Shown in pieces: positions 1 to 64,000 of a stretch of 64,000 nt of DNA (positions are counted from its first letter, which is position 1; each line of letters begins with the position of its first letter). The stretch is from a phage. The position numbers were made by a program, and so were the translations under genes. The notes beneath the pieces were generated by a model. The model did not search any database and was not told the origin of the DNA. It saw only the letters and a list, made by a program, of their open reading frames with translations. The stretch lies in NCBI GenBank assembly GCA_029220445.1, contig GCA_029220445.1_3666.1; one strand, given 5' to 3'.

Positions 1-35
1 ACACGCTGCAAAATTCAAGTAAACTAGACACAAAA

Positions 36-54
36 GGCGGGAATGTTTCCCGCC
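36..54 (+). promoter_or_regulatory. GC-rich 5' leader stem-loop (ggcgggaatgtttcccgcc) of first early cassette
   Basis: Perfect inverted repeat ~20 nt upstream of RBS and ATG at 74; same hairpin plus CA-rich leader recurs before most early ORFs. Confidence 0.5.
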
Positions 55-73
55 AGCACAAAGGAAAAAGATC

Positions 74-478
74 ATGAATAAGAACGTACGCCGCATCATG
101 AACGAGTTGGCAAACGATGAAAAAATTATTGACATGCATTTGATCAACATTTGCCGCCGTTGTGTAACATATAACAACCGCGCCGCAAAAGCGCGTGAGA
201 TGAACGCAAAAGGTACCTTAAAGCCATTCCAGGTGGTGGTAAAGGCCATTAAAGATGTAACTAATACGGCAAACCAGGTACAGGGGAACACCAACGAGAG
301 TACCAATATTGATCCGGCTTACATCATGAAACGGATCCGGACCTGCAAGAACAAAGAGCAAGTGTATAATATCATAGACTGGTTGGATTCTATGGGCGAT
401 GTGGTTTACAATAGGTTTTCTGCAGCTATCGAGATCCAGCTTGACAGGTTGGACGGTAAAGTACTGAAAACTTACTAA
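74..478 (+). CDS. hypothetical early protein (134 aa)
   Basis: ORF preceded by leader hairpin and purine-rich RBS; no recognisable motif. Confidence 0.6.
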   Translation: MNKNVRRIMNELANDEKIIDMHLINICRRCVTYNNRAAKAREMNAKGTLKPFQVVVKAIKDVTNTANQVQGNTNESTNIDPAYIMKRIRTCKNKEQVYNIIDWLDSMGDVVYNRFSAAIEIQLDRLDGKVLKTY

Positions 479-480
479 GT

Positions 481-526
481 TTATTTTTAGATGGCCTTGA
501 CTTCAGGGCCATCAATAAAGTAAACT
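481..526 (+). repeat. conserved intergenic stem-loop element, copy 1 (TTATTTTTAGATGGCCTTGACTTCAGGGCCATCAATAAAGTAAAC)
   Basis: Near-identical copies at 1103-1147 and 4845-4890, stem-conserving variant at 1438-1478; sits directly after a stop codon. Confidence 0.7.
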
Positions 527-559
527 AATCTCAACTAAGCGAAAAAAGGGGGCTTTAAG

Positions 560-679
560 ATGAGCACTACACGCCAATACACAAAGGTAACTATTATCGT
601 TTGCGTTGTCGGTTACATCCTGGCGCAAATGTTAATGAGTAGCGCTAACAGTTTTGCAAAATTTTTCTTAAATTTTTAA
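560..679 (+). CDS. small hydrophobic peptide (39 aa), putative membrane protein
   Basis: ATG 8 nt after AAGGGGG RBS; hydrophobic core; below ORF-track size cutoff; stop overlaps -35 of next promoter. Confidence 0.3.
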   Translation: MSTTRQYTKVTIIVCVVGYILAQMLMSSANSFAKFFLNF

Positions 680-707
680 TTGACAAACTAACTTAGATCG
701 ATATACT
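680..707 (+). promoter_or_regulatory. sigma70-like promoter (TTGACA-N16-TATACT)
   Basis: Hexamers with 16-bp spacer upstream of leader hairpin and ORF at 759. Confidence 0.6.
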
Positions 708-758
708 TAAACACGTAAACGGGAAAACTTCCCAGAGCACACAAAAGGAGAAAACACC

Positions 759-1100
759 ATGACTACTATGACCGCCGCAGAAAAAGCTATGCAGATCGCC
801 GCGCTGAAAAAACAGATCGCAGACCTTGAGAACAAGATCGATAACTTTGAAATCGACGAGGACAAGTACGACGAAAACTATGATGAATGGTTAGACGAGA
901 TCTACGGCGAAATTATGATCGGAAACATTTCTTTTCTTCCGTCGCGTATCCTCAAGGAGCTAGATCCTATCGCTTACCGCTGCGGATTTAGCGACTACAT
1001 CGACAGCCTGGATATTGAGGAAGATGAAGAATACCAGGAACTACAGACAGAGTTAGAAGAAGCAAAAGAAGATCTTGCGGAGCTGGAAGAAAACGAGTAA
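759..1100 (+). CDS. hypothetical acidic early protein (113 aa)
   Basis: ORF with GGAG RBS; strongly acidic C-terminal half. Confidence 0.6.
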   Translation: MTTMTAAEKAMQIAALKKQIADLENKIDNFEIDEDKYDENYDEWLDEIYGEIMIGNISFLPSRILKELDPIAYRCGFSDYIDSLDIEEDEEYQELQTELEEAKEDLAELEENE

Positions 1101-1102
1101 GA

Positions 1103-1147
1103 TTATTTTTAGATGGCCTTGACTCCAGGGCCATCAATAAAGTAAAC
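1103..1147 (+). repeat. conserved intergenic stem-loop element, copy 2
   Basis: Sequence identity to 481-526 and 4845-4890. Confidence 0.7.
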
Positions 1148-1189
1148 TTTATACTGTTAACACTGAACTAATTCAGAGGAGTTAAAACC

Positions 1190-1435
1190 ATGGCAGCACT
1201 AATCACCAAATATTATGCCCCTACCAACACCAAAAGCGCCCGTATCATGGTAAAAGGCTTCGGACGTAAAAAGGTTTACACCTGGGATTATGCCTTAGAC
1301 ACGGAAGACAACTACACCAACGCGATGACCGATTTTATTAATGATCTGAACACGCGGATCTTGACAAATTATAAAATTACCGACATTGCCTATATAGGGG
1401 AAGGCGGGATCTGTTTTGTCGGTATCGTCAAATAA
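1190..1435 (+). CDS. hypothetical early protein (81 aa)
   Basis: ORF with GAGGAG RBS. Confidence 0.55.
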   Translation: MAALITKYYAPTNTKSARIMVKGFGRKKVYTWDYALDTEDNYTNAMTDFINDLNTRILTNYKITDIAYIGEGGICFVGIVK

Positions 1436-1437
1436 GC

Positions 1438-1478
1438 TGTTTTTTCGGTGGTCCTGGTAGCAGGGCCATCTATAAAGA
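1438..1478 (+). repeat. conserved intergenic stem-loop element, variant copy 3 (different loop, compensatory stem)
   Basis: GGTCCTGGTAGCAGGGCC hairpin plus conserved CATCTATAAAG flank; stem preserved while loop differs. Confidence 0.55.
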
Positions 1479-1510
1479 CAGTTTATCAACACAATGAAAG
1501 GAGAAAGTAC

Positions 1511-1858
1511 ATGATCAGCGGGGCAAGTTTTATTATTGGCGCTATTGCTACGGCTTTAATTGTAAACAAGATCCAATCTAAAAACGAAAAAGAGAGCAAC
1601 GCGCTCACAGAATACCCATTTTGGGTATTCAACGACAATGAAGACTACATTATCAAGTACAAGAATGAGAAGGGCGACCAGGTAACACCGCGACCGATCC
1701 CAGCTTACAAGATGCAAGAAACACTATACCGCCTAAAGGCTGGAGGCGCAAAAATCGTAGACTTTTGGGGATATGATTGCAAGGATCAGGAGGTTATAAA
1801 GCGCCGTATCCGGGCTATTCAGGCCAATATTGAAGTTAGCAAGGGGGGGAATATATGA
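1511..1858 (+). CDS. hypothetical membrane protein (115 aa)
   Basis: ATG 1511 preferred over track start 1448 (which lies in the repeat element); GGAG RBS; N-terminal hydrophobic helix. Confidence 0.55.
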   Translation: MISGASFIIGAIATALIVNKIQSKNEKESNALTEYPFWVFNDNEDYIIKYKNEKGDQVTPRPIPAYKMQETLYRLKAGGAKIVDFWGYDCKDQEVIKRRIRAIQANIEVSKGGNI

Positions 1859-2052
1859 AGATTAATTTTGAGAAGATTGTAAAGCGATCTCATGATTCCA
1901 AAGAGCTGCCGGAACGACGCCAGCGTAACAATAAACTGAATAAGCCGAAAAGATTTGGGAAGATCTGGCGAAATCACTATGATCGCAAATTACCCAGCCT
2001 GCTTTTGGAACGTGAACGACAAGCGGAACGATACCGCCACAAAGACAAATAG
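1855..2052 (+). CDS. hypothetical basic protein (65 aa)
   Basis: ATGA start/stop overlap with upstream gene; Arg/Lys-rich. Confidence 0.45.
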   Translation: MKINFEKIVKRSHDSKELPERRQRNNKLNKPKRFGKIWRNHYDRKLPSLLLERERQAERYRHKDK

Positions 2053-2058
2053 CAACCA

Positions 2059-2086
2059 ACGCCCCGCCATTGTGCGGGGTTTTTAT
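2059..2086 (+). terminator. intrinsic terminator (ccccgc-loop-gcgggg + T-run)
   Basis: GC stem-loop followed by TTTTTATTT just after stop at 2052. Confidence 0.7.
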
Positions 2087-2233
2087 TTCTATCCTACGAA
2101 TAGCGCCCATGGTTGGCCCCACAAACGCCACAAAAGCCCCTACCTATGCAATCCCCTTTATTAACCTGAAAACATCACCCAGGGCCGTTTTATGGTGTTA
2201 AAAAATATCATTGACAGTGATTTTATTTAAAGC

Positions 2234-2262
2234 TTGACACCTTGGAATAGTCCGGATATACT
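2234..2262 (+). promoter_or_regulatory. sigma70-like promoter (TTGACA-N17-TATACT)
   Basis: Consensus hexamers upstream of ORF 2298. Confidence 0.65.
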
Positions 2263-2297
2263 AACCACATCAAAGCAAGGAGGAAGGAGTAAACGCC

Positions 2298-2558
2298 ATG
2301 CGTAAATTAAAAAATTTTGATAAAGTTGATGTTGTCCTGAATAATTTTTACTACTGCAATAACAAGGCCATTTGGTGGCGTGATAGTTCCACCGATAAAG
2401 TCAAGGCGCGCTTTCTCCAGGGGCACTGGCAAGGCCGTCCAGTGATTAAAATCATGGGGCAATTGGTAGCGTTTAAAAATTGCCACCGTGTTGATGACGT
2501 TGAAGAGATTTTAAGCATTTTGCGCCACAATAATTTAAAAAATAGTGTTGACAAGTAA
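2298..2558 (+). CDS. hypothetical early protein (86 aa)
   Basis: ORF with AAGGAGG RBS. Confidence 0.6.
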   Translation: MRKLKNFDKVDVVLNNFYYCNNKAIWWRDSSTDKVKARFLQGHWQGRPVIKIMGQLVAFKNCHRVDDVEEILSILRHNNLKNSVDK

Positions 2559-2575
2559 ATCTCGATAAGTATACT
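2548..2575 (+). promoter_or_regulatory. sigma70-like promoter (TTGACA-N16-TATACT), -35 overlaps last codons of upstream ORF
   Basis: Hexamers followed by leader hairpin ggcgggaaaacttcccgcc and RBS. Confidence 0.65.
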
Positions 2576-2632
2576 TAAACATACAGGCGGGAAAACTTCC
2601 CGCCACTAACAAAGAAAACAGGAGAAAATATC

Positions 2633-3256
2633 ATGACCACCGTTAACATTACCACAGGTTGCAATTTATCTTTCGACGTGCTGACCGACGAACAAAAAGA
2701 AAAAGCTATTGAAATGGTCCGCGAAAGAGAAGAACACAGCGGAGAGGATTTTTTCGCAGAAAGTGTAATTGAATATTATAAAGAACAAGTTTTTCCAGAG
2801 TACGGCCTTGAAGATACCGATGTACATTGGTCCGGCTTTTGGTGCCAGGGTGACGGCGCGTCAATCAGTGCTGAAAACGTGGATTTAGAAAAATTCTTGC
2901 GTAAAGTAAAGGCCCTGACCAAGTTCCGATCAATTCGTCACTTGTTCGGCACAATGCACGATGGCGAGTTATCAGCCAGTATTGAACGCGACAAGTACAG
3001 CCGTTACAGCCATGAAAACACTGTAAGCGGATACATTGATACCACCTGGCTAGATCTGACCGCCAAACAAGAAAACAAAGTGGAAGACCTGGAAGAGCTG
3101 ATCACCGAGACGGTACGGGAGCTATCCCGCAAGGTTTACGTAGACCTGGAGGAGGCCTATCTAGAACAGTTCACTACCGAAAACCTGATCGGCCTTATCG
3201 AGGCCAATGATTGGCGGTTTGATGTGGATGAATATGGCGAGATGACTTTTTCATAA
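2633..3256 (+). CDS. hypothetical acidic protein (207 aa)
   Basis: ORF with GGAG RBS; acidic; no confident family assignment. Confidence 0.65.
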   Translation: MTTVNITTGCNLSFDVLTDEQKEKAIEMVREREEHSGEDFFAESVIEYYKEQVFPEYGLEDTDVHWSGFWCQGDGASISAENVDLEKFLRKVKALTKFRSIRHLFGTMHDGELSASIERDKYSRYSHENTVSGYIDTTWLDLTAKQENKVEDLEELITETVRELSRKVYVDLEEAYLEQFTTENLIGLIEANDWRFDVDEYGEMTFS

Positions 3257-3264
3257 ATAAAGTG

Positions 3265-3292
3265 TTGCAATAACCTAAAAACCTGCTATATT
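3265..3292 (+). promoter_or_regulatory. sigma70-like promoter (TTGCAA-N16-TATATT)
   Basis: Hexamers followed by leader hairpin ggggcaagacgcttgcccc. Confidence 0.55.
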
Positions 3293-3345
3293 AAAACTCA
3301 AGGGGCAAGACGCTTGCCCCCACACAAAACAAAGAGGAAAACATT

Positions 3346-3726
3346 ATGAAAAACACTACTAAAGCTATTGACACCGTTATGTTTAACCTGGTTACCTTTC
3401 GCGAGGATATGAAAGATCTTCCACGTGAAACAGTGTGCGATCACATTGAAAACTATCGCAAACTAATCAAAGAGTTACCTTTAAAACGTGACCAGTATGC
3501 GGCTAACGCTATGCTCAACGCCATGATCAAAAAGATGATTCAGTGTGATTTAACCCTGGCCTATGATTATGCAGGTGGTCGTTTTGCAGTATACAATCAG
3601 CCCGTGCCCGGTATGGGCACCACCGAAGAATTGCACGCGTTAAATCTGAAGCAAGATGTATGGGATAACATGCCCCGCGTGGTGGTGTGGGCAGAAAGCG
3701 GAAAGATTTACGGCGACAATTTTTAA
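3346..3726 (+). CDS. hypothetical early protein (126 aa)
   Basis: ORF with AGAGGA RBS. Confidence 0.6.
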   Translation: MKNTTKAIDTVMFNLVTFREDMKDLPRETVCDHIENYRKLIKELPLKRDQYAANAMLNAMIKKMIQCDLTLAYDYAGGRFAVYNQPVPGMGTTEELHALNLKQDVWDNMPRVVVWAESGKIYGDNF

Positions 3727-3790
3727 TCAGGTAACAGGCGGCATATTTGCCGCCTTATTGTTAATCAGAACTGTAAAAGAGGTACATAGA

Positions 3791-4162
3791 ATGGAATTTA
3801 TTATTTTGGCTATATTAGTTGCCTTGTTTAACGCCTGGATCGCTGGCAAGATGGGCAGATCCGCCTTTTTATGGTTTATTATATCTATTTTCCTGGGAGT
3901 GGTTGCAACTATTGTATTGGTTATCCTTGCAATTGTTGACAAGGGGAATAATAGAAAGGGTAAAGTATTTTCAGACCTGTACGACGCTCAAACATTTGTC
4001 AACGCCTACTACAGCGATCTTCCAGTCTCCCTACGTTGCAGCCTTGCACAACAGGTTTTCGATGAAGCTAAAACCAGAGATCACGCCCATGAGATTTGTT
4101 TAACTGAGGCGGATCGCCTATTTGAGAGGAATAGAAAATATGTGGACCAGCCGTTTAAATAA
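3791..4162 (+). CDS. small membrane protein (123 aa, two predicted TM helices)
   Basis: ATG 3791 with AGAGG RBS preferred over overlapping track start 3656; hydrophobic N-terminal 60 aa. Confidence 0.5.
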   Translation: MEFIILAILVALFNAWIAGKMGRSAFLWFIISIFLGVVATIVLVILAIVDKGNNRKGKVFSDLYDAQTFVNAYYSDLPVSLRCSLAQQVFDEAKTRDHAHEICLTEADRLFERNRKYVDQPFK

Positions 4163-4381
4163 TGCCACGTTAATTAATCCCTTTAGTGAAGATTTGAAGC
4201 CAGCCGCCTGGCGCGATGGATTCAATAACGAAAGCTTTATTTTCAGGCCTGATCTTAAGGAATTTTATAACAATGGATCGAACAACGACAGAGATAATTT
4301 TTCTTGTAATGTGCGTGGTGATAATACTCCTGGGGGCCATTGCAAACCACGTCACTGCTAACAGGAGGGAAGGGGGAGACG

Positions 4382-4501
4382 ATGACAACCAAGGATAAGC
4401 CCCGCACCGATAAGGTGCGCCGTGTTATGGTATGGCTTGAGATCATCGCCCTTGAAATATTGTTAGGCGTAGGGATGTACTTTATCGCTGTAAGTAACTG
4501 A
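4382..4501 (+). CDS. small hydrophobic peptide (39 aa)
   Basis: Strong RBS AGGAGGGAAGGGGGAG before ATG 4382; C-terminal TM segment; followed by GC hairpin and T-run. Confidence 0.35.
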   Translation: MTTKDKPRTDKVRRVMVWLEIIALEILLGVGMYFIAVSN

Positions 4502-4558
4502 TAACGGCCCCCAATCCCTGGGGGGCTTAACTTTTTCAAAAATTTTTCTTCCCGGGTG

Positions 4559-4586
4559 TTGCAATCCGGTCCGGAATGTGGATAAT
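4559..4586 (+). promoter_or_regulatory. sigma70-like promoter (TTGCAA-N16-GATAAT)
   Basis: Hexamers upstream of leader hairpin ggggagctaatcccc and ORF 4643. Confidence 0.55.
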
Positions 4587-4642
4587 AACAATCAACGGGG
4601 AGCTAATCCCCACCACCACAAAAACCAGAAAGGAGAAACAAA

Positions 4643-4843
4643 ATGAGCAACAATATCCGCGTTATTAACTTCAAAAAAGAAGAAAAAATTGCCGTGCTGA
4701 TTGACGGTCAAGAAATCTTCAAGGGCGACTATGAAGATCATCAAACGGCGATTAGTATCACTCGCGTGATTGGTTACCATAATTTTTACCCCCAAGGCGC
4801 TGAGGCAGCGGTTAAACGAATCAAAGAGATTGTAGGCCTGTAA
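4643..4843 (+). CDS. hypothetical early protein (66 aa)
   Basis: ORF with AGGAG RBS. Confidence 0.55.
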   Translation: MSNNIRVINFKKEEKIAVLIDGQEIFKGDYEDHQTAISITRVIGYHNFYPQGAEAAVKRIKEIVGL

Positions 4844-4844
4844 A

Positions 4845-4890
4845 ATTTATTTTTAGATGGCCTTGACTCCAGGGCCATCAATAAAGTAAA
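4845..4890 (+). repeat. conserved intergenic stem-loop element, copy 4
   Basis: Identical core to copies at 481 and 1103. Confidence 0.7.
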
Positions 4891-4936
4891 TTTAAACCCT
4901 GTTAAAATACCACGCAGTTAACAAGGAGTGATAGAC

Positions 4937-5236
4937 ATGTTTATCCAGGCTAATAATCTTTATTTCTTTGATGGTCAGATCGTAGATGGTGTGGAAGTGG
5001 AGATCACCGGGTGCCCTGGCGGTCAGGCTATGACTTTTCGGAATAATGCCTTTGATGATTCTCATATCGTTATGAGAATGGAAGTTACGAAGCTGGATGA
5101 CAAGAAAACACTTATTGACTATTCTGTGAAAGATCATCCAGACTACCGCATGATCCATGGTGATTTGTGCACTGTTGACCGTGACAAGGTGGGCGGCATC
5201 GTGATCGCTATTGTGAACGATGTTTTCTCAAACTAA
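4937..5236 (+). CDS. hypothetical early protein (99 aa)
   Basis: ATG 4937 with AAGGAG RBS (track GTG start 4928 lies inside the RBS). Confidence 0.55.
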   Translation: MFIQANNLYFFDGQIVDGVEVEITGCPGGQAMTFRNNAFDDSHIVMRMEVTKLDDKKTLIDYSVKDHPDYRMIHGDLCTVDRDKVGGIVIAIVNDVFSN

Positions 5237-5253
5237 CTTCAGCAGGTGATTTT

Positions 5254-5604
5254 ATGAAAGTCAAACTATATTACCTTAATGAGCTTAACCCCCTTGCCCA
5301 GGTCCGCGCCCTAGCTAATACCTTGATTTGTGAGAAATCTGTATATTGTGTTGAGCTTAACGCCATGCGTGAACGTCTCAAAGGTGGTTACTTTAACATC
5401 CATGCCGCCATCAACGGCCTGAATATGGAATTTATCCGTTTACGTAACAGCCGCCGGAATCTGGCAAGAATGGAACAAGATCCGGCCCACCTTCGTAAGC
5501 TGGTTATTGAAAATCATCTGATGTTTAATGCCGATGGTGATTATTACCATTTTCACCGCAGACGCTGGTACCGTGGCGGCAATACAGACAAGAATGCAAA
5601 ATAA
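5254..5604 (+). CDS. hypothetical early protein (116 aa)
   Basis: ORF closely following previous gene. Confidence 0.55.
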   Translation: MKVKLYYLNELNPLAQVRALANTLICEKSVYCVELNAMRERLKGGYFNIHAAINGLNMEFIRLRNSRRNLARMEQDPAHLRKLVIENHLMFNADGDYYHFHRRRWYRGGNTDKNAK

Positions 5605-5642
5605 GGCCCCTAGCAGGGCCTGCAGCAATATAATCACATAAA

Positions 5643-5675
5643 GGCCATGCAACCGCATGGCCTTTATTATTTTGG
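5643..5675 (+). terminator. intrinsic terminator (ggccatgc-loop-gcatggcc + T-run)
   Basis: 8-bp GC stem followed by TTTATTATTTT. Confidence 0.7.
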
Positions 5676-5722
5676 CGTTACAACGGCATACGAGGCGCTT
5701 AAAAAAATTTTTAAAGAAGTAC

Positions 5723-5750
5723 TTGCATCATTCCCGACAATATGGATAAT
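5723..5750 (+). promoter_or_regulatory. sigma70-like promoter (TTGCAT-N16-GATAAT)
   Basis: Hexamers followed by leader hairpin gggggaggccccc and ORF 5808. Confidence 0.55.
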
Positions 5751-5807
5751 AAGAGTTGTCGAGGGGGAGGCCCCCAATCATTGACCAGATAGATAGGAGT
5801 TAAAATC

Positions 5808-6092
5808 ATGGCTATTGTTACCGCTGGCGATGTAGTAGAAATGGAAGCAAAATACTTAAAAGCGGGTATGCATATCCTACGGAATGATCAAGAGTTATTA
5901 TTAACGATGGTTGACTATAATCCCGGCCAGGATTATCCAAGCATCGACTACTTTTTTGAGTATGTTGATGAAGAGTTAAAAGAGGATGAGGCCTATTGCG
6001 GTGAGTTCTGCAACTTCTTTTGTCCTGATGAGGTTGTAAAGGTTATTTATCAACCTGGCGTAGCTTTCCCGCTGCACGCTATCAATAAATAA
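5808..6092 (+). CDS. hypothetical early protein (94 aa)
   Basis: ORF with AGGAG RBS. Confidence 0.6.
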   Translation: MAIVTAGDVVEMEAKYLKAGMHILRNDQELLLTMVDYNPGQDYPSIDYFFEYVDEELKEDEAYCGEFCNFFCPDEVVKVIYQPGVAFPLHAINK

Positions 6093-6147
6093 ACCTGGCG
6101 GGGCCGAAAAGGCCCCCAATTATGAAAATAAAGAGAGGTAAATCATC

Positions 6148-6381
6148 ATGATGGAACAAATTAAACGCGCTGAGGCTATTAATGGCAATGTGATCTATTT
6201 TGTCAGTAAAAACGAAAAAGGCGTACCATATGCGGCGGTAATAGTACAACCTGACGGCGATTATTGGTTTACTGTGTACGGCGCTTATTCTTTTGGGCGT
6301 CCAGTGCATGATAAAATTTTGAAAGTAGCGAACCCTACCGGGAAGAATATCACAGCAGAAAAATTTTTTGAAAATAGTTGA
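6148..6381 (+). CDS. hypothetical early protein (77 aa)
   Basis: ORF with AGAGAGG RBS; stop codon embedded in next -35. Confidence 0.55.
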   Translation: MMEQIKRAEAINGNVIYFVSKNEKGVPYAAVIVQPDGDYWFTVYGAYSFGRPVHDKILKVANPTGKNITAEKFFENS

Positions 6382-6405
6382 CATGACCGTATAAAACTGT
6401 AATAT
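6378..6405 (+). promoter_or_regulatory. sigma70-like promoter (TTGACA-N16-TAATAT)
   Basis: Hexamers; -35 overlaps TGA stop of upstream ORF. Confidence 0.55.
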
Positions 6406-6456
6406 ATAAATCAAAGGGAGCAACAAGCCCCACCAACCACAAAGAGGATAAAAATC

Positions 6457-6636
6457 ATGGCTATTATTGCAAAGACTGAGATCGTAGGCTTAGATTCTAT
6501 TCTCCTCGCATATGAGGAAGCTATAGAAATGTATGTGGTTTCCTATGGTGAGTATATCCGTGAATATAAATCTATTGATCTGGCTTTTGAATGTTATATT
6601 CGCCAGGTAAATAAAGCATATGATGATTATCGTTAA
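6457..6636 (+). CDS. hypothetical small protein (59 aa)
   Basis: ATG after leader hairpin and AGAGGA RBS; below ORF-track cutoff. Confidence 0.4.
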   Translation: MAIIAKTEIVGLDSILLAYEEAIEMYVVSYGEYIREYKSIDLAFECYIRQVNKAYDDYR

Positions 6637-6642
6637 AATAGT

Positions 6643-6670
6643 TTGACAACAATTACAAATCGGGTAGAAT
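6643..6670 (+). promoter_or_regulatory. sigma70-like promoter (TTGACA-N16-TAGAAT)
   Basis: Hexamers followed by leader hairpin and ORF 6728. Confidence 0.55.
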
Positions 6671-6727
6671 GTATTTCGTAGGGGAGACAAGCGCCCCATT
6701 AAACGCAACAGGAAGAGGATAAACACC

Positions 6728-6973
6728 ATGAAAAGCAATAAAGGTTATAACGGTTACAAAAACAAAACTCATTGGAATGTAAGCCTTTGGATTAATAACG
6801 ATGAGTCATTGTACCGGTTGGCCCAAGGCTTTATTAACGCTAATGCTAATCGTAATGATGCGGCGCGGGATATGATGCTTTTTCTGGAGCTAACCGGACA
6901 AGATAAGACCCCGGACGGCTTCAAGTACAGCACTACGGCGATCCGTTCCGCGATGGTTGGAATGAAACACTAA
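6728..6973 (+). CDS. hypothetical early protein (81 aa)
   Basis: ORF with GGAAGAGGA RBS. Confidence 0.55.
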   Translation: MKSNKGYNGYKNKTHWNVSLWINNDESLYRLAQGFINANANRNDAARDMMLFLELTGQDKTPDGFKYSTTAIRSAMVGMKH

Positions 6974-7050
6974 AATCACATAGCCGCCTTACCCTGGGGC
7001 TGTAGTAGCGGCCCCATGAATAAGGTTACTAACAGAAGAGAATAAACACC

Positions 7051-7155
7051 ATGAAACAGAAATTAATCGATGCAGTGATCTTGGTTATTGCCCTTGATAT
7101 TGGCCTGATTGCAACCATGTCTAATATGATCTTGTCTTCCAACGGTATCGGGTGA
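7051..7155 (+). CDS. small hydrophobic peptide (34 aa)
   Basis: ATG after leader with AGAAGAG RBS; hydrophobic; short. Confidence 0.25.
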   Translation: MKQKLIDAVILVIALDIGLIATMSNMILSSNGIG

Positions 7156-7164
7156 GGTTGGCAA

Positions 7165-7380
7165 ATGATCACTAACAAAACAGGCAAAACGGAATTTTTA
7201 CGCAACTTACAGATCGGCAAGCCTGAGATCTGGTATTGCACTAAAACACCACGTGACGAAATGAAAGACTTCACCGCCACGCTACAACGGGTAAAGATAT
7301 CCATCACGCAGAAAAAGGCCTTGATAGTGGTGGAAGGTGAGATCCCCCAAACCGTTGTTATAGTTGAGCGTACAGCATAG
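7165..7380 (+). CDS. hypothetical early protein (71 aa)
   Basis: ORF immediately downstream of the small peptide. Confidence 0.45.
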   Translation: MITNKTGKTEFLRNLQIGKPEIWYCTKTPRDEMKDFTATLQRVKISITQKKALIVVEGEIPQTVVIVERTA

Positions 7381-7471
7381 TTTAATTTATACCGATACCC
7401 GAAAATTAACCAACAAAGCATAAACAGGCGGTTACCGCCGCCTTAAACGTAGCAGAAAGAGGATAGACACA

Positions 7472-7756
7472 ATGAAAAAGATGATCGCAGTGGTTGCCCT
7501 GGTTGTTGGACTTAATGCGCCTGTAATGGCTAAAGAGCTGGCAAAAGAGGTTGATCTAACGGATATCCATGCCGTCAATCAAATCGGGGTTACTTATCGC
7601 TTATGCCTTGCCGCTAAAACTTTCCAGGACGGCACGACAGAGTACTACGGATTCGAGGGTATCCGGTGCGGTGAGCTTGCTCGCGACCTTAAGGAAGATC
7701 CAGAGCTGGAAGATCTGCCCATCACCGTAAACGGTAAAGCTTACGTAAACCGTTAA
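7472..7756 (+). CDS. secreted/periplasmic protein with N-terminal signal peptide (94 aa)
   Basis: MKKMIAVVALVVGLNAPVMA signal-like N-terminus; AGAGGA RBS. Confidence 0.6.
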   Translation: MKKMIAVVALVVGLNAPVMAKELAKEVDLTDIHAVNQIGVTYRLCLAAKTFQDGTTEYYGFEGIRCGELARDLKEDPELEDLPITVNGKAYVNR

Positions 7757-7758
7757 CC

Positions 7759-7893
7759 ATGAGAAAGATAATCATCACCTTGGGGATTGTGGCGGGATCG
7801 CTGGCGCTCTTTCCCCTTATGGTTAGGTATGTGCTGATCAGTATTGTCCTGGTAGTCAGTGATCTATTGGAAACGGTTGGCACCTTGTTTTAA
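7759..7893 (+). CDS. small membrane peptide (44 aa)
   Basis: ATG 2 nt after upstream stop; hydrophobic throughout. Confidence 0.3.
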   Translation: MRKIIITLGIVAGSLALFPLMVRYVLISIVLVVSDLLETVGTLF

Positions 7894-7906
7894 AGAGCGA
7901 TAAAAA

Positions 7907-8098
7907 ATGAATGTCGAACAAGTTAGAAAGGTATTGGCGGTACTGCGTTATCATAATCATAGAAAGGTCATAGACGATCCTGATTATGTCGATTCAAACC
8001 TGGAAGAGGATACACTACAAGCCATAAGTAACATGCAAGAATTGCTAAAGCGCATGACAGAGAAAAACCGACCGGACTACATAGGCGAAAAAATATAA
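7907..8098 (+). CDS. hypothetical early protein (63 aa)
   Basis: ORF followed by intrinsic terminator. Confidence 0.5.
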   Translation: MNVEQVRKVLAVLRYHNHRKVIDDPDYVDSNLEEDTLQAISNMQELLKRMTEKNRPDYIGEKI

Positions 8099-8112
8099 TA
8101 TTTATAAACTAC

Positions 8113-8144
8113 AAAACAGGGCTTGCAATGGTCCTGTTTTTTGT
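8113..8144 (+). terminator. intrinsic terminator (acaggg-loop-cctgt + TTTTTTG)
   Basis: Stem-loop plus T-run after ORF 7907-8098. Confidence 0.65.
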
Positions 8145-8225
8145 TATACTTATTCCACGGCAGGCACCTGGCGACGGGAGGAGACAATCACCGGGCCTGC
8201 CTGTCATATAAGAACTATAAAAACC

Positions 8226-8254
8226 GTTGACATCTGCCATGGGGTGGGGTAACA
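8226..8254 (+). promoter_or_regulatory. sigma70-like promoter (TTGACA-N17-TAACAT)
   Basis: Hexamers followed by leader hairpin gggcaaaagtgccc. Confidence 0.5.
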
Positions 8255-8309
8255 TTTATCTTGAAGGGGCAAAAGTGCCCACACAACACCCAAGAGAGAG
8301 GAAAACATT

Positions 8310-8582
8310 ATGTCAAGCTGGATTAATCAAGAAGTCGAATCACGTTTTAATGCTATATGGGATCTCATCGAAAAAGAGGACGGAACATCAAGCCCCTACC
8401 TCAACAATTTGGAATTCCATTTTGTGGAAGCGATGAACGCAGAACATGATCACGAAGGTGGCGCGGATGAGTTCGCTAAAGGTTATGGCTTTAACAATGC
8501 CAACGAAATGATCGAGGCGGTAGTACTCCAGGCTGAGGAAGATTATCAATTAAAAACGCTTGAATTCTGCCGCCGTAAGTAA
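8310..8582 (+). CDS. hypothetical early protein (90 aa)
   Basis: ORF with AGAGAGG RBS. Confidence 0.6.
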   Translation: MSSWINQEVESRFNAIWDLIEKEDGTSSPYLNNLEFHFVEAMNAEHDHEGGADEFAKGYGFNNANEMIEAVVLQAEEDYQLKTLEFCRRK

Positions 8583-8642
8583 TAAGATAATGACACGGGC
8601 CAAAAGGCCCACTAATCAGAACCACACAAAGAGAGAAAGAAA

Positions 8643-8861
8643 ATGACAACCCGTAAAATTAAAGTTGTTTGCATTGAATCGACTGGGGGCGCTTTTGTAG
8701 TTGGTCAGGAATATAATGCGGTTTTAATGGGTACGGATTGGAAGGTTAAAGGCCTTAATGGTTACGAGTACGGCACTACTTGCGGCTTGCGTGGTCGAAT
8801 CGGATACGTGAGTTTAGACAATAAAGAAAAATTTGTTTTCGACACCCTTGTGAGTAAATAG
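8643..8861 (+). CDS. hypothetical early protein (72 aa)
   Basis: ORF after leader hairpin gggccaaaaggccc and AGAGAGA RBS. Confidence 0.55.
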   Translation: MTTRKIKVVCIESTGGAFVVGQEYNAVLMGTDWKVKGLNGYEYGTTCGLRGRIGYVSLDNKEKFVFDTLVSK

Positions 8862-8938
8862 CATGAATTGCTAAAGACTGATCTGCGAACTGCTGTATTA
8901 TCAACTAATCAAAACGAACCACATAAAGAGGAAACATC

Positions 8939-9202
8939 ATGAAACGTCTGGATCAGCTTAAATTAGTTCAGTACATGGCCTACAGAATTCTTGAAGTCCA
9001 AAAAGGTAGCAAAAAAGAGGTTTGCGAGAAAGCTTATAAGATCTTTACCCGCAAAAAAGATGACTGGATGCTACGCCAGACCAAAAAGGCTGACATCTTG
9101 GGGTACCTGGAAGAAGAGATCCGCCTTGAAGAGCAAGAAGAGATCCGCCGTAGTGAGGCAGATTATCAGGCAGCTTGGGAAAGCTGGATGAGTAACAAAT
9201 AA
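8939..9202 (+). CDS. hypothetical early protein (87 aa)
   Basis: ORF with AGAGGA RBS; charged, helical-looking. Confidence 0.55.
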   Translation: MKRLDQLKLVQYMAYRILEVQKGSKKEVCEKAYKIFTRKKDDWMLRQTKKADILGYLEEEIRLEEQEEIRRSEADYQAAWESWMSNK

Positions 9203-9269
9203 TACAACAAGTTACATGGTCAGGGGGCAATAAAGCCCCTTGATCGCATAAAAATTATGCCATCCTTGG

Positions 9270-9298
9270 TTGACAAGGATCGGCAGTTTTGCTATATT
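9270..9298 (+). promoter_or_regulatory. sigma70-like promoter (TTGACA-N17-TATATT)
   Basis: Near-consensus hexamers upstream of ORF 9347. Confidence 0.65.
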
Positions 9299-9346
9299 CT
9301 TTTTGAAGGGAAGTTGTAAGAAAATTAACTAAGAGGTAAAAACACC

Positions 9347-9766
9347 ATGAACATTAAATCTAATAATCCGGCATATAGCTTTGATAACGCTTTTTGTCAC
9401 GGTCCGGCGGCGAAAGGATTCGAAATCGATGGTAAACTAATTATTGTCAATGTTGACGGGGAAGAGGTTGCAGTATATCCGGTAGCAGACGTTAAAAGCC
9501 GTTTACAATGCCGCATTGATGTTACCGCCTATCAGCTTGATCCGGTCCGCATAGTTGCCCTGGTCCTGGAGGAAGAAATTAAAGCCATGCATCATAGCAA
9601 CAAGTTTATCGGTGACGCTCAGGATAATATGAAGGTATGCCGCTATAAAGTTAATGAAGTGCTTAAAGAATATGGATTTAAGGATCTGATGATCAAACGT
9701 GATGAAAAATTCCGCTACCGTAACGACCTGGCAAATCGGATTTTTGAAATATACGAATCATTATAA
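9347..9766 (+). CDS. hypothetical early protein (139 aa)
   Basis: ORF with AGAGG RBS; last gene of plus-strand early block. Confidence 0.6.
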   Translation: MNIKSNNPAYSFDNAFCHGPAAKGFEIDGKLIIVNVDGEEVAVYPVADVKSRLQCRIDVTAYQLDPVRIVALVLEEEIKAMHHSNKFIGDAQDNMKVCRYKVNEVLKEYGFKDLMIKRDEKFRYRNDLANRIFEIYESL

Positions 9767-9784
9767 TTTTTTAACTGAATTATC

Positions 9785-9809
9785 AAGGGGCTTAGGCCCC
9801 TTTCTTTTT
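9785..9809 (+). terminator. intrinsic terminator (aggggc-tta-gcccct + T-run)
   Basis: Hairpin plus TTCTTTTTG immediately after ORF 9347-9766. Confidence 0.7.
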
Positions 9810-10399
9810 GTCTGCTCTTCCCCCTACCATAAACGGCCCTACCTGGCAAGTGGAATAATTGACGAGCCATCAATCCCACACACTGTACAAATATACATGT
9901 AAAATAGCTATTGCATAACCTTTCATTGTGTGGTAGCAGGGCTATTTTTACCCGTTTTCCCTTCCAAAATTGCACGTAATGCCGCTATTGCACAAATTTT
10001 AACCTGATGCAGATCTTCAATATCTTGTCAACAAATAAAAATTCTTATAAGTCATACACTTACACCAACACAAAAGCGTTTTCTACGTGAAAAATCGAGT
10101 ATAACTATAGCCGCCAGATCTCAGAATTTACGTACGCTCACCATTCTATAGCCTGCTAAGTATTTATTCCAACCATAGAATAATGGAATAGTCAATACCT
10201 GCATAAAATAATTATTCGTTTAAATTGCATAACATAAATCAGCCAGGGTGTCAACATTTTTCGTAAACAGTCCGAAATTATCGCTGTGAATTATCATAAA
10301 CAGAGAAATCTTTAGTCGTCTAATGTTTACTGTACGTTACTATACTGACTGGAATCATTAGATGACTAAGAGAAAGATAAGAAATAATTAACAATACAA

Positions 10400-11160
10400 T
10401 TATTTTATCTGTAACAATAAGGCAACTATGCAAACGAATGGCATGGCGCGACGGAGTCGCGACATAATATAAAAGCAGTAACCATCACCCCCGTGATAGT
10501 TTGTCTGCAAACTATTAATCAGATCATAGTTGCCTTGTATTTAGTTAATCATGACATAACAAGCAAGGCAACTATAGATCTGCTAATAGTTGCCCTGCTT
10601 TTATATTATGTCACCTATTGTAAACCAGTTAATTGTCAGCTTGTTGGCTGTTAGCTTGTCAATTGTTATCTTGTTAATTGTTTTCATGCAAACGAATGGC
10701 ATGGCTTATCATCTCTGTGTAAACAGTCAATCATGTAAATGATAAGTATGTTAACAGTTATCCATGTAAACTATTAGACATGTAAACTATTGAGAATGTA
10801 AACAGTAAAGGGCGTGAACAGTAAGCGAGGGAATAGTAATAGCGTGAATAGTGACAGCGTAAACAGTCAGGCATGTCAATTAAGTCTAAAGTGTCAAAGG
10901 TGTCATATTATGTCACCAGTATGCCCAGTATGTCAGACAAGTTTTTCTCCTCTTTGTCAAGTGCTGCATGAAAAATTTACAAGCTGGTATGGTAGCATTT
11001 TTGCGGTCCTGTTTACATTCAGTAATGTATGTATAATCCTTGTTGTGTGGGCGCTTAGACGTCTAGACGGTTGGAAGTCCACAGGTCAATATCTAATCTA
11101 TCGGCTGCTAACTATATCCCACACAAATAGTAAGAAATATAATTGTTATGTGTGTAAACA
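10400..11160. repeat. iteron/palindrome array in gene-free region (GGCAACTAT x4 in inverted pairs; 20-bp direct repeat ATGCAAACGAATGGCATGGC x2; ~10 copies of GTAAACAGT/ATGTAAACTATT-type iterons)
   Basis: Direct and inverted repeats read from sequence; no credible ORF; candidate replication origin or regulator-binding array. Confidence 0.6.
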
Positions 11161-11459
11161 GTAACTCATGTTATCAATCCCTGTATGTATCGCCAGTGGT
11201 GCGCATAATGGGTATTATGTTAAATTGCCCGTAATGATAATGGTTCTCACAATGATATGTATTCTCATTCCCCCACACAAAATAGATTGCAAATGTTGTG
11301 CCACTGTGTGAACGGCCTCACCTATTAATTTGCCTCACTGCCTCGATATTTGAGAATTGTTATAAGAATGAGAATGATTCCCATTTCGTCCGCCTGGCAG
11401 CACTCCTGTAGGACAAGCACAAAATCGTGGCATAGCTGGACCTGTTCAGATATTTCTGG

Positions 11460-11700
11460 CTGGCTCTTCAGGTCTGTGTGGGAAAAGCCAACCCCCTCCG
11501 GCGGCGGGGAGGGTGTCAATTAAAAAATTTACGGGGTATATGAAGCGCTCTTCAGGTAAGGCATGTACTATGGGATGAAACCCTCTTCAGGCAATGATAT
11601 TTGTGGGTGTGATATTTGCTGGAAAGCCAGATATGACGGGACTCCCGGCGGGGCAGGGGTAGTACAGACAGGGAAAATATGGGGATGTAGTTGGGTGAAT
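11460..11700. repeat. GC-rich palindromes (ccctccggcggcggggaggg; cccggcggggcagggg) with recurring CTCTTCAGG motif
   Basis: Motif at about 11463, 11547, 11583 and again near 11996; region lacks ORFs. Confidence 0.45.
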
Positions 11701-12355
11701 TGATCGGGCAGGTAGAGTATGGAATATGTTACAAGTATGTTAAATATGGAGGGTGAATATCTGCAGGATTTGTGTGTAAAATCAAAGACTTAAGTAGTGT
11801 TGTGGTATTTTCTATAAATAATTCAAGTTTAATAGGTAATATTTGTCTCTATCCACTTTGTGTGGTAAACAAATTCAAATGAGATTGGTTTACAAGTGTA
11901 TACATAATATACAAATTAAAGATACAAGAAACCCCCCCTCCCCCTTCGGCTACCATTCACCTTTTCCTCTGACTGGTACTTAAACACTTATTCAGACTCT
12001 TCAGGTTATCACCCATATACCATATGGCAGTGACTGGTGTCCTCCGGCCCCTCTTTCGTCACCCGTCCGCTTCGCCATGCTAATGCCATAGCCAAATGTT
12101 CGGTTGTTCACCCTGTTCACTCAGGTGTATCTCCATACCCCTTCAAACCGAAGAGAACAGAAAACCCGAATTACTCGGTAAAAGAAAAGAGAAGAACTTA
12201 ATTTTATCAGGATAGGCAAGAATGTCAAGGCATGACTGCTCACTAAACAAGCAAACAGTCATGTGTGGGAGGTAAGTGATTGTGGTGGTAGGAAATTTAG
12301 TTGAAAGATGTGTTATAGGTGCTTCCAGCACTTTAGCCTGGCAGCTAATTGTGTG

Positions 12356-12571
12356 TCAGTCCAGCGGTTCATCCTCTACTTCACTGAAATCAATGTTCAT
12401 GGTCTCTTCCCAACCATCGATCTCAGCACAAGAGTGGAGTTCTTTAGGGTTTACTCCCAAAGCCTCAGCAACAGAGTCTATATTTAACACCTCTGGCAGG
12501 TATGATTCATCGAATTCAAGGTAAATCAGGCCACGAGTGTTGTCAACTCCACCAAATATTTCTATCTTCAT
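12356..12571 (-). CDS. small acidic protein (72 aa), member of MK[IV][KE]-start acidic family
   Basis: ATG 12571 with AGGAGA RBS (track start 12637 is upstream extension); acidic C-terminus. Confidence 0.45.
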   Translation of the reverse strand: MKIEIFGGVDNTRGLIYLEFDESYLPEVLNIDSVAEALGVNPKELHSCAEIDGWEETMNIDFSEVEDEPLD

Positions 12572-12691
12572 GAAATCTCCTCTGGAAATGAGAGTGTGAA
12601 CAGGGTTTATACGTTCCAATGCACTGGAATTATGCACGTTTGCCTCTTCAGACCATGCTTTAGCATGAGGAACCTGTGTGGGCTCGGTGCT

Positions 12692-13105
12692 TCATAGTCT
12701 ACCACCCCTGAACTCTTCGTGCTCAGGCATAATAGAGAACCAGATATCTACGATGTCTTCCCACGTTAGGTCATCAGCCTCAGGATCTACCTGGAGCGAA
12801 GATGGAGAATCTTCAGAATCGAAGTTTTCCTCTTTCACTGGCTCAGCCAAGGGACATATAGTCACTCCTTTGGATGTCTCTTCAAATGCATGTGTGTTTA
12901 TCATGTTCCACCCGTGAGTATTCCGGCAACAGCCACTATGGACGTAATGATCATCAGGATCACCACCAAAACCTCTGACAATGTTTTCATTGTGTGTCCC
13001 ATATTCTCCAAACGATGTGTGGATACTATCACTGGAGCGGAAATGTGTCAACAGAAACGTCGCGAGGGTTTGGTTAAAATCCGAGCGTATGGTGATTTGG
13101 GTCAA
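12692..13105 (-). CDS. hypothetical protein, start uncertain (up to 137 aa)
   Basis: ORF with acidic C-terminal half; no clear RBS; may start at internal Met (12904). Confidence 0.3.
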   Translation of the reverse strand: MTQITIRSDFNQTLATFLLTHFRSSDSIHTSFGEYGTHNENIVRGFGGDPDDHYVHSGCCRNTHGWNMINTHAFEETSKGVTICPLAEPVKEENFDSEDSPSSLQVDPEADDLTWEDIVDIWFSIMPEHEEFRGGRL

Positions 13106-13264
13106 AACGGACGTGCGTTCTCGCTACGCTCGAAATATAAAGTTGTTTGTAGGAAGCTCTTAAACGCTCTGTAATGAGATTAACTACCCAAGGTATTCAA
13201 TCGTGCACCAGACAAAGAAAAGGACGCCACAGAGCGTCCTAGGTGTCTTAAATTTGATATTTTG

Positions 13265-13564
13265 CTATACCCATGAGGGCTTATCAAGGTTGGAGTAGCT
13301 AAAAGGTGTCAAAAGGTGACTGTCAAAATCTCTCAAACTATCCAGATCTTTTTCCTCGTCCTGGCACCATCTGTGCCTACATTTATTGTTGTAGTGCATA
13401 GAATGCATAGCGTTCTGCAACTTAACAGGTACAAGTGATTCAGGAGTAGATAGTATTGTTGGGTATGCCAGAACCACCTCAAACAGTGGAAACACATCGA
13501 AACTAAAGTCTACCTCTGCAGAGGTTGATGGCATATAGGAGTATTTAGCCGCCTTTGTAGACAT
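13265..13564 (-). CDS. hypothetical protein (99 aa)
   Basis: ATG 13564 with GAGGTGG RBS. Confidence 0.45.
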   Translation of the reverse strand: MSTKAAKYSYMPSTSAEVDFSFDVFPLFEVVLAYPTILSTPESLVPVKLQNAMHSMHYNNKCRHRWCQDEEKDLDSLRDFDSHLLTPFSYSNLDKPSWV

Positions 13565-13572
13565 AATCCACC

Positions 13573-13899
13573 TCACACAGGTTTGATAATACCTTTACCG
13601 AATAACTCTTTGTATCTAATCTTGTCCGGATCCCACTCCTTGATAATTTCGAAGACAATATCCAACCCTGGGATAATCACTTCTCCAGTGTCAAGTTTGG
13701 CAAGAACAAAACCGGAAGGTTGAATGGTTTCCCAGTTGCGACGATTGGAATAGAAGACCTCGAAAATATCACCGACCTTGATCTGTTGATCAAGATGTTC
13801 AAGATTCTCTTTCATATAGACGCAGCGTATTTTTCGTGCAGGCCATAGACCACCTGCATCACGTTCATTCAATTCTTTTACAGTGATCGGTATACCCAT
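13573..13899 (-). CDS. hypothetical protein (108 aa)
   Basis: ORF on minus strand. Confidence 0.5.
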   Translation of the reverse strand: MGIPITVKELNERDAGGLWPARKIRCVYMKENLEHLDQQIKVGDIFEVFYSNRRNWETIQPSGFVLAKLDTGEVIIPGLDIVFEIIKEWDPDKIRYKELFGKGIIKPV

Positions 13900-13920
13900 C
13901 TCAAATCTCCTTCATAGATA

Positions 13921-13950
13921 GTAAAAAGAGGGGCCCAAGCCCCTCTTTGT
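13921..13950 (-). terminator. intrinsic terminator for minus-strand transcripts (agagggg-loop-cccctct + T-run on minus)
   Basis: GC hairpin followed by T-run on minus strand after ORF 13953-14258. Confidence 0.55.
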
Positions 13951-13952
13951 CA

Positions 13953-14258
13953 TTATTCTACAGAGCGTTTGAACAGAATGTCTGCCTCAGACATGTGCTC
14001 AACCTCTTCTTCGATTTTAGCTCGACGTTTTTCAGCCTCATAGCGAATATCGAACTCGGTAGCCACCAGAGATTTGATGAATTTAGGAGAATACAGGTGA
14101 TCCTGCTTCTCAACGAGAATGATATCCTTAATGGCATCTTTCAGATCTTTAATCTGAAGCTGGAGTTCCACCAGTTCTTCGATTGTTTTGCGAAGGCGAT
14201 CACGTTCTGCAGTGTCAGAAGGAAGAGAGGTGAACAGTTCAACTTTAGATTTAGCCAT
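13953..14258 (-). CDS. hypothetical coiled-coil protein (101 aa)
   Basis: ORF; heptad-like charged sequence. Confidence 0.5.
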   Translation of the reverse strand: MAKSKVELFTSLPSDTAERDRLRKTIEELVELQLQIKDLKDAIKDIILVEKQDHLYSPKFIKSLVATEFDIRYEAEKRRAKIEEEVEHMSEADILFKRSVE

Positions 14259-14286
14259 AGTAAGAGTCTCCTTATGTTGTTTTAAA

Positions 14287-14538
14287 TTAACGTTCTACAA
14301 AAATACCGTTCAGTTCAATAACCAAGAATTTCTGGTCTTCACTATCGTCTCGTGCCAGCACCTCACAGACGTATCGGTCATCCCCATCATCATCGCAGTC
14401 AAATACAAGACTGAGGACTTTATCATGATAAACTTTCGCCACTACCGCCTCGTAAGTATTGCCGATTGTGAATCCAAGATAATCTCCAATGCATTTGACA
14501 ACAACATGATCACCAGCATTCAAGTCAATCTTCGTCAT
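14287..14538 (-). CDS. small acidic protein (84 aa)
   Basis: ATG 14538 with AAGGAG RBS; acidic stretch DCDDDGDD. Confidence 0.5.
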   Translation of the reverse strand: MTKIDLNAGDHVVVKCIGDYLGFTIGNTYEAVVAKVYHDKVLSLVFDCDDDGDDRYVCEVLARDDSEDQKFLVIELNGIFVER

Positions 14539-14693
14539 TACTGCGCTCCTTGGGTAATAATACTGTATGTAAAACTTTAACCAGAGATGTGAATAACGCC
14601 CCAAAACACACCGATAGCGCTAAAACAGACAAGGCCATCATTAAAGCTTCAGTAAAATCAGTCACCCCTCACCTCTTGTTAGTCACTATACTG

Positions 14694-14957
14694 TCATTTA
14701 TCCTTGCCGTCAAGAACTTTTTTAAATCTTTCAGGGATATCGCCTGTTCTTAGATAGCTCATGACCTCACAAGGTTCCCACTTAAATTTCTTACAAAGCA
14801 GGGCGGCTGAGATTGTTTCATTGCGAAAAGAAAGGATATTAATATCCCATTCTGAGAACCCCAACTTCCGAAGGGTAGCTACAGAAATCCTCACCGCAAC
14901 CCAGCAGCAAAAACATGCAACAAACGCCACTGCTATAACCCACATCAGGATGTTCAT
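14694..14957 (-). CDS. small membrane protein (87 aa, N-terminal TM helix)
   Basis: Hydrophobic N-terminus WVIAVAFVACFCCWVAV. Confidence 0.45.
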   Translation of the reverse strand: MNILMWVIAVAFVACFCCWVAVRISVATLRKLGFSEWDINILSFRNETISAALLCKKFKWEPCEVMSYLRTGDIPERFKKVLDGKDK

Positions 14958-15046
14958 ACAAGCACCTTACTGAAATACAAGACACAGTGTTAAGGTTACT
15001 GACCAGCAAATAATTAATAGTGCCGTTGCAACCTTGGCAAGATTTA

Positions 15047-15334
15047 TCATAGTGCCTCTAAGATTTCATATCCTTCTGGTCGGAATACAAGCCACTCCGT
15101 GGCTCCGTTTGGTCGATACGCTTTATACAGAACAACCTGATCTCGGCACATGCACATGGCTACATAGTTTTCATCCACACCTGCAGCCTGCATTGCATCT
15201 TCTTCTCCGGCAACCGCCTTGCTTACAACTTCCTTGGTAGGAAGGTGTGCGATCAGCTCGTCACCATCATTAATTCCAAAATGGCTTAGTTCTCCATTGG
15301 TATCTTTAATCTTAATCTTAACCAGATCTTTCAT
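15047..15334 (-). CDS. small acidic protein (95 aa), acidic-family member
   Basis: ORF; MKDLVKIKIK start, ends YEILEAL. Confidence 0.5.
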   Translation of the reverse strand: MKDLVKIKIKDTNGELSHFGINDGDELIAHLPTKEVVSKAVAGEEDAMQAAGVDENYVAMCMCRDQVVLYKAYRPNGATEWLVFRPEGYEILEAL

Positions 15335-15663
15335 TAGTCTTTCTCCAGGTTCAAAGGCCCTAAGATTTCATATGCCAGATTAGAAGCTACCAGAGGATCT
15401 TCTGCATCTTTAGTATTGTACCACCCGTGAATAACCAGAGCCCCACTTTGTTTAATGTCCAACTGGAACTCTTCTGCCGTTTCCTCATCCAGCTCCAAGA
15501 TTTCCATAAGGTATTTGATGTTAGGAAGGTATGCAGCTGTTACAGTTCCCTCCACCAAACCTTCGGGCCAACCTACATCTGGATGACAAGTAGGAACCAG
15601 GTTGGTCAGCTTAATGGTGTACGCTTTTTCTGCACGAGCCTTCAGTAACGGGTCAATCTTCAT
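15334..15663 (-). CDS. hypothetical acidic protein (109 aa)
   Basis: ORF; start/stop overlap with neighbours. Confidence 0.5.
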   Translation of the reverse strand: MKIDPLLKARAEKAYTIKLTNLVPTCHPDVGWPEGLVEGTVTAAYLPNIKYLMEILELDEETAEEFQLDIKQSGALVIHGWYNTKDAEDPLVASNLAYEILGPLNLEKD

Positions 15664-16013
15664 TATTCGTCCTCCTCTTCGGTGCCTGCTTCCAGCAATA
15701 AGTTAAGAATATCTTCTGCACAAGGCTCATAGAACTCTTGGCCTTCATTATCGATGATTTTGTAGTCATCTCCACGAATAATCAGAGGATCACTCTCAAA
15801 ATTATCAAGACCTTTAACAACGACAACACGATCAATTGCCATCATTGTAAGAACTTTATCGACATCTTCCTCTGCTACACCATACTGCAGCAGAATGTCT
15901 TTAGTAGGAGGAACAGCATCCACCACAACACCGTTACCAAAACCTTCCGGGAGTTTAGCTAAAATATCTTCCGGAACCACATTCACATCAAAACCGGTAA
16001 TTTCTACTTTCAT
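15663..16013 (-). CDS. small acidic protein (116 aa), EGFGN-motif family member
   Basis: MKVEITG start; PEGFGNGVVVD motif shared with ORF 16014-16274. Confidence 0.5.
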   Translation of the reverse strand: MKVEITGFDVNVVPEDILAKLPEGFGNGVVVDAVPPTKDILLQYGVAEEDVDKVLTMMAIDRVVVVKGLDNFESDPLIIRGDDYKIIDNEGQEFYEPCAEDILNLLLEAGTEEEDE

Positions 16014-16274
16014 TTACAGCACCTCTTCGTCAACTACTTCATAAAAATGGCCTGGGATTGCAATAGCGTTCTCACCTTCACCTACAAACACAGTTCCGTC
16101 AAGAATCAACATCATAAGAATTTCTGGAATATCCTCTTCCGGAACGTTGCCAAAACCTTTAATCAGCGTGTAGGTTGGAAGATTTACCTCTAAGATGTCA
16201 CCATCTTTAGAGCGGAAATCAACACCATCCTGAATCTCTGCCATTTCAAGGTTTTTCAGTTTAATCTTCATCAA
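16014..16274 (-). CDS. small acidic protein (86 aa), EGFGN-motif family member
   Basis: MKIKL start; KGFGNVPEEDIPEIL motif; ends EVVDEEVL. Confidence 0.5.
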   Translation of the reverse strand: MMKIKLKNLEMAEIQDGVDFRSKDGDILEVNLPTYTLIKGFGNVPEEDIPEILMMLILDGTVFVGEGENAIAIPGHFYEVVDEEVL

Positions 16275-16350
16275 TCAGTCTCCCGTCTTGTTAAGATGAA
16301 GGTATTATTTCACACAGGGTTGGTGTTGTCAACACCTGTGTGCAAGAAAA

Positions 16351-16746
16351 TTACTGAAACAGTGCGGATAAATTACCTTCTGGTGGGAACTTATCTGCCA
16401 AAAACGGTGTTAGCACAGTAGCCTTCTGAAGATCTGGGGTCCACTCGTTGTTCAGAACATCCCAGTAGTACGCAATGTTGCTGTGTGGGTGCCGCATTAC
16501 GAACTTTTTCCCTTCGTAGTCATCTGAAACCTCTACAGAAGAAATAACAACAGAATCTTCAAGGGTTTCTTCATAGAAAGATCCGCCTTCAAATTTCCAA
16601 CGAGATGCAAGAGCCCCTGCCTTGAACGCTGCAGATAACGGACTGTCGGCAAGAACATACATTTCTTGCACTCTGTCGCTGCGATCTTTACTTCTTACGT
16701 TGTACACAGTATCTGAGCTATACTCAACACGGTATAGGCTTACCAT
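16351..16746 (-). CDS. hypothetical protein (131 aa), paralogue of ORF 18553-18951
   Basis: Shared C-terminal block HP-S-YW-WTP with 18553-18951. Confidence 0.5.
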   Translation of the reverse strand: MVSLYRVEYSSDTVYNVRSKDRSDRVQEMYVLADSPLSAAFKAGALASRWKFEGGSFYEETLEDSVVISSVEVSDDYEGKKFVMRHPHSNIAYYWDVLNNEWTPDLQKATVLTPFLADKFPPEGNLSALFQ

Positions 16747-17078
16747 TACCGCACCTCCTCAATAACTTCCACATCTGAACCTACCACAAATGCAAAAGGA
16801 CAGGTTTCATGAAAGACATCCGGATCGCCGCCAAGCTTGCTAACAATTTCTCCACCACTAATAAACACAAGCTCACCGATATTCATCAGATTGCTGAAAT
16901 AGTATCCATAATGATTGAAGAATGCAGCAGGGTCAGGTAGACTAGTAGCCTCAAGTTCTACATCTGTTGAGATTACTTTCTTATCATAACCTCTCGCCTT
17001 CTGAGATGCAAGATCCGCAGAATCTTCAGGCGACCGGAGATGCACAGGAATTGTTTCACCAATAAAGCGTACTTTCAT
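16746..17078 (-). CDS. small acidic protein (110 aa)
   Basis: ATG 17078 (MKVRFIGE) preferred over TTG at 17105; ends VEVIEEVR. Confidence 0.5.
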   Translation of the reverse strand: MKVRFIGETIPVHLRSPEDSADLASQKARGYDKKVISTDVELEATSLPDPAAFFNHYGYYFSNLMNIGELVFISGGEIVSKLGGDPDVFHETCPFAFVVGSDVEVIEEVR

Positions 17079-17082
17079 ATTA

Positions 17083-17346
17083 TCACCCAACAACCATAGC
17101 TTCAAAAGGGGTCATGAACGAATAAACGGCATCATCATCTGCTTCAGGGAATGCTCCCAAAGACTTCATGTCTGAGCCCTTGACAAATACAAGGTTTTGA
17201 TCAAAAGCTTCTTGGGGATCAATCCGATACATATTTCGTAGAATATCGCTTACCTCCTCATCAAGAGGTGAGTATGCTGTGCACGTTTTTCCGATCAAGC
17301 TTTGAGAATCAGGGTATCCACCTGAAGTTTTAAAATAAACAATCAT
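17083..17346 (-). CDS. hypothetical protein (87 aa)
   Basis: ORF on minus strand. Confidence 0.5.
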   Translation of the reverse strand: MIVYFKTSGGYPDSQSLIGKTCTAYSPLDEEVSDILRNMYRIDPQEAFDQNLVFVKGSDMKSLGAFPEADDDAVYSFMTPFEAMVVG

Positions 17347-17437
17347 ATAGTATCACCTCTGGTAAGAGATTGGGATTCCTTTCCCACAAATAATTACAAA
17401 TCTTCCTTATCGAGGAAGTATGCTAATCCAAGCAGGA

Positions 17438-17707
17438 TTATTCCTCTACAATCTCATACACATCAGGAGTTACAATCAACTCTTCTCCGTTACCCGGTGC
17501 AACAAACACCACCAAACCTTCAGGTGTGTGCTTTTTAGCCATCTCGATAACATCTTCGCGCAGAGCTGGCTCCATCAGATCAAAACCTTCACCCAGGGCA
17601 TCACTAACCACCTTCATATAGTCCACTGGTTGTGCTTCAACAATCATGCCTTCAACCAGTCCACAGTTTTTGTCTGCCAGCTCAGTTTTGAATAATTTAA
17701 TTTTCAT
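17438..17707 (-). CDS. small acidic protein (89 aa), acidic-family member
   Basis: MKIKLFK start; GEGFDL motif; ends YEIVEE. Confidence 0.5.
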   Translation of the reverse strand: MKIKLFKTELADKNCGLVEGMIVEAQPVDYMKVVSDALGEGFDLMEPALREDVIEMAKKHTPEGLVVFVAPGNGEELIVTPDVYEIVEE

Positions 17708-17844
17708 TTAGAGGTCTCCTCAATTATTTGATATTAATAGCCGTAACCTAACACATTAACTACAATTGCGATTGCAAACATAATTTCAAAGCATGCAATC
17801 TCTACATTTGGGACTAATTTCTTAATCACACCCATTGTAGCACC

Positions 17845-18162
17845 TCATTCTCCAAAGTCAATCTTTACTTTGCCTTTCCCCTTACCTTTCTTTCCACCAC
17901 ATTTAGCCAGCTGACGTGCTGCAACATCTACCATACGGTCAGTTGCCTCGTAAGCATCACTGCCTTTAGCTTTGGCAATAACTTCTTTTCCAGAATTGTC
18001 AAAAATGAACGCCATAACTTCCTGGTGATCATTTTCAACTTTTACACTCACACGTGCATAGTTGGCAGAGGGGTGCAAACGCTCCAGCTTAGACATTTTG
18101 TGGGAAATGAAAGACACCATACCTTCAGTGATTTCTACGTTGCCAGTGATTTCAATTTGCAT
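17845..18162 (-). CDS. hpf: ribosome hibernation promoting factor / RaiA (YfiA) family homologue (105 aa) with Gly/Lys-rich tail
   Basis: N-terminus MQIEITGNVEITEGM and later KLE, KVE, ARQLAK blocks align with E. coli HPF (MQLNITGNNVEITEAL ... LARQLTK) from memory. Confidence 0.7.
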   Translation of the reverse strand: MQIEITGNVEITEGMVSFISHKMSKLERLHPSANYARVSVKVENDHQEVMAFIFDNSGKEVIAKAKGSDAYEATDRMVDVAARQLAKCGGKKGKGKGKVKIDFGE

Positions 18163-18244
18163 AACGTGTTCCTTTTAAAGAAGAGGGAACCAAACCCTCT
18201 TTGAAAACAATGATACTAAATCTGAAGCGTTGTGTCAACAGTTT

Positions 18245-18535
18245 TTACAGATTGTTGTCGATAGTATTTAAAATATCTACAGCAAGATCTGCCATTTTTC
18301 GAACATACTCTGCAAACTCAACAGGATCCTTGATCAAAGAATTTACAGGGTCGTACCCTAGAGCGTTCAAAATGGCTGCAGCATCTACAACCTTTTCATC
18401 ATTTGCAAAGATCTCTCCGTCAAACTTATAGGTCCATTTTGAGTCAATCTTGGCAGGGCATGGCTGGTCCATGCTTGTTACACCATCGTCTTTAACCTCT
18501 CCTGCGTTATCAATATTCAGAACTAAATCCATCAT
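18245..18535 (-). CDS. hypothetical acidic protein (96 aa)
   Basis: ORF on minus strand. Confidence 0.5.
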   Translation of the reverse strand: MMDLVLNIDNAGEVKDDGVTSMDQPCPAKIDSKWTYKFDGEIFANDEKVVDAAAILNALGYDPVNSLIKDPVEFAEYVRKMADLAVDILNTIDNNL

Positions 18536-18552
18536 AGTGGCACCTCACTGTT

Positions 18553-18951
18553 TCAGTTTAGCTTTTCTTCAACAACCCCATAGCTTGGGACAGAATCAAG
18601 AGCTTTCTGGTTTAAAAGTGGTGTAGCAGAATCTGCAAACGGTGTCCAAGTTTTTGTTCTGGAATTCCAGTAATGCTTCACTCTGGAATCTGGATGCACT
18701 ATAACAAAAACTTTTTCACTTGTCAACACATTAATTTCTTCTACACCCTTGCTGATAATTTCTCCGTCATAGCCCCCAGTCTGGTATCCTTCGTACCAGG
18801 TTCTTGCATAGGCATAGCCAGCCTGCCAGCATGCAGCCTCCTCCGAGGTGGAGACTACGTAGAAGTCCTTCTCAAATTCCGGAATACGCCCTTGCTTTAC
18901 GCTCCAAGCTCCGCGAATTTTCATTGTAACTTTGAACAGTTTATTTTTCAC
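18553..18951 (-). CDS. hypothetical protein (132 aa), paralogue of ORF 16351-16746
   Basis: Shared motif VHPDSRVKHYWNSRTKTWTP vs RHPHSNIAYYWDVLNNEWTP. Confidence 0.5.
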   Translation of the reverse strand: MKNKLFKVTMKIRGAWSVKQGRIPEFEKDFYVVSTSEEAACWQAGYAYARTWYEGYQTGGYDGEIISKGVEEINVLTSEKVFVIVHPDSRVKHYWNSRTKTWTPFADSATPLLNQKALDSVPSYGVVEEKLN

Positions 18952-18963
18952 AACGGTTACCCA

Positions 18964-19218
18964 TCACAGCTCTACAATATCTGCATCTGACCCTACCCCA
19001 AAGGCATAATAGGACTCTTCCCCGAAATAATATTCAGGTGCACCAGCGGTGATCAGGTCTGATCCTAAGATAAACACCACGTTGTGGCCTACATAACTGT
19101 GATGTTGCCGCACAGGATCATCCCACGGCAACCCTTCAAAGTATACCGCAGGGACGACCTTTCCTTTCAGGAAGGATTGCCCCAAGTAGACGTTAGAATC
19201 AAGAATTTTAACCTTCAT
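18964..19218 (-). CDS. small protein (84 aa), MKVK-LDS / GK-V / DL-AGA paralogue family (A1)
   Basis: Aligns by eye with 19208-19435 and 22767-23000. Confidence 0.55.
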   Translation of the reverse strand: MKVKILDSNVYLGQSFLKGKVVPAVYFEGLPWDDPVRQHHSYVGHNVVFILGSDLITAGAPEYYFGEESYYAFGVGSDADIVEL

Positions 19219-19435
19219 GATCGTCCTCCACTATCTCTACATCCTCACCTAGGGCAAAGTTGTAGGTCCACTGACTGTCAAAGCATTCCTGAGATGCACC
19301 AGCGGCAATAAGATCTGCCCCTTTTATTTTTAAAAGGTCAGGGTAATCTTCGTTAGGGACAGCAGTAAACACTTTCCCCACTAAAGGCTCCTGACCAATA
19401 TAGAATCTTGAATCTAAAACTTTAACTTTCATCAA
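19208..19435 (-). CDS. small protein (75 aa), paralogue family A2
   Basis: MMKVKVLDSRFYIGQEPLVGKVFTAV ... DLIAAGAS; overlaps A1 start. Confidence 0.55.
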   Translation of the reverse strand: MMKVKVLDSRFYIGQEPLVGKVFTAVPNEDYPDLLKIKGADLIAAGASQECFDSQWTYNFALGEDVEIVEDDHEG

Positions 19436-19719
19436 CGGTCTCCATCAGGTGGTTGTGGGACGTAAACACTGTTACGAATATCGTCCGCAGTATAGTAATA
19501 AGTGTCTCCAACCCTATCTCTGGCTGCAATGTACTCTGCTATACCAATAAGTGCCATTGATTTGGTGGCGTATCTTCCCCACTCGTTAGCTCCCCAGTAG
19601 AATTTAGACCAATAGGGAATAAGACCGAACAAATATACCTTTTGACGAACTTCCCAGTAAGTGCCTTTCCCGACAAGTTTAAACTCAACTTCACCACTGT
19701 TAATCTTTTTCATTATCAA
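19432..19719 (-). CDS. hypothetical aromatic-rich protein (95 aa)
   Basis: ATGA overlap with neighbours. Confidence 0.5.
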   Translation of the reverse strand: MIMKKINSGEVEFKLVGKGTYWEVRQKVYLFGLIPYWSKFYWGANEWGRYATKSMALIGIAEYIAARDRVGDTYYYTADDIRNSVYVPQPPDGDR

Positions 19720-20012
19720 TCTCCCTCTACCGTGGTCGGATTGTCAGTAAGAAATTGAGCATTAGCTGGAGGCACACCTGACATTTTCCACACGACCATA
19801 AGTTTGTAACCAGGCACTCTATTAAGCGCAGATCGAGTAGAGTTTGTGCACGTATACTTTCGCTTTCCAAACCCGTTCTCCATCATAATCCAGTACCCAG
19901 TATCTTTGTCACCAGGTATTGGTAGACCACCTTCATCAACCCACTGAATGGACCACGGCACGATGGCTACAGCTTTATATTTAAACTTTTTAAACCACTC
20001 AAAAAGTTTCAT
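19716..20012 (-). CDS. hypothetical protein (98 aa)
   Basis: ORF, overlapping start/stop. Confidence 0.5.
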   Translation of the reverse strand: MKLFEWFKKFKYKAVAIVPWSIQWVDEGGLPIPGDKDTGYWIMMENGFGKRKYTCTNSTRSALNRVPGYKLMVVWKMSGVPPANAQFLTDNPTTVEGD

Positions 20013-20197
20013 AATTCAGCCTCGCTTGGCAACTCTTCCACCTTAACATGCCGAAAAGTGTTACCGTAATGGTTGATCCATGACATCAGCTCACTTTCTT
20101 GCTCTTCCTCTGGGATGAACTCTCGAATACTGACAAGTTTTAAGAAAACCCAATCACAATCTGCACCCATTCTACCAGACAGACAATAGTGCTTCAT
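20009..20197 (-). CDS. hypothetical protein (62 aa)
   Basis: ORF, overlapping start/stop. Confidence 0.4.
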   Translation of the reverse strand: MKHYCLSGRMGADCDWVFLKLVSIREFIPEEEQESELMSWINHYGNTFRHVKVEELPSEAEL

Positions 20198-20216
20198 AAA
20201 AACCCTCCATCCTGGT

Positions 20217-20417
20217 TTAGAATACTGCCTCTTTTAATGATCCAAGGAGCAGCAGGTGTGAAATCTGATCCACATCCATGGTAGATTCAATCTCCTCTTT
20301 TTTGAAAGGTTCTCGGCAAAACAGTACTACATTTGGGTTTTCGCTACGCACTATATAATACAGATCGTTCAAATCATTCTCATAGTAGGTATTAAATTTA
20401 AGAATTTTGTCACTCAT
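20217..20417 (-). CDS. hypothetical protein (66 aa)
   Basis: ORF on minus strand. Confidence 0.4.
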   Translation of the reverse strand: MSDKILKFNTYYENDLNDLYYIVRSENPNVVLFCREPFKKEEIESTMDVDQISHLLLLGSLKEAVF

Positions 20418-20701
20418 TTTCTAATCCTCTTCTTAGATTTTTGTGCAGAAACGCTTTCTGCAATACGAGACAGGCGTTCTTCTGAAGCTTTACCTACCCC
20501 AGGTTTCTTGAGCGGGTTATCTTTATGACCGCAATCCAATTGGATGCTAGATACCTCCCCAACCTTGTAAGTCAATTCTAACAAAAGGTTGTCGTCCTTG
20601 TCAAATGTTTTTACGATAAATTTTTTATCGTCCTCCTGAACTTCATACCTAGTACCTGCAGTATACAGCATGGTGCCATCAGTGTAGGATATCCAAATCA
20701 T
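20414..20701 (-). CDS. hypothetical basic-tailed protein (95 aa)
   Basis: ORF, overlapping start/stop. Confidence 0.5.
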   Translation of the reverse strand: MIWISYTDGTMLYTAGTRYEVQEDDKKFIVKTFDKDDNLLLELTYKVGEVSSIQLDCGHKDNPLKKPGVGKASEERLSRIAESVSAQKSKKRIRK

Positions 20702-21045
20702 TGCACCTCCTTCTGCTGCAACAGCATTAACTCTTTGTTGGAAATCTTTACTGCTGTCTTTATTGTTCCATCTTCACGGAACCACGACCAGAATTCTACA
20801 GTGTCACCACTATCAAGCAAGGCATGACCATGGTAAAAATCCTTGTCCTTAGACAGTTTCTCATCTATATCTGCATCGACACACTCGTGATCCATAGCAT
20901 TTTGCCTGAATGCATCGGTTATGCCAATGCATGCCTTGCTCTCAAGACTGGTATATCCGATATCTTTTAATTCAGTTTCCCAAGTCCAGTATCCTACAAA
21001 AGCCACAACAGCTACCCACATTAATATCGATTTAATCTTTGACAT
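20698..21045 (-). CDS. membrane-anchored/secreted protein (115 aa)
   Basis: N-terminal hydrophobic segment ILMWVAVVAFVGYWTW. Confidence 0.5.
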   Translation of the reverse strand: MSKIKSILMWVAVVAFVGYWTWETELKDIGYTSLESKACIGITDAFRQNAMDHECVDADIDEKLSKDKDFYHGHALLDSGDTVEFWSWFREDGTIKTAVKISNKELMLLQQKEVQ

Positions 21046-21105
21046 TCTCTCTACCTCTTTCTTAATTTGTTTAATTATGGCACATCCTTTGTGCCTTGTT
21101 GCACA

Positions 21106-21567
21106 CTACTTAAACAACAGTTCAAAATAGTGCAAAATTAACAGAAGTTGAATTACGCCTAGCACAACAGCAAGTATGTTAATCTTAGAATCAAAAAACT
21201 TCTTAACTTTTACCCTAAAAGGTTCCTTAATGTCCTTTACGATCCTATCTATAGATGACCTCATATCCCTGATTACCATCCTGAACATTAAAGACGGATG
21301 ATCCCTCTCTGTAACGGAATCGAAAACATACTCTCTTTGATCACAAGGGCCGCCAGCTCTGCGTATTAACCTCTCCACAGAGACCTCGTACGACACACCT
21401 GTAACGTAATCATCTATGACAAGGAGTGACGGGTCTTTATCGTCCAAGGGTATCAAAGTTATCTTTCCAGATTTTGTTAAAATTTCTCCTTTTTCAAGTA
21501 AGGTGTACCAATGCTCTCTGCCAAGACTGTTGAGGCACGTTTTTACATATTTAACAAACATCGTCAC
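21106..21567 (-). CDS. tail-anchored membrane protein (153 aa)
   Basis: C-terminal hydrophobic helix ILAVVLGVIQLLLILHYF. Confidence 0.5.
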   Translation of the reverse strand: MTMFVKYVKTCLNSLGREHWYTLLEKGEILTKSGKITLIPLDDKDPSLLVIDDYVTGVSYEVSVERLIRRAGGPCDQREYVFDSVTERDHPSLMFRMVIRDMRSSIDRIVKDIKEPFRVKVKKFFDSKINILAVVLGVIQLLLILHYFELLFK

Positions 21568-21749
21568 CCCTCATCGCACGTCTGATATAACCACTCTATA
21601 AAATCTTGATACCATTCGCCCTCTGAGCGCTCCGTAGGCCAATAATCTTCACCCTCTCGTGCATTAAAATCTGAGTATTCAACTTTCCACTCCTTTACCA
21701 GCTCGTGGAGAAGGTTTTCAGCCTGCTCTAAAGATTTATTTTTTGCCAT
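21564..21749 (-). CDS. hypothetical acidic protein (61 aa)
   Basis: ATG 21749 with AAAAAGGAGACAGCA RBS (track start 21767 is an extension). Confidence 0.45.
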   Translation of the reverse strand: MAKNKSLEQAENLLHELVKEWKVEYSDFNAREGEDYWPTERSEGEWYQDFIEWLYQTCDEG

Positions 21750-21968
21750 TGCTGTCTCCTTTTTCAAGATAGTTATACATCAGAACTGCACCACCTAAGA
21801 TGGCTACCAGTAACAATACCCCAGATAGCATCTCAATAAACATGGCTTGAAACACTGGAAGGTCTCCCTAAATTAACGCACCATTTTAAATACATGCTCT
21901 TTTCCCATAAAGGTGCCTGGCTAAGATCTGCGTAGAACGCAATCTCTTTAAGAACAGTATAAACAGTT

Positions 21969-22205
21969 TTAGGTGCGGTCTCCATCCCTACTCTCCTTTT
22001 TCTCCTTACGGATATTCTTGTAGTAATCAACTAGGCACATTATTACAATGAAGATAACAATAGGCCAAAAAGGTGCAGCAGTGATGATGGTGATAAAATC
22101 ATCAAACTCCACCTTTCGTCTAGCTAAGATGCATACACCTGTCAAGAATACCGCTGTTATAACGGCTATTACCAGGTAACCTATTAGCACAGCATTTATA
22201 CTCAT
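21969..22205 (-). CDS. small membrane protein (78 aa, two TM helices); holin-like topology but unassigned
   Basis: Two hydrophobic helices, charged C-terminal tail. Confidence 0.45.
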   Translation of the reverse strand: MSINAVLIGYLVIAVITAVFLTGVCILARRKVEFDDFITIITAAPFWPIVIFIVIMCLVDYYKNIRKEKKESRDGDRT

Positions 22206-22236
22206 TAGTCCTCCCTTTTGTAGGTTAAATTATATA

Positions 22237-22770
22237 CTACAGATGGTTGCTTATGGTGTCAAGAAAATTATCTCGTTCTTTCTCGGAGTTTTCACGGGTG
22301 TAGCTGAAAAACATATCTAGAATAACCTTATTGATATATTCCAGCTCCTCTGTGTTCAGGTACTTAGCAGGATCTACAATGACATCCCAAATATCATACA
22401 GACCACACTCATGATATCCATAACGCCACTCAATTGTCAAGCTGAGCGGCAAATCTTTACCGTCACAAACAACCTTCCATCTACATATGTTGGTATCTGG
22501 GCGTATCTGTGCACGGTATACCTGTACAAAATCCAATTTGAATTTGAGGTATTCGTCATGCAATTTAAGCACAAAGCTCTCGATTTGTGGAGACACTTTT
22601 GCAGCAAACTGTGCGTATTTGTATTTGCACTGGATGATCTTTCTGCGTTTTGCAGTTAAATTTTTTGCCGCCAGTTGTTCTTCAGTGTATCTCCACCTAC
22701 GATCAACAAACGCAACAGGGTCTTTGTCCCCATAGAGGTCTTCCCAGTTAATCAGAAGCATACCTGTCAC
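22237..22770 (-). CDS. hypothetical protein (177 aa)
   Basis: ORF on minus strand. Confidence 0.55.
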   Translation of the reverse strand: MTGMLLINWEDLYGDKDPVAFVDRRWRYTEEQLAAKNLTAKRRKIIQCKYKYAQFAAKVSPQIESFVLKLHDEYLKFKLDFVQVYRAQIRPDTNICRWKVVCDGKDLPLSLTIEWRYGYHECGLYDIWDVIVDPAKYLNTEELEYINKVILDMFFSYTRENSEKERDNFLDTISNHL

Positions 22771-23000
22771 TCCTCCACAACTTCAAGGCCTTTACCGCCT
22801 CGCTCTGGCAGATTACTTAAAGATAGGTAATACATATAATCAGGAGAGATCCTGCCAGACTCTGCACCTGCAGATAGTAAATCTTTTCCCTTAACCATGA
22901 CAACATTATCGTTTGCAGATAGTCGTTTTGCTTCCACAATTTTACCAACGCAGTCAACCAAGGAAGGGTACCCTAAATCTGTAAGAAATTTAACTTTCAT
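22767..23000 (-). CDS. small protein (77 aa), paralogue family A3
   Basis: MKVKFLTDLGYPSLVDCVGKIVEA ... DLLSAGAES; ends LEVVEE. Confidence 0.55.
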   Translation of the reverse strand: MKVKFLTDLGYPSLVDCVGKIVEAKRLSANDNVVMVKGKDLLSAGAESGRISPDYMYYLSLSNLPERGGKGLEVVEE

Positions 23001-23039
23001 GCTACCTCCTACTTCTACCGTCCCTGGTAAGATAAATTA

Positions 23040-23438
23040 TTACTGAACAAAGCGCGGAGCTGGGAAGGATAACTCTTCTAAAGAGAAGATTTCATTCCCC
23101 ACAATCCATGTTGCAGGATCATCTGGGTTGACTGGATAGATAATCATCACCTCGTCAGTGTTACATACCCGCTTTTTACCTGTGGAGTCATCAGCAACCA
23201 GCATGCGCGGTTCTTCAGAAATGCACAGGTAGCCTCCTCGGCCCACTGTTCCTTCCACAGGGTCTTGCCCTTTGATCACGATGATTATCTTCTCTCCTGA
23301 GGCGATATTACCTTGCACACTCACCGTTTGACCAACCTTGGATGTGCCAATCTTAGTGACTTCGAACATTACATCCCTAATTACTGTTGCATAATCGCCA
23401 GACACTTTCTTACCTTCTTTAGTGATCTCAATCTTCAT
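23040..23438 (-). CDS. hypothetical protein (132 aa), MKIEIT start
   Basis: ORF on minus strand. Confidence 0.55.
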   Translation of the reverse strand: MKIEITKEGKKVSGDYATVIRDVMFEVTKIGTSKVGQTVSVQGNIASGEKIIIVIKGQDPVEGTVGRGGYLCISEEPRMLVADDSTGKKRVCNTDEVMIIYPVNPDDPATWIVGNEIFSLEELSFPAPRFVQ

Positions 23439-23707
23439 ACACTGGGCTCCTTAAATGAATCTATGTAATCAATTAAATCCCAAGCATCCCTATGACCTGT
23501 CAGAGGGTATACTTCTCCAAGAGGGATCATAGCAATAAGTCTATCAAAAACCCAATCTGGACGCAACATTTTATGGTGATACTCCCACTCACCTTCTACA
23601 GACTTTTTCTGAGTGATCAGGATCTCTGTGTAGTGTTTCGCCTGTCTTGAGTAGATTGAGAATGACTTGTACATAAATGGCCCCCTCTTGTTGAAAACAA
23701 AATACAC
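23435..23707 (-). CDS. hypothetical protein (90 aa)
   Basis: ORF, overlapping start/stop. Confidence 0.5.
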   Translation of the reverse strand: MYFVFNKRGPFMYKSFSIYSRQAKHYTEILITQKKSVEGEWEYHHKMLRPDWVFDRLIAMIPLGEVYPLTGHRDAWDLIDYIDSFKEPSV

Positions 23708-23709
23708 TA

Positions 23710-24024
23710 CTACCAGGTCACTGTCAAGTAGGCAACTGTGTTATTTTTCTCCGGAGAGATGCCAACAACATCCACCTGCAGGCCTCCTGCCCTCAAATCC
23801 CCAACAATGTGTGGGAAGTAGTCTGAGAGATGCGAGGGTAGATTTATCGAAAATCCGCATCCCAGAAAGCCTGCTAACGCTTTATTTTGTATCTCCCCTA
23901 CAATCGCATCATAAATGGAGTTAAGCTCGTCAGGGAGCGTTACAGGACGTTTTAGCGCTAACTGGTGTAATTTGTCCTTAGCACTCATTTTCATTTCAGG
24001 TCTACCTCTGGTGGTGCCAACCAC
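23710..24024 (-). CDS. hypothetical protein (104 aa)
   Basis: ORF; overlaps downstream methyltransferase start by ~30 nt. Confidence 0.45.
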   Translation of the reverse strand: MVGTTRGRPEMKMSAKDKLHQLALKRPVTLPDELNSIYDAIVGEIQNKALAGFLGCGFSINLPSHLSDYFPHIVGDLRAGGLQVDVVGISPEKNNTVAYLTVTW

Positions 24025-24524
24025 ATAAATGGCGGCAAGCCTAAACGGTTTTTCTTATCCCACACAAAATATGCATATGCTTGCCCGTCAGTTCTACCAT
24101 TTGATTGAAATGACGGACGCTTAGATATTGTGATCACAGTGGTAGGTGCATTATCAAGCCACCATTCAAATCTGGCTTTGCTTTCCAGAAAATTAAGACG
24201 TAAAAGCATAATAACTACGTCAGCATCTTTCAACGCCTTGTCTACAAACTCACGAGCTAAGCTGTATGGTGGGTTGGTGATAATACAGTCAACATGGTTG
24301 TATTCTGTATTCAGATAGTCAACACCTTCTTGGATTTCTCCCCATGCAGATCCTAACGGCATACGGGAGTAGAACACACCTGAGGCACTATTCCTGCAAG
24401 GCTCTAAGTAGGTCCAGTCTTCTGGGAACGGAATAAGGTCATACAGCCCTTCTGCACACCACTCCGGTGTCACATACTCATCGTAGGCGTTACGTTGTTC
24501 ATCAGGTTTTCTAGCACAAGTCAT
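23991..24524 (-). CDS. DNA N6-adenine methyltransferase-like (177 aa)
   Basis: Catalytic NPPY motif (CIITNPPYSL) and upstream EPCRNSASGVF SAM-binding-like block; same motif order as the MTase at 39340-40158. Confidence 0.6.
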   Translation of the reverse strand: MTCARKPDEQRNAYDEYVTPEWCAEGLYDLIPFPEDWTYLEPCRNSASGVFYSRMPLGSAWGEIQEGVDYLNTEYNHVDCIITNPPYSLAREFVDKALKDADVVIMLLRLNFLESKARFEWWLDNAPTTVITISKRPSFQSNGRTDGQAYAYFVWDKKNRLGLPPFMWLAPPEVDLK

Positions 24525-24539
24525 GCAAATCTCCAGATC

Positions 24540-24568
24540 ATAAAAGCCCTCCGAAGAGGGCTTTAGAA
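24540..24568 (-). terminator. intrinsic terminator for minus-strand transcripts (agccctc-ttcg-gagggct + T-run)
   Basis: Perfect hairpin with T-run on minus strand after ClpP-like gene. Confidence 0.6.
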
Positions 24569-24575
24569 TTAATGT

Positions 24576-25625
24576 TTAAACTTCTTCGACAATTCCTGCA
24601 CCCAGGATTTTTTCATTGAGCTCTTTTGCTGTTTTAATAATATTATCTACCAGACGCTTGCGAGTCTTATCTTTCACCTTAACCTCTTCACCGCCGTTCA
24701 GAGTAGTCTTCAATTGAGACAGAATATCCTGAAGTTCAACGACAGAGAATCTCTGCAGATCTTCTGAAGTAATCTCACCCAGGGCAATTCGGACGGTCTC
24801 GCCACTTTCCATCTGCAGATTCAGGAACACAGTGTGAACATCACCTTTCGAACCACCCGCTTTTGCAGATTCAACAGCATGAACTAACTCATCTAAAGAT
24901 GTGCACTGGTGAATCTCCGGAAGACCTGCTTCACCTAACACGCCTTCTTCATCACCTTTTGCCAGAAGCTTTTTCGGTTTTTGTCCGTTCTGGATGCGTT
25001 GTATGTTGCCTTCATCCAGAATAATAGCTCCAGTGCGTGCTGCCAGCTCTTCTCCGTCCAACCACACTTCGCCACCAGCTGTGATGGATGCGATCTCATC
25101 TTCTGTCAGCACCCCACCGTAGTATTTTTCGATTAAGCGTTCGAAATGTTTTTTCCAGTAGCTGACCTGAGTATTCATGTTCACACCGTTACCATAAGTG
25201 CCACCTTGGTAGTAGTGGAACATAAACTCTGTGTCCGGAGCCACAGTGCGTTCTTTGCAACCCAGCCATAAGATTGTTCCCGCAGAGCAGCACATCCCTT
25301 CAGCATGTGCAACAACGCTTGCCTGAGACTCGCGGAATGCCTGCAGATAAGCCATTGCAATGTTCACGCAACCCCCAGGACTATTGATGATCACCCGAAT
25401 GCTTTCTTCCGGCTGAGCCATACGGATCGTCTGCAGACGAGACATATGATCTTGTAAGTCTTCCAAATCGTCGATATAAAGAACGTGGTCAACAACTGGT
25501 GTTGGGTAGCTGTATGTTTCCATAATACCACCCGGCATACCGAACATTTTATTACTCATAGGTTCGAAACCGTTCTGTTTTTCTTTCATGCCGTGTACCA
25601 TGGTGCTACGAGGTGTTAAATTCAT
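24576..25625 (-). CDS. ClpP/S14-S49-like serine peptidase with ~130-aa C-terminal extension (349 aa)
   Basis: INSPGG, GMCCSAG (Ser position) and MFHYYQGG (His position) match ClpP-fold motifs. Confidence 0.65.
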   Translation of the reverse strand: MNLTPRSTMVHGMKEKQNGFEPMSNKMFGMPGGIMETYSYPTPVVDHVLYIDDLEDLQDHMSRLQTIRMAQPEESIRVIINSPGGCVNIAMAYLQAFRESQASVVAHAEGMCCSAGTILWLGCKERTVAPDTEFMFHYYQGGTYGNGVNMNTQVSYWKKHFERLIEKYYGGVLTEDEIASITAGGEVWLDGEELAARTGAIILDEGNIQRIQNGQKPKKLLAKGDEEGVLGEAGLPEIHQCTSLDELVHAVESAKAGGSKGDVHTVFLNLQMESGETVRIALGEITSEDLQRFSVVELQDILSQLKTTLNGGEEVKVKDKTRKRLVDNIIKTAKELNEKILGAGIVEEV

Positions 25626-25685
25626 GAGAAATCCTTAATATTGGAAGTTGAAAGCTATTTATTTAAACCTGATTCACATTTACCT

Positions 25686-25997
25686 TTATTTAGCAATCAC
25701 TATAGAGTACTTACGATTGTCAGAAGCATCGCAGCTCAATGATTGCCAGTCTACCACATACCACGTATCATTGTCAACAATCACTTTATCGCCTGTTCTG
25801 TAGCAGGTGCTGCTTTCAATAATCCGAGACTCGATAAAGAATCTGTGTCGGCGCTCACGTAGCAACGCTAAGTTGATTATATTGCCACCACTGTCCTTGA
25901 TCCATACATTCTTGGATCCTTTATATGCCAGAATTGTCTCGCCGTTATAGACAAACAGGCAGTATATTTTATTTAGTTTCTCTTGTATTGTGGCCAT
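25686..25997 (-). CDS. hypothetical protein (103 aa)
   Basis: ORF on minus strand. Confidence 0.5.
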   Translation of the reverse strand: MATIQEKLNKIYCLFVYNGETILAYKGSKNVWIKDSGGNIINLALLRERRHRFFIESRIIESSTCYRTGDKVIVDNDTWYVVDWQSLSCDASDNRKYSIVIAK

Positions 25998-26100
25998 ACT
26001 ATCTCCTTCTCCTTGTCTTGTCCGATAATAATATCTAAAGCTTACCTGTTTGTCAACAACTGTTTTAGATATTTAAGGGTGGAATAACCACCCTTCTGTA

Positions 26101-26889
26101 TTACTCGGAAACAGGGGTCCAAATATGATTTGCACGATCCTCTATAAGATTGAGAGCAATCTGACGACCCAACCCGGAACGAACGACATCGTCTGGACTA
26201 TCAAAGCTGATCATTCCAACCTCGGGATCTGGATGACGAGTAAAGAAATCCGTCACCCATGCAAGGCCAGATTTACCAGGGATGTCACGTTGGCTATTAT
26301 CGCCCATAATTACAAGGGTGGCCTGATCAGAGATCCTTGTGATAATTGACAACATTTCTTCAGGGTTAGTTTGCTGTGCCTCGTCAATCAGGACAAAGCA
26401 TCGCTCATCGAAACTACGACCACGAATGCTTTCAACCTCACAAATCTCGATACGGCTGTTCTGACCGTCTCCCAGCATTGCGGCAAAAGCACCTTTGCCA
26501 ACACGACGACAAATCGTGTCCATCATGCTTCGAAGATAGGGCCACAGTTTCTGCATTGCATTTCCAGGTTTAAATCCTGAAGTCTTTCCTGTCTGAACGT
26601 AAGGACGTGCAACAATGATCTTATCAATCTCGTTCTTACGCAGAAGATCACCTGCATATGCAGATGCCATGAATGTCTTACCGGATCCAAACACACCGTT
26701 TACAATAATAATCTTACGTGACCCTAGATAATCAAGATACTTTTGCTGCTTCTTATTCATTGGTCTGAGAGCTGGAGCGGTGTGCTCTCTTTCGTCAGCA
26801 AATTTCTCAGCAGCCTTACGCAGGCGATCAGATTTGCGAGCCTCTCTAGCCTCATCACGCATGCGTTTTGTTTCTTTAGCTCGACCCAT
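26101..26889 (-). CDS. phoH: PhoH-like ATPase (262 aa)
   Basis: Walker A GVFGSGKTF, IIVARPYVQTGKTSGFKPG and LIDEAQ...MGDNSQRD blocks typical of PhoH family. Confidence 0.75.
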   Translation of the reverse strand: MGRAKETKRMRDEAREARKSDRLRKAAEKFADEREHTAPALRPMNKKQQKYLDYLGSRKIIIVNGVFGSGKTFMASAYAGDLLRKNEIDKIIVARPYVQTGKTSGFKPGNAMQKLWPYLRSMMDTICRRVGKGAFAAMLGDGQNSRIEICEVESIRGRSFDERCFVLIDEAQQTNPEEMLSIITRISDQATLVIMGDNSQRDIPGKSGLAWVTDFFTRHPDPEVGMISFDSPDDVVRSGLGRQIALNLIEDRANHIWTPVSE

Positions 26890-26927
26890 GTTGGTACTCC
26901 TTTCAGATTGAGATGTGCCAAGTACTT

Positions 26928-27278
26928 TTACTGCAACAGTTTTTCAATAGCCGCTTCCATGCTGCTTGCAACAGCCTGAACTCGGATATTCATCTCTTCT
27001 TGGTGGATCAGCTCCTTAAGCTCTTTAATGGTAAATTCTTTAGAGAAACCTTCCACCATAATCTTGTGCAAGGCTTCTTGCGTGTCTACTTGCAAGAACT
27101 TTTCCAGTTTGTTGGCAGAGGCTTCTAAATCAGCCCGAATACGAGGGTCATCTGTGCGATTCAGCATTAGACGTAAGCCATCGAGATTAGTAGAAATAGC
27201 GTCTGCATGTTGAGTAACTAACCGTGGCAAAATGAGATCTACAAACTTATTAGCCAAATCGATACGTTCTTGTGTCAC
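26928..27278 (-). CDS. hypothetical helical protein (116 aa), GTG start
   Basis: GTG start overlaps stop of upstream small basic ORF. Confidence 0.5.
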   Translation of the reverse strand: MTQERIDLANKFVDLILPRLVTQHADAISTNLDGLRLMLNRTDDPRIRADLEASANKLEKFLQVDTQEALHKIMVEGFSKEFTIKELKELIHQEEMNIRVQAVASSMEAAIEKLLQ

Positions 27279-27388
27279 TGTTGCACCCCCTCTTCATCCT
27301 CATGATATTTCTTTTCGCGCTTGTGTTTTTTCTTAAGCTCAAGCGCAATCTCTTTTTTGTACGCCTTCTTCAAGGCTTTTTTAGCCAT
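27275..27388 (-). CDS. small lysine-rich protein (37 aa)
   Basis: Strong AGGAGG RBS 7 nt before ATG 27388; below ORF-track cutoff. Confidence 0.4.
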   Translation of the reverse strand: MAKKALKKAYKKEIALELKKKHKREKKYHEDEEGVQQ

Positions 27389-27450
27389 TTGGCACCTCCT
27401 CTGCTTTCATTACGCTAATTATAACCAACTTAACAAAGCTTTGTCAACAA

Positions 27451-27924
27451 TTAGTCAACCTGAACCCAACCATCTGCTGCCTTTTTAAACATTCTTTGGT
27501 TATCACTACCTCTGAAGGGTTTTTTGGTGGGGTTATCTTTTTCGTACTTACCATCCATAATGTAATCGACACTATCTTTAATGTAATCGGGAACCTCTTC
27601 AAACAAATACCCTGTGTACACCCAGATAGTTTTTGTGTTGCCGAAGTGTTCACGGATAGCGCGAATGATCGAGTACATACCATCAATATTGTAAGGCGCT
27701 AAAGGTTCGCCACCGCATAATGTAACGCCAGTAATGTGTTTCGGCTCTATAGAGTGAAGTATGCTCTCAATAGTGTCATTTGTTAACGGTTCCCCTTTAG
27801 CTGGTGACCAAACACTTTTGTTTTGGCAACCGACGCAGTGATGTGGGCAACCAGAACAGAACACCGTTGTCCTAATGCCTGGGCCGTCAACCATGCTACA
27901 CTCTATAATATTAACAACATTCAT
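27451..27924 (-). CDS. nrdG: anaerobic ribonucleotide reductase activating protein (radical SAM)
   Basis: N-terminus DGPGIRTTVFCSGCPHHCVGC with Cys cluster; 157 aa; next to nrdD. Confidence 0.8.
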   Translation of the reverse strand: MNVVNIIECSMVDGPGIRTTVFCSGCPHHCVGCQNKSVWSPAKGEPLTNDTIESILHSIEPKHITGVTLCGGEPLAPYNIDGMYSIIRAIREHFGNTKTIWVYTGYLFEEVPDYIKDSVDYIMDGKYEKDNPTKKPFRGSDNQRMFKKAADGWVQVD

Positions 27925-28157
27925 TCCTTATCCTCTTTTAGGTAAGGATATTCAGGCCCACAATAAGCTCTATCCAAGAAAACAGCTTCTTCCCCTCTGG
28001 AATCAGTAGATCTATAATACCCATCACCATGGTAACTAACGAACCAGTGGCACCCATCATCGCTTTCTACTGTTGTGGCTCTGTCCGAATGAAAGATAAT
28101 TTCGTAATCCTTACCGAATGTAAACCATCTGTTAGCTTTTACACAGACACCTATCAT
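27921..28157 (-). CDS. hypothetical protein (78 aa)
   Basis: ORF between homing-endonuclease-like gene and nrdG. Confidence 0.45.
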   Translation of the reverse strand: MIGVCVKANRWFTFGKDYEIIFHSDRATTVESDDGCHWFVSYHGDGYYRSTDSRGEEAVFLDRAYCGPEYPYLKEDKE

Positions 28158-28477
28158 AAGGAACCTCTCTTCTGTGATGTGCTTCTATTCAAGATAAACC
28201 TATAAAAGTCCATTTGATGAAGCCGTATAACTTTTTATACTTACGCTTCAGTGCTAACAATTTTATCTTGATTTTCTTGATAGATTTCCGCATTTCGACC
28301 CCTTATGCTTATAAGTACTCCGCATCGCATTCAGGGCAATGACAAATAAAATCGTCCAGTGCCTTGCACCAACGAAGATTGCAACGACAACCACACTTGC
28401 AAATTTTATAAATACCTGATGACATACTGCACCTCCTTAGTTAATAGCATGTTTAAGATATGCATATCTTTCTACAA

Positions 28478-29605
28478 TCATTTACCACAAATCTTCTTGT
28501 ATACCTCTTCTACCGTGTCAAACACTTCAGGCCTGTAGTAGAAAAACTCAGTGCTACCGTCAAATTTTACAGGAAAGTTTATTTTATACTTGCTGAAGGC
28601 CTTATGCACAGATTTTTCTAAATCTGCCATGTTTTGAGTTGATCCTTCCCACGTTTTCGCCAGGTAGAGATCATAAATACCTGCCCCTGCCCTTTTGGCA
28701 CTTTTCAATATCCTATCTTTTCTCTCTTCGACACTGACGCTAATACCGATCTTCATAAGTGTTGGTACTTCTAAGTCATCAACCATAATGTAAAGTTTGC
28801 CGTGATTGTACGATAAAAAGCCGTAGTTAGCACATCTAGGGCACCCATGTCCTTGCTTGAGCCTAATAGGAGCAGGAGACCATTCATAATCACAAATCTT
28901 ACATCTACATAATACTTTTGCACTACCGTTTTTAATTTTTCCAAGCACTTTAATACTTGGATTGACAACCTTTATATGCCCTACCCATTCCACATGGGAT
29001 CTCTTTGCATTGCCTTTACATCTAGGACACCCATGCCCTCGTTTAAGATGGGATGGTCTTGCTAGCCATTCATGACTGCAAATTTTGCATCGTGCCAATA
29101 CTGGTGTATCGCTATTTTTAACTCTTTCTACTATTTCAATATATGTATTTTTCTTCGTTATGTCCTCGACCCACTCGGTATGGGCTATAGCTCTGCTTTG
29201 TGCGAATTTTAGCTTGCCGCATCTAGGGCACCCATGTCCTTGTTTAAGAAGATAAGGCATTGCTGACCATTCATGACTGCAAATTTTGCAGCGGCACGGC
29301 ACTTTTGTTCTGCAGCTTATTATTTCTCCAATCACTTCGACATAAGGATTGACCTCTTGGATAACATTCAACCACTCCTTGTGTGGTATAATGTGGCTTT
29401 GTGCCATTTTTAGCTTTCCACATTCCCGGCAGCCTCGTCCTGCAAGGTGTTGGTGGGTAGCTTGTTCAAATTCTCCATGATATGGGCAGATAATTATAAC
29501 CTTGGTGCAGGCATTTACATACTCAACCTTAGAGTAATCATACTTATCTCCATGAACTGCTTTTGCCTTCTTTATAAACTCATCTGTTGTAAGTTTTCTG
29601 GACAC
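28478..29605 (-). CDS. putative free-standing homing endonuclease-like protein: four tandem zinc-ribbon repeats plus C-terminal GIY-YIG-like (T5orf172-type) domain
   Basis: Repeats CPYHGEF...GRGCRECGK / CKICSHEW...GHGCPRCGK x3; C-terminal GKLYIM...KIGIS...R block; inserted between nrdD and nrdG. Confidence 0.6.
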   Translation of the reverse strand: MSRKLTTDEFIKKAKAVHGDKYDYSKVEYVNACTKVIIICPYHGEFEQATHQHLAGRGCRECGKLKMAQSHIIPHKEWLNVIQEVNPYVEVIGEIISCRTKVPCRCKICSHEWSAMPYLLKQGHGCPRCGKLKFAQSRAIAHTEWVEDITKKNTYIEIVERVKNSDTPVLARCKICSHEWLARPSHLKRGHGCPRCKGNAKRSHVEWVGHIKVVNPSIKVLGKIKNGSAKVLCRCKICDYEWSPAPIRLKQGHGCPRCANYGFLSYNHGKLYIMVDDLEVPTLMKIGISVSVEERKDRILKSAKRAGAGIYDLYLAKTWEGSTQNMADLEKSVHKAFSKYKINFPVKFDGSTEFFYYRPEVFDTVEEVYKKICGK

Positions 29606-29671
29606 TGCTGAACCTTCTTAGCTCTAATCTTTGAACTAAGTGTGCCACATCCTTGTGGCTTTTGTCAAGTA

Positions 29672-31795
29672 TCAGCAACCACAACTTCCGTAGTGCTTAA
29701 CCCGTTCTATAACTTCCGCTTGCTTACCTTTATTGTAAGGACGGGAGTTAGGACTGGAAAGGTATCCAGACACTCTTCGGATCACTGAGATATATTGTTC
29801 ATCGTGGCATCCGCACGCAGGGCAGCAGAACCCTTTAGCTGTTGCACTGAACTCACCAGAGAAACCACACTTGAGACATTTATCCACAGGTTGGTTAATA
29901 CCAAAATACATAATGTGTTTATACCCGAAGTCAACAAGAGCCTCTAAAGCATCAAGGTTGTTTTTCAGGTTAGGTGTCTCTACGTATCCGATGTTGCCAC
30001 CGGAGGAGATCATAGCAAAACCTTCCTCATACTCCCACTTATCAAAAGGAGAGCTATTGATCCATACTGGCTGATGGAAACTGTTGGTGAGATATTCATG
30101 CTCGTGCTTTAACACTTCTGGATATTCACGATCCAGACAGGTTGCAGCTTTATAGCATAGACTCTCAGAAGGAGTGCCGTACAAGCTAAATGCTAGTCTA
30201 CTTTCCTTCTTGTATCGCTCACAAGCATCTCTCATGTGCTGAAGGATTCCAAGAGCTAAAGCCTTGTCACCTTCTCTGCCCAAAATCTGACAGGTTTCAT
30301 ACACACCAATGTACCCAATGCTGATGGAAGCGTACCCGTCATAGAAGAGTTTATCAATACTCTCTTCAGGGTCCAGGCGAGCAAGAGCGCCTTCACACCA
30401 CATGATAGGGTTCTGCCCTGCCTTTGTCCCTTTTAGACGATTAACCCTTACAAGGTGAGCCTCGTATGCAAGATCCAGGTATTCGTCAAGAACTGCAAAG
30501 AAATCAACACCTTCCGTTTTAGCTTTTGCCGCAATCATTGGCAGGTTAAGGCTAACAACGCCTAAGTTAAATCTGCCAAGGTATTTCTCCTCGCCTGTTT
30601 CCAAGTCATTGTATTTGCTAAGAAAACTCCGGCAACCCATGCTCGTTACTTTACCATCTGTCGAGCCTGTCACTTTACGATTTAGTGGAACAGAAACAAA
30701 GTCAGGATAAATCCGCTCTGCAGAGCATTCCAGAGCTAATCGTTTCAAATCATAGTTAGGATCTCCAGGGTTCATGTTGACACCCTCTTCTAGGAAGAAC
30801 AACACTTTAGGGAACACAGGTGTGATACGTTCTTCACCAAGACCCATTTTGTGGACTTTCAAGTAGTTTTTGGTAATCATTCTACCAAAGACTGAGGTGT
30901 CCAGACCTAAACTTAATGTGATGAATGGGGTTTGCCCGTTGACAGAAGTTAACGTATTGATTTGATAGAGCAAAGTCTGCATGCTGTCAAATACGTCTTT
31001 ATCTGTCATCTGCATTGCAACAGTCTCAGCATCTGGCAACCAATGTTCCTGGCAAAATTTAAGGTTCTTCTCATAAGTCGCCTCAGCATACTGTGCCAGA
31101 TAATGATCAATATGGCTCATAGTCTGACCCCCATATTGAGCACTAGCTACCGCACTAGAGATTTGGCTAAGGATTGTTGTTGCAACCCCTATTGACTTCG
31201 GCTTACTGACATGGGCGTTACCAATGTTGAATCCGTTTTCCAACATATCTGGATAATTTACCAAACAACAGTTTGTTAACGGACTGATCAAGTAGTCAAG
31301 ATCATGCACATGGATGAAGCCTTTATTGTGCTCTTCTGAGACACGGTCTGGCAGGATCTGTGTTGATGCAAGGTGTTTGCTAAGGATGCCTGCAAGCAGG
31401 TCACGATGAGTGTGTACATGATTGGTAGGCTTATTTGCGTTTTCTTTTGTAAATTCATCACAAGTTCGATCCAAGAAGCCACTAATATCTGCAAGCAGTT
31501 TTCCACCTGCCTCTCTGTTATTATCTCTTGTCTGTCTATACTGGATGTATTCTCTGGCTGCACATTTTAAACCCATATCCATAAGAGCATCTTCAACAAG
31601 GATATGGATATTTTTTACAGAGATCGTGCACTGGTCGGTTGGTAGATTGTTAGCAACAACTTCATTAACCGCACAAGCGATCCGGTAAGCTTCTTCTTCA
31701 GTATGTCCAGACTCAAGTAAGGCGGACTCTGCCGCCTTGATCACCTTAATTCCGTTATAGACCTCTTCTCTACCGTCCCGTTTTACAACTTTCAC
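29672..31795 (-). CDS. nrdD: anaerobic ribonucleoside-triphosphate reductase (class III)
   Basis: 707 aa; C-terminal glycyl-radical motif RVSGY and Cys cluster; adjacent nrdG. Confidence 0.9.
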   Translation of the reverse strand: MKVVKRDGREEVYNGIKVIKAAESALLESGHTEEEAYRIACAVNEVVANNLPTDQCTISVKNIHILVEDALMDMGLKCAAREYIQYRQTRDNNREAGGKLLADISGFLDRTCDEFTKENANKPTNHVHTHRDLLAGILSKHLASTQILPDRVSEEHNKGFIHVHDLDYLISPLTNCCLVNYPDMLENGFNIGNAHVSKPKSIGVATTILSQISSAVASAQYGGQTMSHIDHYLAQYAEATYEKNLKFCQEHWLPDAETVAMQMTDKDVFDSMQTLLYQINTLTSVNGQTPFITLSLGLDTSVFGRMITKNYLKVHKMGLGEERITPVFPKVLFFLEEGVNMNPGDPNYDLKRLALECSAERIYPDFVSVPLNRKVTGSTDGKVTSMGCRSFLSKYNDLETGEEKYLGRFNLGVVSLNLPMIAAKAKTEGVDFFAVLDEYLDLAYEAHLVRVNRLKGTKAGQNPIMWCEGALARLDPEESIDKLFYDGYASISIGYIGVYETCQILGREGDKALALGILQHMRDACERYKKESRLAFSLYGTPSESLCYKAATCLDREYPEVLKHEHEYLTNSFHQPVWINSSPFDKWEYEEGFAMISSGGNIGYVETPNLKNNLDALEALVDFGYKHIMYFGINQPVDKCLKCGFSGEFSATAKGFCCPACGCHDEQYISVIRRVSGYLSSPNSRPYNKGKQAEVIERVKHYGSCGC

Positions 31796-32070
31796 TTTTT
31801 CTCTCCAAAACCATTCTTAACAAAAGAGATGAAATCGTCGGCACCGCCTATATGGACACTTTCAAGATTGCTTTCTAAGAAGATCTGCGGCAACGTTCTG
31901 GGTACGATTGGACTGCACTTCTCAATAAGCTCTTCTTTTGTGTAACCCTCGCCAAGTGTCTTATATACAAAAGGCAGACCTTTACTGACTGCAAATTCTT
32001 TTGCTCTTACACAATGTGGGCAGTTATCTTTACCGTAAATAATAAAGAAAAAAGATTTTTCACAGCTCAT
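31792..32070 (-). CDS. glutaredoxin/thioredoxin-like redoxin (92 aa)
   Basis: CPHC active-site motif in IYGKDNCPHCVRAK; between nrdB and nrdD. Confidence 0.7.
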   Translation of the reverse strand: MSCEKSFFFIIYGKDNCPHCVRAKEFAVSKGLPFVYKTLGEGYTKEELIEKCSPIVPRTLPQIFLESNLESVHIGGADDFISFVKNGFGEKK

Positions 32071-32073
32071 GTA

Positions 32074-33162
32074 TTAAAACTCCCAAATTTCTTCTTCAGC
32101 GTCATTAACAGTTGTGTTGACGCGGTAGTCAGTGTTCGACATTTCTTGGTTCGCCGTCTGTTGCAATGAAGGTTTCATCCACACCTGCATAAACGGTAGA
32201 GGGTCCTTTGTTGGCGGCACAAAGTCTTTGTCGATGCCGTAGTAATCATAAATCGGTGAGCAGTTATAGTCAACCCATTCTTTAAGCAACGGTGAGTTAA
32301 GACCTATAATCGCTCTTCCTTCGCTGAAAATATAGTCACTCCAACCGTACTCTTTGGTTCGTACTTCATCAAGAATCTCTTTTAACTCCCCTTTTATCTC
32401 AAGGAAGCTTTTCTCCCATGCTGGATCATTAAGCAGGATATCAATGATGGCAAAATCACCTTTCGAGTGTAGCATTTCGTCAAGCATGATTTTTTGAACA
32501 AGCTGCGCCACCTGAACAAAAATACCCTGTTCAGCTACTGCGAAAGTGCATGCAAAACTTGCAATAAACTCAATACTTTCCAGAGCTAAAAGTGCAAAAA
32601 GCGCTCTAAGAATGCATTTCCGCACAATATCTTCTTCAACACTAGAAGGATCCAGTCGGTATTTTGCACCAATAACCTCAAGCTCTTGCATGTACTTGAC
32701 AATAACGCCAGATCTGCTCAGAACGTTTTGGTTTTCCTGAATCTCTTCTATAATCTCACGGGCATTGGGGAGGCATTGTCTAACAATCTCTGAGTAAGTT
32801 AGTGCGTGAAGAACTTCAATCTCTGACTGTTTCATCAATAGAGTGAAAAGCTCACTATTAGTGATGAATGGTGAAAAGAGGCAGATGATCGATCTTGCCG
32901 CAACGCTATCAGCCTCCCATTGCCACATCAAGGTCTGCACCATTACATCATAAGTTGACTTGGAGCATGTTACAAAATCTGAAATAGATTGCGACAAATC
33001 CACTTCATCCTCTGCCCAGTCTTGTTCTTTTTGTTTTTTGTACAGTTCGAACAGTTGTGGATATTTTTTGTTGATAGAGTCGTACATACCCATTTGCTGT
33101 CCCAGAAACAGCGGATAGTCACCAGTTTTATGAGCGGTGTTCTCAGCATTAAATACAGCCAT
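32074..33162 (-). CDS. nrdB: ribonucleotide reductase class Ia small subunit
   Basis: Di-iron/tyrosyl-radical family by context and length; ATG 33162 with GAGGTAG RBS preferred over track start 33222; directly downstream of nrdA. Confidence 0.85.
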   Translation of the reverse strand: MAVFNAENTAHKTGDYPLFLGQQMGMYDSINKKYPQLFELYKKQKEQDWAEDEVDLSQSISDFVTCSKSTYDVMVQTLMWQWEADSVAARSIICLFSPFITNSELFTLLMKQSEIEVLHALTYSEIVRQCLPNAREIIEEIQENQNVLSRSGVIVKYMQELEVIGAKYRLDPSSVEEDIVRKCILRALFALLALESIEFIASFACTFAVAEQGIFVQVAQLVQKIMLDEMLHSKGDFAIIDILLNDPAWEKSFLEIKGELKEILDEVRTKEYGWSDYIFSEGRAIIGLNSPLLKEWVDYNCSPIYDYYGIDKDFVPPTKDPLPFMQVWMKPSLQQTANQEMSNTDYRVNTTVNDAEEEIWEF

Positions 33163-33200
33163 TATTCTACCTCTAAAATGGGGCCGAAGCCCCTTTAAAA

Positions 33201-35516
33201 TTATAGTGCACAGCTTTCGCAATACGGATCTTCAACTGAACTATCTGCAATCAAAGGATAGTTCTTTCTGGTTTCATCTTCAGCCTGTTTCTTGGCATGA
33301 AGTTCCTCTGCCAAGGAGTCACCCGCACCAACCCTGGAGTTTAAATAATACCATGTCTTCATTCCGAATTTAGTGGCACGGATAAGGTACCCTAGCTGCT
33401 CCTTCATTGAAATTTTACCATCTTTCAACTTGGTGTAGTCTATGTATAAATCCGCGCTGATTGCCTGACCTGTAAATTTTTGAATCACAGCATACATATC
33501 GATCATGTCGTTAGTATCAACGTCCCAAGCCGAGGTGTAATACTCTTTCAACTCATCATAGTCAGGAACGATAAACAGCACCTGCCCTTGTGGCGACTTT
33601 TTAAAGATAATGTGCTCACGGACAGGATAAACCCCGTTAGTGGTGTTTGTTGCCAGCGAAGAGCTTTCATTAGGCATATATGCTTCAAGAACGCTATTAC
33701 GTAGCCCACCATTTTCAATGATTTCTTTACGTAACCCTTCCCAATCCTGTTTAAGAGAAGGATCTTTCACCACGCTATCGACCTCTTTGTTATAGGTGTC
33801 GATTGGTAACCAACCCTCCGGGTATTTTGTTTTATGCATCCACTCACAGACACCACGCTCTTTTGCCAATCGTAAACTTGCCTTATGCAAACTGTAGCTG
33901 TGAAGTTCTGCAAGATCGTGAACAAGCTGTTTACTTTCAGGAGATCCGTAAGTAACCTTGTGGCTGGCAATAAAATGTGCAACATTGGTAAGGCCAACTC
34001 CGATGGATCTGCGTTTTTTAACAGTGCTCTCCATATTTTCATACGGATATGTCATGATTTCCATAACATTGTCAATCATAAGCACCGTGTAATATGCAAC
34101 ATCCTCATACTCCTCTGGGGTAACCCTTCCGGCTACAAGGGATGACAGGAAGCACAATGCAACTTCGCCATCATCAACATCGTGCTTGAAGATATTACGC
34201 ATATCTGAATAGCCTTTTGTCGGGAGGGCTATTTCTGCACACAGGTTACTTGAATAGATCACATCTTTAAAAGGTGTATGTCTATTCATCTCATCTGTCC
34301 AATATACGTACAGTCTTCCCACCTCGGTACGCTGCGTGATCAGCTCAACAGCAAGATCTCTAGCTCGGATCCATGTTTTAGGAATACTGTCATCTTTAGC
34401 GATACGATCAACCTCTGCATCAAACTCCTCCATAGACATGGTGAAGATACCCTCATGCAGTTGAGGAGCGTGCTTATAAGAAACAAGCATCCAATCTAAA
34501 TTCTTAGCCACACGGTTGATAAACGACCTATTAATACCGATGGAGTAGTCCATGGTGTTGATTCTTTTTGAAGCAACAGTCATAGGGTTTCTCAAACGGA
34601 TTAGCTCATCAATCTGCGGGTCCAGTGCAAGGAATGATACTGTTGCAGAACCGCCACGTGATTGTTGTCTGTTCTCCTTAACACCAGCATCAATACCTCG
34701 ATAATATGGAATCTTACCCATATGTTTAATAGTGTTACCACGAACACCATCGCCTGCAGATCTTGAGGATAAGTAGTAGCCGATACCTGCTTGGTTAACC
34801 GTCATTGTGTACGCAACTTCACGTGCCACACCAATAGATTTTGCTGTATCGTCAGCTTTTATTACACAACAAGATGCATACCCTGTCTTACCTGTGCGCA
34901 GCCCGTTTAAGTACGGTGTCGGGGCATTGATCTTTAAGTCGGACAGATAAGTGTATAATTTTACAACATCGTTGATACGACGTTCTTTCGGCATATTCTT
35001 CATGACAGCCATTGCTATCCCCATAAACATCATCTGGGGAGATTCAAACAAGGTGTCTTTAAGAGTATCCTTGATCCCGTATTTGTCGCGAAACTGTTTA
35101 AGGACTGCATAGCCATAACCGAGATCTTTACTGTGGTCAATAACAGCGTCTAAAGTGTTTAGCTCGGTAAAGCTATAACCCATATCCTCCCAATAACCTT
35201 TCTCAACCATGTCATTGTAAAATGATGGTAAGGAAGGGATCTTTGTAAACCCTCCAAAAGCCTCTTTATAGATCTGACCAATAAGAACACGACCAGCCAT
35301 ACGGGAATGTGCTTCGTCTTTACGGCTAACACAAGAGTCTATAATAGCTTGGTTAACTTCTTTGGTTGTACATCCATCATACAACCGCTTGTAGGCATCC
35401 AGTGCAATATGTGACCAATTGCCGTTACCGTCGTCACCGAAAATAGCTGCCTTATTTAAACGTTCTGGATCGAATGCCACTTCACATCCGTTGCTTTTAA
35501 TTACCTTGGTGATCAA
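33201..35516 (-). CDS. nrdA: ribonucleotide reductase class Ia large subunit
   Basis: 771 aa; N-terminal ATP-cone; conserved RNR alpha blocks (LNSRVGAG, NLCAEI). Confidence 0.9.
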   Translation of the reverse strand: MITKVIKSNGCEVAFDPERLNKAAIFGDDGNGNWSHIALDAYKRLYDGCTTKEVNQAIIDSCVSRKDEAHSRMAGRVLIGQIYKEAFGGFTKIPSLPSFYNDMVEKGYWEDMGYSFTELNTLDAVIDHSKDLGYGYAVLKQFRDKYGIKDTLKDTLFESPQMMFMGIAMAVMKNMPKERRINDVVKLYTYLSDLKINAPTPYLNGLRTGKTGYASCCVIKADDTAKSIGVAREVAYTMTVNQAGIGYYLSSRSAGDGVRGNTIKHMGKIPYYRGIDAGVKENRQQSRGGSATVSFLALDPQIDELIRLRNPMTVASKRINTMDYSIGINRSFINRVAKNLDWMLVSYKHAPQLHEGIFTMSMEEFDAEVDRIAKDDSIPKTWIRARDLAVELITQRTEVGRLYVYWTDEMNRHTPFKDVIYSSNLCAEIALPTKGYSDMRNIFKHDVDDGEVALCFLSSLVAGRVTPEEYEDVAYYTVLMIDNVMEIMTYPYENMESTVKKRRSIGVGLTNVAHFIASHKVTYGSPESKQLVHDLAELHSYSLHKASLRLAKERGVCEWMHKTKYPEGWLPIDTYNKEVDSVVKDPSLKQDWEGLRKEIIENGGLRNSVLEAYMPNESSSLATNTTNGVYPVREHIIFKKSPQGQVLFIVPDYDELKEYYTSAWDVDTNDMIDMYAVIQKFTGQAISADLYIDYTKLKDGKISMKEQLGYLIRATKFGMKTWYYLNSRVGAGDSLAEELHAKKQAEDETRKNYPLIADSSVEDPYCESCAL

Positions 35517-35743
35517 TTTGCTTCCTCCACTTCATTAACGTATTTATCAAGGCAGGTATCAGTATCTTGCTGGATAAAGGTATCCTCTTCTACAGAGATA
35601 TTTATAATTTTACCTGTATACTCGTCATAATAAACATCATCATACATTTTAATATCGTTTGTCAGGCCGTTGAACCAAAGCCAACCAACATACTCTGCCC
35701 GACTTGCAAAACCAAGATCCTTCCACTTGGAGTTATGACTCAT
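35513..35743 (-). CDS. hypothetical protein (76 aa)
   Basis: ATG 35743 with AAGGTGG RBS preferred over overlapping track start 35821. Confidence 0.4.
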   Translation of the reverse strand: MSHNSKWKDLGFASRAEYVGWLWFNGLTNDIKMYDDVYYDEYTGKIINISVEEDTFIQQDTDTCLDKYVNEVEEAN

Positions 35744-35753
35744 CTTCACCACC

Positions 35754-36215
35754 TTAGCTTTCAATACCGAATAATTTTTCCAGGCGATGCAGATCTTCAA
35801 AATTGAAAGGTTCATCAACAATATGAATATCTTCAGCCTTTTCAGATTGTTTTGTATACTTTCTTACATTAACACGATCCTCTACAGGGATATCATACGG
35901 AAGATCTTGAACAAGCATTGCCTCACCGGGTGCTTTATCTACATCTAAAATATCTACACCGTTATACATTTGCGGGTATCTAAAGTCTGCACGCATGACA
36001 CCAGCAAATACATCTGCCTTTCGATAATGTGTTGGCTTATTTTTGCATCGAACGTTTTTTCCACGAAGAACATCAATACTTTTTAAATCAAACCCTACGG
36101 CAAAGAGTGCAGCTCGGAGACCGTTTCGTGTGCGAACGTTAAACCCGGGAACGGTAGATAGGAAATCCAAAGTAACTGAAATAAATGTCTTTTTAGGAAT
36201 CATAACATTACTCAT
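35754..36215 (-). CDS. hypothetical protein (153 aa)
   Basis: ATG 36215 with GGAGA RBS; track start 36254 lacks RBS. Confidence 0.5.
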   Translation of the reverse strand: MSNVMIPKKTFISVTLDFLSTVPGFNVRTRNGLRAALFAVGFDLKSIDVLRGKNVRCKNKPTHYRKADVFAGVMRADFRYPQMYNGVDILDVDKAPGEAMLVQDLPYDIPVEDRVNVRKYTKQSEKAEDIHIVDEPFNFEDLHRLEKLFGIES

Positions 36216-36313
36216 ATCTGTCTCCATTTCTGGCTCACTAACAAAGTGAGCCATTATTATAGATTATCTGATACTATTAGTCAACACAAAAGTTACCTAT
36301 CGCTGTGATAGGA

Positions 36314-37297
36314 TTAACCTTTCACGAAGTGGTTATTAAGCAGTTGTCTGTGCTGAACCCACCCACAAAAGTTGGCAGACCAGAATTTACCATCACGGTC
36401 TTGATGGGTTACACCTTCCTGCCAAGTACTGATGTCTTGTGTGATTTCACATGAAGACAGGTAGTAGTTTAAACGTTCCATTGCGTTATCGTGATCCATA
36501 GGTGTTGCCTGGTGCTCGTAAGGGCTTGCATGAATACGATCCCCACCAATCAATTTTTTAGCCACACTGTCTGCCTTTTCAAACGTGCTGTCAATATTTC
36601 GATAAGATACTTGTGCACAGCAACTAGCACTGATAGACAGAGCTTCTTTAGTATCGAGAATGCAGAGCTTTCCTTCTGTGTCACGCACAGCGTAGTTAAA
36701 CTCTCCGTCCAAATAAACGTGCTCTACATATGGGGTGTGCCATTGACCCGGTTTAAGGATTTCAGGAGTGCTATTCCCAAGAGCCTCCCACATACAATTA
36801 GCCAACATCTGAATCGTAGGATCCGCATCGTGCCAGCAACGGAGGTGGAAAAAATTGTTCCACTCGGTGCTTGTTACAACTGTTTTCATGCGCTGAAAAG
36901 GCTCCACTAAGCGGTTACATACTTGCTTATGGTAACCAGCAAGTGCGAACTTCTCTGCATGCCAAGCGGCGTTTTTTGCAGCCTCTTTCCAAAACTCTTC
37001 AGGAGTTAGCTCCATGTCAGTGTACTCTACACGGATCTTTTGATCGTGTTCCCCACCATCCTCCATTCCTCGCTTATTTACACCGAAGCGAACTGGCATT
37101 GCCGGATTCTCCACAATCTGTTGCAGCATCTTGCCGACAGGTACTGCACGGGAAGACATGGCGTTTCGGCTGAACACTCGGTGCGTCATAAGCTCTGAGT
37201 GAATAATTCGAGGATACTCTAGTTCAAAAGTGGTGATACGCTTACCTTTCTCGGAAATGCTGTCAGCAATAATCTTTGCAGTGCACAGTTTTAGCAT
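36314..37297 (-). CDS. thyX: flavin-dependent thymidylate synthase
   Basis: ThyX signature HR-x7-S (THRVFSRNAMSS); 327 aa. Confidence 0.8.
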   Translation of the reverse strand: MLKLCTAKIIADSISEKGKRITTFELEYPRIIHSELMTHRVFSRNAMSSRAVPVGKMLQQIVENPAMPVRFGVNKRGMEDGGEHDQKIRVEYTDMELTPEEFWKEAAKNAAWHAEKFALAGYHKQVCNRLVEPFQRMKTVVTSTEWNNFFHLRCWHDADPTIQMLANCMWEALGNSTPEILKPGQWHTPYVEHVYLDGEFNYAVRDTEGKLCILDTKEALSISASCCAQVSYRNIDSTFEKADSVAKKLIGGDRIHASPYEHQATPMDHDNAMERLNYYLSSCEITQDISTWQEGVTHQDRDGKFWSANFCGWVQHRQLLNNHFVKG

Positions 37298-37497
37298 TAT
37301 TTAGCTCTCCTTGTTTTAATTTTGGAAATTTCGTCTGGGTTTATGTTGGCCTTAAATGCAAGGTATCTGTTGAACATGTCAGAGCACATATCTTGGGTGA
37401 TCCTAGAGGCATACACTAGCTTACCTCCCAGATCATACACCTCTAGCCAGTCACCGTATCTGACTACAGGATCGCCACCTTTAGAACATCTGCCCAT
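37297..37497 (-). CDS. hypothetical protein (66 aa)
   Basis: ORF with stop/start overlap to thyX. Confidence 0.45.
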   Translation of the reverse strand: MGRCSKGGDPVVRYGDWLEVYDLGGKLVYASRITQDMCSDMFNRYLAFKANINPDEISKIKTRRAK

Positions 37498-37498
37498 T

Positions 37499-38092
37499 TC
37501 AAATACCTTCTAAAAACTTTCCTATTTTATACCAGCTATTAGCGGTATAGTCAACACTGACCTTTAACTCCTCGAATTGCTCATAAGGCGTATCTTTTAG
37601 GATTTTAATAACTTCAGGTCGTGAAGCGAATTGGTTCAGGTATTCATGCCTGTCATCAATTATAACATCTACAGCCACATTTCCTTTGAAATGTGTGGCG
37701 TAGAAGCCGTGGCCCTGGGTGTGATCGTCCAGATCCATAAAATCACTGGTCCAACGCTTTAAGAACCTTGATTTAGATGCAAGGTGGCCTTTCTTGCATA
37801 CCGAGATAAATGCAAGCTTGTGACCACGAGCCACCAAATCTTTCATAACCTCAATAGCCCCCTCTTCAGGCTTAAGGAAGTCGTAGAGGAACGGGTCACT
37901 CCAGAAATCAAAAGGCCCTATGATGTTTTCTTTGGGGCGATCAGGCCAATACTTCGACAGATCGTAATACATTAGCCCATTAGAAGGTTTAGCGACTGTC
38001 TTACTGGCTGGACCATACAAACGCTCCAACCACTCCCACCATGCTGTTCCTGAATCTACCAGTGTCAAATCTACATCAATTCCGATTAACAT
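37499..38092 (-). CDS. HAD-superfamily phosphatase, 5'(3')-deoxyribonucleotidase-like (197 aa)
   Basis: HAD motif I DxDxT (IGIDVDLTLVDS); nucleotide-metabolism neighbourhood. Confidence 0.5.
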   Translation of the reverse strand: MLIGIDVDLTLVDSGTAWWEWLERLYGPASKTVAKPSNGLMYYDLSKYWPDRPKENIIGPFDFWSDPFLYDFLKPEEGAIEVMKDLVARGHKLAFISVCKKGHLASKSRFLKRWTSDFMDLDDHTQGHGFYATHFKGNVAVDVIIDDRHEYLNQFASRPEVIKILKDTPYEQFEELKVSVDYTANSWYKIGKFLEGI

Positions 38093-38700
38093 TCTTCTTG
38101 GGCCTCTTTAGCATCAATATACTTGCACACAATCTCCGATGCACACTCCCAAGGTGCACCTTCAGGGTTTACAACATCAAACTCAACCCCTTTTATTCCG
38201 TTCTTTTCCAGACTTAGATAGGTTCTGGAATCATTTCCCCAGTCATATCCTACACGGTGAATACGGAACAACAACAGATCTCCACCTGTGCTGTATGCGT
38301 ACTCGCTAAGGCATGCCAGCTCCTCTTTGAATCCACCATCGGAGTAAACAATAACCCCTTTACTTTCAGGAAAATCTTTCTTCAAAGATGCGACTGCGGC
38401 TTTACCGAAAGCATCTTCACCAAAGATAGGTTTAATCAGATTTTCACTACAATGGATCATCCATTTTCGCGGAGAAACATGCTTGCCGTCTATCATTAAG
38501 AAAGGGCAAGGCTCTTCTTTGTAGTGGCGGTCATAAAGTGCATTCCAGAGTTGAGGAGTTACACCAGCTGCCTTAATTGCCACACTGAAGAGCATTTCCT
38601 TAACCTCACGGTGGTGTGAGTTAGGAATAGCTTCCAACAAGAGATCTGCAATGTGATCCTTACCACTGCTGGGTGGGGCGTTAAGAACAATAATATCCAT
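38086..38700 (-). CDS. P-loop deoxynucleoside monophosphate kinase-like (204 aa)
   Basis: P-loop variant NAPPSSGKD resembling T4 gp1-type SGKD kinases. Confidence 0.55.
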   Translation of the reverse strand: MDIIVLNAPPSSGKDHIADLLLEAIPNSHHREVKEMLFSVAIKAAGVTPQLWNALYDRHYKEEPCPFLMIDGKHVSPRKWMIHCSENLIKPIFGEDAFGKAAVASLKKDFPESKGVIVYSDGGFKEELACLSEYAYSTGGDLLLFRIHRVGYDWGNDSRTYLSLEKNGIKGVEFDVVNPEGAPWECASEIVCKYIDAKEAQEEC

Positions 38701-38903
38701 TAAAAACCTCCGTGGTATTCTTCAACTGCATCAATAATACTTTTACACTTATCTACCAGCTCGTTAGCCACTACAGCATCGTCTTCCCAAACAGCCTCCT
38801 CAATCTGATCAAGCAATGATCGCATCTTACTCATCATTTCTGGGATAAAGTTTTCTGAAAAGCTGTCTGGAATTGTTAACTCTAGTGTCATTTCGGTCTC
38901 CAA
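38700..38903 (-). CDS. hypothetical acidic protein (67 aa)
   Basis: ORF with overlapping stop/start. Confidence 0.45.
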   Translation of the reverse strand: METEMTLELTIPDSFSENFIPEMMSKMRSLLDQIEEAVWEDDAVVANELVDKCKSIIDAVEEYHGGF

Positions 38904-38918
38904 TCATACTATGCGTTA

Positions 38919-39377
38919 TTAGAAGTTTGTTTTTACACGTCCCTTCTCATCAACCTCGTTGTTAGCTAAAAGCGTTACAAAGTCTGTGAAACGAACATGA
39001 AGAACCCTTTTCTTATCAAGGTATCCTAAAGCCACCCCTGAGAAATTTAGCATCAAAGGGGCTAAAGAAGCTCTGGCACTGAAATGCTGTTGTTCTACCC
39101 TTCCAACACCCTTAGTGTAGGATGGGTTAAGATTGTAAGTTCTGAATCCCAGTTTTGTTGGAGCTTTAGAATTAAAAACGACTTTATAGCGTTTCTTACT
39201 CAACTTATGCTCCAGGATAAGCATTCCCTTATCACCTTTGATAAGTTGAAAATCTGTAAAGTGCTCTTTTAAGACGAAAGGTAGTGCCAGTCCCATCGCC
39301 TGTCCTCTTTGTACCGCTGTCTCACCAAAAGCTTTTGCATCAGTAAGTTCTTTGGTCAAGTCTATGCTTTTGATCAT
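38919..39377 (-). CDS. hypothetical protein (152 aa)
   Basis: ORF on minus strand. Confidence 0.5.
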   Translation of the reverse strand: MIKSIDLTKELTDAKAFGETAVQRGQAMGLALPFVLKEHFTDFQLIKGDKGMLILEHKLSKKRYKVVFNSKAPTKLGFRTYNLNPSYTKGVGRVEQQHFSARASLAPLMLNFSGVALGYLDKKRVLHVRFTDFVTLLANNEVDEKGRVKTNF

Positions 39378-40158
39378 ACCTGGTCTCCAAAATGTATTGT
39401 AGTTCTTTCTTACCTATACTCTTCATTCCAGCAGTCTTACCTGCTTCTTCTTGAAAAGAAGAATAGCATTCAGCAAACACTCTGTCAACACCGTTAACTA
39501 AAGATTTTATGAAATATGTTGATTCTTCAGATTTTGGGTCATCATCCCCCAATACTTTTCCAGCATTATACCCAACACGTCTTACACAGAAGTCGTAGTC
39601 ATCTGGTGTGCTAAAAGAAAATAACTTATTCTCTCCAATCTCTACAGGATCCCTATTGCACGCCTTTTTCTCCCAAATTTGGAAAACACATGGCACGTCA
39701 TAAGGTTTGCCATTAAGTAAAAACGAATTCTTAGGGCACCTTTCGCTGTAGACAAGGTGCATCGACATGTCCAGTTTGTTTGCAAAAAATATTTTTTCAA
39801 ATGTCCGTGGCAAGATGAAGGCTATAGCCCCTCCAAGCTCTAGCAATGATGCACAATGGTTAAAGAATTTGCAAGCTAAGGATGAATTCTTGCCAAATGG
39901 TGGGTTACCTATGAAGACATCTGCCTTGGGATGCACCTCCAAGAAGTTTGCCTGAATGCACGGTGTTGGTCCTTCAAATTCAGGATCTGGTACTAAATCG
40001 TACGACAGTATCTCTGAAAATAGTTTTGAAAAAGAACCCCTTCCAGCAGAAGGCTCAACGTATGCACAATTCCCATACTTATCTTTTACTTTACCAACAA
40101 GATATTCTGCATACTCAGGGTTTGTGTAATATTTGTCGTTGGACTCTTTCTTACTCAA
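39340..40158 (-). CDS. DNA N6-adenine methyltransferase (272 aa)
   Basis: SAM-binding motif VEPSAGRGSF and catalytic FIGNPPFGK. Confidence 0.7.
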   Translation of the reverse strand: MSKKESNDKYYTNPEYAEYLVGKVKDKYGNCAYVEPSAGRGSFSKLFSEILSYDLVPDPEFEGPTPCIQANFLEVHPKADVFIGNPPFGKNSSLACKFFNHCASLLELGGAIAFILPRTFEKIFFANKLDMSMHLVYSERCPKNSFLLNGKPYDVPCVFQIWEKKACNRDPVEIGENKLFSFSTPDDYDFCVRRVGYNAGKVLGDDDPKSEESTYFIKSLVNGVDRVFAECYSSFQEEAGKTAGMKSIGKKELQYILETRYDQKHRLDQRTY

Positions 40159-40167
40159 AGTGCCTCC

Positions 40168-40196
40168 AAAAGGAAAAGGGAGGCTTGCGCCTCCCT
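40168..40196 (-). terminator. intrinsic terminator for minus-strand transcripts (gggaggc-ttgc-gcctccc + T-run)
   Basis: Perfect hairpin followed by TTTTCCTTTT on minus strand. Confidence 0.6.
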
Positions 40197-40203
40197 ATAC
40201 TTG

Positions 40204-41187
40204 TTAGATTATCTGAATCAGGGTGTTTTTCATCTCTTCTCTGGTACGGATGTTGTTACGATCACGAACAACAGATCCACAACCTTCACAGCGGTATGTT
40301 TTAAATGCACTCAGCTGAGTATATGCCAAAGCTTCTTCCTCGTGAAGGTGTTCTCCACCACAGCGTGGGCAACGAACCTTTGGCTCCTCGTCCTGGTAGT
40401 ACAATGACATGTTTGGGTGCTGCTTAGCAAACGGGCGAGCCAGCAAATACAGTCCTTCCAGAGACAGGATATCACCAACATTATACTCACGCATCTGTTT
40501 AAATGCCTCAAGATCACCATGGACACACTTGATCCACATTTCAAATGTGTGATCAATCAGTTTCTGTCGGGCCAGTTGGAAGTATTTGCATGCATACTCC
40601 AAAGTGTTTGCATTCAAACGAAATGCCTTTTTGATCATTTTAAGGGTGTCAACATCTTTGTAGGGGCTTGTTGGAGGCAACCCGTGAAATGCAAATCGTT
40701 GGTTGGCCCACCCGCAGTCAAAACCTGAATTGTGGGCTACTGCGACATCGCATTTATCCAGATAATACCACAAATCCTGAATCAATTCGAGATCATTGTG
40801 AATATCCTCATCCCACATTTTGTAATCAGGAAGAGCGCAGTCAACCACACTAGGACTGTCTAACCACTTACCTGCGAAAGTTAGCATGTAGGGCATAATT
40901 TCAATACCGCAGGTTTGAATGTTGGTCTTATAGTGCCCAAAGAACCAGCCGTTTGTTGGAGATGTCTCTGTATCATACACCCAAACTTTAGCACCTTTGT
41001 GCTCTTCAAGGAAGCGCTCCGTTGCTTCTCCTACAATCTCTGACATATTCTCTTGTGCACGTTTAAGCTGTAGTCGGATCCAGCTCTCACGTGACTCACG
41101 GCCTAAAAATTCACGAGCAATTTGTCTATTAGTGTATCCCTGTTGCTTTAGTGTTAAAATTTGCTCAAGAGTTAACTTTGTCATCAT
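40204..41187 (-). CDS. DEDD-type 3'-5' exonuclease-like protein with N-terminal HTH and C-terminal zinc ribbon (327 aa)
   Basis: Exo I-like YDTET, Exo II-like AHNSGFD, HTH LKQQGYTNRQIAREF, CPRCGG...CEGCG. Confidence 0.55.
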   Translation of the reverse strand: MMTKLTLEQILTLKQQGYTNRQIAREFLGRESRESWIRLQLKRAQENMSEIVGEATERFLEEHKGAKVWVYDTETSPTNGWFFGHYKTNIQTCGIEIMPYMLTFAGKWLDSPSVVDCALPDYKMWDEDIHNDLELIQDLWYYLDKCDVAVAHNSGFDCGWANQRFAFHGLPPTSPYKDVDTLKMIKKAFRLNANTLEYACKYFQLARQKLIDHTFEMWIKCVHGDLEAFKQMREYNVGDILSLEGLYLLARPFAKQHPNMSLYYQDEEPKVRCPRCGGEHLHEEEALAYTQLSAFKTYRCEGCGSVVRDRNNIRTREEMKNTLIQII

Positions 41188-41199
41188 CGTTAAGATTCC

Positions 41200-41421
41200 T
41201 TAGTAAAACTGAAGAATGTCTTTTAAAGCGAAGTCACGATATTCGCCCTTGTCTACATCGAAGGCACGCATCAACCACTGCTCTTCTTTATGATACTCTG
41301 TAGAGCCAAACCATAAATTAGGCTCAGTAACGCAGCGATCTGCAACAACACCTTTCCAGTTACGGTATTTCATCCTGATCAGAACTGAATCGCAAGGATT
41401 GAATACCTTTTTCATCCCCAT
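41200..41421 (-). CDS. hypothetical protein (73 aa)
   Basis: ORF; overlaps 3' end of upstream gene, start uncertain. Confidence 0.4.
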   Translation of the reverse strand: MGMKKVFNPCDSVLIRMKYRNWKGVVADRCVTEPNLWFGSTEYHKEEQWLMRAFDVDKGEYRDFALKDILQFY

Positions 41422-41965
41422 AGAAATCTCTCTCCTCAGTTTTCTTTATAAACTCCTGCATGTAGAACTCAATAGCCTCATGCTTGGTGCACTCCGGATT
41501 AATGACAAGATTGAGATCTGATTCTGCTCGTGCAATGATCGTAGCTTTAGAGCATCTCCTCAAGAACTTTGTCATATCATCTCTGTAGTTTTTGTGGAGC
41601 GGGAAGTCGCTGTAGTCTTTCTCCAAATAGTCAGCCATCCGGCGCAACGCCTCTGATAAACTGCAATCTGTATACTCGTTACAGTATTTCATCCAGTATT
41701 TAAGCACATACCCCTCAAAGGTATTAGTGCATTGGGACAAAACACCCCTGCAACGACCAGTCAGATGGTCATGATCCAAACAAGGCTTACGAAGTGGCTC
41801 GCACAAGATAGGATCAAGACCATCCTGCTCCTCTGACAATTCTTTTCGAAAGTTGGCTATGTCCTTAGAATCTTTTAACCACCCGTTATGAACGGGGGCT
41901 TTGACAGCTTTCTTTCTTATTTTACGCTTTGCGATAATCCCTCCAGATGCGCCCTGCCTATCCAA
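41360..41965 (-). CDS. T4 endonuclease VII-like junction-resolving nuclease (start uncertain)
   Basis: CLDHDHLTGRCRGVLSQCTNTFEG matches EndoVII H-N-H-like core (HLDHDH...G.VRGLLC..CN..EG). Confidence 0.55.
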   Translation of the reverse strand: MDRQGASGGIIAKRKIRKKAVKAPVHNGWLKDSKDIANFRKELSEEQDGLDPILCEPLRKPCLDHDHLTGRCRGVLSQCTNTFEGYVLKYWMKYCNEYTDCSLSEALRRMADYLEKDYSDFPLHKNYRDDMTKFLRRCSKATIIARAESDLNLVINPECTKHEAIEFYMQEFIKKTEERDFYGDEKGIQSLRFSSDQDEIP

Positions 41966-42546
41966 TAAGCATCTGCGAGATCGGCCTTACCTTGTACCAA
42001 ATTGATCCCATCTAGGAACCCAGGTTCAGATACTTCGCAGGCCTTAACCATCAACTTTTTATCCATCGTAACAGGTTTCTTCACAGTATGCTCTTTACCT
42101 GTCTTTTTGTCAAGCTTTTTCTTCTCCTCGAAAGCAAGTTCCTCAGGAAGATGACCACGAGCAAACTTTTTGGCAGTTGTTGGTGTCACTGTGTGGACCT
42201 TAAACAGGCCGTCATTTTCACAATCAGCTAAGGCATCCCAAAGCATAACTTCAAGACCGTAAAACAACCCAGCCAGTTCACGTGTGGCATCCCCGCGTGA
42301 TCCAAAGGAAAGCCCTTCCATAACTACAGTGTCAACGCCGTGCGTGTGGATATAATATCTGACCTGTTTGCAGATCCAGTCAATACGCTCAGCAGCTGTT
42401 GCAAAAGAAACCGTCCCTGGTTTCTTCTCTTTTGCAGATGAGCTTTGAGTTCGTAACACAACCTTATGAACAGGCTTTCCATCGTCCCATACAACGCAAG
42501 CTGTGTGTGTCAACGACTGGTCTATGGATAATAGACGCTCTCTCAT
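41917..42546 (-). CDS. RuvC-like Holliday junction resolvase (209 aa)
   Basis: LSIDQSLTHTA (Asp motif), VVMEG (Glu), ADLADAYWI (D..D) in RuvC order. Confidence 0.6.
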   Translation of the reverse strand: MRERLLSIDQSLTHTACVVWDDGKPVHKVVLRTQSSSAKEKKPGTVSFATAAERIDWICKQVRYYIHTHGVDTVVMEGLSFGSRGDATRELAGLFYGLEVMLWDALADCENDGLFKVHTVTPTTAKKFARGHLPEELAFEEKKKLDKKTGKEHTVKKPVTMDKKLMVKACEVSEPGFLDGINLVQGKADLADAYWIGRAHLEGLSQSVK

Positions 42547-42878
42547 GCTTCCTCATCCTCCTCTCCTTCATCAGGAGCATAAGCCTTATCTTTGAACAAT
42601 ACGAGAGAGCAAAGCTTAACATCTGTTTCCACACTGGTGAACATGCATAACCGCTCGCCCTCAATCAGCTCACAATCCTCTTTTAAAACAGCAGACCATA
42701 CACGGTCATCTGCGTAATCATCCGTGTACAGGATGTATGAAATGGTGTCATCTTCATACAACCGCCACATACCTGTGGCAACAACGAATGTATTTTTTGT
42801 TTTAAGTGTCCCTGTTGTGTGATCATCCTCAAAAACAGCTTCCATAATTGCGTTATCTACAGAATTTTTAGTCATCAA
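42543..42878 (-). CDS. hypothetical protein (111 aa)
   Basis: ORF with overlapping stop/start. Confidence 0.5.
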   Translation of the reverse strand: MMTKNSVDNAIMEAVFEDDHTTGTLKTKNTFVVATGMWRLYEDDTISYILYTDDYADDRVWSAVLKEDCELIEGERLCMFTSVETDVKLCSLVLFKDKAYAPDEGEEDEEA

Positions 42879-44014
42879 ATTGCTCCAACATTTCTAAGAA
42901 CGTTAACAAGTTTTGTTTGATCATTGAATGTTCGCTTCATATACAAACAGTCAAAAATTATACTCATCCATTGACCTACGGAGATTCTACGATCAATACC
43001 ATTGAAGTCAGTATACTTAACAACACCTTTCGGGAACCACTTCTTGTACTGATCAATAATAGCCACCCACATCTCCTTTGGAGTGCTGCACTGAGACAGT
43101 AGGTAGAATGCTGAGGCATCTCCGAACTTACCCTTACCGATAAGTCCTTGATACGGCTTGATGTTGTCAGCAGAGTCACCACACAGCATTTGGTATCCGA
43201 AGAACAGCATTCCGTAACCACCAACCTCTCCATTAGGCTTCATGAAGATGTTCCCCATACCGTTATCGATCAGCATAGGGGTTTCCCTTACAAAATCTCC
43301 CTTATCGTTTCGCATGGGATCGAACACAAGCCCCGGTAGTGTTCTTTGGTCCTTATCAATAGAGATAATAAACTTGTTGAACTTACCTGTTTTTTGGTAG
43401 TGGTTCCAACCTTCAAATTGCTGGATAGCTAACCAGTCATCAGCCTCGATACCGTTGATCACTTGAGCATTATACTGCTTTTGGAGATACTGTCTTGCAT
43501 CTTCAAGCAGCAGTGGTCGAAGAGTATTGTTACGGTTGGCTTTATATCTTTCCGGCATGGGAAGATCTAGTCTGAAATTACCTGTGCCTCCAAGTACCCC
43601 CACGCACCGATCTTCCGGAATACCGAGATAATTAAGGACTGCATTAGCTTTACACTTAATTGTGTGCAAGCAATTCTCTACAGGATCAGGGGTTTGGATA
43701 TCCAAGACATCGAAATCTTCTCGTGTCCACGGAATAAACTCCTTGCCAGCCTTTTTACATGCAGCTTCACGGTTGGTATTCTCAGCTTTTAACCAACCAC
43801 CAACGGTGTTCTTCTGCCGCCCCCAGAACTCTGTTCGTGTTTTAAACATCTTCTTACGTCCGGAGGCTTTGTGTGTTACCTCAATTGTCCTTTTTTCACA
43901 ACTTGCTGCAGCTTGATATGCAACCTGATCGAAGTCATAATAAACTATAGCGTCAGGTTCAAGAAGATCAGCCAGACAATCTATGGACTCAATAAGTGGA
44001 TATTCTCTACTCAA
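42875..44014 (-). CDS. 5'-3' exonuclease / flap endonuclease (FEN, RNase H-like)
   Basis: GIEADDWLA and H3TH-like LCGDSADNIKPYQGLIGKGK motifs. Confidence 0.7.
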   Translation of the reverse strand: MSREYPLIESIDCLADLLEPDAIVYYDFDQVAYQAAASCEKRTIEVTHKASGRKKMFKTRTEFWGRQKNTVGGWLKAENTNREAACKKAGKEFIPWTREDFDVLDIQTPDPVENCLHTIKCKANAVLNYLGIPEDRCVGVLGGTGNFRLDLPMPERYKANRNNTLRPLLLEDARQYLQKQYNAQVINGIEADDWLAIQQFEGWNHYQKTGKFNKFIISIDKDQRTLPGLVFDPMRNDKGDFVRETPMLIDNGMGNIFMKPNGEVGGYGMLFFGYQMLCGDSADNIKPYQGLIGKGKFGDASAFYLLSQCSTPKEMWVAIIDQYKKWFPKGVVKYTDFNGIDRRISVGQWMSIIFDCLYMKRTFNDQTKLVNVLRNVGAI

Positions 44015-44315
44015 AGACCCTCCTGTTAGTTATTCTGCAAGATGGTTGGATGCTGTAATGGAATGCATCATCACTTTCTGCAATAAGTGACTCAACATCC
44101 CAATACTTTTCAAAAAGGAACGGATTAGAACCCCAGTGATGAGTTATTTTCATCAAGGAGTCTGGTATCAGATAACCAGAGATCTTAACTACATCGCCAG
44201 GTTGAATTGTGTTTTCATGAAGGTTGCTTGCCTTCTTCAGGATCATACCTTTATGATTCTCGTTTGCATACAACTGGACAATATCTTTATCTTCAACAAT
44301 AAAAATTTTAAGCAT
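44007..44315 (-). CDS. hypothetical protein (102 aa)
   Basis: ORF on minus strand. Confidence 0.5.
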   Translation of the reverse strand: MLKIFIVEDKDIVQLYANENHKGMILKKASNLHENTIQPGDVVKISGYLIPDSLMKITHHWGSNPFLFEKYWDVESLIAESDDAFHYSIQPSCRITNRRVFE

Positions 44316-44374
44316 ATCTAGTTCTCCTGGTTTATAAATATCTGAACGATAATATCAGATTAATAACACTTTTG

Positions 44375-44668
44375 TCAAGACTTTTTAGTCTTTCTTGGAG
44401 AGCTTTTTGTTGATCTTTTCCTTTTGTGGTAGATTCCAAGTGCAGCGTTTTCTTGGGCGCACGTTTTAACAGTTCTCAGACAAGAACTTTCAGCTTTAGG
44501 CAGGTTTAACTCCCACCAACCAAGCCAGTAAAGTTCTGATTCAGACAACTGCTCAGATTCAGCCTTCCGATACAAGGTTCGCATACCTCTGATGATATCG
44601 TCCAGAGGTGTATCGAATACAAAAGCTGTCTTATCGAATTTCTCTTTTACAGGTCTCTTAGCCATCAA
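44375..44668 (-). CDS. hypothetical basic protein (97 aa)
   Basis: ORF; Lys/Arg/Ser-rich C-terminus. Confidence 0.45.
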   Translation of the reverse strand: MMAKRPVKEKFDKTAFVFDTPLDDIIRGMRTLYRKAESEQLSESELYWLGWWELNLPKAESSCLRTVKTCAQENAALGIYHKRKRSTKSSPRKTKKS

Positions 44669-45122
44669 GGTAACCCTCTATCCACGAAAAGTCAGTCTTC
44701 CATTCTGGAACTTTACTAAGCTCACGCCACTCTGCAAAGCAGTCTCGGTAATACGCCTCTGCCATACCTTTGGTGATCTTATTCACCTTAGCCAACTGAT
44801 TAACTGCCTGAGCATACTTTCCACGGATATTTGCTAACCCAGGATGCACCGATGTGTGACAATCTGGGCACAACGCTATCAGTCCGACAAGCCGGATCAC
44901 TCCCTCTTCGAAAGTGTAAAGTTCATGGCACTCCACTGGATGTTTGCTACCTTTACCGCCGCACACCTCACAAGTGTAGTTGGCTTCTCTATAGCACTTC
45001 TTACGGATCTTATCCCACTCACTCTTCTTCACAGCGTTTCGGAGGTTATTATACCAAGCTGTTTCTGGGATCAATTGCACAATAAGCCTGCGTTCAGACT
45101 TCATTAAACGTCCGTCTTCCAC
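44658..45122 (-). CDS. zinc-binding protein, HNH-like Cys/His pattern (154 aa)
   Basis: CEVCGG...ECHE...CPDCH...VH spacing resembles His-Me finger; not confirmed. Confidence 0.45.
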   Translation of the reverse strand: MEDGRLMKSERRLIVQLIPETAWYNNLRNAVKKSEWDKIRKKCYREANYTCEVCGGKGSKHPVECHELYTFEEGVIRLVGLIALCPDCHTSVHPGLANIRGKYAQAVNQLAKVNKITKGMAEAYYRDCFAEWRELSKVPEWKTDFSWIEGYLDG

Positions 45123-45131
45123 GTATCCTCC

Positions 45132-45338
45132 TCATTCAAAGAAATGGGTGCGAGGGCAGGAACCTGCCTCACCTTGTTTCACAAGTTCGTAGAGCTCACC
45201 TTGGCTTGTCTCATAAAGGCAAATACGTTTACCATTGTCCCGATATACATCGACAAGATACGCTGTTTCACCTGCAAACACGACACCACAGGCCAGACAT
45301 GCTGCCATGAACAAAATTGCCAACAGAAAATCTTTCAT
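45132..45338 (-). CDS. small secreted protein or lipoprotein (68 aa)
   Basis: Signal-like N-terminus LLAILFMAACLACGVVFA; directly downstream of endolysin. Confidence 0.5.
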   Translation of the reverse strand: MKDFLLAILFMAACLACGVVFAGETAYLVDVYRDNGKRICLYETSQGELYELVKQGEAGSCPRTHFFE

Positions 45339-45401
45339 GGTTAAACCCTCCTAAACATTTTATGAGGTAAAAATACCACGTCCGTGTGGTTATGTCAATG
45401 A

Positions 45402-45872
45402 TCAATCAAGGACAACACCGCCTGCCTTTTTAAACACCTCGATCAACTTCTCAATCTTCTGTTCATGCTGACCATATCCAGCACCAGGTAACGAAGCCCA
45501 GCGGGAACGGCATTTATGGATAGCCTCGTGGATACGCCCTTCGTCAATGTCAGCGAGAGCCTTGCACTCACGGATCAGTTGCAACGCAATCTTGTCCTGA
45601 CTGGCAGGGCCAAAATCTGGTAATCCTAACTGTTTCATATAGTGTTTAGCAAACTTCTCCAAAACCTGGTAACGCCCAGCAGCGGAGGAGGTAAGTTTAG
45701 CATTTAGCTTAACGTAAACACCGGGGTGCTTGCTGTAATCGCTGAACAGCTTGCCGCCGACTATGACATCGTACCCCCGATCCTTGGTAGGTTGTCTACC
45801 ATTATCTGTGCCTTCCGAATATGCGATCATATCCAAGAAAGCTTTTCGTTGAACATTTTTATCAAGTTTCAT
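45402..45872 (-). CDS. endolysin, lambda R-like lytic transglycosylase/lysozyme (156 aa)
   Basis: QRKAFLDMIAYSEGTDNGRQ...GYDVIVGG...WASLPGAGYGQ blocks match lambda R from memory. Confidence 0.85.
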   Translation of the reverse strand: MKLDKNVQRKAFLDMIAYSEGTDNGRQPTKDRGYDVIVGGKLFSDYSKHPGVYVKLNAKLTSSAAGRYQVLEKFAKHYMKQLGLPDFGPASQDKIALQLIRECKALADIDEGRIHEAIHKCRSRWASLPGAGYGQHEQKIEKLIEVFKKAGGVVLD

Positions 45873-45995
45873 TTTTCATACTCTCCAGTTTACTCATAAC
45901 TAACCCGATCAACAACACTGCATAGTGTGGTTATGTAGGTGCCAATTGAAAACCATCATTCAATTGGTTACCGTTACCTACTAGACCTTCCTACA

Positions 45996-47261
45996 TTATT
46001 CCAGCACCTCCCAAGTTTCTGGATTAAGATTGCGGAATGCGATACCCACAGGGAATTGAGGCACACCGTCCACCGTACGCTGTTGGAATTTTATCGTGAT
46101 AAATTTGCCAACATATGAGCAGCATTTTTCGTAGTTCCTTACGGCAAAAGTGCCTTTCATTTTGCATTTGCATTGTGTCCCATCTTTCTCTTCGCAGATA
46201 AGAACACCTTCCCCGTTTTTATCTTTTTCAACACCGATCACTTTTGCTTCAACATCGGTGAACAGTTTCCACTTGAGCAGATCAGTAGAGCGTTGACCGT
46301 ATTCGTAGGTGCCACGGAAGTTACGAATAATAGATCCTTCATAACCTTCCTGCATGTACTGTCCGATGGAGTTGCGAACCTCTTCCTCGTTGTAGGCGAT
46401 CTTGAAAGGAACACCCTCGACGTTGGTGAGATGGTTAACTTCACAATAATCAATAACTTCCTGAAGATTTGTGGCCCGATCTTCCCAGCGATGGATGCAA
46501 TCAGGAACATCGAACACCATCAGTTTCAGGTCATAAGAGCAGTAACCTCCATACCGATCAGAATCACGGACAGGTTCTTCATAAACCGGATGATCAACCT
46601 TGTTGAAGTCTTTCCATGTCTCCTCTCCGGCCTTGATCGCTTTCTCACGGCGTTTTATGTCTGCCATGAAATCCTTATCAATTTCTTTCTCAATGTCTTC
46701 CAGACTACGCCATTTCTTAACGAGGGAGGTTATTTTCTGCAACGGTAAACCGTGAATGTAGAACTCCCCATCAAATTCATCAAAGCCTGTTTCTTCATGC
46801 AGGTCTTGTAGCTCACGGAGGATGTTACCTTTCGGCTCATACACTTTGTTACCGCGAGAGATGAATTTAGGTACACCGTCTACGAATTTGACAAAGCAAC
46901 GGTTCCCGTCAAGTTTGTGTTGCAGGTGGCATGGATACACAATAGCGTGTGGTTTTTTCGAAGCATCTTGCGCCAGCATAGGTGAAATGTCAATGGCCTC
47001 AAGGTCTTCGACATTTTCTTTGTAACCCAGCCGGACTTGCTTTTCCCATTTAGACTGCGCCTCTAAAACAGCTTGTTCTTCTGCTGTAGTTTCGTTGGAT
47101 CGCCCGATGTTTTTGGCTTCACATTTTGTGGTTTTTGATTGTACAGCGCCACCAACCCTGCCGAACACAACAATAACCTCGTTGCCGCTTGTATCTACTT
47201 TCCACATCTGGATGGACCCGTCTTTATTGCGAGCATAAAGTGTTGTTTTGAATTGATGCAT
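45996..47261 (-). CDS. ATP-dependent DNA ligase (421 aa)
   Basis: Motif I KLDGNR, motif IV EGSIIRN, motif V LLKWK. Confidence 0.7.
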   Translation of the reverse strand: MHQFKTTLYARNKDGSIQMWKVDTSGNEVIVVFGRVGGAVQSKTTKCEAKNIGRSNETTAEEQAVLEAQSKWEKQVRLGYKENVEDLEAIDISPMLAQDASKKPHAIVYPCHLQHKLDGNRCFVKFVDGVPKFISRGNKVYEPKGNILRELQDLHEETGFDEFDGEFYIHGLPLQKITSLVKKWRSLEDIEKEIDKDFMADIKRREKAIKAGEETWKDFNKVDHPVYEEPVRDSDRYGGYCSYDLKLMVFDVPDCIHRWEDRATNLQEVIDYCEVNHLTNVEGVPFKIAYNEEEVRNSIGQYMQEGYEGSIIRNFRGTYEYGQRSTDLLKWKLFTDVEAKVIGVEKDKNGEGVLICEEKDGTQCKCKMKGTFAVRNYEKCCSYVGKFITIKFQQRTVDGVPQFPVGIAFRNLNPETWEVLE

Positions 47262-47530
47262 TACTCTACCTCTTCCTTAAAAATTTTAAACATCTCTTCT
47301 TTACTCATTACCAACCAGTCACCCATAAAATCAACAAGCCAATCACCCTGGTACAAGACTAGGTTACCAAACGGCTCTACAAGCTCACACATACGACGAA
47401 GATCTCTGGTCCGAACAGGTGACGATGTAAACACACCTGTATCAATCCACCGTTGCAGATCAGATACTGATGAAGAGCTTCCGTCAAACTGGTGTGCTTC
47501 TACAGGTTTAGCAAGATTAAATAACGGCAT
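47261..47530 (-). CDS. hypothetical protein (89 aa)
   Basis: ORF with stop/start overlap to ligase. Confidence 0.45.
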   Translation of the reverse strand: MPLFNLAKPVEAHQFDGSSSSVSDLQRWIDTGVFTSSPVRTRDLRRMCELVEPFGNLVLYQGDWLVDFMGDWLVMSKEEMFKIFKEEVE

Positions 47531-47825
47531 TGCAGTCCTCCTTCTCTAATAGGTCTTTTATCGGGTAAACAAGCAGGTGTGGATCGTAATAATTTATAGT
47601 TTTATTCTGCCACACTATGAACTTAATTACAACTAAATTTACCACATCTTTATCTCCATGTAGTCCAACACACAGATTTGTCCATATTTTGTGGTTGAAT
47701 ACTTTGCTGTCGATGTAGATCTTAGTGTCAAACTTATCCTCTATCCTACCTATAAATTTAACCAATTCTTTCATCTGATCTCCAAACACAGCATCGTTTT
47801 CAAGATCTCTGGAGTGCTTGTACAT
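47517..47825 (-). CDS. hypothetical protein (102 aa)
   Basis: ORF on minus strand. Confidence 0.45.
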   Translation of the reverse strand: MYKHSRDLENDAVFGDQMKELVKFIGRIEDKFDTKIYIDSKVFNHKIWTNLCVGLHGDKDVVNLVVIKFIVWQNKTINYYDPHLLVYPIKDLLEKEDCNAVI

Positions 47826-47888
47826 AACTTTCTACCTCACTTGCATACTTTCCGAAACAAGTAAAGCCGGGTAATCCCGGCTATGTTG

Positions 47889-48602
47889 TTAAATATACTC
47901 TGTTACATCCTTGAAGCTCGAAGGCTTCATAATCTTACCTTTATTGTCAAGGAATATGATAACTTTATTACCGTTGTAGAATTCTTCCTTGGCAACAAAA
48001 CCTTCATATCGACCATCAAAGCGTCGTTCAAGATCTTTAATCTCCAACTCGATTAGTTGTTCAGCAGGCATATCTGCACTGGCACCGTGTGAATACCGTA
48101 GATGGTTGACCCGTGCAAACTTGCTGTCATTCGATTTGAGAACCTTACGCATCATCCCGCACACATCGCCGCGAAGCTGGAACAGCAAAGCTGTTGACAA
48201 CTCTGCTAAGCGGTAAGCAGACGCTCTTTGCTTAGAGGTGTTTTTCGCAGCGATCAGTGTATCATAGAACTCGCCGATCTTGAACTTAATACCTCGCGGA
48301 TTATCAAACAGGTTTGACCACTTTTCGTGATTATCATTAACAAGATAAGCGGCATAACTTGTGACAACGTGAAGATCGCAGGCCTCTTTTAGCAGGTGAT
48401 CTCCACCATCACCTTTCTCCAGCTCTTCCAAAACCTCATTGAACTCTTCCTCAATGAAGCTAAGCTGTAATTCGAATGGTGTGTATGATTTTTTCACTTT
48501 AGCTGCCACACGGTTCCAGTTTTCCACCCAATTGGCAGACCAAAGGTAGTTTTCAGGCTGAGACAGTTTTTCCAGGTTGTCGATCAGTTTAGTATTCAGC
48601 AT
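47889..48602 (-). CDS. MazG-like nucleotide pyrophosphohydrolase (237 aa), tentative
   Basis: EExxE ... ExxD pattern (FIEEEFNEVLEELEKGD...LKEACDL). Confidence 0.4.
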   Translation of the reverse strand: MLNTKLIDNLEKLSQPENYLWSANWVENWNRVAAKVKKSYTPFELQLSFIEEEFNEVLEELEKGDGGDHLLKEACDLHVVTSYAAYLVNDNHEKWSNLFDNPRGIKFKIGEFYDTLIAAKNTSKQRASAYRLAELSTALLFQLRGDVCGMMRKVLKSNDSKFARVNHLRYSHGASADMPAEQLIELEIKDLERRFDGRYEGFVAKEEFYNGNKVIIFLDNKGKIMKPSSFKDVTEYI

Positions 48603-48615
48603 TAAAGGTCTCCTT

Positions 48616-49377
48616 TTAAAGTTCCATAAAGTTTTCTACAGTTTCAATAAATGCTTTATCAGAGAAAGCGTCAACAGCACCGTTAAACCATACAGGGATC
48701 CCGCGATCCTCATATTGATAAAGGTCGCTACGTGAAATGCCACTTCCATCTGCACTCTGCGAATCATACTTGTTTACAATCAGCAGTTTTGTTCCTTTAC
48801 AAGTAGCAGGAAACAATTCCCAGTTAAAATTAATAACTGTGTTAGAACAACCCACTAGGATCACCATATCATTGCTGGTGAGAGATGTCAACAGGTCATA
48901 CATGTCTGTATACTTAGGAGCAACCTCACCGAAGAACACTACATTGGGCTTAACCCAAGTATACTTGCCTGTATCTACCTCCGTGTATCCGATATTTTTA
49001 ATTACATCATTACCTTCAGCATCTTCGTAGGTGATTTCAGGCAAATACCCGTGGACATGTAAAATATCTTCATGTTTTACACCAGCACGCTCCAGCAAAT
49101 CATCTACATTGGTGGTAAGGTTGATCACACGACCAGACCAGCGGGAATACCACTCAGCGATCCGAAGATGTGCAAGGTTAGGATCAACACTGCCCAGAGC
49201 TACACGACGTGCATTGTAAAAGTCATGCACCTTATAGTAGTTCTTGGCAAAGGTGTGGATGTTGCACACCTCATCGATGCTGAAATTCTCCCACATTGCA
49301 GTGCTACCAGATCGGAAGGTGGGAATACCAGATTCTGCGCTCAAACCAGCACCAGAAATAACAATAAGTCGTCGCAT
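48616..49377 (-). CDS. Sir2-family (sirtuin-like) NAD-dependent enzyme lacking the canonical Cys4 zinc ribbon (253 aa)
   Basis: GAGLSAESGIPTFR, FYNARR, TTNVDDLLERAG, HVHG, VVFFGE, ILVGCS in sirtuin order; no CxxC pairs between HG and VVFFGE. Confidence 0.7.
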   Translation of the reverse strand: MRRLIVISGAGLSAESGIPTFRSGSTAMWENFSIDEVCNIHTFAKNYYKVHDFYNARRVALGSVDPNLAHLRIAEWYSRWSGRVINLTTNVDDLLERAGVKHEDILHVHGYLPEITYEDAEGNDVIKNIGYTEVDTGKYTWVKPNVVFFGEVAPKYTDMYDLLTSLTSNDMVILVGCSNTVINFNWELFPATCKGTKLLIVNKYDSQSADGSGISRSDLYQYEDRGIPVWFNGAVDAFSDKAFIETVENFMEL

Positions 49378-49385
49378 AAATGTCC

Positions 49386-49736
49386 TTAGTAGATGTTTTG
49401 TTTGATCTCTATTCCAAACTTCTTGAATGAGTCAGCAGCAAGCATAAATTTACGAGCTGCCGATGGATTAGAAGTATGCACGAAAATAATCACGTTGTCA
49501 ATAAGTGGTGGCTTTCCGAATACAAGTTTCTCCTCTAGCGCAGAGAAGCAGTCGTACCCTTCAAGAACTTCACCTAGATCATTGTCAAAATACCATTCAG
49601 ATACGCGTCTGTAGAGCTTTCTCTTATCATTAAGAAAATCCATAAATTCAGAAGAATTCTTTAGCCACAGAGCGTCTGGGAGTCCATAATCTGACGGATC
49701 TCTAAAATCATCAAGCCACACAATCCACTTCTTCAT
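49386..49736 (-). CDS. hypothetical protein (116 aa)
   Basis: ATG 49736 with GAGGA RBS; IVWLDDFRDP ... FDNDLGE motifs, no family assigned. Confidence 0.5.
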   Translation of the reverse strand: MKKWIVWLDDFRDPSDYGLPDALWLKNSSEFMDFLNDKRKLYRRVSEWYFDNDLGEVLEGYDCFSALEEKLVFGKPPLIDNVIIFVHTSNPSAARKFMLAADSFKKFGIEIKQNIY

Positions 49737-50668
49737 TGCATATAGTCCTCGTTGTGGAAATAGCAGTCCAGTATCTCGCGACGCTCCTGCTCTAATAAGC
49801 AATTCCACACATCTTCTGTATAGTTGCTACGAATAAATTTTACCATACCGTAAAACTCCTCGTCAACACGTTTAAAAATATCGTCATCCCAAATCTTCCA
49901 TGCTTTACCTCTCATTACGGCCTTCCGTGCCAAATAGTATGGAGACTTGATCTTCAGCTGCAGGTCATAAGGGCAGTAAGGCTTACGGATCATATACCCT
50001 TCGCCCCTTGTTTCTGCAGCTAATTCTTTTGCATAGCTGAACGGGATTTCACGCACAGTGTGAGGACGTTTTGCACCAAGGTATTTGGCAATCCCATCTA
50101 AAGCTGCTTCTGGTAGCATTATTCCAGAATCATTATATCTGCAACCTATCAAATATGCGCCATGGTCTTCTTGAACAATATGCGGATCTGAAGGGTGACA
50201 AATTTCAAACATGAATGTCATGTTTTCATTGCCCATAACCTTCTTGATAAGATCTAAATTACCACATTGCTCTTGGATGGTTTCCTTTGCAAGGTTACAA
50301 TATGGAGAATCAAGAGACCCGGTTGTTGAGAACAATAGTTCACCTTTATGAGATGATACCACACCGAGGAATCCGTTCTTTTTCTCTACCGCAGTAACAA
50401 GTTTACTGTCCGGTAGGTTGGTGGAGTTTTCTCCTAAGTTGAATACTTTTGTGAAAGGCCATGCCACAACATTCCCCTCATTGCCAACAACAATACCTCG
50501 GCACTCCAGTAAACGCGGAGACAAATGCCACAGATTGTTGTAGAATACTTTTCTGGCATATTTATAGATCTTTAATCCAAGATCTGGATAATACCGACTG
50601 GTTACAAGACCTTTGTCTACTAGGTCATCTGCATTAAAATACTTCATCATACGTTCCTCATTTGTCAT
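49733..50668 (-). CDS. polynucleotide ligase of the covalent nucleotidyltransferase family, probable RNA ligase (311 aa)
   Basis: Motif I EKKNGF, motif IV EGYMIRK, motif V LQLKIK; divergent from kinase/phosphatase genes. Confidence 0.5.
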   Translation of the reverse strand: MTNEERMMKYFNADDLVDKGLVTSRYYPDLGLKIYKYARKVFYNNLWHLSPRLLECRGIVVGNEGNVVAWPFTKVFNLGENSTNLPDSKLVTAVEKKNGFLGVVSSHKGELLFSTTGSLDSPYCNLAKETIQEQCGNLDLIKKVMGNENMTFMFEICHPSDPHIVQEDHGAYLIGCRYNDSGIMLPEAALDGIAKYLGAKRPHTVREIPFSYAKELAAETRGEGYMIRKPYCPYDLQLKIKSPYYLARKAVMRGKAWKIWDDDIFKRVDEEFYGMVKFIRSNYTEDVWNCLLEQERREILDCYFHNEDYMQ

Positions 50669-50768
50669 TTTGTCAGTCTATCCTGCCACACAAATAACCT
50701 AGTGTCAACACTTGAAATTAACAAAACAGTTAGGTATACTATCATTAAAATTAAAACGGAGGATTGCT

Positions 50769-51179
50769 ATGTCTAAAATGCTATATATCGTGCGTGGTCT
50801 GCCAGGGTCTGGCAAATCAACACTGGCAAATGCGCTATCTTTAGAAGGTCTGTATCCACATTTTGAGAACGACATGTTCTGGTATGACGATGACGGCAAT
50901 TACAACTGGGATGCAAGTAAAGTAACACTCGCAGCAAAATGGTGCAAAGATAACGTAGAAGATATGATGAGTATGGGATACGACCGTATCGTGGTAAGTA
51001 ATACGTTTACAAAAGAAAAACATGTGCAGGAATATGTTGACATGGCAATCAGTCATGGGTATAGTTATACCGTGATCGTGGTTGAAAACCGCCACGGTAA
51101 TAAAAGCATTCATGATGTTCCAGACAAGGTTGTGGATCGTATGGAACGCCAGCTTAAAAACTGCATTAAACTTAAATGA
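50769..51179 (+). CDS. polynucleotide 5'-kinase-like P-loop kinase (137 aa)
   Basis: Walker A GLPGSGKST and VVSNTFT block resemble T4 Pnk kinase domain; ATG 50769 with GGAGG RBS. Confidence 0.6.
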   Translation: MSKMLYIVRGLPGSGKSTLANALSLEGLYPHFENDMFWYDDDGNYNWDASKVTLAAKWCKDNVEDMMSMGYDRIVVSNTFTKEKHVQEYVDMAISHGYSYTVIVVENRHGNKSIHDVPDKVVDRMERQLKNCIKLK

Positions 51180-51186
51180 GGAATGT

Positions 51187-51741
51187 ATGAAATACTTTGT
51201 AACAAGCGACACACACTTTCTCCACCAGCGGGTCATGGAGTTTGATTCATGTCAAAAACACAGATCTCAGTATGATCACAATCTTGACAGTATGAATGCG
51301 GGAATCATCGCCGAGTGGAACTCTGTTGTGTCACCTGCAGACACTGTGTTCCACTTGGGAGATATTGCGTGCACTAATGATAAGAATATCAACAAATTAC
51401 TTCCAGATATTCTAGATATGTTGAACGGACATATTATTCTTGTTCGTGGCAACCATGACACAAGGACGACTGTCAGAATTATGAAAGAGTTCTATCACGA
51501 GGTTGTAGATTATTACGAGCTTCGCCACAACAAGAATTTGATCTGTATGAGCCATTACCAATTTGCAAAGTGGAACAGAAAGCCTCACGGATCAGTCCAA
51601 CTGTTCGGTCATGCTCACGGAACCACACAACAGTTGTTTGGCAGGCAGCTTGATGTCGGTTGGGATGTGTGGGGGAGACTCTTACCATTAGAAGAGGCAT
51701 ACCGTACTGCAATGAGTTTTGATATTGACAGCAGGGAGTAA
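51187..51741 (+). CDS. calcineurin-like metallophosphoesterase (185 aa)
   Basis: SDTHF, GD, GNHD, GHAHG motifs; ATG 51187 with GAGGA RBS. Confidence 0.65.
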   Translation: MKYFVTSDTHFLHQRVMEFDSCQKHRSQYDHNLDSMNAGIIAEWNSVVSPADTVFHLGDIACTNDKNINKLLPDILDMLNGHIILVRGNHDTRTTVRIMKEFYHEVVDYYELRHNKNLICMSHYQFAKWNRKPHGSVQLFGHAHGTTQQLFGRQLDVGWDVWGRLLPLEEAYRTAMSFDIDSRE

Positions 51742-51788
51742 TCCCTGCTATTTTAAAGAAAATTGCCACACAAGGAGAATCAGGAGAT

Positions 51789-52139
51789 ATGAAAGATGGG
51801 GATAAGCTGCTATATCTTAAAGTCCCCCTTGAAATACTGTCTATGTCAAAAGTTTTGAATGACACAACTGGGGAGGTTGTTGTTCTTGACTTGTATGACA
51901 AGATCGTATACTGCTACCTGCACAACTGGTATAAACTTGGAGGAAATTCACGCTTCACACCCAGCACAAGGAAAATTGCAGCAGATGTTGGGATAAAGAA
52001 AACAAAAGCAGCAGCGTGCGTTAAAACTTTAGAATGTGCAGGATTGGTTGAAACATCCACACAGGGGAGAGGTAAAAGATGCACATTTTCCAAAGTTTTG
52101 CCACCAGAAAAAGTTATTCGAATGTCAACAACTGGTTAG
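51789..52139 (+). CDS. helix-turn-helix DNA-binding protein (116 aa)
   Basis: STRKIAADVGIKKTKAAACVKTLECAGLVE HTH/winged-helix-like segment; upstream of palindromic operator array. Confidence 0.55.
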   Translation: MKDGDKLLYLKVPLEILSMSKVLNDTTGEVVVLDLYDKIVYCYLHNWYKLGGNSRFTPSTRKIAADVGIKKTKAAACVKTLECAGLVETSTQGRGKRCTFSKVLPPEKVIRMSTTG

Positions 52140-52213
52140 ACCAGTAAAAACTTAAATATCTGTACTATAAGGATTCGTATGTTTTATGTTCGCTCTGGAA
52201 CAGAGGTTAGTAA

Positions 52214-52297
52214 CTGTCCGTGATACGGACACTACTGTCCGTCACGCGGACACATCTGCCCGTAATACGGACACTAACTGTCCGTGATACGGACACA
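52214..52297. promoter_or_regulatory. array of four palindromic operator-like sites (GTCCGTnAnACGGAC) at ~21-22 bp spacing
   Basis: Four tandem copies read from sequence, each an inverted repeat; followed by AT-rich inverted repeats to ~52440. Confidence 0.65.
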
Positions 52298-52439
52298 TAA
52301 AGAATATAACTAAAATAACTAAATAATAAAAAATAAAAGATCTAGTACTTATGGTACTAAAGTACATATACTTAACTTATGTAGAATATACTAGATCCTA
52401 AGTACCATGTTTTAAATTTATTACTTACTGTAGGTAGTG

Positions 52440-52740
52440 TCGGCCCTTCATTGGCACTCGCCTACGAGGGGCGAGATGCCGGGCCTCCGTAGTGCACACA
52501 TGCAGGTCTGTTAACATGTGTGGGAGCGAAGCGATAGCGCAGGCCAAAGGCCGAGCACTAATGTGGACCACCGACGAAAGCTTGCCAGCGCCGTAAGGAG
52601 TCGGTTGAGAGCCTCCCGCGCGAGTTTGGATAAAGTTTATGTGTGGAAACGGACAATGAGGCCCCTAAATCGCTCCACAGCCATATAAACTATACCAAGT
52701 AAGGCAATCGCACCAGTTTGATAGAAAAGCTCGTTACAAA
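52440..52740 (+). ncRNA. GC-rich, ORF-free island with multiple hairpins; candidate structured RNA or structured 5' leader of ORF 52783
   Basis: Local GC well above neighbouring sequence; stems cacacatg/catgtgtg, ctcgcc/ggcgag, ggcc-aaa-ggcc; no ORF of 60 aa or more on plus strand. Confidence 0.3.
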
Positions 52741-52782
52741 GCGATACAGTGAGTTTTTCTATAACTTGAAGAGGAGGCAGCT

Positions 52783-53361
52783 ATGAGTCCACGCAAAGAT
52801 GACCGTGAAAAGATTGCAAAACGTTATCAGAATGAAGAACAGATGGAGAAAACTTTCAAGTGGAAGCCAGGTTTCCAGCGTAATCATTCTAACGCTCGTG
52901 ATCGTAAGCATCCGGATAAGTGGTTAACACCGCCAAATGATGGCATGCAGGTTGGTGATGAGAAGGAGCTGTCACCTGGAAAAGATGGCAACTACATTCG
53001 CACTAAGGAAGCAGGTCCAAAGGATGACAGCTATCTTGTAGATAAGGTTCTTGATGGTATTGATGTAGATGTTGACACTGCACGAAACCTTTTTCTTGGT
53101 TGGTATCGTACAGGGTTTTTCGACATCAAGGCGATTCGTCGTGTTTGTGATATTAAAAAGTCTGCCTATGATGATGACTCTCTACATCGCACTCTGAGAC
53201 AATACTCAGAGAGATACGGTCATCCAGTTATCACTCTTGACGATATTAACGAAGTGATGTATCATGCAGAGGTTGTTGCAGGTAGATTCGGTGATGCATA
53301 TCTCGGTATTCTTTCTGCAAAAGATGAGGTGATGTTAAATAAAATTTACTATGAACGCTGA
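52783..53361 (+). CDS. hypothetical protein (192 aa)
   Basis: ORF with GAGGAGG RBS. Confidence 0.55.
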   Translation: MSPRKDDREKIAKRYQNEEQMEKTFKWKPGFQRNHSNARDRKHPDKWLTPPNDGMQVGDEKELSPGKDGNYIRTKEAGPKDDSYLVDKVLDGIDVDVDTARNLFLGWYRTGFFDIKAIRRVCDIKKSAYDDDSLHRTLRQYSERYGHPVITLDDINEVMYHAEVVAGRFGDAYLGILSAKDEVMLNKIYYER

Positions 53362-53560
53362 GGAGCGCTTAATGAACAACCCGGTAGCAAAGAACTGTAA
53401 TAAGTTCAACAAGTCTGCAATTCACACTGACAGGAAAAAGAGCTGGTCTCCTGACATTGACGAGGAGCTTGAGAGTTACTTTGAAGACCTGGTCACTAAT
53501 GCAGATGAGGTTGCGATTAAAGAATACGCAGACAGGAAGGATAAGGCCGGAATCTGTTGA
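53351..53560 (+). CDS. hypothetical protein (69 aa)
   Basis: Start overlaps upstream stop; TGA stop embedded in next -35. Confidence 0.45.
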   Translation: MNAEERLMNNPVAKNCNKFNKSAIHTDRKKSWSPDIDEELESYFEDLVTNADEVAIKEYADRKDKAGIC

Positions 53561-53585
53561 CAAAAATAGTGTTACCTGATAAGAT
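53557..53585 (+). promoter_or_regulatory. sigma70-like promoter (TTGACA-N17-TAAGAT)
   Basis: Hexamers upstream of ORF 53637. Confidence 0.55.
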
Positions 53586-53636
53586 CTGCAATATGATGTG
53601 ATGCAATTTTAACTTACGAGGTCTACAGGTAATGCT

Positions 53637-53879
53637 ATGTTTAAGGTTAAGCTCGTTTTTCGTTCCATGAATGAGGATTATTTAGAAGATGAAGGTGAAT
53701 TTCGTGCACTGGATGATGCAATAGATTTTGCCAACGACTTAGCTTGTATGAATACAGGTTATGGGCTATGTTGTTGGGATGGTGGTGTTCAGATCGGTGA
53801 TAGCAAGATCTTCTACTTCTACCCTGAGCCTGATAACAAACAAATTAAGTATGTTTTATTTATTTGTGCTTTACAATGA
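53637..53879 (+). CDS. hypothetical protein (80 aa)
   Basis: ORF downstream of promoter. Confidence 0.5.
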   Translation: MFKVKLVFRSMNEDYLEDEGEFRALDDAIDFANDLACMNTGYGLCCWDGGVQIGDSKIFYFYPEPDNKQIKYVLFICALQ

Positions 53880-53939
53880 GGTTGTTTTCGTGTATCATGA
53901 TTAATATCCAATTTAAAGATGAATTTGATGGCTTTATCT

Positions 53940-54165
53940 CTGGATGCTTTGAAACAGGGTTCGGAGAAGGCTGAGTTCCCCTTAGAGGGCTTGATAGTGC
54001 ACCACACTTAAAATGGTAGGGGCAGCCAGCACATGACGATGTGACCCCAGCCAACCTGTAACAAGGTCGAGCCGAAGCGCGGGTAATAGGCCTCTGGTAA
54101 CCCACTTGTTGGGTCTTGCTGGTCCAGGACGCTGGACAAGTCGCAGGGAATACCACCCTGCGGCG
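53940..54165 (+). ncRNA. GC-rich, ORF-free island with nested hairpins (two GACG-loop hairpins); candidate structured RNA
   Basis: Stems cacat-gacg-atgtg, gtccag-gacg-ctggac, caggg-aatacca-ccctg and long-range ggctg/cagcc pairing; preceded by TTTACA-N17-TATCAT promoter-like sequence. Confidence 0.3.
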
Positions 54166-54168
54166 AAC

Positions 54169-54197
54169 TTGACAATCAGTATTTGCTATGATAAAAT
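54169..54197 (+). promoter_or_regulatory. sigma70-like promoter (TTGACA-N17-TAAAAT)
   Basis: Hexamers upstream of ORF 54226. Confidence 0.6.
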
Positions 54198-54225
54198 CCA
54201 CCTATCACGTGATAATGGAGGAAAC

Positions 54226-54564
54226 ATGGCGGATACAACTAAAAAGCGTCGCCGTAGAGGCAGACCTCTGAAAGAGGAGTCCAACGCCATTCAGCTAGAG
54301 AAGAACATCCTTGATATGAAGGAATCTTTTATAGCGATGGTTCCAGAAGCTCACAAAGTTTTAAGAGAGCTGATGTTGGACCCGAAAACCAAACAAAATA
54401 TTCGTCAAAGCATTGCAGAGTATGTTCTTGATAAGGCAGACCGAATGCAGGAAGAATATGATGAGATGTTTGGTGAAGAGGAAGAGGTGGTAGTGGAAGA
54501 GGCTGAAAAACCAGCACCTTTTATGCCATTTACTACAGAAATACAGCCTGTTAGCAATAGCTAA
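54226..54564 (+). CDS. DNA-binding-like protein with basic N-terminus and acidic C-terminus (112 aa); candidate small terminase subunit
   Basis: ATG 54226 with GGAGG RBS; KKRRRRGRP N-terminus; TerS call is from position and composition only. Confidence 0.45.
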   Translation: MADTTKKRRRRGRPLKEESNAIQLEKNILDMKESFIAMVPEAHKVLRELMLDPKTKQNIRQSIAEYVLDKADRMQEEYDEMFGEEEEVVVEEAEKPAPFMPFTTEIQPVSNS

Positions 54565-54660
54565 AATATTTTCTTGACAAACTTTGCTTAACAGTGTAAT
54601 ATTGTAAACATGGTCTCCCACCTTTTCTGGCGGCTAAGGTGTAAAAGAAAGCCACCCAGT

Positions 54661-54735
54661 GCCCTGTTAGCTTAGTGGATAAAGCAGCGGCCTTCTAAGC
54701 CGTTGACACTGGTTCGAGTCCAGTACGGGGTGCCA
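54661..54735 (+). tRNA. tRNA-Arg (anticodon UCU)
   Basis: Manual cloverleaf: acceptor gccctgt/acggggt, anticodon loop cttctaa, T-loop ttcgagt, CCA encoded. Confidence 0.8.
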
Positions 54736-54739
54736 AATT

Positions 54740-54826
54740 GGGGAGTTATCCCGTAGAGGTAGCGGTGTAGACTGTAAATCTATTGTCATTGCGACTCGGG
54801 TGGTTCGACTCCACCACTCCCCACCA
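54740..54826 (+). tRNA. tRNA-Tyr (anticodon GUA), type II with long variable arm
   Basis: Acceptor ggggagt/actcccc, anticodon loop ctgtaaa, T-arm ggtgg-ttcgact-ccacc, CCA encoded. Confidence 0.7.
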
Positions 54827-54940
54827 AATTTATATTTTTAGATGCATAAATAATACAGATAATGGCATTGATATTTATCGTCGTTTATACTAGTCACTAA
54901 CTGCTCGAAAATCAGTGTCATTATCAGTATAATTTATAAA

Positions 54941-55031
54941 GGAGGGTAGGGAGCAATGGTGCTCAAGCGGTCTTGAAAACCGTCCCGTTGAGGATGACTC
55001 GATGATGGTTCGATTCCATTACTCTCCGCCA
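54941..55031 (+). tRNA. tRNA-Ser (anticodon UGA), type II with long variable arm
   Basis: Acceptor ggagggt/actctcc, anticodon loop cttgaaa, T-loop ttcgatt, CCA encoded; position 8 is A (unusual). Confidence 0.65.
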
Positions 55032-55129
55032 CATTGTTGACCTTGTAATTAAGCGAAAGCCGGAAGCAGAACCGGATTATCAAATGTTACAGTCGTCATC
55101 GCCGACTAGCAACATGGTCAACATACTGA

Positions 55130-55226
55130 GCTAGGTAAGCCCTTTGGCAAGGGCGAGGATTTTTAATCCTGAAAATAGACGAGGTAGTCGTTGAATACAT
55201 AGGTGGTTCGATTCCATCACCTAGCA
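55130..55226 (+). tRNA. atypical tRNA-like element (97 nt): normal acceptor, D and T arms, 4-bp anticodon stem with loop tttttaa (UUU, Lys-like) and ~30-nt extra arm; may be a pseudogene
   Basis: Acceptor gctaggt/acctagc perfect; D arm gccc-tttggcaa-gggc; T arm ggtgg-ttcgatt-ccatc; no CCA. Confidence 0.35.
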
Positions 55227-55233
55227 CCTTTTT

Positions 55234-55309
55234 GCTGATGTAGCACAATCGGTAGTGCAATTGATTTGTAATCAATAGGTTGTAGGTTCAAGTCCTGCCA
55301 TCAGCACCA
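55234..55309 (+). tRNA. tRNA-Thr (anticodon UGU)
   Basis: Acceptor gctgatg/catcagc, D stem gcac/gtgc, anticodon arm attga-tttgtaa-tcaat, CCA encoded. Confidence 0.8.
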
Positions 55310-55310
55310 A

Positions 55311-55385
55311 GGCCCTGTAGCTGGAAGGTTCAAGCAAGCGACTCATAATCGCCAGACGGTGGTTCAATTCCACCCAGGGCCACCA
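55311..55385 (+). tRNA. tRNA-Met (anticodon CAU; elongator, or Ile2 if lysidine-modified)
   Basis: Acceptor ggccctg/cagggcc with G1-C72, anticodon loop ctcataa, T arm ggtgg-ttcaatt-ccacc, CCA encoded. Confidence 0.7.
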
Positions 55386-55396
55386 AATAGTAAATA

Positions 55397-55473
55397 CTCC
55401 GCGTAGCTCAGCTTGGTAGAGCGCCTGATTTGGGATCAGGAGGTCGAGTGTTCGAATCACTCCGTGGAGACCA
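55397..55473 (+). tRNA. tRNA-Pro (anticodon UGG)
   Basis: Acceptor ctccgcg/cgtggag (C1-G72 as in tRNA-Pro), anticodon arm cctga-tttggga-tcagg, T-loop ttcgaat, CCA encoded. Confidence 0.8.
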
Positions 55474-55519
55474 CTTTCAGTTATACTTTAAACATATACA
55501 AACAAAAGGAACCTTTAAA

Positions 55520-55789
55520 ATGTATACACTTAAAATTGTAGAGCGTGTAAATCCAACTCATACCGTAGATTTTCGTGACGATTTCAATCCTCTGGCTGTA
55601 AATCTTCGAGAGTCATATCATGAACTCAGCTGCGATGCAGTGGTGGTCTTTTTTGAAGACAACTCTGAAGGGGCGGTAGCTTGTGTTGTTGATAGTGAGC
55701 AGAAGTTTTATATTTACAGAGATGTAGATGCATACTTGATGAATGAAAATGCAGTTACTGTTAGAATCATCCACCGAGTGCCTCGATAA
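55520..55789 (+). CDS. hypothetical protein (90 aa)
   Basis: ATG 55520 with AAAGGA RBS just after tRNA cluster (track start 55430 lies inside tRNA-Pro). Confidence 0.5.
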   Translation: MYTLKIVERVNPTHTVDFRDDFNPLAVNLRESYHELSCDAVVVFFEDNSEGAVACVVDSEQKFYIYRDVDAYLMNENAVTVRIIHRVPR

Positions 55790-55842
55790 GTATTAGTCTC
55801 CTTTTAGTTAGTTTCGATCTATTTAGGTTACTCAATTTTAAC

Positions 55843-55877
55843 CCGCCCCGTTAGCTGTATAGCTGCGGGGTTTTTTC
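55843..55877 (+). terminator. intrinsic terminator (ccccg-loop-cgggg + TTTTTT)
   Basis: GC stem and T-run after ORF 55520-55789. Confidence 0.65.
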
Positions 55878-55894
55878 GTTTCTGGAGCCTTAAA

Positions 55895-56293
55895 ATGATT
55901 TCAGTTTTAACATGGCTGAGTAGGTATAGAGGGATCATAAAAGGTTTAGTTTTTGCAGCTGCGATAGGTACAGCTTATCTTGGAGCCGTGTATTGGTTTA
56001 ACTCTAAGCTTAATGATGCCTACCAAGAAGGTGTGTCAGCAACAGAGTTAAAGTGGGAACGGATCCTTGATCAGCAACAAAAGCAGGCCGACAAAATTAA
56101 AATGGGCCACGCAGAGGAGGTTAAAAACCTTGAAAAATCCCTTTCTGACCTGCAGGATAAATTAAATATGGCTGAGAAGGCAGGTAAAGAAAAGCAGATT
56201 ATTTACCTCCAATCACCTGAGGGTAAGAAGTCAACACTCCCTGATCAGCTTATAGATATTTATAATGAGAGTATTAATCAGGAGGGTCGATGA
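55895..56293 (+). CDS. inner-membrane spanin component, Rz-like (132 aa)
   Basis: N-terminal TM helix then charged coiled-coil periplasmic domain; ATGA overlap with lipoprotein gene. Confidence 0.55.
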   Translation: MISVLTWLSRYRGIIKGLVFAAAIGTAYLGAVYWFNSKLNDAYQEGVSATELKWERILDQQQKQADKIKMGHAEEVKNLEKSLSDLQDKLNMAEKAGKEKQIIYLQSPEGKKSTLPDQLIDIYNESINQEGR

Positions 56294-56577
56294 GAGTTGC
56301 TGCACTGTTTATTGTGTGCTTGTTATTGTGTGGGTGTGCAACCAGCGTTGAGAGAGAATACAAGATTGACCCTCCAGATGTAGGAAGGTTGATTGTTAAA
56401 CCCCCGGAAGGTGCCATGAAACCACCTGCTAAAGCTATACCTTTAAAGAAAGGTGCGCCAGATGCGGTGAATTCTGGCATTATGAGGGATAATAATCTGT
56501 CTTGTAGCAATGATAGAGCTAAATTGATCATTTTGCAAGACTATATTAGAACACTGTTTCCAAAGGAGAGAGGTTAA
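56290..56577 (+). CDS. outer-membrane lipoprotein spanin component, Rz1-like (95 aa)
   Basis: Signal peptide with lipobox LLCGC; proline-rich mature region. Confidence 0.6.
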   Translation: MRVAALFIVCLLLCGCATSVEREYKIDPPDVGRLIVKPPEGAMKPPAKAIPLKKGAPDAVNSGIMRDNNLSCSNDRAKLIILQDYIRTLFPKERG

Positions 56578-58124
56578 TGTCTAAGATTTACGGACCGTGT
56601 TCTGAAAAGCAGAAGATGATCCTAGAAAACGATGCAGATATTTTGGTAATCGGCGGTGCCGCAGGGTCTGGCAAGTCGTTCCTCTTGCAGTTGATGCCGC
56701 TTAAAATTATTGATGACCCCCACAGCTCTGTGGTTATGTTCCGAAGAACAACCCCGCAGTTGGAAGGTGAGGGTGGACTATGGCCTAAAGCAGTAGCTAT
56801 TTATAGTGATCTGCCTGAAAACATTAAGCCAAAGTTTAGAGAGAAGGATCATAAGTTCATTTTTCCACGGTTTGATCCGAGCACTGGCAAGTGGGATAGA
56901 AGCAAAAAGGGAGCTGTTGTAAAATACTGCCACATGGAGTATGTACAAGATAAGCTTAACCATCAGGGGCTTGAGTACACCATGGTTTGCTTCGATGAGG
57001 GCACGCAGTTCGAATGGGAGCAGATAGACTATCTGATGTCTCGTCTGCGATCTCAGTCAAAGTATCCATCAAGAATGGTTATCAGCTGTAACCCCGATTC
57101 AGAACACATGCTTGCCAAACTGGTTAGATGGTGGTTGGACGATGAAGGGTATCCAGATCCGGAGAAATGCGGTAAGAAAAGATATTTTATCCGACGCGAC
57201 GGTGAATTTATATGGGGAGACTCTAAAGAAGAGTTGATAGAGAAATACACCACGGTTAACGGACTGGGTGTGGAGATCAAGCCAAGACCGTTGTCATTCT
57301 CGTTTATAGGCGCAACAATATTCGATAATCCTGTCTGCTTAAGAGACAACCCAGAATACCTTGCTTTCCTTGAAGGTCTGCCGGAACTGGAAAAAGCTCA
57401 ACTTCTTCATGGTAACTGGTTTGCAAAGCCTGAGGGTGCAAACTATTTTCAAAGATCTTTCCTTCGTGATGCCGATAGAGTACCCCTTGGATCAGTATCT
57501 TGCAGGGCATGGGATAAGGCAGGAACCGAGAGAACTTCCGGTAATAAATTTCCTGACTTTACCGCCAGTATTAAGGTAAGTAAAGATAGCGACGGCTTTT
57601 ATTACCTGTCCGGTGATTATTGTCCTGAGAACGTGGATGACGGGAGGTATTCCACAGGTCTGGAAGGCAAGTTCTGTAAAAAGGCTGGTGAACGAGATGT
57701 GATCATCAGGAAACAGGCGCAGTTTGATGGTGATGATTGCATAATCGTATTCTCTGTGGACCCTGGTCAGGCAGGTAAGAGTGAGTTCTTAACCTCATCC
57801 AGATCCTTGCTCGCCGAAGGGTTCAGGGTTGAAGAAGACCCAATGCCTTCCAACAAATCTAAACTGACAAGGTTCTCACCTTTTGCCAATCTTGCACAAC
57901 AAGGAATGGTGAGGATTGTAAAATCCAGTTTCCATCCTGATACTCTGGAAGCATTTCTGACTGAACTTGAAAAATTCAACGGGGAAAGATCAACATTTAA
58001 CAGAAAAGACGACTGGGCAGACTGTGTAGCTTCTGCGATTAATTTCCTGGAGAAAGAGGAGGTAGCACTTCCTTGTGTGATTCCATCAATCTCATCACCT
58101 TCTATGTTCAAGCGTTTTATCTAA
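56577..58124 (+). CDS. terminase large subunit (515 aa)
   Basis: N-terminal Walker A ILVIGGAAGSGKSF, Walker B-like MVCFDEG, C-terminal nuclease-like region; precedes portal gene. Confidence 0.85.
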   Translation: MSKIYGPCSEKQKMILENDADILVIGGAAGSGKSFLLQLMPLKIIDDPHSSVVMFRRTTPQLEGEGGLWPKAVAIYSDLPENIKPKFREKDHKFIFPRFDPSTGKWDRSKKGAVVKYCHMEYVQDKLNHQGLEYTMVCFDEGTQFEWEQIDYLMSRLRSQSKYPSRMVISCNPDSEHMLAKLVRWWLDDEGYPDPEKCGKKRYFIRRDGEFIWGDSKEELIEKYTTVNGLGVEIKPRPLSFSFIGATIFDNPVCLRDNPEYLAFLEGLPELEKAQLLHGNWFAKPEGANYFQRSFLRDADRVPLGSVSCRAWDKAGTERTSGNKFPDFTASIKVSKDSDGFYYLSGDYCPENVDDGRYSTGLEGKFCKKAGERDVIIRKQAQFDGDDCIIVFSVDPGQAGKSEFLTSSRSLLAEGFRVEEDPMPSNKSKLTRFSPFANLAQQGMVRIVKSSFHPDTLEAFLTELEKFNGERSTFNRKDDWADCVASAINFLEKEEVALPCVIPSISSPSMFKRFI

Positions 58125-58226
58125 GTGTTGCCAATCTTAATTAGATGTGGTAGAATAGAGTAATCGGAGATACTAGCCCTCTAACACGAGGGCTATTTTG
58201 TTATACTGTTTTGAGGGGTAAAGCTT

Positions 58227-59783
58227 GTGTCCAAAAAGAACCGCAGGAAACACAACGCCACAGCCAAAACTGTGAATAAATCTGGGAACGCAGGCGCACC
58301 AACTCATAATGTTCGTATGAGTGAGATCGGTTCTGGCGCACTTTCCCAAATTATGGCAGAATCGCAATCTATGATGGTTGAGGAATTGCGTTGGCCTCAG
58401 CTGATTGCCACAGTGGAGACTATGAAATGTGATTCCACAGTTGCTACTGCCTTAGATACAAAATATGTTTTCATCACGAAAGCATTCAATGATTTTAAGA
58501 TCCTTTATAATGTTAAAAGTGAAGACTCTAAGAAAGCTGCTGAGCTTATAGAGTATTCTTTGCGTAATTTGGCAAACCAACAAACTCTTCGAGATATTGC
58601 AAGAAGCGCAGCTACCTTTAACGAGTATGGTTTTTCACTGTTTGAGAAAGTATACCGCAGAGAGAAAGAAGGTAAATATGCCGGGATGCTTCTTATTGAT
58701 AAAATTGCATTCCGACCTCAGGCCAGTTTGTCCAGATCAGAGCCGTTTGTCTTTGACAAGAATAGTAGAACACTGACAGGTATTTATCAGTCACCTAATG
58801 CATTTCTAAACACTCAGAATGCACGCTGGGCTGGACCTCTTGCTGCAATGCCTTCAAAAGGCTTTAATGAGCCTGAAATTTTCATCCCTGCTAAAAAGCT
58901 TATGCTCATGACCCTGTCAGGAACAGAATCTAACCCTGCAGGTGTGTCACCGATGATAGGTTGCTACAGATCTTTCCGTGAGAAAGTTCTGATTGAAAAC
59001 CTTGAGGTTGTTGGCTGTTCCAAAGACCTTGGTGGTGTGCTTGAGCTGAAAATTCCTTCCAATATTTTGAACAAGGCCAGCATTGACCCGAATTCAATGG
59101 AAGGGAGAATGGTTGCAGACCTTATGCTTGACGCAGCAAACGCCCATAGTGGTGAGCAAAGTTTCTTTATACTTCCGTCTGATAGAGATAAGTCTGGTAA
59201 AGAGCTTTACTCCATGACCCTGAAGGGGGTTGACGGTATGGGTAAGCAATATTCCACTAAAGATTTGATCGATGCCCGTAAGAAGGCGATTCTTGACCGT
59301 TTCGGTGCTGGCTTTATTAACCTCGGTAACGATAACGTTGGATCCTTCTCTCTGTCTGAGTCAAAACAGTCTATCCATGGTCATTTTGTTCAGCGTGATA
59401 TAGATATTATCACTGAAGCCTTCAATAAGGATCTTATTCCACAGCTTCTGGCATTGAATGGTATCATCCTTGAAGATGATGATATGCCTAAACTGAAACC
59501 TGGTCTGATTGAAGAGGTGGACATGGAGAGCTTCTCCAAGTTTGTCCAGAGGATCGGTGCTGTAGGTTACTTGCCAAAAACTCCTGCAGTAATTAATAAG
59601 ATTCTTGAAGTAGGCGGGTTTGATGAAAGATTTGACGAGGACATGGATCAGGAAGAGCTGATGAAGCTCTTGGGCCAGGACATCAGTAGGGCTGGTGATG
59701 GAATGGCTGCAGGATCCACTGGTAACGGCACTTCTAAGATGTCATCAACCAGAGATAATTCCATATCCAACATGGAAAATTAA
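58227..59783 (+). CDS. portal protein (518 aa), GTG start
   Basis: Size and position between terminase and head-assembly genes; GAGGGG RBS before GTG 58227. Confidence 0.7.
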   Translation: MSKKNRRKHNATAKTVNKSGNAGAPTHNVRMSEIGSGALSQIMAESQSMMVEELRWPQLIATVETMKCDSTVATALDTKYVFITKAFNDFKILYNVKSEDSKKAAELIEYSLRNLANQQTLRDIARSAATFNEYGFSLFEKVYRREKEGKYAGMLLIDKIAFRPQASLSRSEPFVFDKNSRTLTGIYQSPNAFLNTQNARWAGPLAAMPSKGFNEPEIFIPAKKLMLMTLSGTESNPAGVSPMIGCYRSFREKVLIENLEVVGCSKDLGGVLELKIPSNILNKASIDPNSMEGRMVADLMLDAANAHSGEQSFFILPSDRDKSGKELYSMTLKGVDGMGKQYSTKDLIDARKKAILDRFGAGFINLGNDNVGSFSLSESKQSIHGHFVQRDIDIITEAFNKDLIPQLLALNGIILEDDDMPKLKPGLIEEVDMESFSKFVQRIGAVGYLPKTPAVINKILEVGGFDERFDEDMDQEELMKLLGQDISRAGDGMAAGSTGNGTSKMSSTRDNSISNMEN

Positions 59784-59850
59784 AAATTATCAACACAGGG
59801 GGTTGCAAAACCTCCTTTGGCGTGATAAAATAATCCACATGGGGAATAAT

Positions 59851-60270
59851 ATGCCACAGGAAGAAATGATTTCCTACGAAATCATCTACGAGCCTGACAC
59901 TAAAGATGCTCACGGTGAGTGGATGAGTAAAGACACCATCAAAAAGGCTAAAGATAACTGGGACGCAGCATACGCCGCAGGCCTAGTTTCTGAGAACCTT
60001 TTCCACTTGACCTCTACAGATGCTTTCACCATTGAAAAAACGTGGATTCAAGAAGAGTTTGATGTTGTAGTAATTGGCACTGAGCAGGTCATCAAGGCTG
60101 GCTCTTGGGTTGCTAAAGTTAAATACCATAATCCTGAACTATGGGAAGCTAAGAAGGCTGGCATTGTTGGTGGCCTAAGCATTCAGGCAACAGGTAATGT
60201 TGATGAAGAAACTGGTGAAATTACCAACGTAAACTTCGGGATCAGTGTTGTAGAAGAGGGCAATGAATAA
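59851..60270 (+). CDS. candidate prohead protease, HK97-type (140 aa), tentative
   Basis: DAHGEWMSKDTI resembles the D-x-H-G-D block of S78 proteases; position between portal and scaffold; ATG 59851 preferred over track start 59695. Confidence 0.35.
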   Translation: MPQEEMISYEIIYEPDTKDAHGEWMSKDTIKKAKDNWDAAYAAGLVSENLFHLTSTDAFTIEKTWIQEEFDVVVIGTEQVIKAGSWVAKVKYHNPELWEAKKAGIVGGLSIQATGNVDEETGEITNVNFGISVVEEGNE

Positions 60271-61247
60271 TGTCTGAAAAAACGATTACTATTAAAGAGA
60301 AGGGGATTGCCCTGTGCCACAAGGCGCAAGGCTATAGCGCTAACAATAGACCTGTATCTCTTTTGATGAAGAGTGATCTTAAGCCTGAGCAGTTAACAGA
60401 CGATATTGTTAAGGCACTTCGCCAAGTTACTGTGGAGCTTAGTTTTGAAGAATACCTGCGTCGTTTCTTCGATATGTGGTATGATGATGCTAAAGCACTT
60501 GCACACATGCTTGGTTTTGAGATTGAAGAGGAGGCTTGGGCTAAAGAGCATCCTGATTGGGAATGGGCGCAAGCTGACGCAGAGTCTTGTATTGCATGGC
60601 TGGAAGAGCGTTGTGATAACGTGACCATTCATAAGGCTGCAAAAGAAGGCAAGCAGCTTAGTGTGGTAGATCAGTACAGCCTGTTAAAAACACAACAGAT
60701 TTTTGAACAAGTAACCGCTGATCTCTTCGATAAAGAAGGGAACCTGATCAAGGCGGTACAGGAACCTGCTGAGGTGGATAAAACTACCGAGGTGGATGAT
60801 GTTGCAAAATCCGCAAATACCGAGGAGAATCCGGTGGACGTAACCAAAACTAAAGAGTATCTGGATCTGCTGAAGCAAGTAGAAGAGCTGAAAGCAACCC
60901 AGAGTAAAGCTGAAGAAATCATCAAGGCCCAGGTTGAAGTTGAAAAAGCTAAAATGCTGACTAAGGCTCAAGCTTTAAGCTTTGTTGGTGAAGAAGATCA
61001 CGCAACCCTGGTTGACTTCATGCTGGAAAAAGCTAACGAACCTATCGTAGCTATGCTGGAGAAAGCTCAAGCAAAAATTGAAGAGCTGGAAGCAGAGGTG
61101 CATAAAACTAAAGAAGAGTTTGCCACCACTGAACATGGTAATGATGGCGAACCTGTTGTGGATGATATTGCAAAATCCGCAGAAGAAATTCTTGCTGAAA
61201 ACGTTGCAAAAGCACTTGCTCGTGCACGTGCAGAATCTAACAAATAA
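60270..61247 (+). CDS. putative scaffolding protein (325 aa)
   Basis: Acidic, helical/coiled-coil composition; immediately upstream of decoration and capsid genes. Confidence 0.5.
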   Translation: MSEKTITIKEKGIALCHKAQGYSANNRPVSLLMKSDLKPEQLTDDIVKALRQVTVELSFEEYLRRFFDMWYDDAKALAHMLGFEIEEEAWAKEHPDWEWAQADAESCIAWLEERCDNVTIHKAAKEGKQLSVVDQYSLLKTQQIFEQVTADLFDKEGNLIKAVQEPAEVDKTTEVDDVAKSANTEENPVDVTKTKEYLDLLKQVEELKATQSKAEEIIKAQVEVEKAKMLTKAQALSFVGEEDHATLVDFMLEKANEPIVAMLEKAQAKIEELEAEVHKTKEEFATTEHGNDGEPVVDDIAKSAEEILAENVAKALARARAESNK

Positions 61248-61267
61248 GACATTAACGGGGGAAATAA

Positions 61268-61657
61268 ATGATTACCGCTCAATATTCTGATATCGTGCTC
61301 GGCAAAGTTGATTCTAGCGATGCTGGCTACAATTTTAAAGAGATGGAAATTACACTGACAGAGCACCATCATGCTGGTACTGTTGTAACAAAAACTGGCA
61401 CTATCGCTAACGATGATGGCTCAGACGTTTATGGCGTTCTCGTAGACCGAGCTCTGGTAAAAGATGCAGGAAAAGTTCATCTCGCTGAGCCTCTGCAAAC
61501 AGGTCAGAAATATAAACTGGTTGTTGCAGTTCATGGTGTTACCTTTGCAAAAGATAAGCTGCTGGGGTCTAACGGTGAAGCAGCTAAGCAGGCTGTTCTT
61601 GAAAAGCTGGAAGCTCTGGGTAACAAAGTTCACGTCCAGACTCTTGGTGAAGAGTAA
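61268..61657 (+). CDS. putative head decoration protein (129 aa)
   Basis: Small protein directly upstream of major capsid gene (lambda D-E-like order); AGGGGGA RBS. Confidence 0.4.
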   Translation: MITAQYSDIVLGKVDSSDAGYNFKEMEITLTEHHHAGTVVTKTGTIANDDGSDVYGVLVDRALVKDAGKVHLAEPLQTGQKYKLVVAVHGVTFAKDKLLGSNGEAAKQAVLEKLEALGNKVHVQTLGEE

Positions 61658-61705
61658 GTCCTAAATTGTTCGGGAAAATATTTAAGTTTTACTTTGGAGA
61701 AATAA

Positions 61706-62713
61706 ATGATTACTCGTAAAGATGAATTTGGCATTGTTGATTTAGGTGCTACTCTGGACCTTGTTCCGCGTCAATTCCGCCTGATTACTGGTATGGATCT
61801 GTTCGAAACTCGTCTCGGCACCTCAACAATTGCTCAGATCGAGCGTGTTGATGAAGTTGTAACAGACATTCCGGCACGCCGTCGTGGTGGTGAGCGTAAC
61901 TACGTTGGTAATGAACGTGCTCAGGTTAAAAACCTGAACATCCCGTTCTTCCCTCTGGATAAAGGCATCACTGCTGCAGATGTTCAGAACTTCCGTCGTT
62001 ACTTCACTCCTGATGCTCCGAAAACTGTTCAGGACGTAGTAACCCGCGTTGTTCGCCGTATCCGTGTTTCCCATGAAGCACTGCGTGAGAAAGCGCTGTT
62101 CCAGGCTATTCTGGGTAAATCCTATGCACCTGGTGACGCTACCTGCCAGTATGACTACTACACTCTGTGGGGTGTGGATCAGAAGTCTGTTGAGATTGAC
62201 CCTGCAAAAGCAGATCAGGACCCCATGGAGGTTCTGGAAGAAGCTCGTCTGCACATCGCACTGCAAGCTGGTGATAACGCAGCTGGCTATCGCATCGTAG
62301 CCCTGTGCTCACCGGAGTTCTTCAGTGCTGTTACCCATCACCCGCTGGTAGAACTGGCATACACCTATTACGGCTCTGCTCAGGAACCTCTGCGTCGCCG
62401 TCTGGGTGCGGGTGGTCAAGACAGCGTATACCGTGTGTTTGAGCATAAAGGTATCACCTTTATCGAAGATATCTCTGGCAATATTCCTAAGAAAGAGGCT
62501 CGCATCCTGCCGATGGGTATTGATCAGATGTTCCAGCTGCACTTTGCTCCGGCAGACGATGTTAACGAAGCAAACACTCCAGCACAGGAACTGTATATGT
62601 GGTATAAACACTCTGCATACCTGCGTGAAGAGAAGATTGAATCTGAAACTTCCATGCTGGCAGTTAACACCCGTCCAGAGCTGGTTGTTAAAGCAACTCT
62701 GAAAAGTGAATAA
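61706..62713 (+). CDS. major capsid protein (335 aa)
   Basis: Size, position after portal/scaffold/decoration genes, strong RBS and downstream terminator. Confidence 0.75.
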   Translation: MITRKDEFGIVDLGATLDLVPRQFRLITGMDLFETRLGTSTIAQIERVDEVVTDIPARRRGGERNYVGNERAQVKNLNIPFFPLDKGITAADVQNFRRYFTPDAPKTVQDVVTRVVRRIRVSHEALREKALFQAILGKSYAPGDATCQYDYYTLWGVDQKSVEIDPAKADQDPMEVLEEARLHIALQAGDNAAGYRIVALCSPEFFSAVTHHPLVELAYTYYGSAQEPLRRRLGAGGQDSVYRVFEHKGITFIEDISGNIPKKEARILPMGIDQMFQLHFAPADDVNEANTPAQELYMWYKHSAYLREEKIESETSMLAVNTRPELVVKATLKSE

Positions 62714-62737
62714 TCACTAAGGTGATTCATCCCATAT

Positions 62738-62768
62738 GGGGAGGGGGTTCTCCCCTCCCCTTTTTATT
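62738..62768 (+). terminator. intrinsic terminator (ggggaggggg-ttct-cccctcccc + TTTTTATTT)
   Basis: Strong GC hairpin and T-run right after capsid gene. Confidence 0.8.
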
Positions 62769-62793
62769 TATTAGGGTTTAACAGGAGTGTCCC

Positions 62794-63621
62794 GTGAAGA
62801 GAGCTGTATATCCAGTCGAGTATGATCCTCTATTAAGAGTTTTCAACAATCAGTTAAGTTTTTATCAATTTTTATCACAATACAATCCAGAAATCAATGT
62901 TGGTTTATCAGCCCTGCTGCCACCAACAGAATTCGTTATTGGCAGTGTTCACTATCCGTGCAGAACGATTGTAGACTTCTTCGAGAAGATTGCAAAACAC
63001 ACAGGCCTGCCAATTGATACTGGTATCTCAACTATTCGTATGGGTGTTATTCTTCTGTTCTTCACAGAGAACCTTGATGAAAGCACTTTAACACTGCAAA
63101 GCGGTGATGTCAATATCACACTCACCCCGTCAGTGTTTAAAGAGGTAGATGCGGCTTTCCAAGTTTCCGTGGCAGAGGGCCATCTATGGGACCCTGTAGG
63201 GATGCCTAAAAAAGTGACCATAAACGATGAGCAATGCAACATTGTTTATGAAGAAGATACCCAAACTTTCACCATTGAGTGGCCTAAGAAACGTTCTCAG
63301 GTTGTAAATCTTGGACTGGTCTCTACGATAGCTCCACCGCCTGAACCAGAGCCGGAGCCACCTGTAGGTCCTACTGAACCTGGTGGTGACGGTGAAGTTA
63401 CTGTAGCAGATCCGCAAGATGTGACTGTATCCTCTTCCTCATTTGTAGCCGTTGAGAATAAGGATGAAATCCTTAAACAGGCCGCAGATCTTAACAACGA
63501 AGATGACAAAAGTGGTTCAAAAGATGCACTCCAAACCTTCGCTAAAGAGTACGGTGTTACCTTAAGTAAGGCAAAAACTTTCCAAAATATGATGAAAGAT
63601 TTTGAGGCTGCACTGGCATAA
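62794..63621 (+). CDS. hypothetical structural protein with Pro/Glu-rich linker (275 aa), GTG start
   Basis: AGGAG RBS before GTG 62794; PPPEPEPEPPVGPTEPGG linker; in late structural block. Confidence 0.55.
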   Translation: MKRAVYPVEYDPLLRVFNNQLSFYQFLSQYNPEINVGLSALLPPTEFVIGSVHYPCRTIVDFFEKIAKHTGLPIDTGISTIRMGVILLFFTENLDESTLTLQSGDVNITLTPSVFKEVDAAFQVSVAEGHLWDPVGMPKKVTINDEQCNIVYEEDTQTFTIEWPKKRSQVVNLGLVSTIAPPPEPEPEPPVGPTEPGGDGEVTVADPQDVTVSSSSFVAVENKDEILKQAADLNNEDDKSGSKDALQTFAKEYGVTLSKAKTFQNMMKDFEAALA

Positions 63622-63628
63622 TTTTGTT

Positions 63629-63668
63629 AAGGCCCCTTCCAAATCAGGAATGGGGCTTTATTTTTACG
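63629..63668 (+). terminator. intrinsic terminator (ggcccc...ggggc + TTTATTTTT)
   Basis: Hairpin with T-run after ORF 62794-63621. Confidence 0.6.
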
Positions 63669-63680
63669 AGGTATTTTCAA

Positions 63681-64000
63681 ATGGCATGGTATGAAGATGA
63701 AGAGATTATCCCGTCACCGCCTAACCATGATGGTGTAGTCGATACCCCAGAAGAACCACCAAAAGAAGATCCTGTGCCTCCGGAACCTGATCCAGACCAA
63801 CCTCTTATTGATATTATGAGGTTATTGCTTGGCAATGTTGATGAGGAAACTCTCCCTGATGAGGTAATTAAAACATTCCTTGACATGGAGAAGTTGAAAC
63901 TAAATTATCCGGCAGATCCTGATAAGCTACCGCTGCTTAAGTACAATGTTCTTGTGCAACTTGTGCGGTGGCTGATGATGCAGGAAGTGTCCAGTGGTAA
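63681..64000 (+). CDS. hypothetical protein, 3'-truncated by window end
   Basis: ATG 63681 opens a frame that runs to the window edge; Pro/Glu-rich N-terminus. Confidence 0.45.
   Translation, partial: MAWYEDEEIIPSPPNHDGVVDTPEEPPKEDPVPPEPDPDQPLIDIMRLLLGNVDEETLPDEVIKTFLDMEKLKLNYPADPDKLPLLKYNVLVQLVRWLMMQEVSSG

Follow-up and report, generated by a model that had tools for sequence, protein, structure and literature searches.

A ClpP-fold serine peptidase encoded apart from the head genes in a Vequintavirus genome

The protease gene and its neighbours

The window analysed here, a 64,000-nucleotide stretch of phage DNA, carries on its minus strand a gene for a ClpP-like serine protease, with a PhoH-like ATPase gene upstream and a methyltransferase-like gene directly downstream. 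The features observed at this locus, in the direction of transcription, were:

26101..26889, minus strand: PhoH-like ATPase gene, upstream of the protease gene on the same strand (NCBIfam and PHROG matches)
26028..26056, minus strand: predicted sigma-70-type promoter, TTGACA-17 nt-TATTAT (consensus scan, 11/12 matches)
25686..25997, minus strand: small ORF of 103 aa, PHROG 5456 (gp116), between the promoter and the protease gene
24576..25625, minus strand: ClpP-like serine protease gene (ORF listing), 349 aa, orthologue of rV5 gp117 / ORF122
23991..24524, minus strand: DNA methyltransferase-like gene, directly downstream of the protease gene (PHROG 799)

Positions 24000-26200 of the window matched Escherichia phage V5/rV5 in reverse orientation with 99.8% DNA identity, and the encoded ClpP-like protein was 99.4% identical to the V5 protein (tblastn). 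The head region of the window was closest to phage FFH2 (99.1% identity). With V5 matching at the protease locus and FFH2 closest at the head region, we assigned the window to Vequintavirus, as a mosaic relative to V5. The DNA of the protease gene was conserved in 122 phage records, and the ATG of the gp117 orthologue is preceded by AAGGA, a ribosome-binding site.

The gp117 gene is long known and already annotated, and the first-pass annotation of the window read it correctly. The rV5 genome paper lists ORF122 as 'ClpP (ATP-dependent) protease subunit', with its best hit in ICP1, and the V5 record annotates rv5_gp117 as a ClpP ATP-dependent protease subunit, while the orthologue in the expert-annotated BASEL phage Bas56 (AlexBoehm) is named 'ClpP-like protease'. 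In the literature on phage ClpP-like proteins, including the clade of gp117, we found remarks at the level of annotation and no experiments. The protein of the window is called gp117 below.

The minus-strand setting beside PhoH and a methyltransferase had been described correctly on the first pass, and the methyltransferase-like neighbour was conserved in synteny within Vequintavirinae and Barbavirus. The predicted sigma-70 promoter corresponds to promoter P121 of the V5 record and lies upstream of the gp116-gp117 pair. No minus-strand terminator-like site was found between the small ORF and the protease gene, and the two are probably co-transcribed, judging from their arrangement in the sequence. 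The rV5 genome paper places these genes in an 82-163 transcription unit and keeps the late genes 27-66 separate, with a different motif. Early or middle expression of gp116-gp117 is predicted.

Protease domain, C-terminal extension and family membership

All three ClpP-fold motifs claimed earlier for this gene were present in gp117: INSPGG at aa 80-85, GMCCSAG at aa 110-116 (containing Ser114) and MFHYYQGG at aa 135-142 (containing His137). The Pfam CLP_protease family matched with an E-value of 8e-13 and 49.1 bits, passing its gathering score of 20.2, and PHROG 5410, 'ATP-dependent protease', gave a full-length profile match over aa 24-345 (E=8.6e-155). An AlphaFold2 model built on 19 relatives had pLDDT values of 80-91 across aa 45-212, and in a Foldseek comparison of this model with the PDB the best 50 matches were all ClpP (E about 5e-9; TM to target 0.54-0.73). 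Taken together, the Pfam, PHROG and Foldseek results and the conservation of the DNA place the ClpP-like assignment of gp117 far beyond chance. The parts of the protein and their positions in the window were:

25494..25625, minus strand: N-terminal segment, aa 1-44, predicted disordered (pLDDT <50)
24990..25493, minus strand: ClpP-fold protease domain, aa 45-212 (AlphaFold2, Foldseek and HMMER alignments to PDB ClpP chains)
25284..25286, minus strand: codon of Ser114, catalytic nucleophile, aligned with E. coli ClpP Ser97 (codon checked)
25215..25217, minus strand: codon of His137, catalytic base, aligned with E. coli ClpP His122 (codon checked)
25068..25070, minus strand: codon of Glu186, candidate third triad residue, topological equivalent of ClpP Asp171
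24840..24989, minus strand: variable linker, aa 213-262, Lys/Glu/Gly-rich (pLDDT 35-65; gapped, variable columns)
24591..24839, minus strand: conserved C-terminal domain, aa 263-345 (family alignment, AlphaFold2 model)

Every one of the 19 close and 35 diverse members had Ser114, and His137 was invariant in all alignments. The 35 diverse members also shared G84, G85 and Tyr169 without exception. Position 186 was occupied in the same 35 members by D (16), E (12) or Q (7) and nothing else, with D found in ICP1 Gp211. Glu186 is the likely third catalytic residue, its equivalence to Asp171 being read from the order of secondary-structure elements, as the Asp171 region lay beyond the sequence alignment (hhalign stopped at residue 150). 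A mapping of Asp171 with MAFFT was dropped, the C-terminal half of the protease domain having been misaligned to E. coli ClpP. Also within the domain are the Gly-rich handle strand QGGTYGNG and, at aa 147-169, a long helix. The N-terminal segment showed conserved FGMPG and Y-x-Y-P motifs, with conservation of F28, G29, Y40 and P41.

The long C-terminal extension noted on the first pass spans about aa 213-349 and is conserved within the subfamily. A helix at aa 244-255 within the linker was found in the Vequintavirus group only. The C-terminal domain that follows begins with a beta-hairpin and a short helix and ends with two helices joined by an extended loop; F293, E297 and R322 were invariant. 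It had no Pfam match and no PDB sequence match, and a comparison with BFVD gave one significant match, to an unnamed protein of 303 aa. A domain of the gp117 type was common to Vequintavirinae and some metagenomic relatives only, and most of the wider clade consisted of proteins of 180-290 aa in which the C-terminal extension is missing or different. The C-terminal extension of ICP1 was considered as the same domain and rejected (probability 0.4%). The domain is acidic (pI 5.15), which argues against simple nucleic-acid binding, and we take it to be a lineage-specific module for recruitment or regulation.

Profile assignment, which had been suggested as a check, gave a divided result: CLP_protease passed and S49 was absent, but the curated cut-offs of both ClpP and the head proteases were unmet. 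An assignment to S49 (signal-peptide-peptidase / lambda gpC type) was rejected, with no Peptidase_S49 among the Pfam families at E<=1; NfeD1b_N and SDH_protease appeared as weak Pfam matches below threshold. The best NCBIfam match was 'head maturation protease, ClpP-related' (NF045542), with 61 bits where the cut-off lies at 120, followed by a ClpP-like protease/capsid fusion family and then by cellular ClpP models. TIGR00493 (clpP) reached 33.1 bits against its cut-off of 308.6, and gp117 fell far below the cut-offs of all other ClpP equivalog and subfamily models. By these scores gp117 stays below the curated thresholds for cellular ClpP and for the ClpP-type head proteases alike, and is somewhat nearer the latter. 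Because its closest curated family, although below cut-off, is the ClpP-related head maturation protease, an evolutionary link to the capsid proteases stays plausible.

The head module and the wider clade

The portal and major capsid genes were located 33-37 kb from the protease gene on the opposite strand, in good agreement with the distance of about 35 kb given on the first pass. The features of this region were:

58227..59783, plus strand: portal protein (Pfam Portal_Mu, PHROG 113)
59851..60270, plus strand: XkdF-type (Peptidase_S78_2) prohead protease (Pfam E=3.8e-17, 62.9 bits, cut-off 24)
60270..61247, plus strand: head scaffold protein, 325 aa (position, PHROG 2970)
61706..62713, plus strand: major capsid protein, lambda gpE type (Pfam Phage_cap_E E=4e-40)

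Across the head module (58.2-62.7 kb) the genes follow the usual order of portal, XkdF/S78_2 protease, scaffold, decoration protein and capsid protein. The ORF at 59851-60270, picked out on the first pass as a small candidate protease, is the XkdF-type enzyme of this module (139-191 aa), lying between portal and scaffold; in the BASEL phage Bas56 the same two ORFs, protease and scaffold, are annotated 'prohead protease' and 'head scaffold protein'. Since the head module contains its own XkdF protease and scaffold, the canonical capsid-maturation set is complete without gp117. The XkdF-type enzyme is the probable true capsid-maturation protease, and gp117 is probably not a prohead or capsid-maturation protease.

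Virion data from rV5 were examined for both the packaging of gp117 and the processing of the capsid. Only 19 proteins passed the filters of the rV5 virion mass-spectrometry table, and none of the peptide strings for gp117 (0/4), the XkdF protease (0/1) or the scaffold (0/1) was present in it, a table that would be blind to a protease that leaves the head or digests itself. Packaging of gp117 thus found no match in this table. The capsid protein of rV5 virions is covered by a peptide that starts at residue 5, directly after Arg4, which indicates that no N-terminal propeptide is cleaved and speaks against the N-terminal capsid processing that had been proposed for examination. Orthologues at the gp117 locus in Vequintavirus genomes were annotated as ClpP or ATP-dependent proteases and never as head proteases, and no same-locus orthology to a prohead protease was found in these genomes.

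The clade to which gp117 belongs is large and phage-specific (PHROG 5410/1827; phrog_1827 matched gp117 with E=5.8e-41), with members in 924 phage records (tblastn). A profile of the 19 relatives, searched against 1.84 billion proteins, recovered 7478 cluster representatives at E<=1e-3 and 1780 at E<=1e-10. We examined the gene surroundings in 15 further genomes or contigs, namely ICP1, Pakpunavirus PAK_P2 and EM, Sugarlandvirus, the T4-like Schizotequatrovirus, Barbavirus, Otagovirus phiPsa381 and REC1, Vibrio phage helene, Serratia phage Kashira, the N4-like Nahantvirus, Certrevirus, Mydovirus and two metagenomic contigs. The clade gene was found among replication, nucleotide-metabolism or early-type genes in all 15, and between portal and capsid in none (0/15). 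It was flanked in Schizotequatrovirus by genes for dihydrofolate reductase and a recombination protein, and was located in Nahantvirus near the genome end, with a nearby terminase gene on the opposite strand.

At least four lineages with gp117 relatives (ICP1, Barbavirus, Schizotequatrovirus and siphovirus P26059A) are reported to possess a distinct capsid protease, which in T4-like phages is gp21. For ICP1 the enzyme is the predicted protease gp125, encoded in the late capsid operon. In Barbavirus a peptidase of 469 aa lies between portal and capsid (PMC6715854), and siphovirus P26059A contains both XkdF and ClpP (PMC5964084). The first-pass annotation had offered two readings of the gene, a prohead protease encoded unusually far from its substrates or an enzyme with another role, for which it named the degradation of host proteins as an example. 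The former lost ground to the protease and scaffold within the head module and to the relatives found outside head modules elsewhere. A role other than capsid maturation is favoured by the separate head protease, the non-head relatives and the lack of gp117 peptides in the rV5 virion table.

An alternative that keeps gp117 in morphogenesis would make it a second protease, acting alongside or instead of the XkdF-type enzyme, whose C-terminal domain directs it to assembling heads or tails and which processes virion proteins such as scaffold or portal. C-terminal extensions of a scaffold-like or capsid-targeting kind are frequent in ClpP/S49-type prohead proteases, and the curated families nearest to gp117 are of the head-maturation type (NF045542 at 61 bits, NF045540, and PHROGs 1684, 94, 2976 and 133), but every one of these head-protease matches was below its curated cut-off. 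Such enzymes would also be expected to be absent from mature virions, as in the rV5 table; the untrimmed N-terminus of the major capsid protein, however, weighs against this alternative, as does a head module already equipped with protease and scaffold. The C-terminal domain, which was tried as a scaffold-like capsid-targeting signal and rejected, is unlike the phage's own scaffold (hhalign probability 0.2%) and is missing or different in most of the clade. The gp117 gene, moreover, is separated from the head module by 33 kb, runs on the opposite strand and follows a predicted sigma-70 promoter, and its relatives are found where a phage already has a prohead protease, as in a T4-like phage and ICP1. 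We consider a second morphogenetic protease unlikely.

Clp ATPases, PhoH and the proposed role

The possible interaction of gp117 with Clp ATPases was assessed at the docking surface. The residues Y60, Y62, F82, I90, M92, F112 and L114 of E. coli ClpP, which we take to form the docking pocket for the IGF/IGL loops of ClpX/ClpA, align to R77, I79, E99, H107, E109, T127 and A129 of gp117, respectively. The 19 close relatives all share R77, E99, H107, E109 and T127, and differ at positions 79 (I/V) and 129 (A/S). The helix segment of ClpP containing L48, F49 and A52 was deleted in the gp117 alignment, and the sequence of the ClpP axial loops, which control the pore and signal to the ATPase, had no counterpart in gp117, the hhalign match starting at E. 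coli ClpP residue 22. No AAA+ unfoldase was annotated in the V5 record at 52-95 kb (about 21-64 kb of the window). The 'ATP-dependent' label of gp117 is unsupported at the level of sequence, since conserved residues of polar or charged character stand where ClpP has its docking pocket.

These observations bear on the proposal that gp117 replaces or mixes with host ClpP and, driven by ClpX/ClpA, redirects ATP-dependent proteolysis during infection. Consistent with it, gp117 passes the CLP_protease gathering score, is modelled with a ClpP fold and retains catalytic residues as well as the handle region, and a comparative review of jumbo phages suggests host proteins as possible targets of the patchily distributed phage ClpP (PMC7824862). 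Conserved polar or charged residues at 5 of the 7 aligned docking-pocket positions, the deleted L48/F49/A52 segment and the lack of N-terminal axial-loop similarity point the other way, however, as do the ClpP equivalog model, in which gp117 reached 33 bits where 308.6 are required, and the lack of an annotated unfoldase in that part of the V5 record. A ClpX/ClpA-driven gp117 appears distinctly unlikely to us.

The PhoH gene was observed upstream of the clade gene, on the same strand, in 10 of 16 hand-picked cases including this window: Vequintavirus (the window), Mydovirus, Certrevirus, Kashira, one metagenomic relative, ICP1, Barbavirus, helene and two Otagovirus genomes. The PhoH and protease ORFs share a few bases in both Otagovirus genomes and are separated in Barbavirus by 53 bases with no annotated gene inside, while one to six small ORFs or a methyltransferase lie between them in the other seven. 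PhoH was missing nearby in the remaining six cases (two Pakpunavirus, Sugarlandvirus, Schizotequatrovirus, Nahantvirus and one metagenomic relative). Genes for ligase, dCMP deaminase and ribonucleotide reductase were also shared nearby, which makes inherited gene order the simplest reading of the PhoH synteny; a functional coupling of PhoH and the protease is possible on the basis of gene order. A pairing of gp117 with the upstream PhoH-like ATPase, as a phage ATPase-peptidase pair or an RNA- or ribosome-processing machine, would draw on the 10 of 16 same-strand cases, but it is very improbable given the 6 of 16 without PhoH, a synteny that may simply be inherited, the unrelated small ORFs that often separate both genes, and PhoH being a helicase-like P-loop ATPase and not an AAA+ unfoldase.

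The explanation we favour, and hold with moderate confidence, is that gp117 is a non-structural ClpP-fold serine peptidase from a phage-specific clade and not a capsid-maturation enzyme. Host RNA polymerase would probably transcribe gp117 together with the small upstream ORF from the predicted sigma-70 promoter. The position of the gene in a replication and nucleotide-metabolism block suggests that the protein is made before or alongside DNA synthesis and not with the late head genes. Retention of the Gly-rich handle strand and of the long helix behind it is compatible with ring stacking, and on this ground gp117 is proposed to assemble into a ring or barrel like that of ClpP, where it would cleave polypeptides in a sequestered chamber within the infected cytoplasm. 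From the polar and charged docking pocket and the absent axial-loop sequence we infer that gp117 is not a subunit of host ClpXP/ClpAP. Recruitment of substrates or a partner would most likely involve the conserved motifs of the N-terminal segment or the lineage-specific C-terminal domain with its flexible linker, and the targets may be cytoplasmic host or phage proteins.

The analysis suggests that the ClpP/ATP-dependent label overstates what the sequence of gp117 supports, as the protein is probably not a capsid protease and probably cannot dock host Clp ATPases. To the existing annotation it adds that the phage has its own head-module protease, that the clade fails both the ClpP and the head-protease tests, that the Clp-ATPase docking surface is not conserved, that the C-terminal domain is an orphan, and that PhoH is a frequent upstream neighbour. 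If the clade is a host-directed or regulatory protease, it would represent a widespread, unstudied takeover function; reviews already speculate that phage ClpPs act on host proteins (PMC7824862). The PhoH pairing could also give a first way into the function of phage PhoH, which has long been an orphan among the "auxiliary" genes. A bolder proposal, to which we give little credence at present, is that PHROG 5410/1827 forms a distinct class of ClpP-fold peptidases, former prohead proteases that have become cytoplasmic and independent of ClpX/ClpA and that act on host or early phage targets, possibly with PhoH.

Among known systems, E. coli ClpP and gp117 are alike in the fold, in Ser97/His122, in the INSPGG oxyanion region, and in the Gly-rich handle strand and long handle helix. 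They share only about 20% identity, and gp117 adds a 44-aa N-terminal and an approximately 137-aa C-terminal region. The triad Asp of bacterial ClpP (MEROPS S14) also contrasts with the D, E or Q found at the candidate third position in the gp117 clade. The ClpP-related head-maturation proteases (NF045542/NF045540; PHROGs 1684, 94, 133 and 2976) are the best-scoring curated relatives, are phage-borne and often have C-terminal extensions; the gp117 gene differs from theirs in lying outside the head module, where a different protease holds that slot. That protease, of the XkdF type (PF14550), is like gp117 a phage serine protease encoded in the window, but the two belong to unrelated Pfam families. 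A further group for comparison is formed by the non-head 'ATP-dependent protease' genes of other virulent phages in PHROG 1827 (ICP1 Gp211, KVP40-type, Pakpunavirus, Otagovirus, Barbavirus, Sugarlandvirus). Their products, mostly 180-290 aa, are without the beta-hairpin and helical C-terminal domain of gp117, but they belong to the same clade, with 36% identity between gp117 and ICP1 Gp211 over the protease domain, and their genes have a similar setting, often with PhoH upstream.

Genes around the ClpP-like protease

26101-26889, minus strand: PhoH-like ATPase gene, upstream of the ClpP-like gene
28478-29605, minus strand: 375-aa ORF with tandem repeats
L016 11172-11636 and L017 3497-3961 (sampled loci): distant metagenomic relative of the ClpP-like protease, 27% identity

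A same-strand PhoH-like ATPase gene was observed upstream of the ClpP-like gene in 10 of the 16 cases (the window and loci L002, L006, L007, L008, L009, L013, L014, L015 and L018), and the two ORFs overlap in two Otagovirus genomes. The metagenomic relative lies within a nucleotide-metabolism gene block, with a phage-encoded peptide deformylase gene about 2 kb downstream. We also observed about four tandem repeats of about 45 aa each in the 375-aa ORF, carrying zinc-ribbon-like motifs (CxxC...GHGCPRCG) and followed by a distinct C-terminal region.

Prohead protease and capsid protein

59695-60270, plus strand: XkdF/S78_2 prohead protease ORF (rv5_gp063 of the V5 record)
61706-62713, plus strand: lambda-E-type major capsid protein

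In the rV5 virion mass-spectrometry data, coverage of the major capsid protein begins at residue 5, and therefore this lambda-E-type protein is not processed at its N-terminus; the target of the head protease is thus presumably the scaffold or portal instead. The prohead protease, rv5_gp063, is named "DNA methyltransferase" in RefSeq NC_011041 and in FFH2, a label that seems to derive from the name of PHROG 1530, which the ORF matches only over positions 218-373 of the 379-position profile. The BASEL phages carry the correct annotation, prohead protease.

Related genomes and the large terminase

56577-58124, plus strand: large terminase gene, a single unbroken ORF of 515 aa

About 18 GenBank MG0656xx records titled "Campylobacter phage" (e.g. 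MG065654, MG065655, MG065666) share 97-99% identity with the present E. coli Vequintavirus in both regions tested, which suggests mislabelled or contaminant genomes. The head region is closer to FFH2 (99.1%) than to V5, which makes the phage in the window a V5 relative with a mosaic genome. Its large terminase is encoded by one 515-aa ORF; the V5 annotation assembles this gene from three segments and places an HNH endonuclease gene inside it.

Follow-up and report, generated by a model that had tools for sequence, protein, structure and literature searches.

A putative free-standing homing endonuclease gene of the T5orf172 family, with four zinc modules, at a polymorphic site downstream of nrdD in a Vequintavirus genome

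The gene and its neighbors

The stretch analyzed here, which we call the window, comprises 64,000 nucleotides of a Vequintavirus (rV5-like) coliphage. The region of interest is matched at 90–99% identity by 123 phage records. Between nrdD (29672–31795; Pfam NRDD, Gly_radical, and ATP-cone) and nrdG (27451–27924; Pfam radical SAM) lies a coding sequence for a 375-aa protein (28478–29605, complementary strand), defined from the open reading frame (ORF) list together with Pfam and PHROG matches. An earlier reading made from the letters alone, hereafter the sequence-only reading, had named nrdD and nrdG as its neighbors, and the Pfam matches bear out both. A glutaredoxin gene is located upstream of nrdD. 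The coding sequence starts at a GTG codon and ends at TGA. This GTG start is credible because inspection of the sequence places a Shine–Dalgarno (SD)-like AAGAAGG 7 nt 5′ of it, and because homologues begin at the same place, their N termini aligning at M-x-R-K-L-T-T-x-E-F. The ORF starts 66 nt past the nrdD stop codon and ends 52 nt ahead of the next ORF. It stands alone, with no intron or intein around it, and a tblastn search found no paralogue within the 64-kb window.

The next ORF (28309–28425, complementary strand) encodes 38 aa with eight cysteines (MSSGIYKICKCGCRCNLRWCKALDDFICHCPECDAEYL) and is conserved. It is annotated in relatives and is a called gene in L015–L017; it has no Pfam match. 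It lies outside the inserted DNA described below, bordering the insertion site on its downstream side.

The spacer between nrdD and the gene, which is also the 5′ leader of the gene (29606–29671, complementary strand), is highly structured in prediction. Besides the SD-like element, it contains a hairpin GCCACA-AGGA-UGUGGC at 29644–29659 that is also present in sites lacking the gene, a second hairpin of 8 bp, and a closing stem in which UGCUGA of nrdD pairs with a UCAGCA just ahead of the GUG codon. The predicted RNA fold has an energy of −33.6 kcal/mol (z = −4.4), and none of 200 shuffled sequences was equally stable. The fold is kept in JEP1 and SophiaRose. Since the four available leaders contain no compensatory changes, we offer a regulatory hairpin in this leader as a suggestion. 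The 3′ untranslated region (28426–28477, complementary strand) holds a perfect 16-bp palindrome, AAGATATGCATATCTT, at 28455–28470, 3′ of the stop codon; next comes the SD (TAAGGAGG) that serves the 38-aa ORF. The alleles of L015, naam, and JEP1 keep the palindrome, one side of which is altered in Mangalyan, and the RNA fold of this region is no better than that of shuffled sequences. A promoter scan of the window found no sigma-70-like promoter on the coding strand for either the gene or the small ORF downstream. These signals are weak evidence. The likeliest course is read-through transcription from nrdD, with weak translation starting at the GUG codon of the structured leader.

Zinc modules

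The sequence-only reading described four repeats of ~60 aa, each carrying two Cys pairs. Four modules are indeed present, but they are not equal: one module of type A is followed by three of type B, giving the array A-B-B-B. All four are encoded on the complementary strand. R1 (residues 5–64; 29414–29593) is a type A, CapR/DUF723-like module recognized by motif scan (HGDKYDY...CPYHG...GCREC), with a weak DUF723 match at residues 27–63. R2 (residues 73–131; 29213–29389) is a type B, DUF4379-like module containing CRCKICSHEW...GCPRC. R3 (residues 140–198; 29012–29188) includes the best DUF4379 stretch, at residues 151–198, and R4 (residues 202–260; 28826–29002) was placed by motif scan and module alignment. 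The motif NP.IEV.G.I...CRCKICxHEW...GHGCPRC is common to R2–R4, which align with one another at z = 27–32 relative to shuffles and share ~50–58% amino acid and 61–64% nucleotide identity. R1 bears only a distant similarity to these three (z of ~3.5). At the DNA level, R3 takes part in periodic repeats with a spacing of 186/201 nt.

The paired cysteines hold for R2–R4, where the ligands follow C-x2-C...C-x2-C, but in R1 they follow C-x2-H...C-x2-C. The ligands are C40/H43/C59/C62, C106/C109/C126/C129, C173/C176/C193/C196, and C235/C238/C255/C258, so the four-ligand site is complete in every module and 16 of 16 positions are intact. When 29 full-length homologues (44–57% identity) are aligned, 12 of the 16 ligands are invariant or nearly so; invariant residues include V36, C40, G58, C59, and C62 in R1, C106, C126, and C129 in R2, and C235, C255, and C258 in R4.

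Profile searches agree on the family. The protein matches the Pfam model DUF4379, described as a probable treble-clef zinc finger, in three stretches (E = 3.2e-16; 59.7 bits against a cutoff of 24.5), and the CapR homology domain (PF21817; E = 2.8e-12; 47.1 bits against 24.2), the latter match being significant for the whole protein with its best stretch in R3. The sole match in a PDB sequence search was the solved DUF4379 protein mt-SAF33 (6sga_Fd), which aligns to R3 with E = 3e-4; that search returned no nuclease. NCBIfam gave just subthreshold zinc-ribbon look-alikes (HypA and a thioredoxin-like family). By motif and profile, the modules belong to the CapR/DUF723/DUF4379 treble-clef zinc fingers and are predicted to bind DNA.

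Two PHROG families, 559 (“HNH endonuclease”) and 681 (“endonuclease”), match the 375-aa protein strongly. The match to PHROG 559 pairs residues 1–202 with profile positions 119–306 of 607 and is therefore confined to the zinc modules, and there is no HNH Pfam match. We thus ruled out an HNH identity and regard the label as wrong for this protein. “HNH” refers instead to another nuclease domain that is joined to these zinc modules.

Nuclease domain

A C-terminal GIY-YIG-like block of the T5orf172 type had also been proposed, and here both the Pfam match and the predicted fold agree. The domain spans residues 266–375 (28478–28810 with the stop codon, complementary strand). T5orf172 (PF10544) matches residues 272–372 over profile positions 4–100 of 101 (E = 5.5e-11; 43.3 bits against a cutoff of 20), and the related MUG113 model also exceeds its threshold (30 bits against 22.3). 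An AlphaFold2 model built from the 29-homologue alignment has a mean pLDDT of 87 and a pTM of 0.49, this low pTM being as expected for a string of independent domains. In that model, the domain is predicted to adopt the GIY-YIG α/β fold.

The residues that are invariant in the 29 homologues include Y272 (in LYI), K285-I-G287, R295, E330, H334, and E353 (in EFF). Judging from motif order and the fold match, Y272, R295, and E353 would correspond to Y6, R27, and E75 of I-TevI, and E353 to E180 of Odn. Pairwise dN/dS values for the nuclease domain are 0.03–0.07 when the window is compared with its near-identical counterparts in L015 and ECML-10, and mostly 0.07–0.25 across alleles. Given the invariant residues, the model, and the low dN/dS, the nuclease domain is intact and under purifying selection, and we infer that it is active.

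The insertion site in relatives

Alignment to rV5 by blastn is collinear with the window at 27000–28442 and 29643–32100. Together with junction alignments and five empty sites, this delimits an inserted cassette of ~1.2 kb at 28443–29640, with edges accurate to ±6 nt. The cassette stands in for about 19–23 nt of the empty site, CATATTATTGACACACAGTGAGC; the corresponding sequence in rV5 is CATATTGTTGGCACAGTGAAC, and mapping to that phage gives about 16–20 nt. In the direction of transcription, the nrdD TGA is followed by 30 nt held in common with empty sites, then by the cassette, and then by the SD and ATG of the 38-aa ORF. Thus, the insertion is intergenic, since it falls between shared spacer and the start signals of the small ORF. 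The cassette ends carry neither terminal inverted nor direct repeats, which makes transposition unlikely. The sequence GGATGTGGCACACT, in the spacer upstream of the cassette, imperfectly resembles AGATATGCATATCT at the 3′ end of the cassette, but the match is too short to tell from chance. Empty sites hold a promoter-like TTGACA-18 nt-CATATT, read by eye, at the position of the cassette. This element is absent from the features annotated in the examined rV5 stretch, and we therefore give no weight to the possibility that a promoter is divided by the insertion.

The gene had been thought to interrupt an otherwise contiguous nrdD–nrdG pair. It is inserted after nrdD, but the two genes are not contiguous in insert-free relatives: the 38-aa Cys-rich ORF always lies between them, as does a gp110 plus gp111 block in some phages. 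The gp109 of rV5, a 75-aa ORF with a TTG start that overlaps the nrdD stop codon and would be disrupted by the cassette, was rejected as a real gene because the 38-aa ORF has a strong SD and is the one used by other annotations and gene callers.

Both empty and occupied sites exist, as anticipated for an insertion polymorphism, and the gene is not conserved in all relatives. When a 181-nt probe spanning the rV5 junction was compared with 122 Vequintavirus records, the empty junction was contiguous in 92. About 27 records carry one of at least five alleles in which A and B zinc modules are shuffled on a common nuclease domain. Among phage records, the A-B-B-B allele of the window occurs in ECML-10 only (98.4% nucleotide and 98.9% amino acid identity), where it is unannotated; some 26 further Vequintavirus records have related genes at the same site, with mainly the 3′, nuclease-coding part shared. 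The arrays are A-A-B in the naam type, A-A′-B in WalterGehring, A′-B-A in JEP1, A-A′-B-A in Mangalyan, and A-A-A′-A in SophiaRose. The unrelated lambdoid phage mEp021 has six B modules on the same nuclease domain (~70% nucleotide identity). More broadly, a database search returned 3,147 homologues at E ≤ 1e-10. The WalterGehring allele is labeled “putative homing endonuclease” and that of SophiaRose “GIY-YIG nuclease family protein,” while other labels on the gene are “hypothetical,” “zinc-ribbon,” or “HNH.”

Beyond these phage records, six metagenome or SRA contigs of ~135–139 kb encode a protein with at least 99.7% identity, again between nrdD and the small ORF. The backbones of these contigs are without gp110/gp111, and HNH-containing insertions interrupt their nrdD genes at two separate positions.

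The gene and its flanks have separate histories

The gene is 99.1–99.8% identical to the copies in ECML-10 and L015–L017, whereas the adjoining flanks are 77–92% identical. Relative to ECML-10, the window has ~10 differences in the 1.1 kb of the gene core (28575–29700), as against 24 in the adjacent 270 nt downstream and ~30 in a 130-nt stretch of nrdD. Relative to naam, which carries a different allele, there is one difference in 27764–28594 and none in 29766–30361. Identity to L015–L017 is 99.7–100% from 28576 through the nrdD tail and 92.5% in 28441–28575.

These comparisons place a recombination joint at 28575–28595, within the T5orf172 coding region. Sequence to its left is naam-like (one difference in 830 nt), and sequence to its right is L015/ECML-10-like (99.1–99.8%). 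The simplest reading is that a crossover at ~28575–28595 joined an L015-like A-B-B-B genome to a naam-like genome. Differences in the crossover tract are synonymous only, except for K370R.

The same gene is found on both haplotypes of an nrdD patch at 29774–29831, which lies over the zinc ribbon, and in backbones that differ in introns and gp110/111 content. We considered this patch as an immunity tract of the A-B-B-B allele and rejected it. Each of the two haplotypes occurs both with that allele and in phages without any such gene, so the patch is not tied to the gene. The history of the gene is thus uncoupled from that of its flanks, a pattern that points to horizontal movement. Some of the mosaic pattern in the surrounding DNA could be due to ordinary recombination among phages and not to conversion driven by a nuclease.

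Discussion

We propose a homing reading, in which the post-nrdD spacer of this Vequintavirus houses a free-standing homing endonuclease gene (HEG) whose product belongs to the T5orf172 branch of the GIY-YIG superfamily. We give this reading a probability of roughly 0.78; its anatomy is shown by the analyses above, and its activity steps are inferred. The sequence-only reading had already likened the gene to a homing endonuclease. That view is supported by polymorphism at one site, by the uncoupling of gene and flanks, by the conserved nuclease domain, and by the lack of transposon ends.

Under the homing reading, the four N-terminal treble-clef modules, strung like beads, would jointly read an extended DNA site, and the tethered C-terminal T5orf172 domain would cut nearby by means of Tyr272, Arg295, and Glu353. 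On co-infection with a relative that is cassette-free or carries another allele, the break would be repaired from the HEG-bearing genome, and the recipient would thereby acquire the cassette together with a little adjoining DNA. The target may span the spacer between nrdD and the small ORF, in which case the insertion itself would destroy it. For the window allele, this location is the most economical guess, because the window keeps the nrdD tail of empty sites (no differences from rV5 over 29643–29773) and the cassette replaces ~20 nt of the spacer. Free-standing HEGs often cut within a neighboring gene and not at their insertion point. The naam and JEP1 alleles may be of this kind: they are linked to an nrdD tail that is recoded, with 20 differences in 70 nt, almost all synonymous, just 3′ of the glycyl-radical motif. 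Such recoding has the classic look of an immunized or co-converted target inside a neighboring essential gene, and its linkage to these alleles suggests nrdD as the target for them at least.

The presence of several alleles with reshuffled zinc modules at one site suggests that recombination between related HEGs re-tools their specificity, and the window copy is such a recombinant. A bolder version sees the spacer as an arena of rival HEG alleles, whose arrays read different versions of the nrdD tail or spacer and some of which target the recoded flank of a competitor. The window would then record the take-over of a naam-type locus. We regard this extension as doubtful, but if true, it would make the allelic series a natural key to a modular CapR/DUF4379 recognition code in which module order sets the target.

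Competition might also be the main business of the gene. As an accessory weapon resembling Odn of phage ICP1, its nuclease could serve in competition or defense by cutting a competing phage, a satellite, or a rival HEG allele. Odn shares this nuclease domain and acts against a satellite (PMC8263062). At the site studied here, different alleles take each other's place, and chromosomal contigs of E. coli contain many of the homologues. The cassette of the window, in a naam-like backbone, moreover displaced both the naam-type module array and the recoded nrdD tail. However, HEGs also exclude competitor markers, and these observations are therefore compatible with homing. The DNA-binding part consists of generic HEG zinc modules and not, as in Odn, of a domain borrowed from the target element. 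A search with PADLOC defense-system models gave a single marginal match (PDC-S57, E = 0.0035), so a defense-system reading is without support there. On balance, we consider a dedicated weapon improbable.

Even less probable, in our view, is domestication, in which the protein would bind DNA as a repressor (CapR-like or I-TevI-like) of the nrd operon or of downstream genes and would have given up its nuclease role. There is precedent in the PLE CapR repressor, which derives from the T5orf172 HEG family (PMC8096241), and the cassette sits on the promoter-like element of the empty site and has the 16-bp palindrome 3′ of its stop codon. Yet CapR has no nuclease domain, whereas here T5orf172 is complete, its catalytic-type residues are invariant, and it is under purifying selection. 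About 75% of close relatives are without the gene, which would be surprising if they required it as a regulator, and the promoter-like element was both missed by the window scan and without annotation in the examined rV5 stretch. Finally, that the gene is a decaying or inactive HEG remnant kept by hitchhiking is very improbable: although HEGs commonly degenerate once fixed (PMC10448857), the start codon is GTG behind a structured leader, and the A-B-B-B allele is rare in sequenced phages, the ORF is full-length and without frameshifts in at least eight genomes or contigs, dN/dS is 0.03–0.07 (window versus L015 and ECML-10) and ~0.1–0.2 across alleles, and all zinc ligands and catalytic-type residues are intact.

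The locus offers a convenient system for a first experimental test of T5orf172 homing. Among cultivable E. coli phages, the site is empty in rV5 and several BASEL phages, for instance, and occupied in ECML-10, naam, WalterGehring, and others. Since these backgrounds are ~95% identical, crosses and cleavage assays should be straightforward. At least five module arrangements on one nuclease domain, together with linked changes in the nrdD tail, provide a compact natural data set for the target specificity of zinc modules. Annotations can also be corrected, both in ECML-10, where the gene is unannotated, and where it is called hypothetical, zinc-ribbon, or HNH. By itself the gene matters little, since its family, its architecture, and the preference of such genes for ribonucleotide reductase loci are already published; the local points of interest are the allelic series at one site, the recombination joint within the gene, and the alleles linked to a recoded nrdD tail.

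It is useful to compare the gene with known systems. In phage T4, the free-standing GIY-YIG HEGs are SegA–G, I-TevI is encoded in an intron, and MobE lies between nrdA and nrdB. I-TevI and the Seg proteins carry their nuclease at the N terminus, and their DNA-binding modules are NUMOD, helix-turn-helix, or a single small zinc finger. The protein described here has the reverse order, with its nuclease at residues 266–375, and different DNA-binding modules. Its matches are to T5orf172 and MUG113 only, with none to Pfam GIY-YIG (PF01541). By analogy, it would be I-TevI/Seg-like in its working, while standing outside that subfamily. The sequence-only reading remarked on this order as unlike I-TevI-type enzymes. 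The contrast with I-TevI and Seg enzymes is real, but the order is not unusual, being the norm for T5orf172 HEGs (PMC10448857).

Two relatives with established biochemistry differ in instructive ways. The origin-directed nuclease Odn (Gp88) of ICP1 likewise has a C-terminal T5orf172 domain, in which Arg and Glu are conserved. No other member of the family has had cleavage shown in vitro, and the activity of Odn is abolished by E180A (Barth et al. 2021, PMC8263062). The DNA-binding part of Odn is, however, a RepA_N domain from the satellite it targets as an anti-satellite weapon, whereas the gene described here combines generic zinc modules with the behavior of a mobile gene. The CapR zinc-finger module was identified as DNA-binding in T5orf172 HEGs of ICP1, with its Cys pairs needed for binding (Netter et al. 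2021, PMC8096241). DNA binding by PLE CapR itself was established by EMSA and Cys-to-Ser mutants; CapR has a homologous zinc-finger module but is a repressor without a nuclease, while the nuclease domain here is intact and conserved.

The closest likeness is to the T5orf172 HEGs surveyed in phages, 87% of which have CapR/DUF723/DUF4379-type zinc fingers, often several, as “beads on a string,” and 33% of whose neighborhoods include ribonucleotide reductase genes (Barth, Dunham & Seed 2023, PMC10448857). Their modules contain repeats that are degenerate at the DNA level, and HEGs exchange modules with one another. That survey states that homing of T5orf172 HEGs lacks experimental verification, and a search of the later T5orf172 literature found no demonstration of it; rV5, nrdD, and Escherichia phages go unmentioned in its main text. 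ICP1 gp174, gp165, and gp121, among others, and the HEGs of Vibrio phage Helene share with our gene the N-terminal repeated treble-clef modules and the C-terminal T5orf172 domain, and members of the family likewise vary in presence among close relatives, neighbor essential genes, contain degenerate internal DNA repeats, and swap domains (PMC10448857, PMC8096241). The gene is thus a new example of an already published architecture and behavior and no new kind of element. What sets it apart from the published T5orf172 HEGs is its setting in a Vequintavirus coliphage, where at least five module arrangements occur at a single site together with linked differences in the nrdD tail.

Insertions and divergent tracts in nrdD

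In the window, nrdD is uninterrupted and encodes 707 aa. Many relatives carry insertions of ∼0.8 kb with HNH endonuclease ORFs in this gene, at two or more positions: 30935/30936 in window coordinates, and others, across relatives L002, L004, L005 (JEP1), L006, and L015–L017, the last three being contigs with a near-identical HEG (the 375-aa zinc-module and T5orf172 gene beside nrdD). Since such insertions occupy at least two positions, nrdD acts as a landing pad where mobile elements enter at multiple sites; at these sites the window has the “empty” allele. In WalterGehring and JEP1, an insertion with an HNH ORF is annotated as an intron.

Two further tracts of nrdD vary among relatives. In naam (L003, positions 3026–3130) and JEP1, the tail of the gene just past the glycyl-radical motif, equivalent to window 29672–29765, is densely and mostly synonymously recoded, and this recoding is linked to the naam-type and JEP1-type HEG alleles. 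The naam C-terminus is also altered and extended, with a true terminator after it. For these two HEG alleles, the recoded tail is a candidate target tract or immunity tract. The codons over the C-terminal zinc ribbon (window 29774–29831) fall into two sharply distinct haplotypes that differ at 26 of 58 nt. One, encoding CCPACGCHDEQY, is found in the window, naam, JEP1, SophiaRose, and L015–L017; the other, encoding VCPECGNHEEGT, is found in rV5, ECML-10, WalterGehring, and Mangalyan. The haplotype at this patch showed no linkage to the presence of the 375-aa T5orf172 HEG.

Other genes of the nrdD–nrdG spacer

Between nrdD and nrdG lies a 38-aa ORF with eight cysteines, MSSGIYKICKCGCRCNLRWCKALDDFICHCPECDAEYL (window 28309–28425, minus strand), preceded by a strong SD. 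It is a conserved spacer gene, present in all relatives examined, and is inconsistently labeled “hypothetical,” “ribonucleotide reductase,” or “anaerobic NTP reductase.” A Pfam search with this ORF returned no match. The encoded peptide may act with the anaerobic RNR as a small partner that binds zinc or iron.

This spacer has a second polymorphic indel, a block of variable presence comprising a 78-aa gp111-like ORF and a 34-aa gp110-like ORF (window 27921–28300, minus strand). The former belongs to PHROG 3249 and is labeled “putative minor capsid protein” in rV5. Comparison of relatives showed the block to be absent from JES2013, ECP26, bov10K2, slur12, JEP1, SophiaRose, and L015–L017.

HEG load and features flanking the HEG

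SophiaRose (L007) has an additional gene labeled “GIY-YIG nuclease family” at positions 1–414, just past phoH, where the window has none; tblastn found no HEG paralogue elsewhere in the window. These phages therefore differ among themselves in HEG load, and do so at several sites. Some 20 database records (MG0656xx) are named “Campylobacter phage,” with Campylobacter jejuni as the listed host, and share 95–97% identity with E. coli Vequintaviruses across the locus described here; their host or name assignment looks doubtful.

Eight nucleotides past the HEG stop codon lies a perfect 16-bp palindrome, AAGATATGCATATCTT (window 28455–28470), which is retained in the cassettes of L015, naam, and JEP1. 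As an RNA hairpin it is not notably stable; it could be a protein-binding site. Upstream, the HEG leader RNA (window 29575–29680, minus strand) folds with z = −4.4 relative to shuffles. Covariation support for this fold was not found. Within it, the bases just 5′ of the GUG start pair with the final nrdD codons, an arrangement that could provide translational coupling or masking, comparable to that reported for some T4 HEGs.

What the first reader, a model, noticed from the sequence alone, without database searches (positions are those of the whole stretch)
45132..56577. Lysis functions split across two loci
The lambda-R-like endolysin (45402-45872) and a small secreted or lipoprotein neighbour lie on the minus strand, while a spanin pair (TM + coiled-coil protein 55895-56293 overlapping lipoprotein 56290-56577) sits 10 kb away directly upstream of the large terminase. 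No holin could be assigned; small two-TM proteins at 21969-22205, 14694-14957 and 3791-4162 are candidates. The small secreted protein beside the endolysin could instead be a superinfection-exclusion lipoprotein.
Basis: partly seen in the sequence, partly recalled or inferred. Interest (0 to 1): 0.35.

Follow-up and report, generated by a model that had tools for sequence, protein, structure and literature searches.

The report
Scattered lysis genes, rV5-like coliphage
The window comes from a close relative of the well-studied E. coli phage rV5, and its cell-bursting genes (a lambda-type endolysin and, 10 kb away beside the DNA-packaging gene, a two-part spanin) are real but already annotated and published, so the finding is ordinary; only the membrane-hole protein (holin) is still unproven.

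Summary
The window is 98.7-99.1% identical to Escherichia phage V5/rV5 (Vequintavirus). ORF 45402-45872(-) is rV5 gp085, a soluble lambda-R-type endolysin (PDB 1AM7, E 9e-57). ORFs 55895-56293 and 56290-56577(+) are rV5 gp068/gp067, an i-spanin/o-spanin pair with an ATGA overlap, an N-terminal TMD followed by long helices, and a lipobox at Cys16. They abut the large terminase. All of this is in RefSeq, in the spanin catalogue of Kongari 2018 and in the CB7 paper, which states that the rV5/PVP-SE1/CB7 spanins sit beside the terminase and outside any lysis cassette. The holin is a known gap. Neither has holin homology or informative relatives. The third candidate, 14694-14957, has one TMD, not two. 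The small neighbour 45132-45338 is a Sec/SPase-I secreted 46-aa disulfide peptide, not a lipoprotein. It keeps its genomic position in relatives that have no adjacent endolysin, so the adjacency is probably incidental. Novelty: already known. Interest: low.

The parts
45402..45872 (-). Soluble lambda-R-type endolysin (lytic transglycosylase family). It is the homologue of rV5 gp085/ORF89.
   Evidence: It matches PDB 1AM7 at E 8.8e-57 over residues 4-154, with the SEGT catalytic Glu aligned. It matches phrog_90 at E 2e-56. No TMD or signal was found in the hydropathy scan. The corresponding rV5 gene is annotated 'endolysin'.
45132..45338 (-). Small Sec-secreted periplasmic peptide (rV5 gp086/ORF90, phrog_4641). 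It has a 22-aa signal peptide ending in an AxA-type site. The mature 46-aa part has two invariant Cys. It is probably not a lysis gene.
   Evidence: One N-terminal hydrophobic segment was found. Family alignments show a variable signal peptide, conserved small residues at -3/-1, non-conserved h-region Cys, and invariant C40/C61. In Serratia phage Kashira and Salmonella phage SSBI34 the homologue sits between the DNA ligase and exonuclease genes, as here, with no endolysin beside it. The AF2 model is a small 4-strand beta fold with pLDDT 81.6, and no PDB match reaches E<0.05.
45370..45398 (-). Sigma-70-type promoter (rV5 P90) between the endolysin stop and the 68-aa gene. It gives the small gene its own transcription start.
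   Evidence: The scan finds TTGACA-17-TATTTT with a TG extension, 10 of 12 matches. It is listed as P090 in rV5 Table S4 and in RefSeq.
55845..55877 (+). GC-rich hairpin followed by T6 (intrinsic-terminator-like). It lies 18 nt upstream of the i-spanin start codon and closes the tRNA/ORF68 unit.
   Evidence: The fold has dG -16.9 kcal/mol. The sequence was read directly. It is not in the rV5 terminator list.
55895..56293 (+). i-spanin (Rz-like). It has an N-terminal TMD and then two periplasmic helices separated by a linker. It is the homologue of rV5 gp068/ORF67.
   Evidence: It matches phrog_4297 at E 1.5e-49 and two further Rz-like PHROGs more weakly. The TMD scores 1.8 in the hydropathy scan. 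The AF2 single-sequence model gives helix 12-99, a disordered stretch 100-114 and helix 115-129. RefSeq calls it 'Rz-like spanin'.
56290..56577 (+). o-spanin (Rz1-like outer-membrane lipoprotein). The lipobox is L-C-G-C16 with Ala at +2. The mature form is 80 aa, 11% Pro, with one further Cys at position 72. It is the homologue of rV5 gp067/ORF66.
   Evidence: It matches phrog_1267 at E 1.8e-22. The lipobox pattern match and composition were computed. The ATGA overlap with the i-spanin gene was read directly. Homologues are annotated o-spanin or Rz-like spanin in phages of several hosts (Escherichia, Salmonella, Klebsiella, Proteus, Enterobacter) among 192 matching records.
56577..58124 (+). 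Large terminase subunit. It starts on the last base of the o-spanin stop codon and begins the head/packaging module.
   Evidence: It is a 515-aa ORF. The junction reads TAATG. The same i-spanin, o-spanin, TerL order is seen in BASEL phage MaxTheCat and in rV5.
21969..22205 (-). Holin candidate A. It is 78 aa with 2 TMDs and a K/R/E/D-rich C-terminus. It equals rV5 ORF129/gp124, the 'putative holin' of Kropinski et al. 2013.
   Evidence: The hydropathy scan gives 2 TMDs. It is 97.4% identical to V5 94058-94291. The rV5 paper text and Table S3 call ORF129 'putative holin'. It matches only phrog_10061, of unknown function. It has no relatives outside Vequintavirus. A TTGACA-17-TAGTAT promoter lies directly upstream.
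3791..4162 (+). Holin candidate B. It is 123 aa with 2 N-terminal TMDs and a C-terminal domain of about 75 aa. It appears to equal rV5 ORF183/gp178 and is annotated 'putative holin' in the BASEL phage MaxTheCat.
   Evidence: The hydropathy scan gives 2 TMDs. It is 95% identical to bas57_0112 'putative holin'. It matches phrog_13090, of unknown function. Only close relatives were found. It is the first of three small membrane-protein genes lying between terminator-like hairpins at 3736-3755 and 4506-4527.
14694..14957 (-). 87-aa protein with a single N-terminal TMD, apparently rV5 ORF155/gp150. It is a weak holin candidate and is followed by a 46-aa single-TMD ORF at 14525-14665.
   Evidence: The hydropathy scan finds one segment only, at residues 3-21. 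It matches phrog_13956, of unknown function.

Best explanation
The window is part of a Vequintavirus (rV5-like myovirus) genome. Its lysis genes are scattered, as in T4, rather than grouped in a lambda-style cassette.

Inferred mechanism, by analogy with lambda and T4. A soluble lambda-R-type transglycosylase (45402-45872) accumulates in the cytoplasm. A still unproven holin opens the inner membrane and releases it. After the murein is degraded, the i-spanin (55895-56293, inner-membrane anchored, helical periplasmic domain) and the o-spanin (56290-56577, outer-membrane lipoprotein) fuse the two membranes and complete lysis.

Genomic placement. The spanin pair is translationally coupled to, and sits directly upstream of, the large terminase at the head of the late structural module. 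This position is conserved across Vequintavirinae.

The 68-aa neighbour of the endolysin is an independently promoted, Sec-secreted, disulfide-bonded periplasmic peptide. Its adjacency to the endolysin is most likely incidental. Its most likely role is an early envelope or superinfection-related function.

What is shown: gene identities, topology features, synteny and prior annotation. What is inferred: the order of events, the requirement for a holin, and the role of the 68-aa peptide.
For: Identity of the phage. The window is 99.1% identical over 12 kb and 98.7% over 25 kb to phage V5/rV5.

Annotation. RefSeq annotates gp085 as endolysin and gp068/gp067 as Rz-like spanins in the same order next to TerL.

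Endolysin. It matches lambda lysozyme 1AM7 at E 8.8e-57 and has no TMD.

Spanins. PHROG matches are E 1.5e-49 and 1.8e-22. The TMD, lipobox at C16, non-Asp +2 residue, Pro-rich mature part and ATGA overlap are all present. The i-spanin model shows helix-linker-helix. Homologues are annotated as o-spanin or Rz-like spanin in phages of several hosts.

Literature:
- rv5 is listed among the 'separated' two-component spanin families (PMC6139136).
[quoted passage not shown] The 68-aa protein. Family alignments and synteny in relatives without an endolysin neighbour, plus its own promoter.
Against: No experiment on lysis of any rV5-like phage was found, so every function is assigned by homology or topology.

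No candidate membrane protein matches a holin family in PHROGs, Pfam or NCBIfam. Two different genes carry 'putative holin' labels in published annotations.

rV5 also encodes a signal-bearing SleB-like hydrolase outside the window. This enzyme could contribute to, or even drive, murein degradation.

A terminator-like hairpin lies immediately upstream of the i-spanin, and no promoter for the spanin-TerL unit was identified. The timing of spanin expression is therefore inferred from position only.
Confidence: 0.9

Rival explanations
1. The holin is the 78-aa two-TMD protein at 21969-22205 (rV5 ORF129). It would act as a class II holin encoded about 23 kb from the endolysin.
For: It has two TMDs and a highly charged C-terminus. 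The rV5 authors proposed it because it was the only protein that both TMHMM and Phobius gave two TMDs. It is present in 116 Vequintavirus-type records. It lies in a short gene run that also contains an MS-detected virion structural protein at 21106-21567, which hints at late co-expression.
Against: It has no homology to any holin family. It has no relatives outside the genus, so gene neighbourhood gives no support. It shows no similarity to the Certrevirus class II candidate CB7_82. A near-consensus sigma-70 promoter lies directly upstream, which would suit early expression. The CPT annotation of LL12 and the BASEL annotation did not accept it.
Confidence: 0.3
2. The holin is the 123-aa two-TMD protein at 3791-4162 (apparently rV5 ORF183). 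It heads a three-gene cluster of small membrane proteins that could be a holin/antiholin set.
For: It has two strong TMDs and a hydrophilic C-terminal domain. It is annotated 'putative holin' in the curated BASEL genome MaxTheCat at 95% identity. Two single-TMD ORFs follow it, and the cluster is bracketed by terminator-like hairpins. Expression could therefore depend on read-through and be delayed.
Against: It has no holin-family match. Only close relatives are known. It lies in the region of small genes with many sigma-70 promoters that looks like an early, host-takeover region. Membrane proteins in such regions are more often exclusion or immunity factors.
Confidence: 0.2
3. The 68-aa neighbour (45132-45338) belongs to the lysis system, for example as an RI-like periplasmic antiholin or another lysis-timing regulator. 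On this reading its position beside the endolysin is functional.
For: It lies immediately downstream of the endolysin. It is secreted to the periplasm with a conserved disulfide pair. That is the same general format as T4 RI, a comparison made from my own knowledge. rV5 carries rIIA/rIIB homologues.
Against: Homologues in Serratia phage Kashira and Salmonella phage SSBI34 sit between the same DNA ligase and exonuclease genes but have no endolysin next to them. The gene has its own sigma-70 promoter. It matches only phrog_4641, of unknown function. The predicted fold has no informative structural match.
Confidence: 0.1
4. The principal murein-degrading lysis enzyme is the signal-bearing SleB-like hydrolase encoded outside the window (rV5 gp002), exported independently of a large-hole holin. 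The lambda-R-like enzyme would then be accessory, which would explain why no canonical holin is found.
For: rV5 gp002 matches PF07486 at E 2.1e-19 and has an N-terminal hydrophobic segment. The CB7 paper says homologues occur in all Vequintavirinae genera, carry a signal peptide, are toxic when expressed, and that the CR3 homologue has been implicated in lysis.
Against: SleB-like hydrolases are widespread in phages that have a different annotated endolysin, including many ~110-kb siphoviruses of Escherichia and Salmonella. A cytoplasmic R-type endolysin conserved at high identity across the genus implies that it is used. The gene is not in this window, so nothing here tests the idea.
Confidence: 0.1

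Closest known systems
Escherichia phage V5/rV5 gp085 (endolysin) and gp068/gp067 (Rz-like spanins), and their orthologues in other Vequintavirus genomes
   Same: The DNA is 98.7-99.1% identical, the gene order is the same, and the 68-aa gp086 is 100% identical.
   Different: The terminase gene downstream is uninterrupted here, whereas rV5 has three exons and an HNH gene. Otherwise nothing relevant to lysis differs.
Phage lambda R lysozyme (lytic transglycosylase; PDB 1AM7, 3D3D)
   Same: The alignment is full-length at E 8.8e-57. The proteins are the same size (156 vs 158 aa). The catalytic Glu in the SEGT motif is conserved, and there is no export signal.
   Different: The gene is not in an S-R-Rz cassette. 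It sits among DNA-metabolism genes, downstream of DNA ligase, on the opposite strand from the spanins.
Two-component spanins: lambda Rz/Rz1 and, for gene architecture, T4 PseT.3/PseT.2
   Same: There is a type II inner-membrane protein with helical periplasmic segments, plus a small Pro-rich outer-membrane lipoprotein. The genes are adjacent and coupled. rv5 is listed in the 'separated' class together with T4.
   Different: No sequence similarity to lambda Rz/Rz1 was shown here; they belong to a separate PHROG family. The i-spanin has no Cys and the o-spanin has a single periplasmic Cys, so the lambda pattern of intermolecular disulfides cannot be identical. The location next to TerL differs from a position next to the endolysin.
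T4 arrangement of lysis genes (e, t, pseT.3/pseT.2, rI, rIII scattered)
   Same: The endolysin, spanins and putative holin lie in separate places. The rV5 authors draw the same comparison. rIIA/rIIB homologues are present in rV5.
   Different: No homologue of the T holin or of RI was detected. The endolysin is lambda-R type, not T4 E type.
T4 Spackle (Sp) and T4 RI: small Sec-exported periplasmic phage proteins (comparison from my own knowledge, not tested)
   Same: The 68-aa protein is also a small exported periplasmic protein with a disulfide pair and is probably expressed from an early-type promoter.
   Different: There is no sequence or fold similarity. The predicted fold is beta, and the PDB search gave only non-significant matches. 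Function is untested.

Membership tests
Lambda-type endolysin (lambda R lytic transglycosylase) | Full-length sequence homology to lambda R | tested here: met
   1AM7 at E 8.8e-57, residues 4-154 aligned to 3-153. phrog_90 'endolysin' at E 2e-56. Note that no Pfam or NCBIfam model reached E 0.1.
Lambda-type endolysin (lambda R lytic transglycosylase) | Catalytic glutamate in the N-terminal (A/S)-x-S-E-G-T motif | tested here: met
   AYSEGT aligns with lambda AWSEGT in the HMMER alignment.
Lambda-type endolysin (lambda R lytic transglycosylase) | Cytoplasmic (no signal peptide or SAR domain), hence holin-dependent | tested here: met
   No hydrophobic segment of 19 residues reaches Kyte-Doolittle 1.6. 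Holin dependence itself is inferred.
Lambda-type endolysin (lambda R lytic transglycosylase) | Transglycosylase activity producing 1,6-anhydro-muropeptides | not testable with these tools
   Needs an enzymatic assay.
Two-component spanin: i-spanin | Single N-terminal TMD, N-in/C-out | tested here: met
   There is one hydrophobic segment at about residues 14-35 and none elsewhere. Orientation is inferred.
Two-component spanin: i-spanin | Periplasmic domain of two alpha-helical (coiled-coil) stretches joined by a linker | tested here: met
   AF2 single-sequence model: helix 12-99, low-confidence loop 100-114, helix 115-129, mean pLDDT 72. No dedicated coiled-coil predictor was run.
Two-component spanin: i-spanin | Gene adjacent to, overlapping or embedding an o-spanin gene | tested here: met
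   ATGA overlap at 56290-56293.
Two-component spanin: o-spanin | SPase II signal with lipobox Cys | tested here: met
   MRVAALFIVCLLLCG|C16 matches the PROSITE-style lipobox pattern. Lipid modification itself was not tested.
Two-component spanin: o-spanin | Outer-membrane sorting (no Asp at +2) and a short Pro-rich mature part | tested here: met
   Ala at +2. The mature form is 80 aa with 9 Pro, 11%.
Two-component spanin (pair) | Required for outer-membrane disruption; complements lambda Rz/Rz1 | not testable with these tools
   Needs genetics.
Holin (applied to 21969-22205 and 3791-4162) | Small membrane protein with at least one TMD and a charged hydrophilic C-terminus | tested here: met
   Both have 2 TMDs. 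The 78-aa protein ends in YYKNIRKEKKESRDGDRT.
Holin (applied to 21969-22205 and 3791-4162) | Homology to a described holin family | tested here: not met
   Both match only PHROGs of unknown function, and there are no significant Pfam or NCBIfam hits. hhalign against the Certrevirus candidate CB7_82 gave probability 0.3%.
Holin (applied to 21969-22205 and 3791-4162) | Linkage to endolysin or spanin genes, here or in relatives | tested here: not met
   They lie 23 kb and 41 kb from the endolysin. No distant homologues exist to supply other contexts.
Holin (applied to 21969-22205 and 3791-4162) | Late expression and lethal, energy-poison-triggerable hole formation | not testable with these tools
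   Promoter scans only: a sigma-70-like site lies upstream of 21969-22205, and terminator-like hairpins flank the 3791-4501 cluster.
Bacterial lipoprotein (applied to the 68-aa protein 45132-45338) | Conserved lipobox with invariant Cys at +1 | tested here: not met
   This copy matches a loose pattern at C14. However, C14/C17 are absent from 6 of 11 family members, and the -1 residue is Leu in another.
Sec/SPase I secreted protein (applied to the 68-aa protein) | n-h-c signal peptide with small residues at -3/-1, and a sequence-variable signal on a conserved mature part | tested here: met
   The sites VFA|G, TFA|G, WS(A)|G and AHA|S(G) are aligned. The mature 46 aa has 35 invariant positions within the genus and 2 invariant Cys family-wide.

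The most novel reading that the evidence does not exclude
The most novel reading not excluded has two versions.

First, rV5-like phages may release their soluble lambda-type endolysin by a membrane-permeabilising protein of a family not yet recognised as a holin. This could be one of the two conflicting 'putative holins' or another small membrane protein.

Second, the strongly conserved 46-aa periplasmic disulfide peptide encoded next to the endolysin may be a new kind of lysis-timing or superinfection-exclusion factor.
Probability: 0.12. Interest if true: 0.4.

Novelty: already known. Interest (0 to 1): 0.1.

Why it matters
It matters little as a discovery. The gene identities and their scattered arrangement are already in RefSeq and in several papers on rV5, LL12, CB7 and the spanin catalogue.

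The residual value is practical. rV5-like phages are used in phage typing, biocontrol and commercial preparations, yet their holin has never been demonstrated. Two different genes carry the label 'putative holin' in public records. A simple genetic test would settle an annotation conflict that propagates through more than 100 genomes.

Tried and rejected
1. Lipoprotein reading of the 68-aa protein. Rejected, because the Cys is not conserved in the family.

2. Functional link between the 68-aa protein and the endolysin. Relatives keep the gene in the same place without an endolysin. The protein after the ligase gene in Kashira has no similarity to the endolysin.

3. Structure-based function for the 68-aa protein. 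The AF2 model is reasonable (pLDDT 81.6), but the Foldseek PDB search gave only non-significant generic small beta-domain matches, best E 0.057.

4. Holin by family search. PHROGs, Pfam and NCBIfam were run on 10 or more small membrane proteins from the window and on rV5 gp003/gp029/gp031. None hit a holin family.

5. Holin by distant homologues and context. Large-database searches for both published candidates returned only Vequintavirus-type relatives, and tblastn gave the same result.

6. Homology between candidate A and the Certrevirus class II candidate CB7_82 beside SleB. None was found.

7. Late-promoter motif. The rV5 late-promoter-like motif TGGTAAAATA (1 mismatch allowed) gives 15 hits in the window against 6.65 expected. 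None lies directly upstream of the endolysin or the spanins. One hit at 22938-22947(-) lies about 730 nt upstream of candidate A, inside the coding sequence of another gene.

8. A dual-start motif for candidate B. Rejected, because the upstream in-frame codon is GTA and the longer ORF runs through a terminator hairpin.

9. The window region 1-12 kb and the rest of rV5 were scanned for further membrane proteins. gp031 (1 TMD, tail-fibre module, outside the window) was noted but not pursued.

Full report
**What the window is.** Megablast of 45000-57000 gives 100% coverage at 99.1% identity to Escherichia phage V5/rV5 (NC_011041.1, DQ832317.1) and to E. coli O157 typing phage 5. The region 39001-64000 gives 98.7% identity. 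The window is therefore about 64 kb of a Vequintavirus (rV5-like myovirus) genome. RefSeq annotation of the matching rV5 stretch gives, in the same order and orientation:
- ATP-dependent DNA ligase
- gp085 'endolysin'
- promoter P90
- gp086 'hypothetical protein; contains transmembrane domain'
- an HNH endonuclease
- on the other strand, a tRNA cluster, ORF68, gp068 and gp067 (both 'Rz-like spanin'), and the large terminase

The 156-aa product of 45402-45872(-) matches lambda lysozyme (PDB 1AM7/3D3D) at E 8.8e-57 over essentially its whole length. The catalytic Glu of the SEGT motif is aligned. It also matches phrog_90 'endolysin' at E 2e-56. It has no hydrophobic segment, so it is a soluble, cytoplasmic endolysin. 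Pfam and NCBIfam gave no hit at E<=0.1, so the assignment rests on the PDB and PHROG matches.

The 132-aa product of 55895-56293 has one N-terminal TMD. It matches phrog_4297 'Rz-like spanin' at E 1.5e-49, plus two other Rz-like PHROGs weakly. A single-sequence AlphaFold model gives a helix-linker-helix periplasmic part: helix 12-99, disordered 100-114, helix 115-129, pLDDT 72.

The 95-aa product of 56290-56577 matches phrog_1267 'Rz-like spanin' at E 1.8e-22. It has a PROSITE-type lipobox ending at Cys16 with Ala at +2. The mature part is 80 aa, 11% Pro, with one further Cys.

The two spanin genes overlap by ATGA. The o-spanin stop overlaps the terminase ATG.

**Is it new?** No.
- Kongari et al. 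2018 list rv5 among the 'separated' two-component spanin families (PMC6139136).
[quoted passage not shown] Similar statements exist for Gotham and KPP-1.
- tblastn with the o-spanin finds 192 records. Many are annotated o-spanin or Rz-like spanin, in phages of Escherichia, Salmonella, Klebsiella, Proteus and Enterobacter.
- The rV5 genome paper describes the lysin Gp89. [quoted passage not shown]

**The holin candidates.** I scanned all ORFs of the window on the coding strands with a Kyte-Doolittle window of 19 residues.

Candidate A, 21969-22205, has two TMDs and a charged tail. It is 97.4% identical to rV5 94058-94291, which is exactly ORF129, the published putative holin.

Candidate B, 3791-4162, has two TMDs and a C-terminal domain of about 75 aa. 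It is 95% identical to bas57_0112 of the curated BASEL phage MaxTheCat, which is annotated 'putative holin'. In that same genome the ORF129 homologue is 'hypothetical protein'.

The third candidate, 14694-14957, has one TMD, not two.

No candidate hits a holin family in PHROGs, Pfam or NCBIfam. Neither of the two two-TMD candidates has relatives outside Vequintavirus-type contigs. Candidate A shows no profile similarity to CB7_82, the Certrevirus class II candidate beside the SleB-like gene.

Context clues are weak and point in different directions:
- Candidate A has a TTGACA-17-TAGTAT promoter directly upstream. It also lies in a short run of genes with a virion structural protein.
- Candidate B heads three small membrane-protein genes bracketed by terminator-like hairpins, in what looks like the early region.

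I put about 0.3 on A and 0.2 on B. The rest goes to another protein or an unconventional route.

**The small neighbour, 45132-45338.** This 68-aa protein is rV5 gp086 and matches phrog_4641, of unknown function. An alignment was made of eight homologues from the large protein database plus homologues from Serratia phage Kashira and Salmonella phage SSBI34. It shows the following:
- The N-terminal hydrophobic region is highly variable.
- Small residues are conserved at -3/-1 (VFA|G, WS|G, AHA|S/G).
- The h-region cysteines are absent from most members.
- The 46-aa mature part is nearly invariant, with two invariant Cys.

This is the signature of a Sec/SPase-I secreted, disulfide-bonded periplasmic peptide, not a lipoprotein and not a membrane-resident holin.

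In Kashira and SSBI34 the gene sits between the same DNA ligase and exonuclease genes, but no endolysin is next to it. In rV5 the gene has its own sigma-70 promoter, P90. The adjacency to the endolysin is therefore most likely incidental.

AlphaFold gives a small four-strand beta fold (pLDDT 81.6), with no significant PDB match (best E 0.057). An early periplasmic role, such as superinfection exclusion or envelope modification, is my best guess. It is unproven.

**Mechanism.**

Shown:
- gene identities
- topology features
- translational coupling of i-spanin, o-spanin and TerL
- conservation of this arrangement in the subfamily

Inferred, from the lambda/T4 paradigm:
- the soluble transglycosylase accumulates in the cytoplasm
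- a holin releases it
- the spanin complex then disrupts the outer membrane

Two further points bear on the picture. First, a strong hairpin followed by T6 (dG -16.9 kcal/mol) lies 18 nt before the i-spanin start, and no sigma-70-like promoter follows it. How and when the spanin-terminase unit is transcribed is therefore open. Second, rV5 encodes, outside this window, a SleB-like hydrolase (PF07486, E 2.1e-19) with an N-terminal hydrophobic signal, next to rIIA, with rIIB nearby. The CB7 paper reports that homologues of this hydrolase are toxic on expression and implicated in lysis. Lysis-related functions are therefore spread over more than two loci.

**Verdict.** It restates the published annotation of rV5-like phages. 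The only open element, the holin, is a recognised gap that sequence analysis could not close here. Novelty: already known. Interest: 0.1.

Noticed in passing
window 55130-55228 (+): A seventh tRNA-like gene lies in the tRNA cluster. ARAGORN reports an odd 4-base anticodon 'atcc' and a length of 99 nt. Rfam tRNA scores 35.5 bits, above the gathering score of 29. It is not among the six tRNAs annotated in rV5 RefSeq. It could be a tRNA with an insertion or a degenerate copy.
   Followed up: partly
window 56577-58124 (+): The large terminase gene is one uninterrupted 515-aa ORF here, as in BASEL phage MaxTheCat. In rV5 it is joined from three pieces and contains an HNH homing-endonuclease gene. 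The introns are therefore polymorphic among near-identical phages.
   Followed up: partly
window 55845-55877 (+): A GC-rich hairpin followed by T6 (dG -16.9 kcal/mol) lies 18 nt upstream of the i-spanin ATG. It is not in the published rV5 terminator list. No sigma-70-like promoter lies between it and the spanin-terminase genes.
   Followed up: partly
window 3736-4527 (+): Three consecutive small membrane-protein ORFs (3791-4162, 4216-4398 and an ORF of about 39-53 aa ending at 4501) lie between two terminator-like hairpins at 3736-3755 and 4506-4527. The first ORF is labelled 'putative holin' in BASEL genomes, which conflicts with the rV5 paper's choice of ORF129.
   Followed up: partly
window 45132-45338 (-) and homologues P0002-P0010: Within the gp086 family the signal peptide exists in two quite different versions (MKDFLLAILFMAAC... 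and MKTLWAVFISAMM...). The 46-aa mature peptide stays almost invariant, which indicates strong selection on a tiny periplasmic protein of unknown function.
   Followed up: yes
window 21106-21567 (-): The homologue of the rV5 'virion structural protein' ORF133 (phrog_7821) has a C-terminal hydrophobic segment at residues 129-147. It lies in the long leftward-transcribed block that also carries the DNA-metabolism genes, four small ORFs downstream of the ORF129-type putative holin.
   Followed up: no
phage collection hits MG065635-MG065684 ('Campylobacter phage' C15, A12a, A116 and others): About 20 unannotated GenBank records named Campylobacter phage are 97-100% identical to this E. coli rV5-like phage group. 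This suggests mislabelled hosts or contaminating coliphages in those preparations.
   Followed up: no
L005:1980-2480 (rV5 gp002, outside the window): This is a SleB-like cell-wall hydrolase (PF07486) with an N-terminal hydrophobic signal whose predicted cleavage region is VAA|P. It lies immediately upstream of rIIA. It is a second muralytic enzyme that could be secreted or membrane-tethered.
   Followed up: partly
window ~10500-12900: This is the AT-richest stretch of the window (GC 0.38). It lies at the point where the coding strand and GC skew switch. It carries short tandem repeats at 10628-10682 (15-nt unit) and 10763-10803 (16-nt unit). It probably corresponds to the ORF-free 'non-coding' box that the rV5 paper draws on its map (the gap between ORF163 and ORF164 in RefSeq), and it is a possible replication origin or regulatory region.
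   Followed up: no
L005:22348-22662 (rV5 gp031, outside the window): A 104-aa protein with one N-terminal TMD and a coiled-coil-like C-terminal part is embedded in the late tail-fibre module. T4's holin gene t is similarly placed next to the tail-fibre genes. This is another untested holin-type candidate.
   Followed up: no
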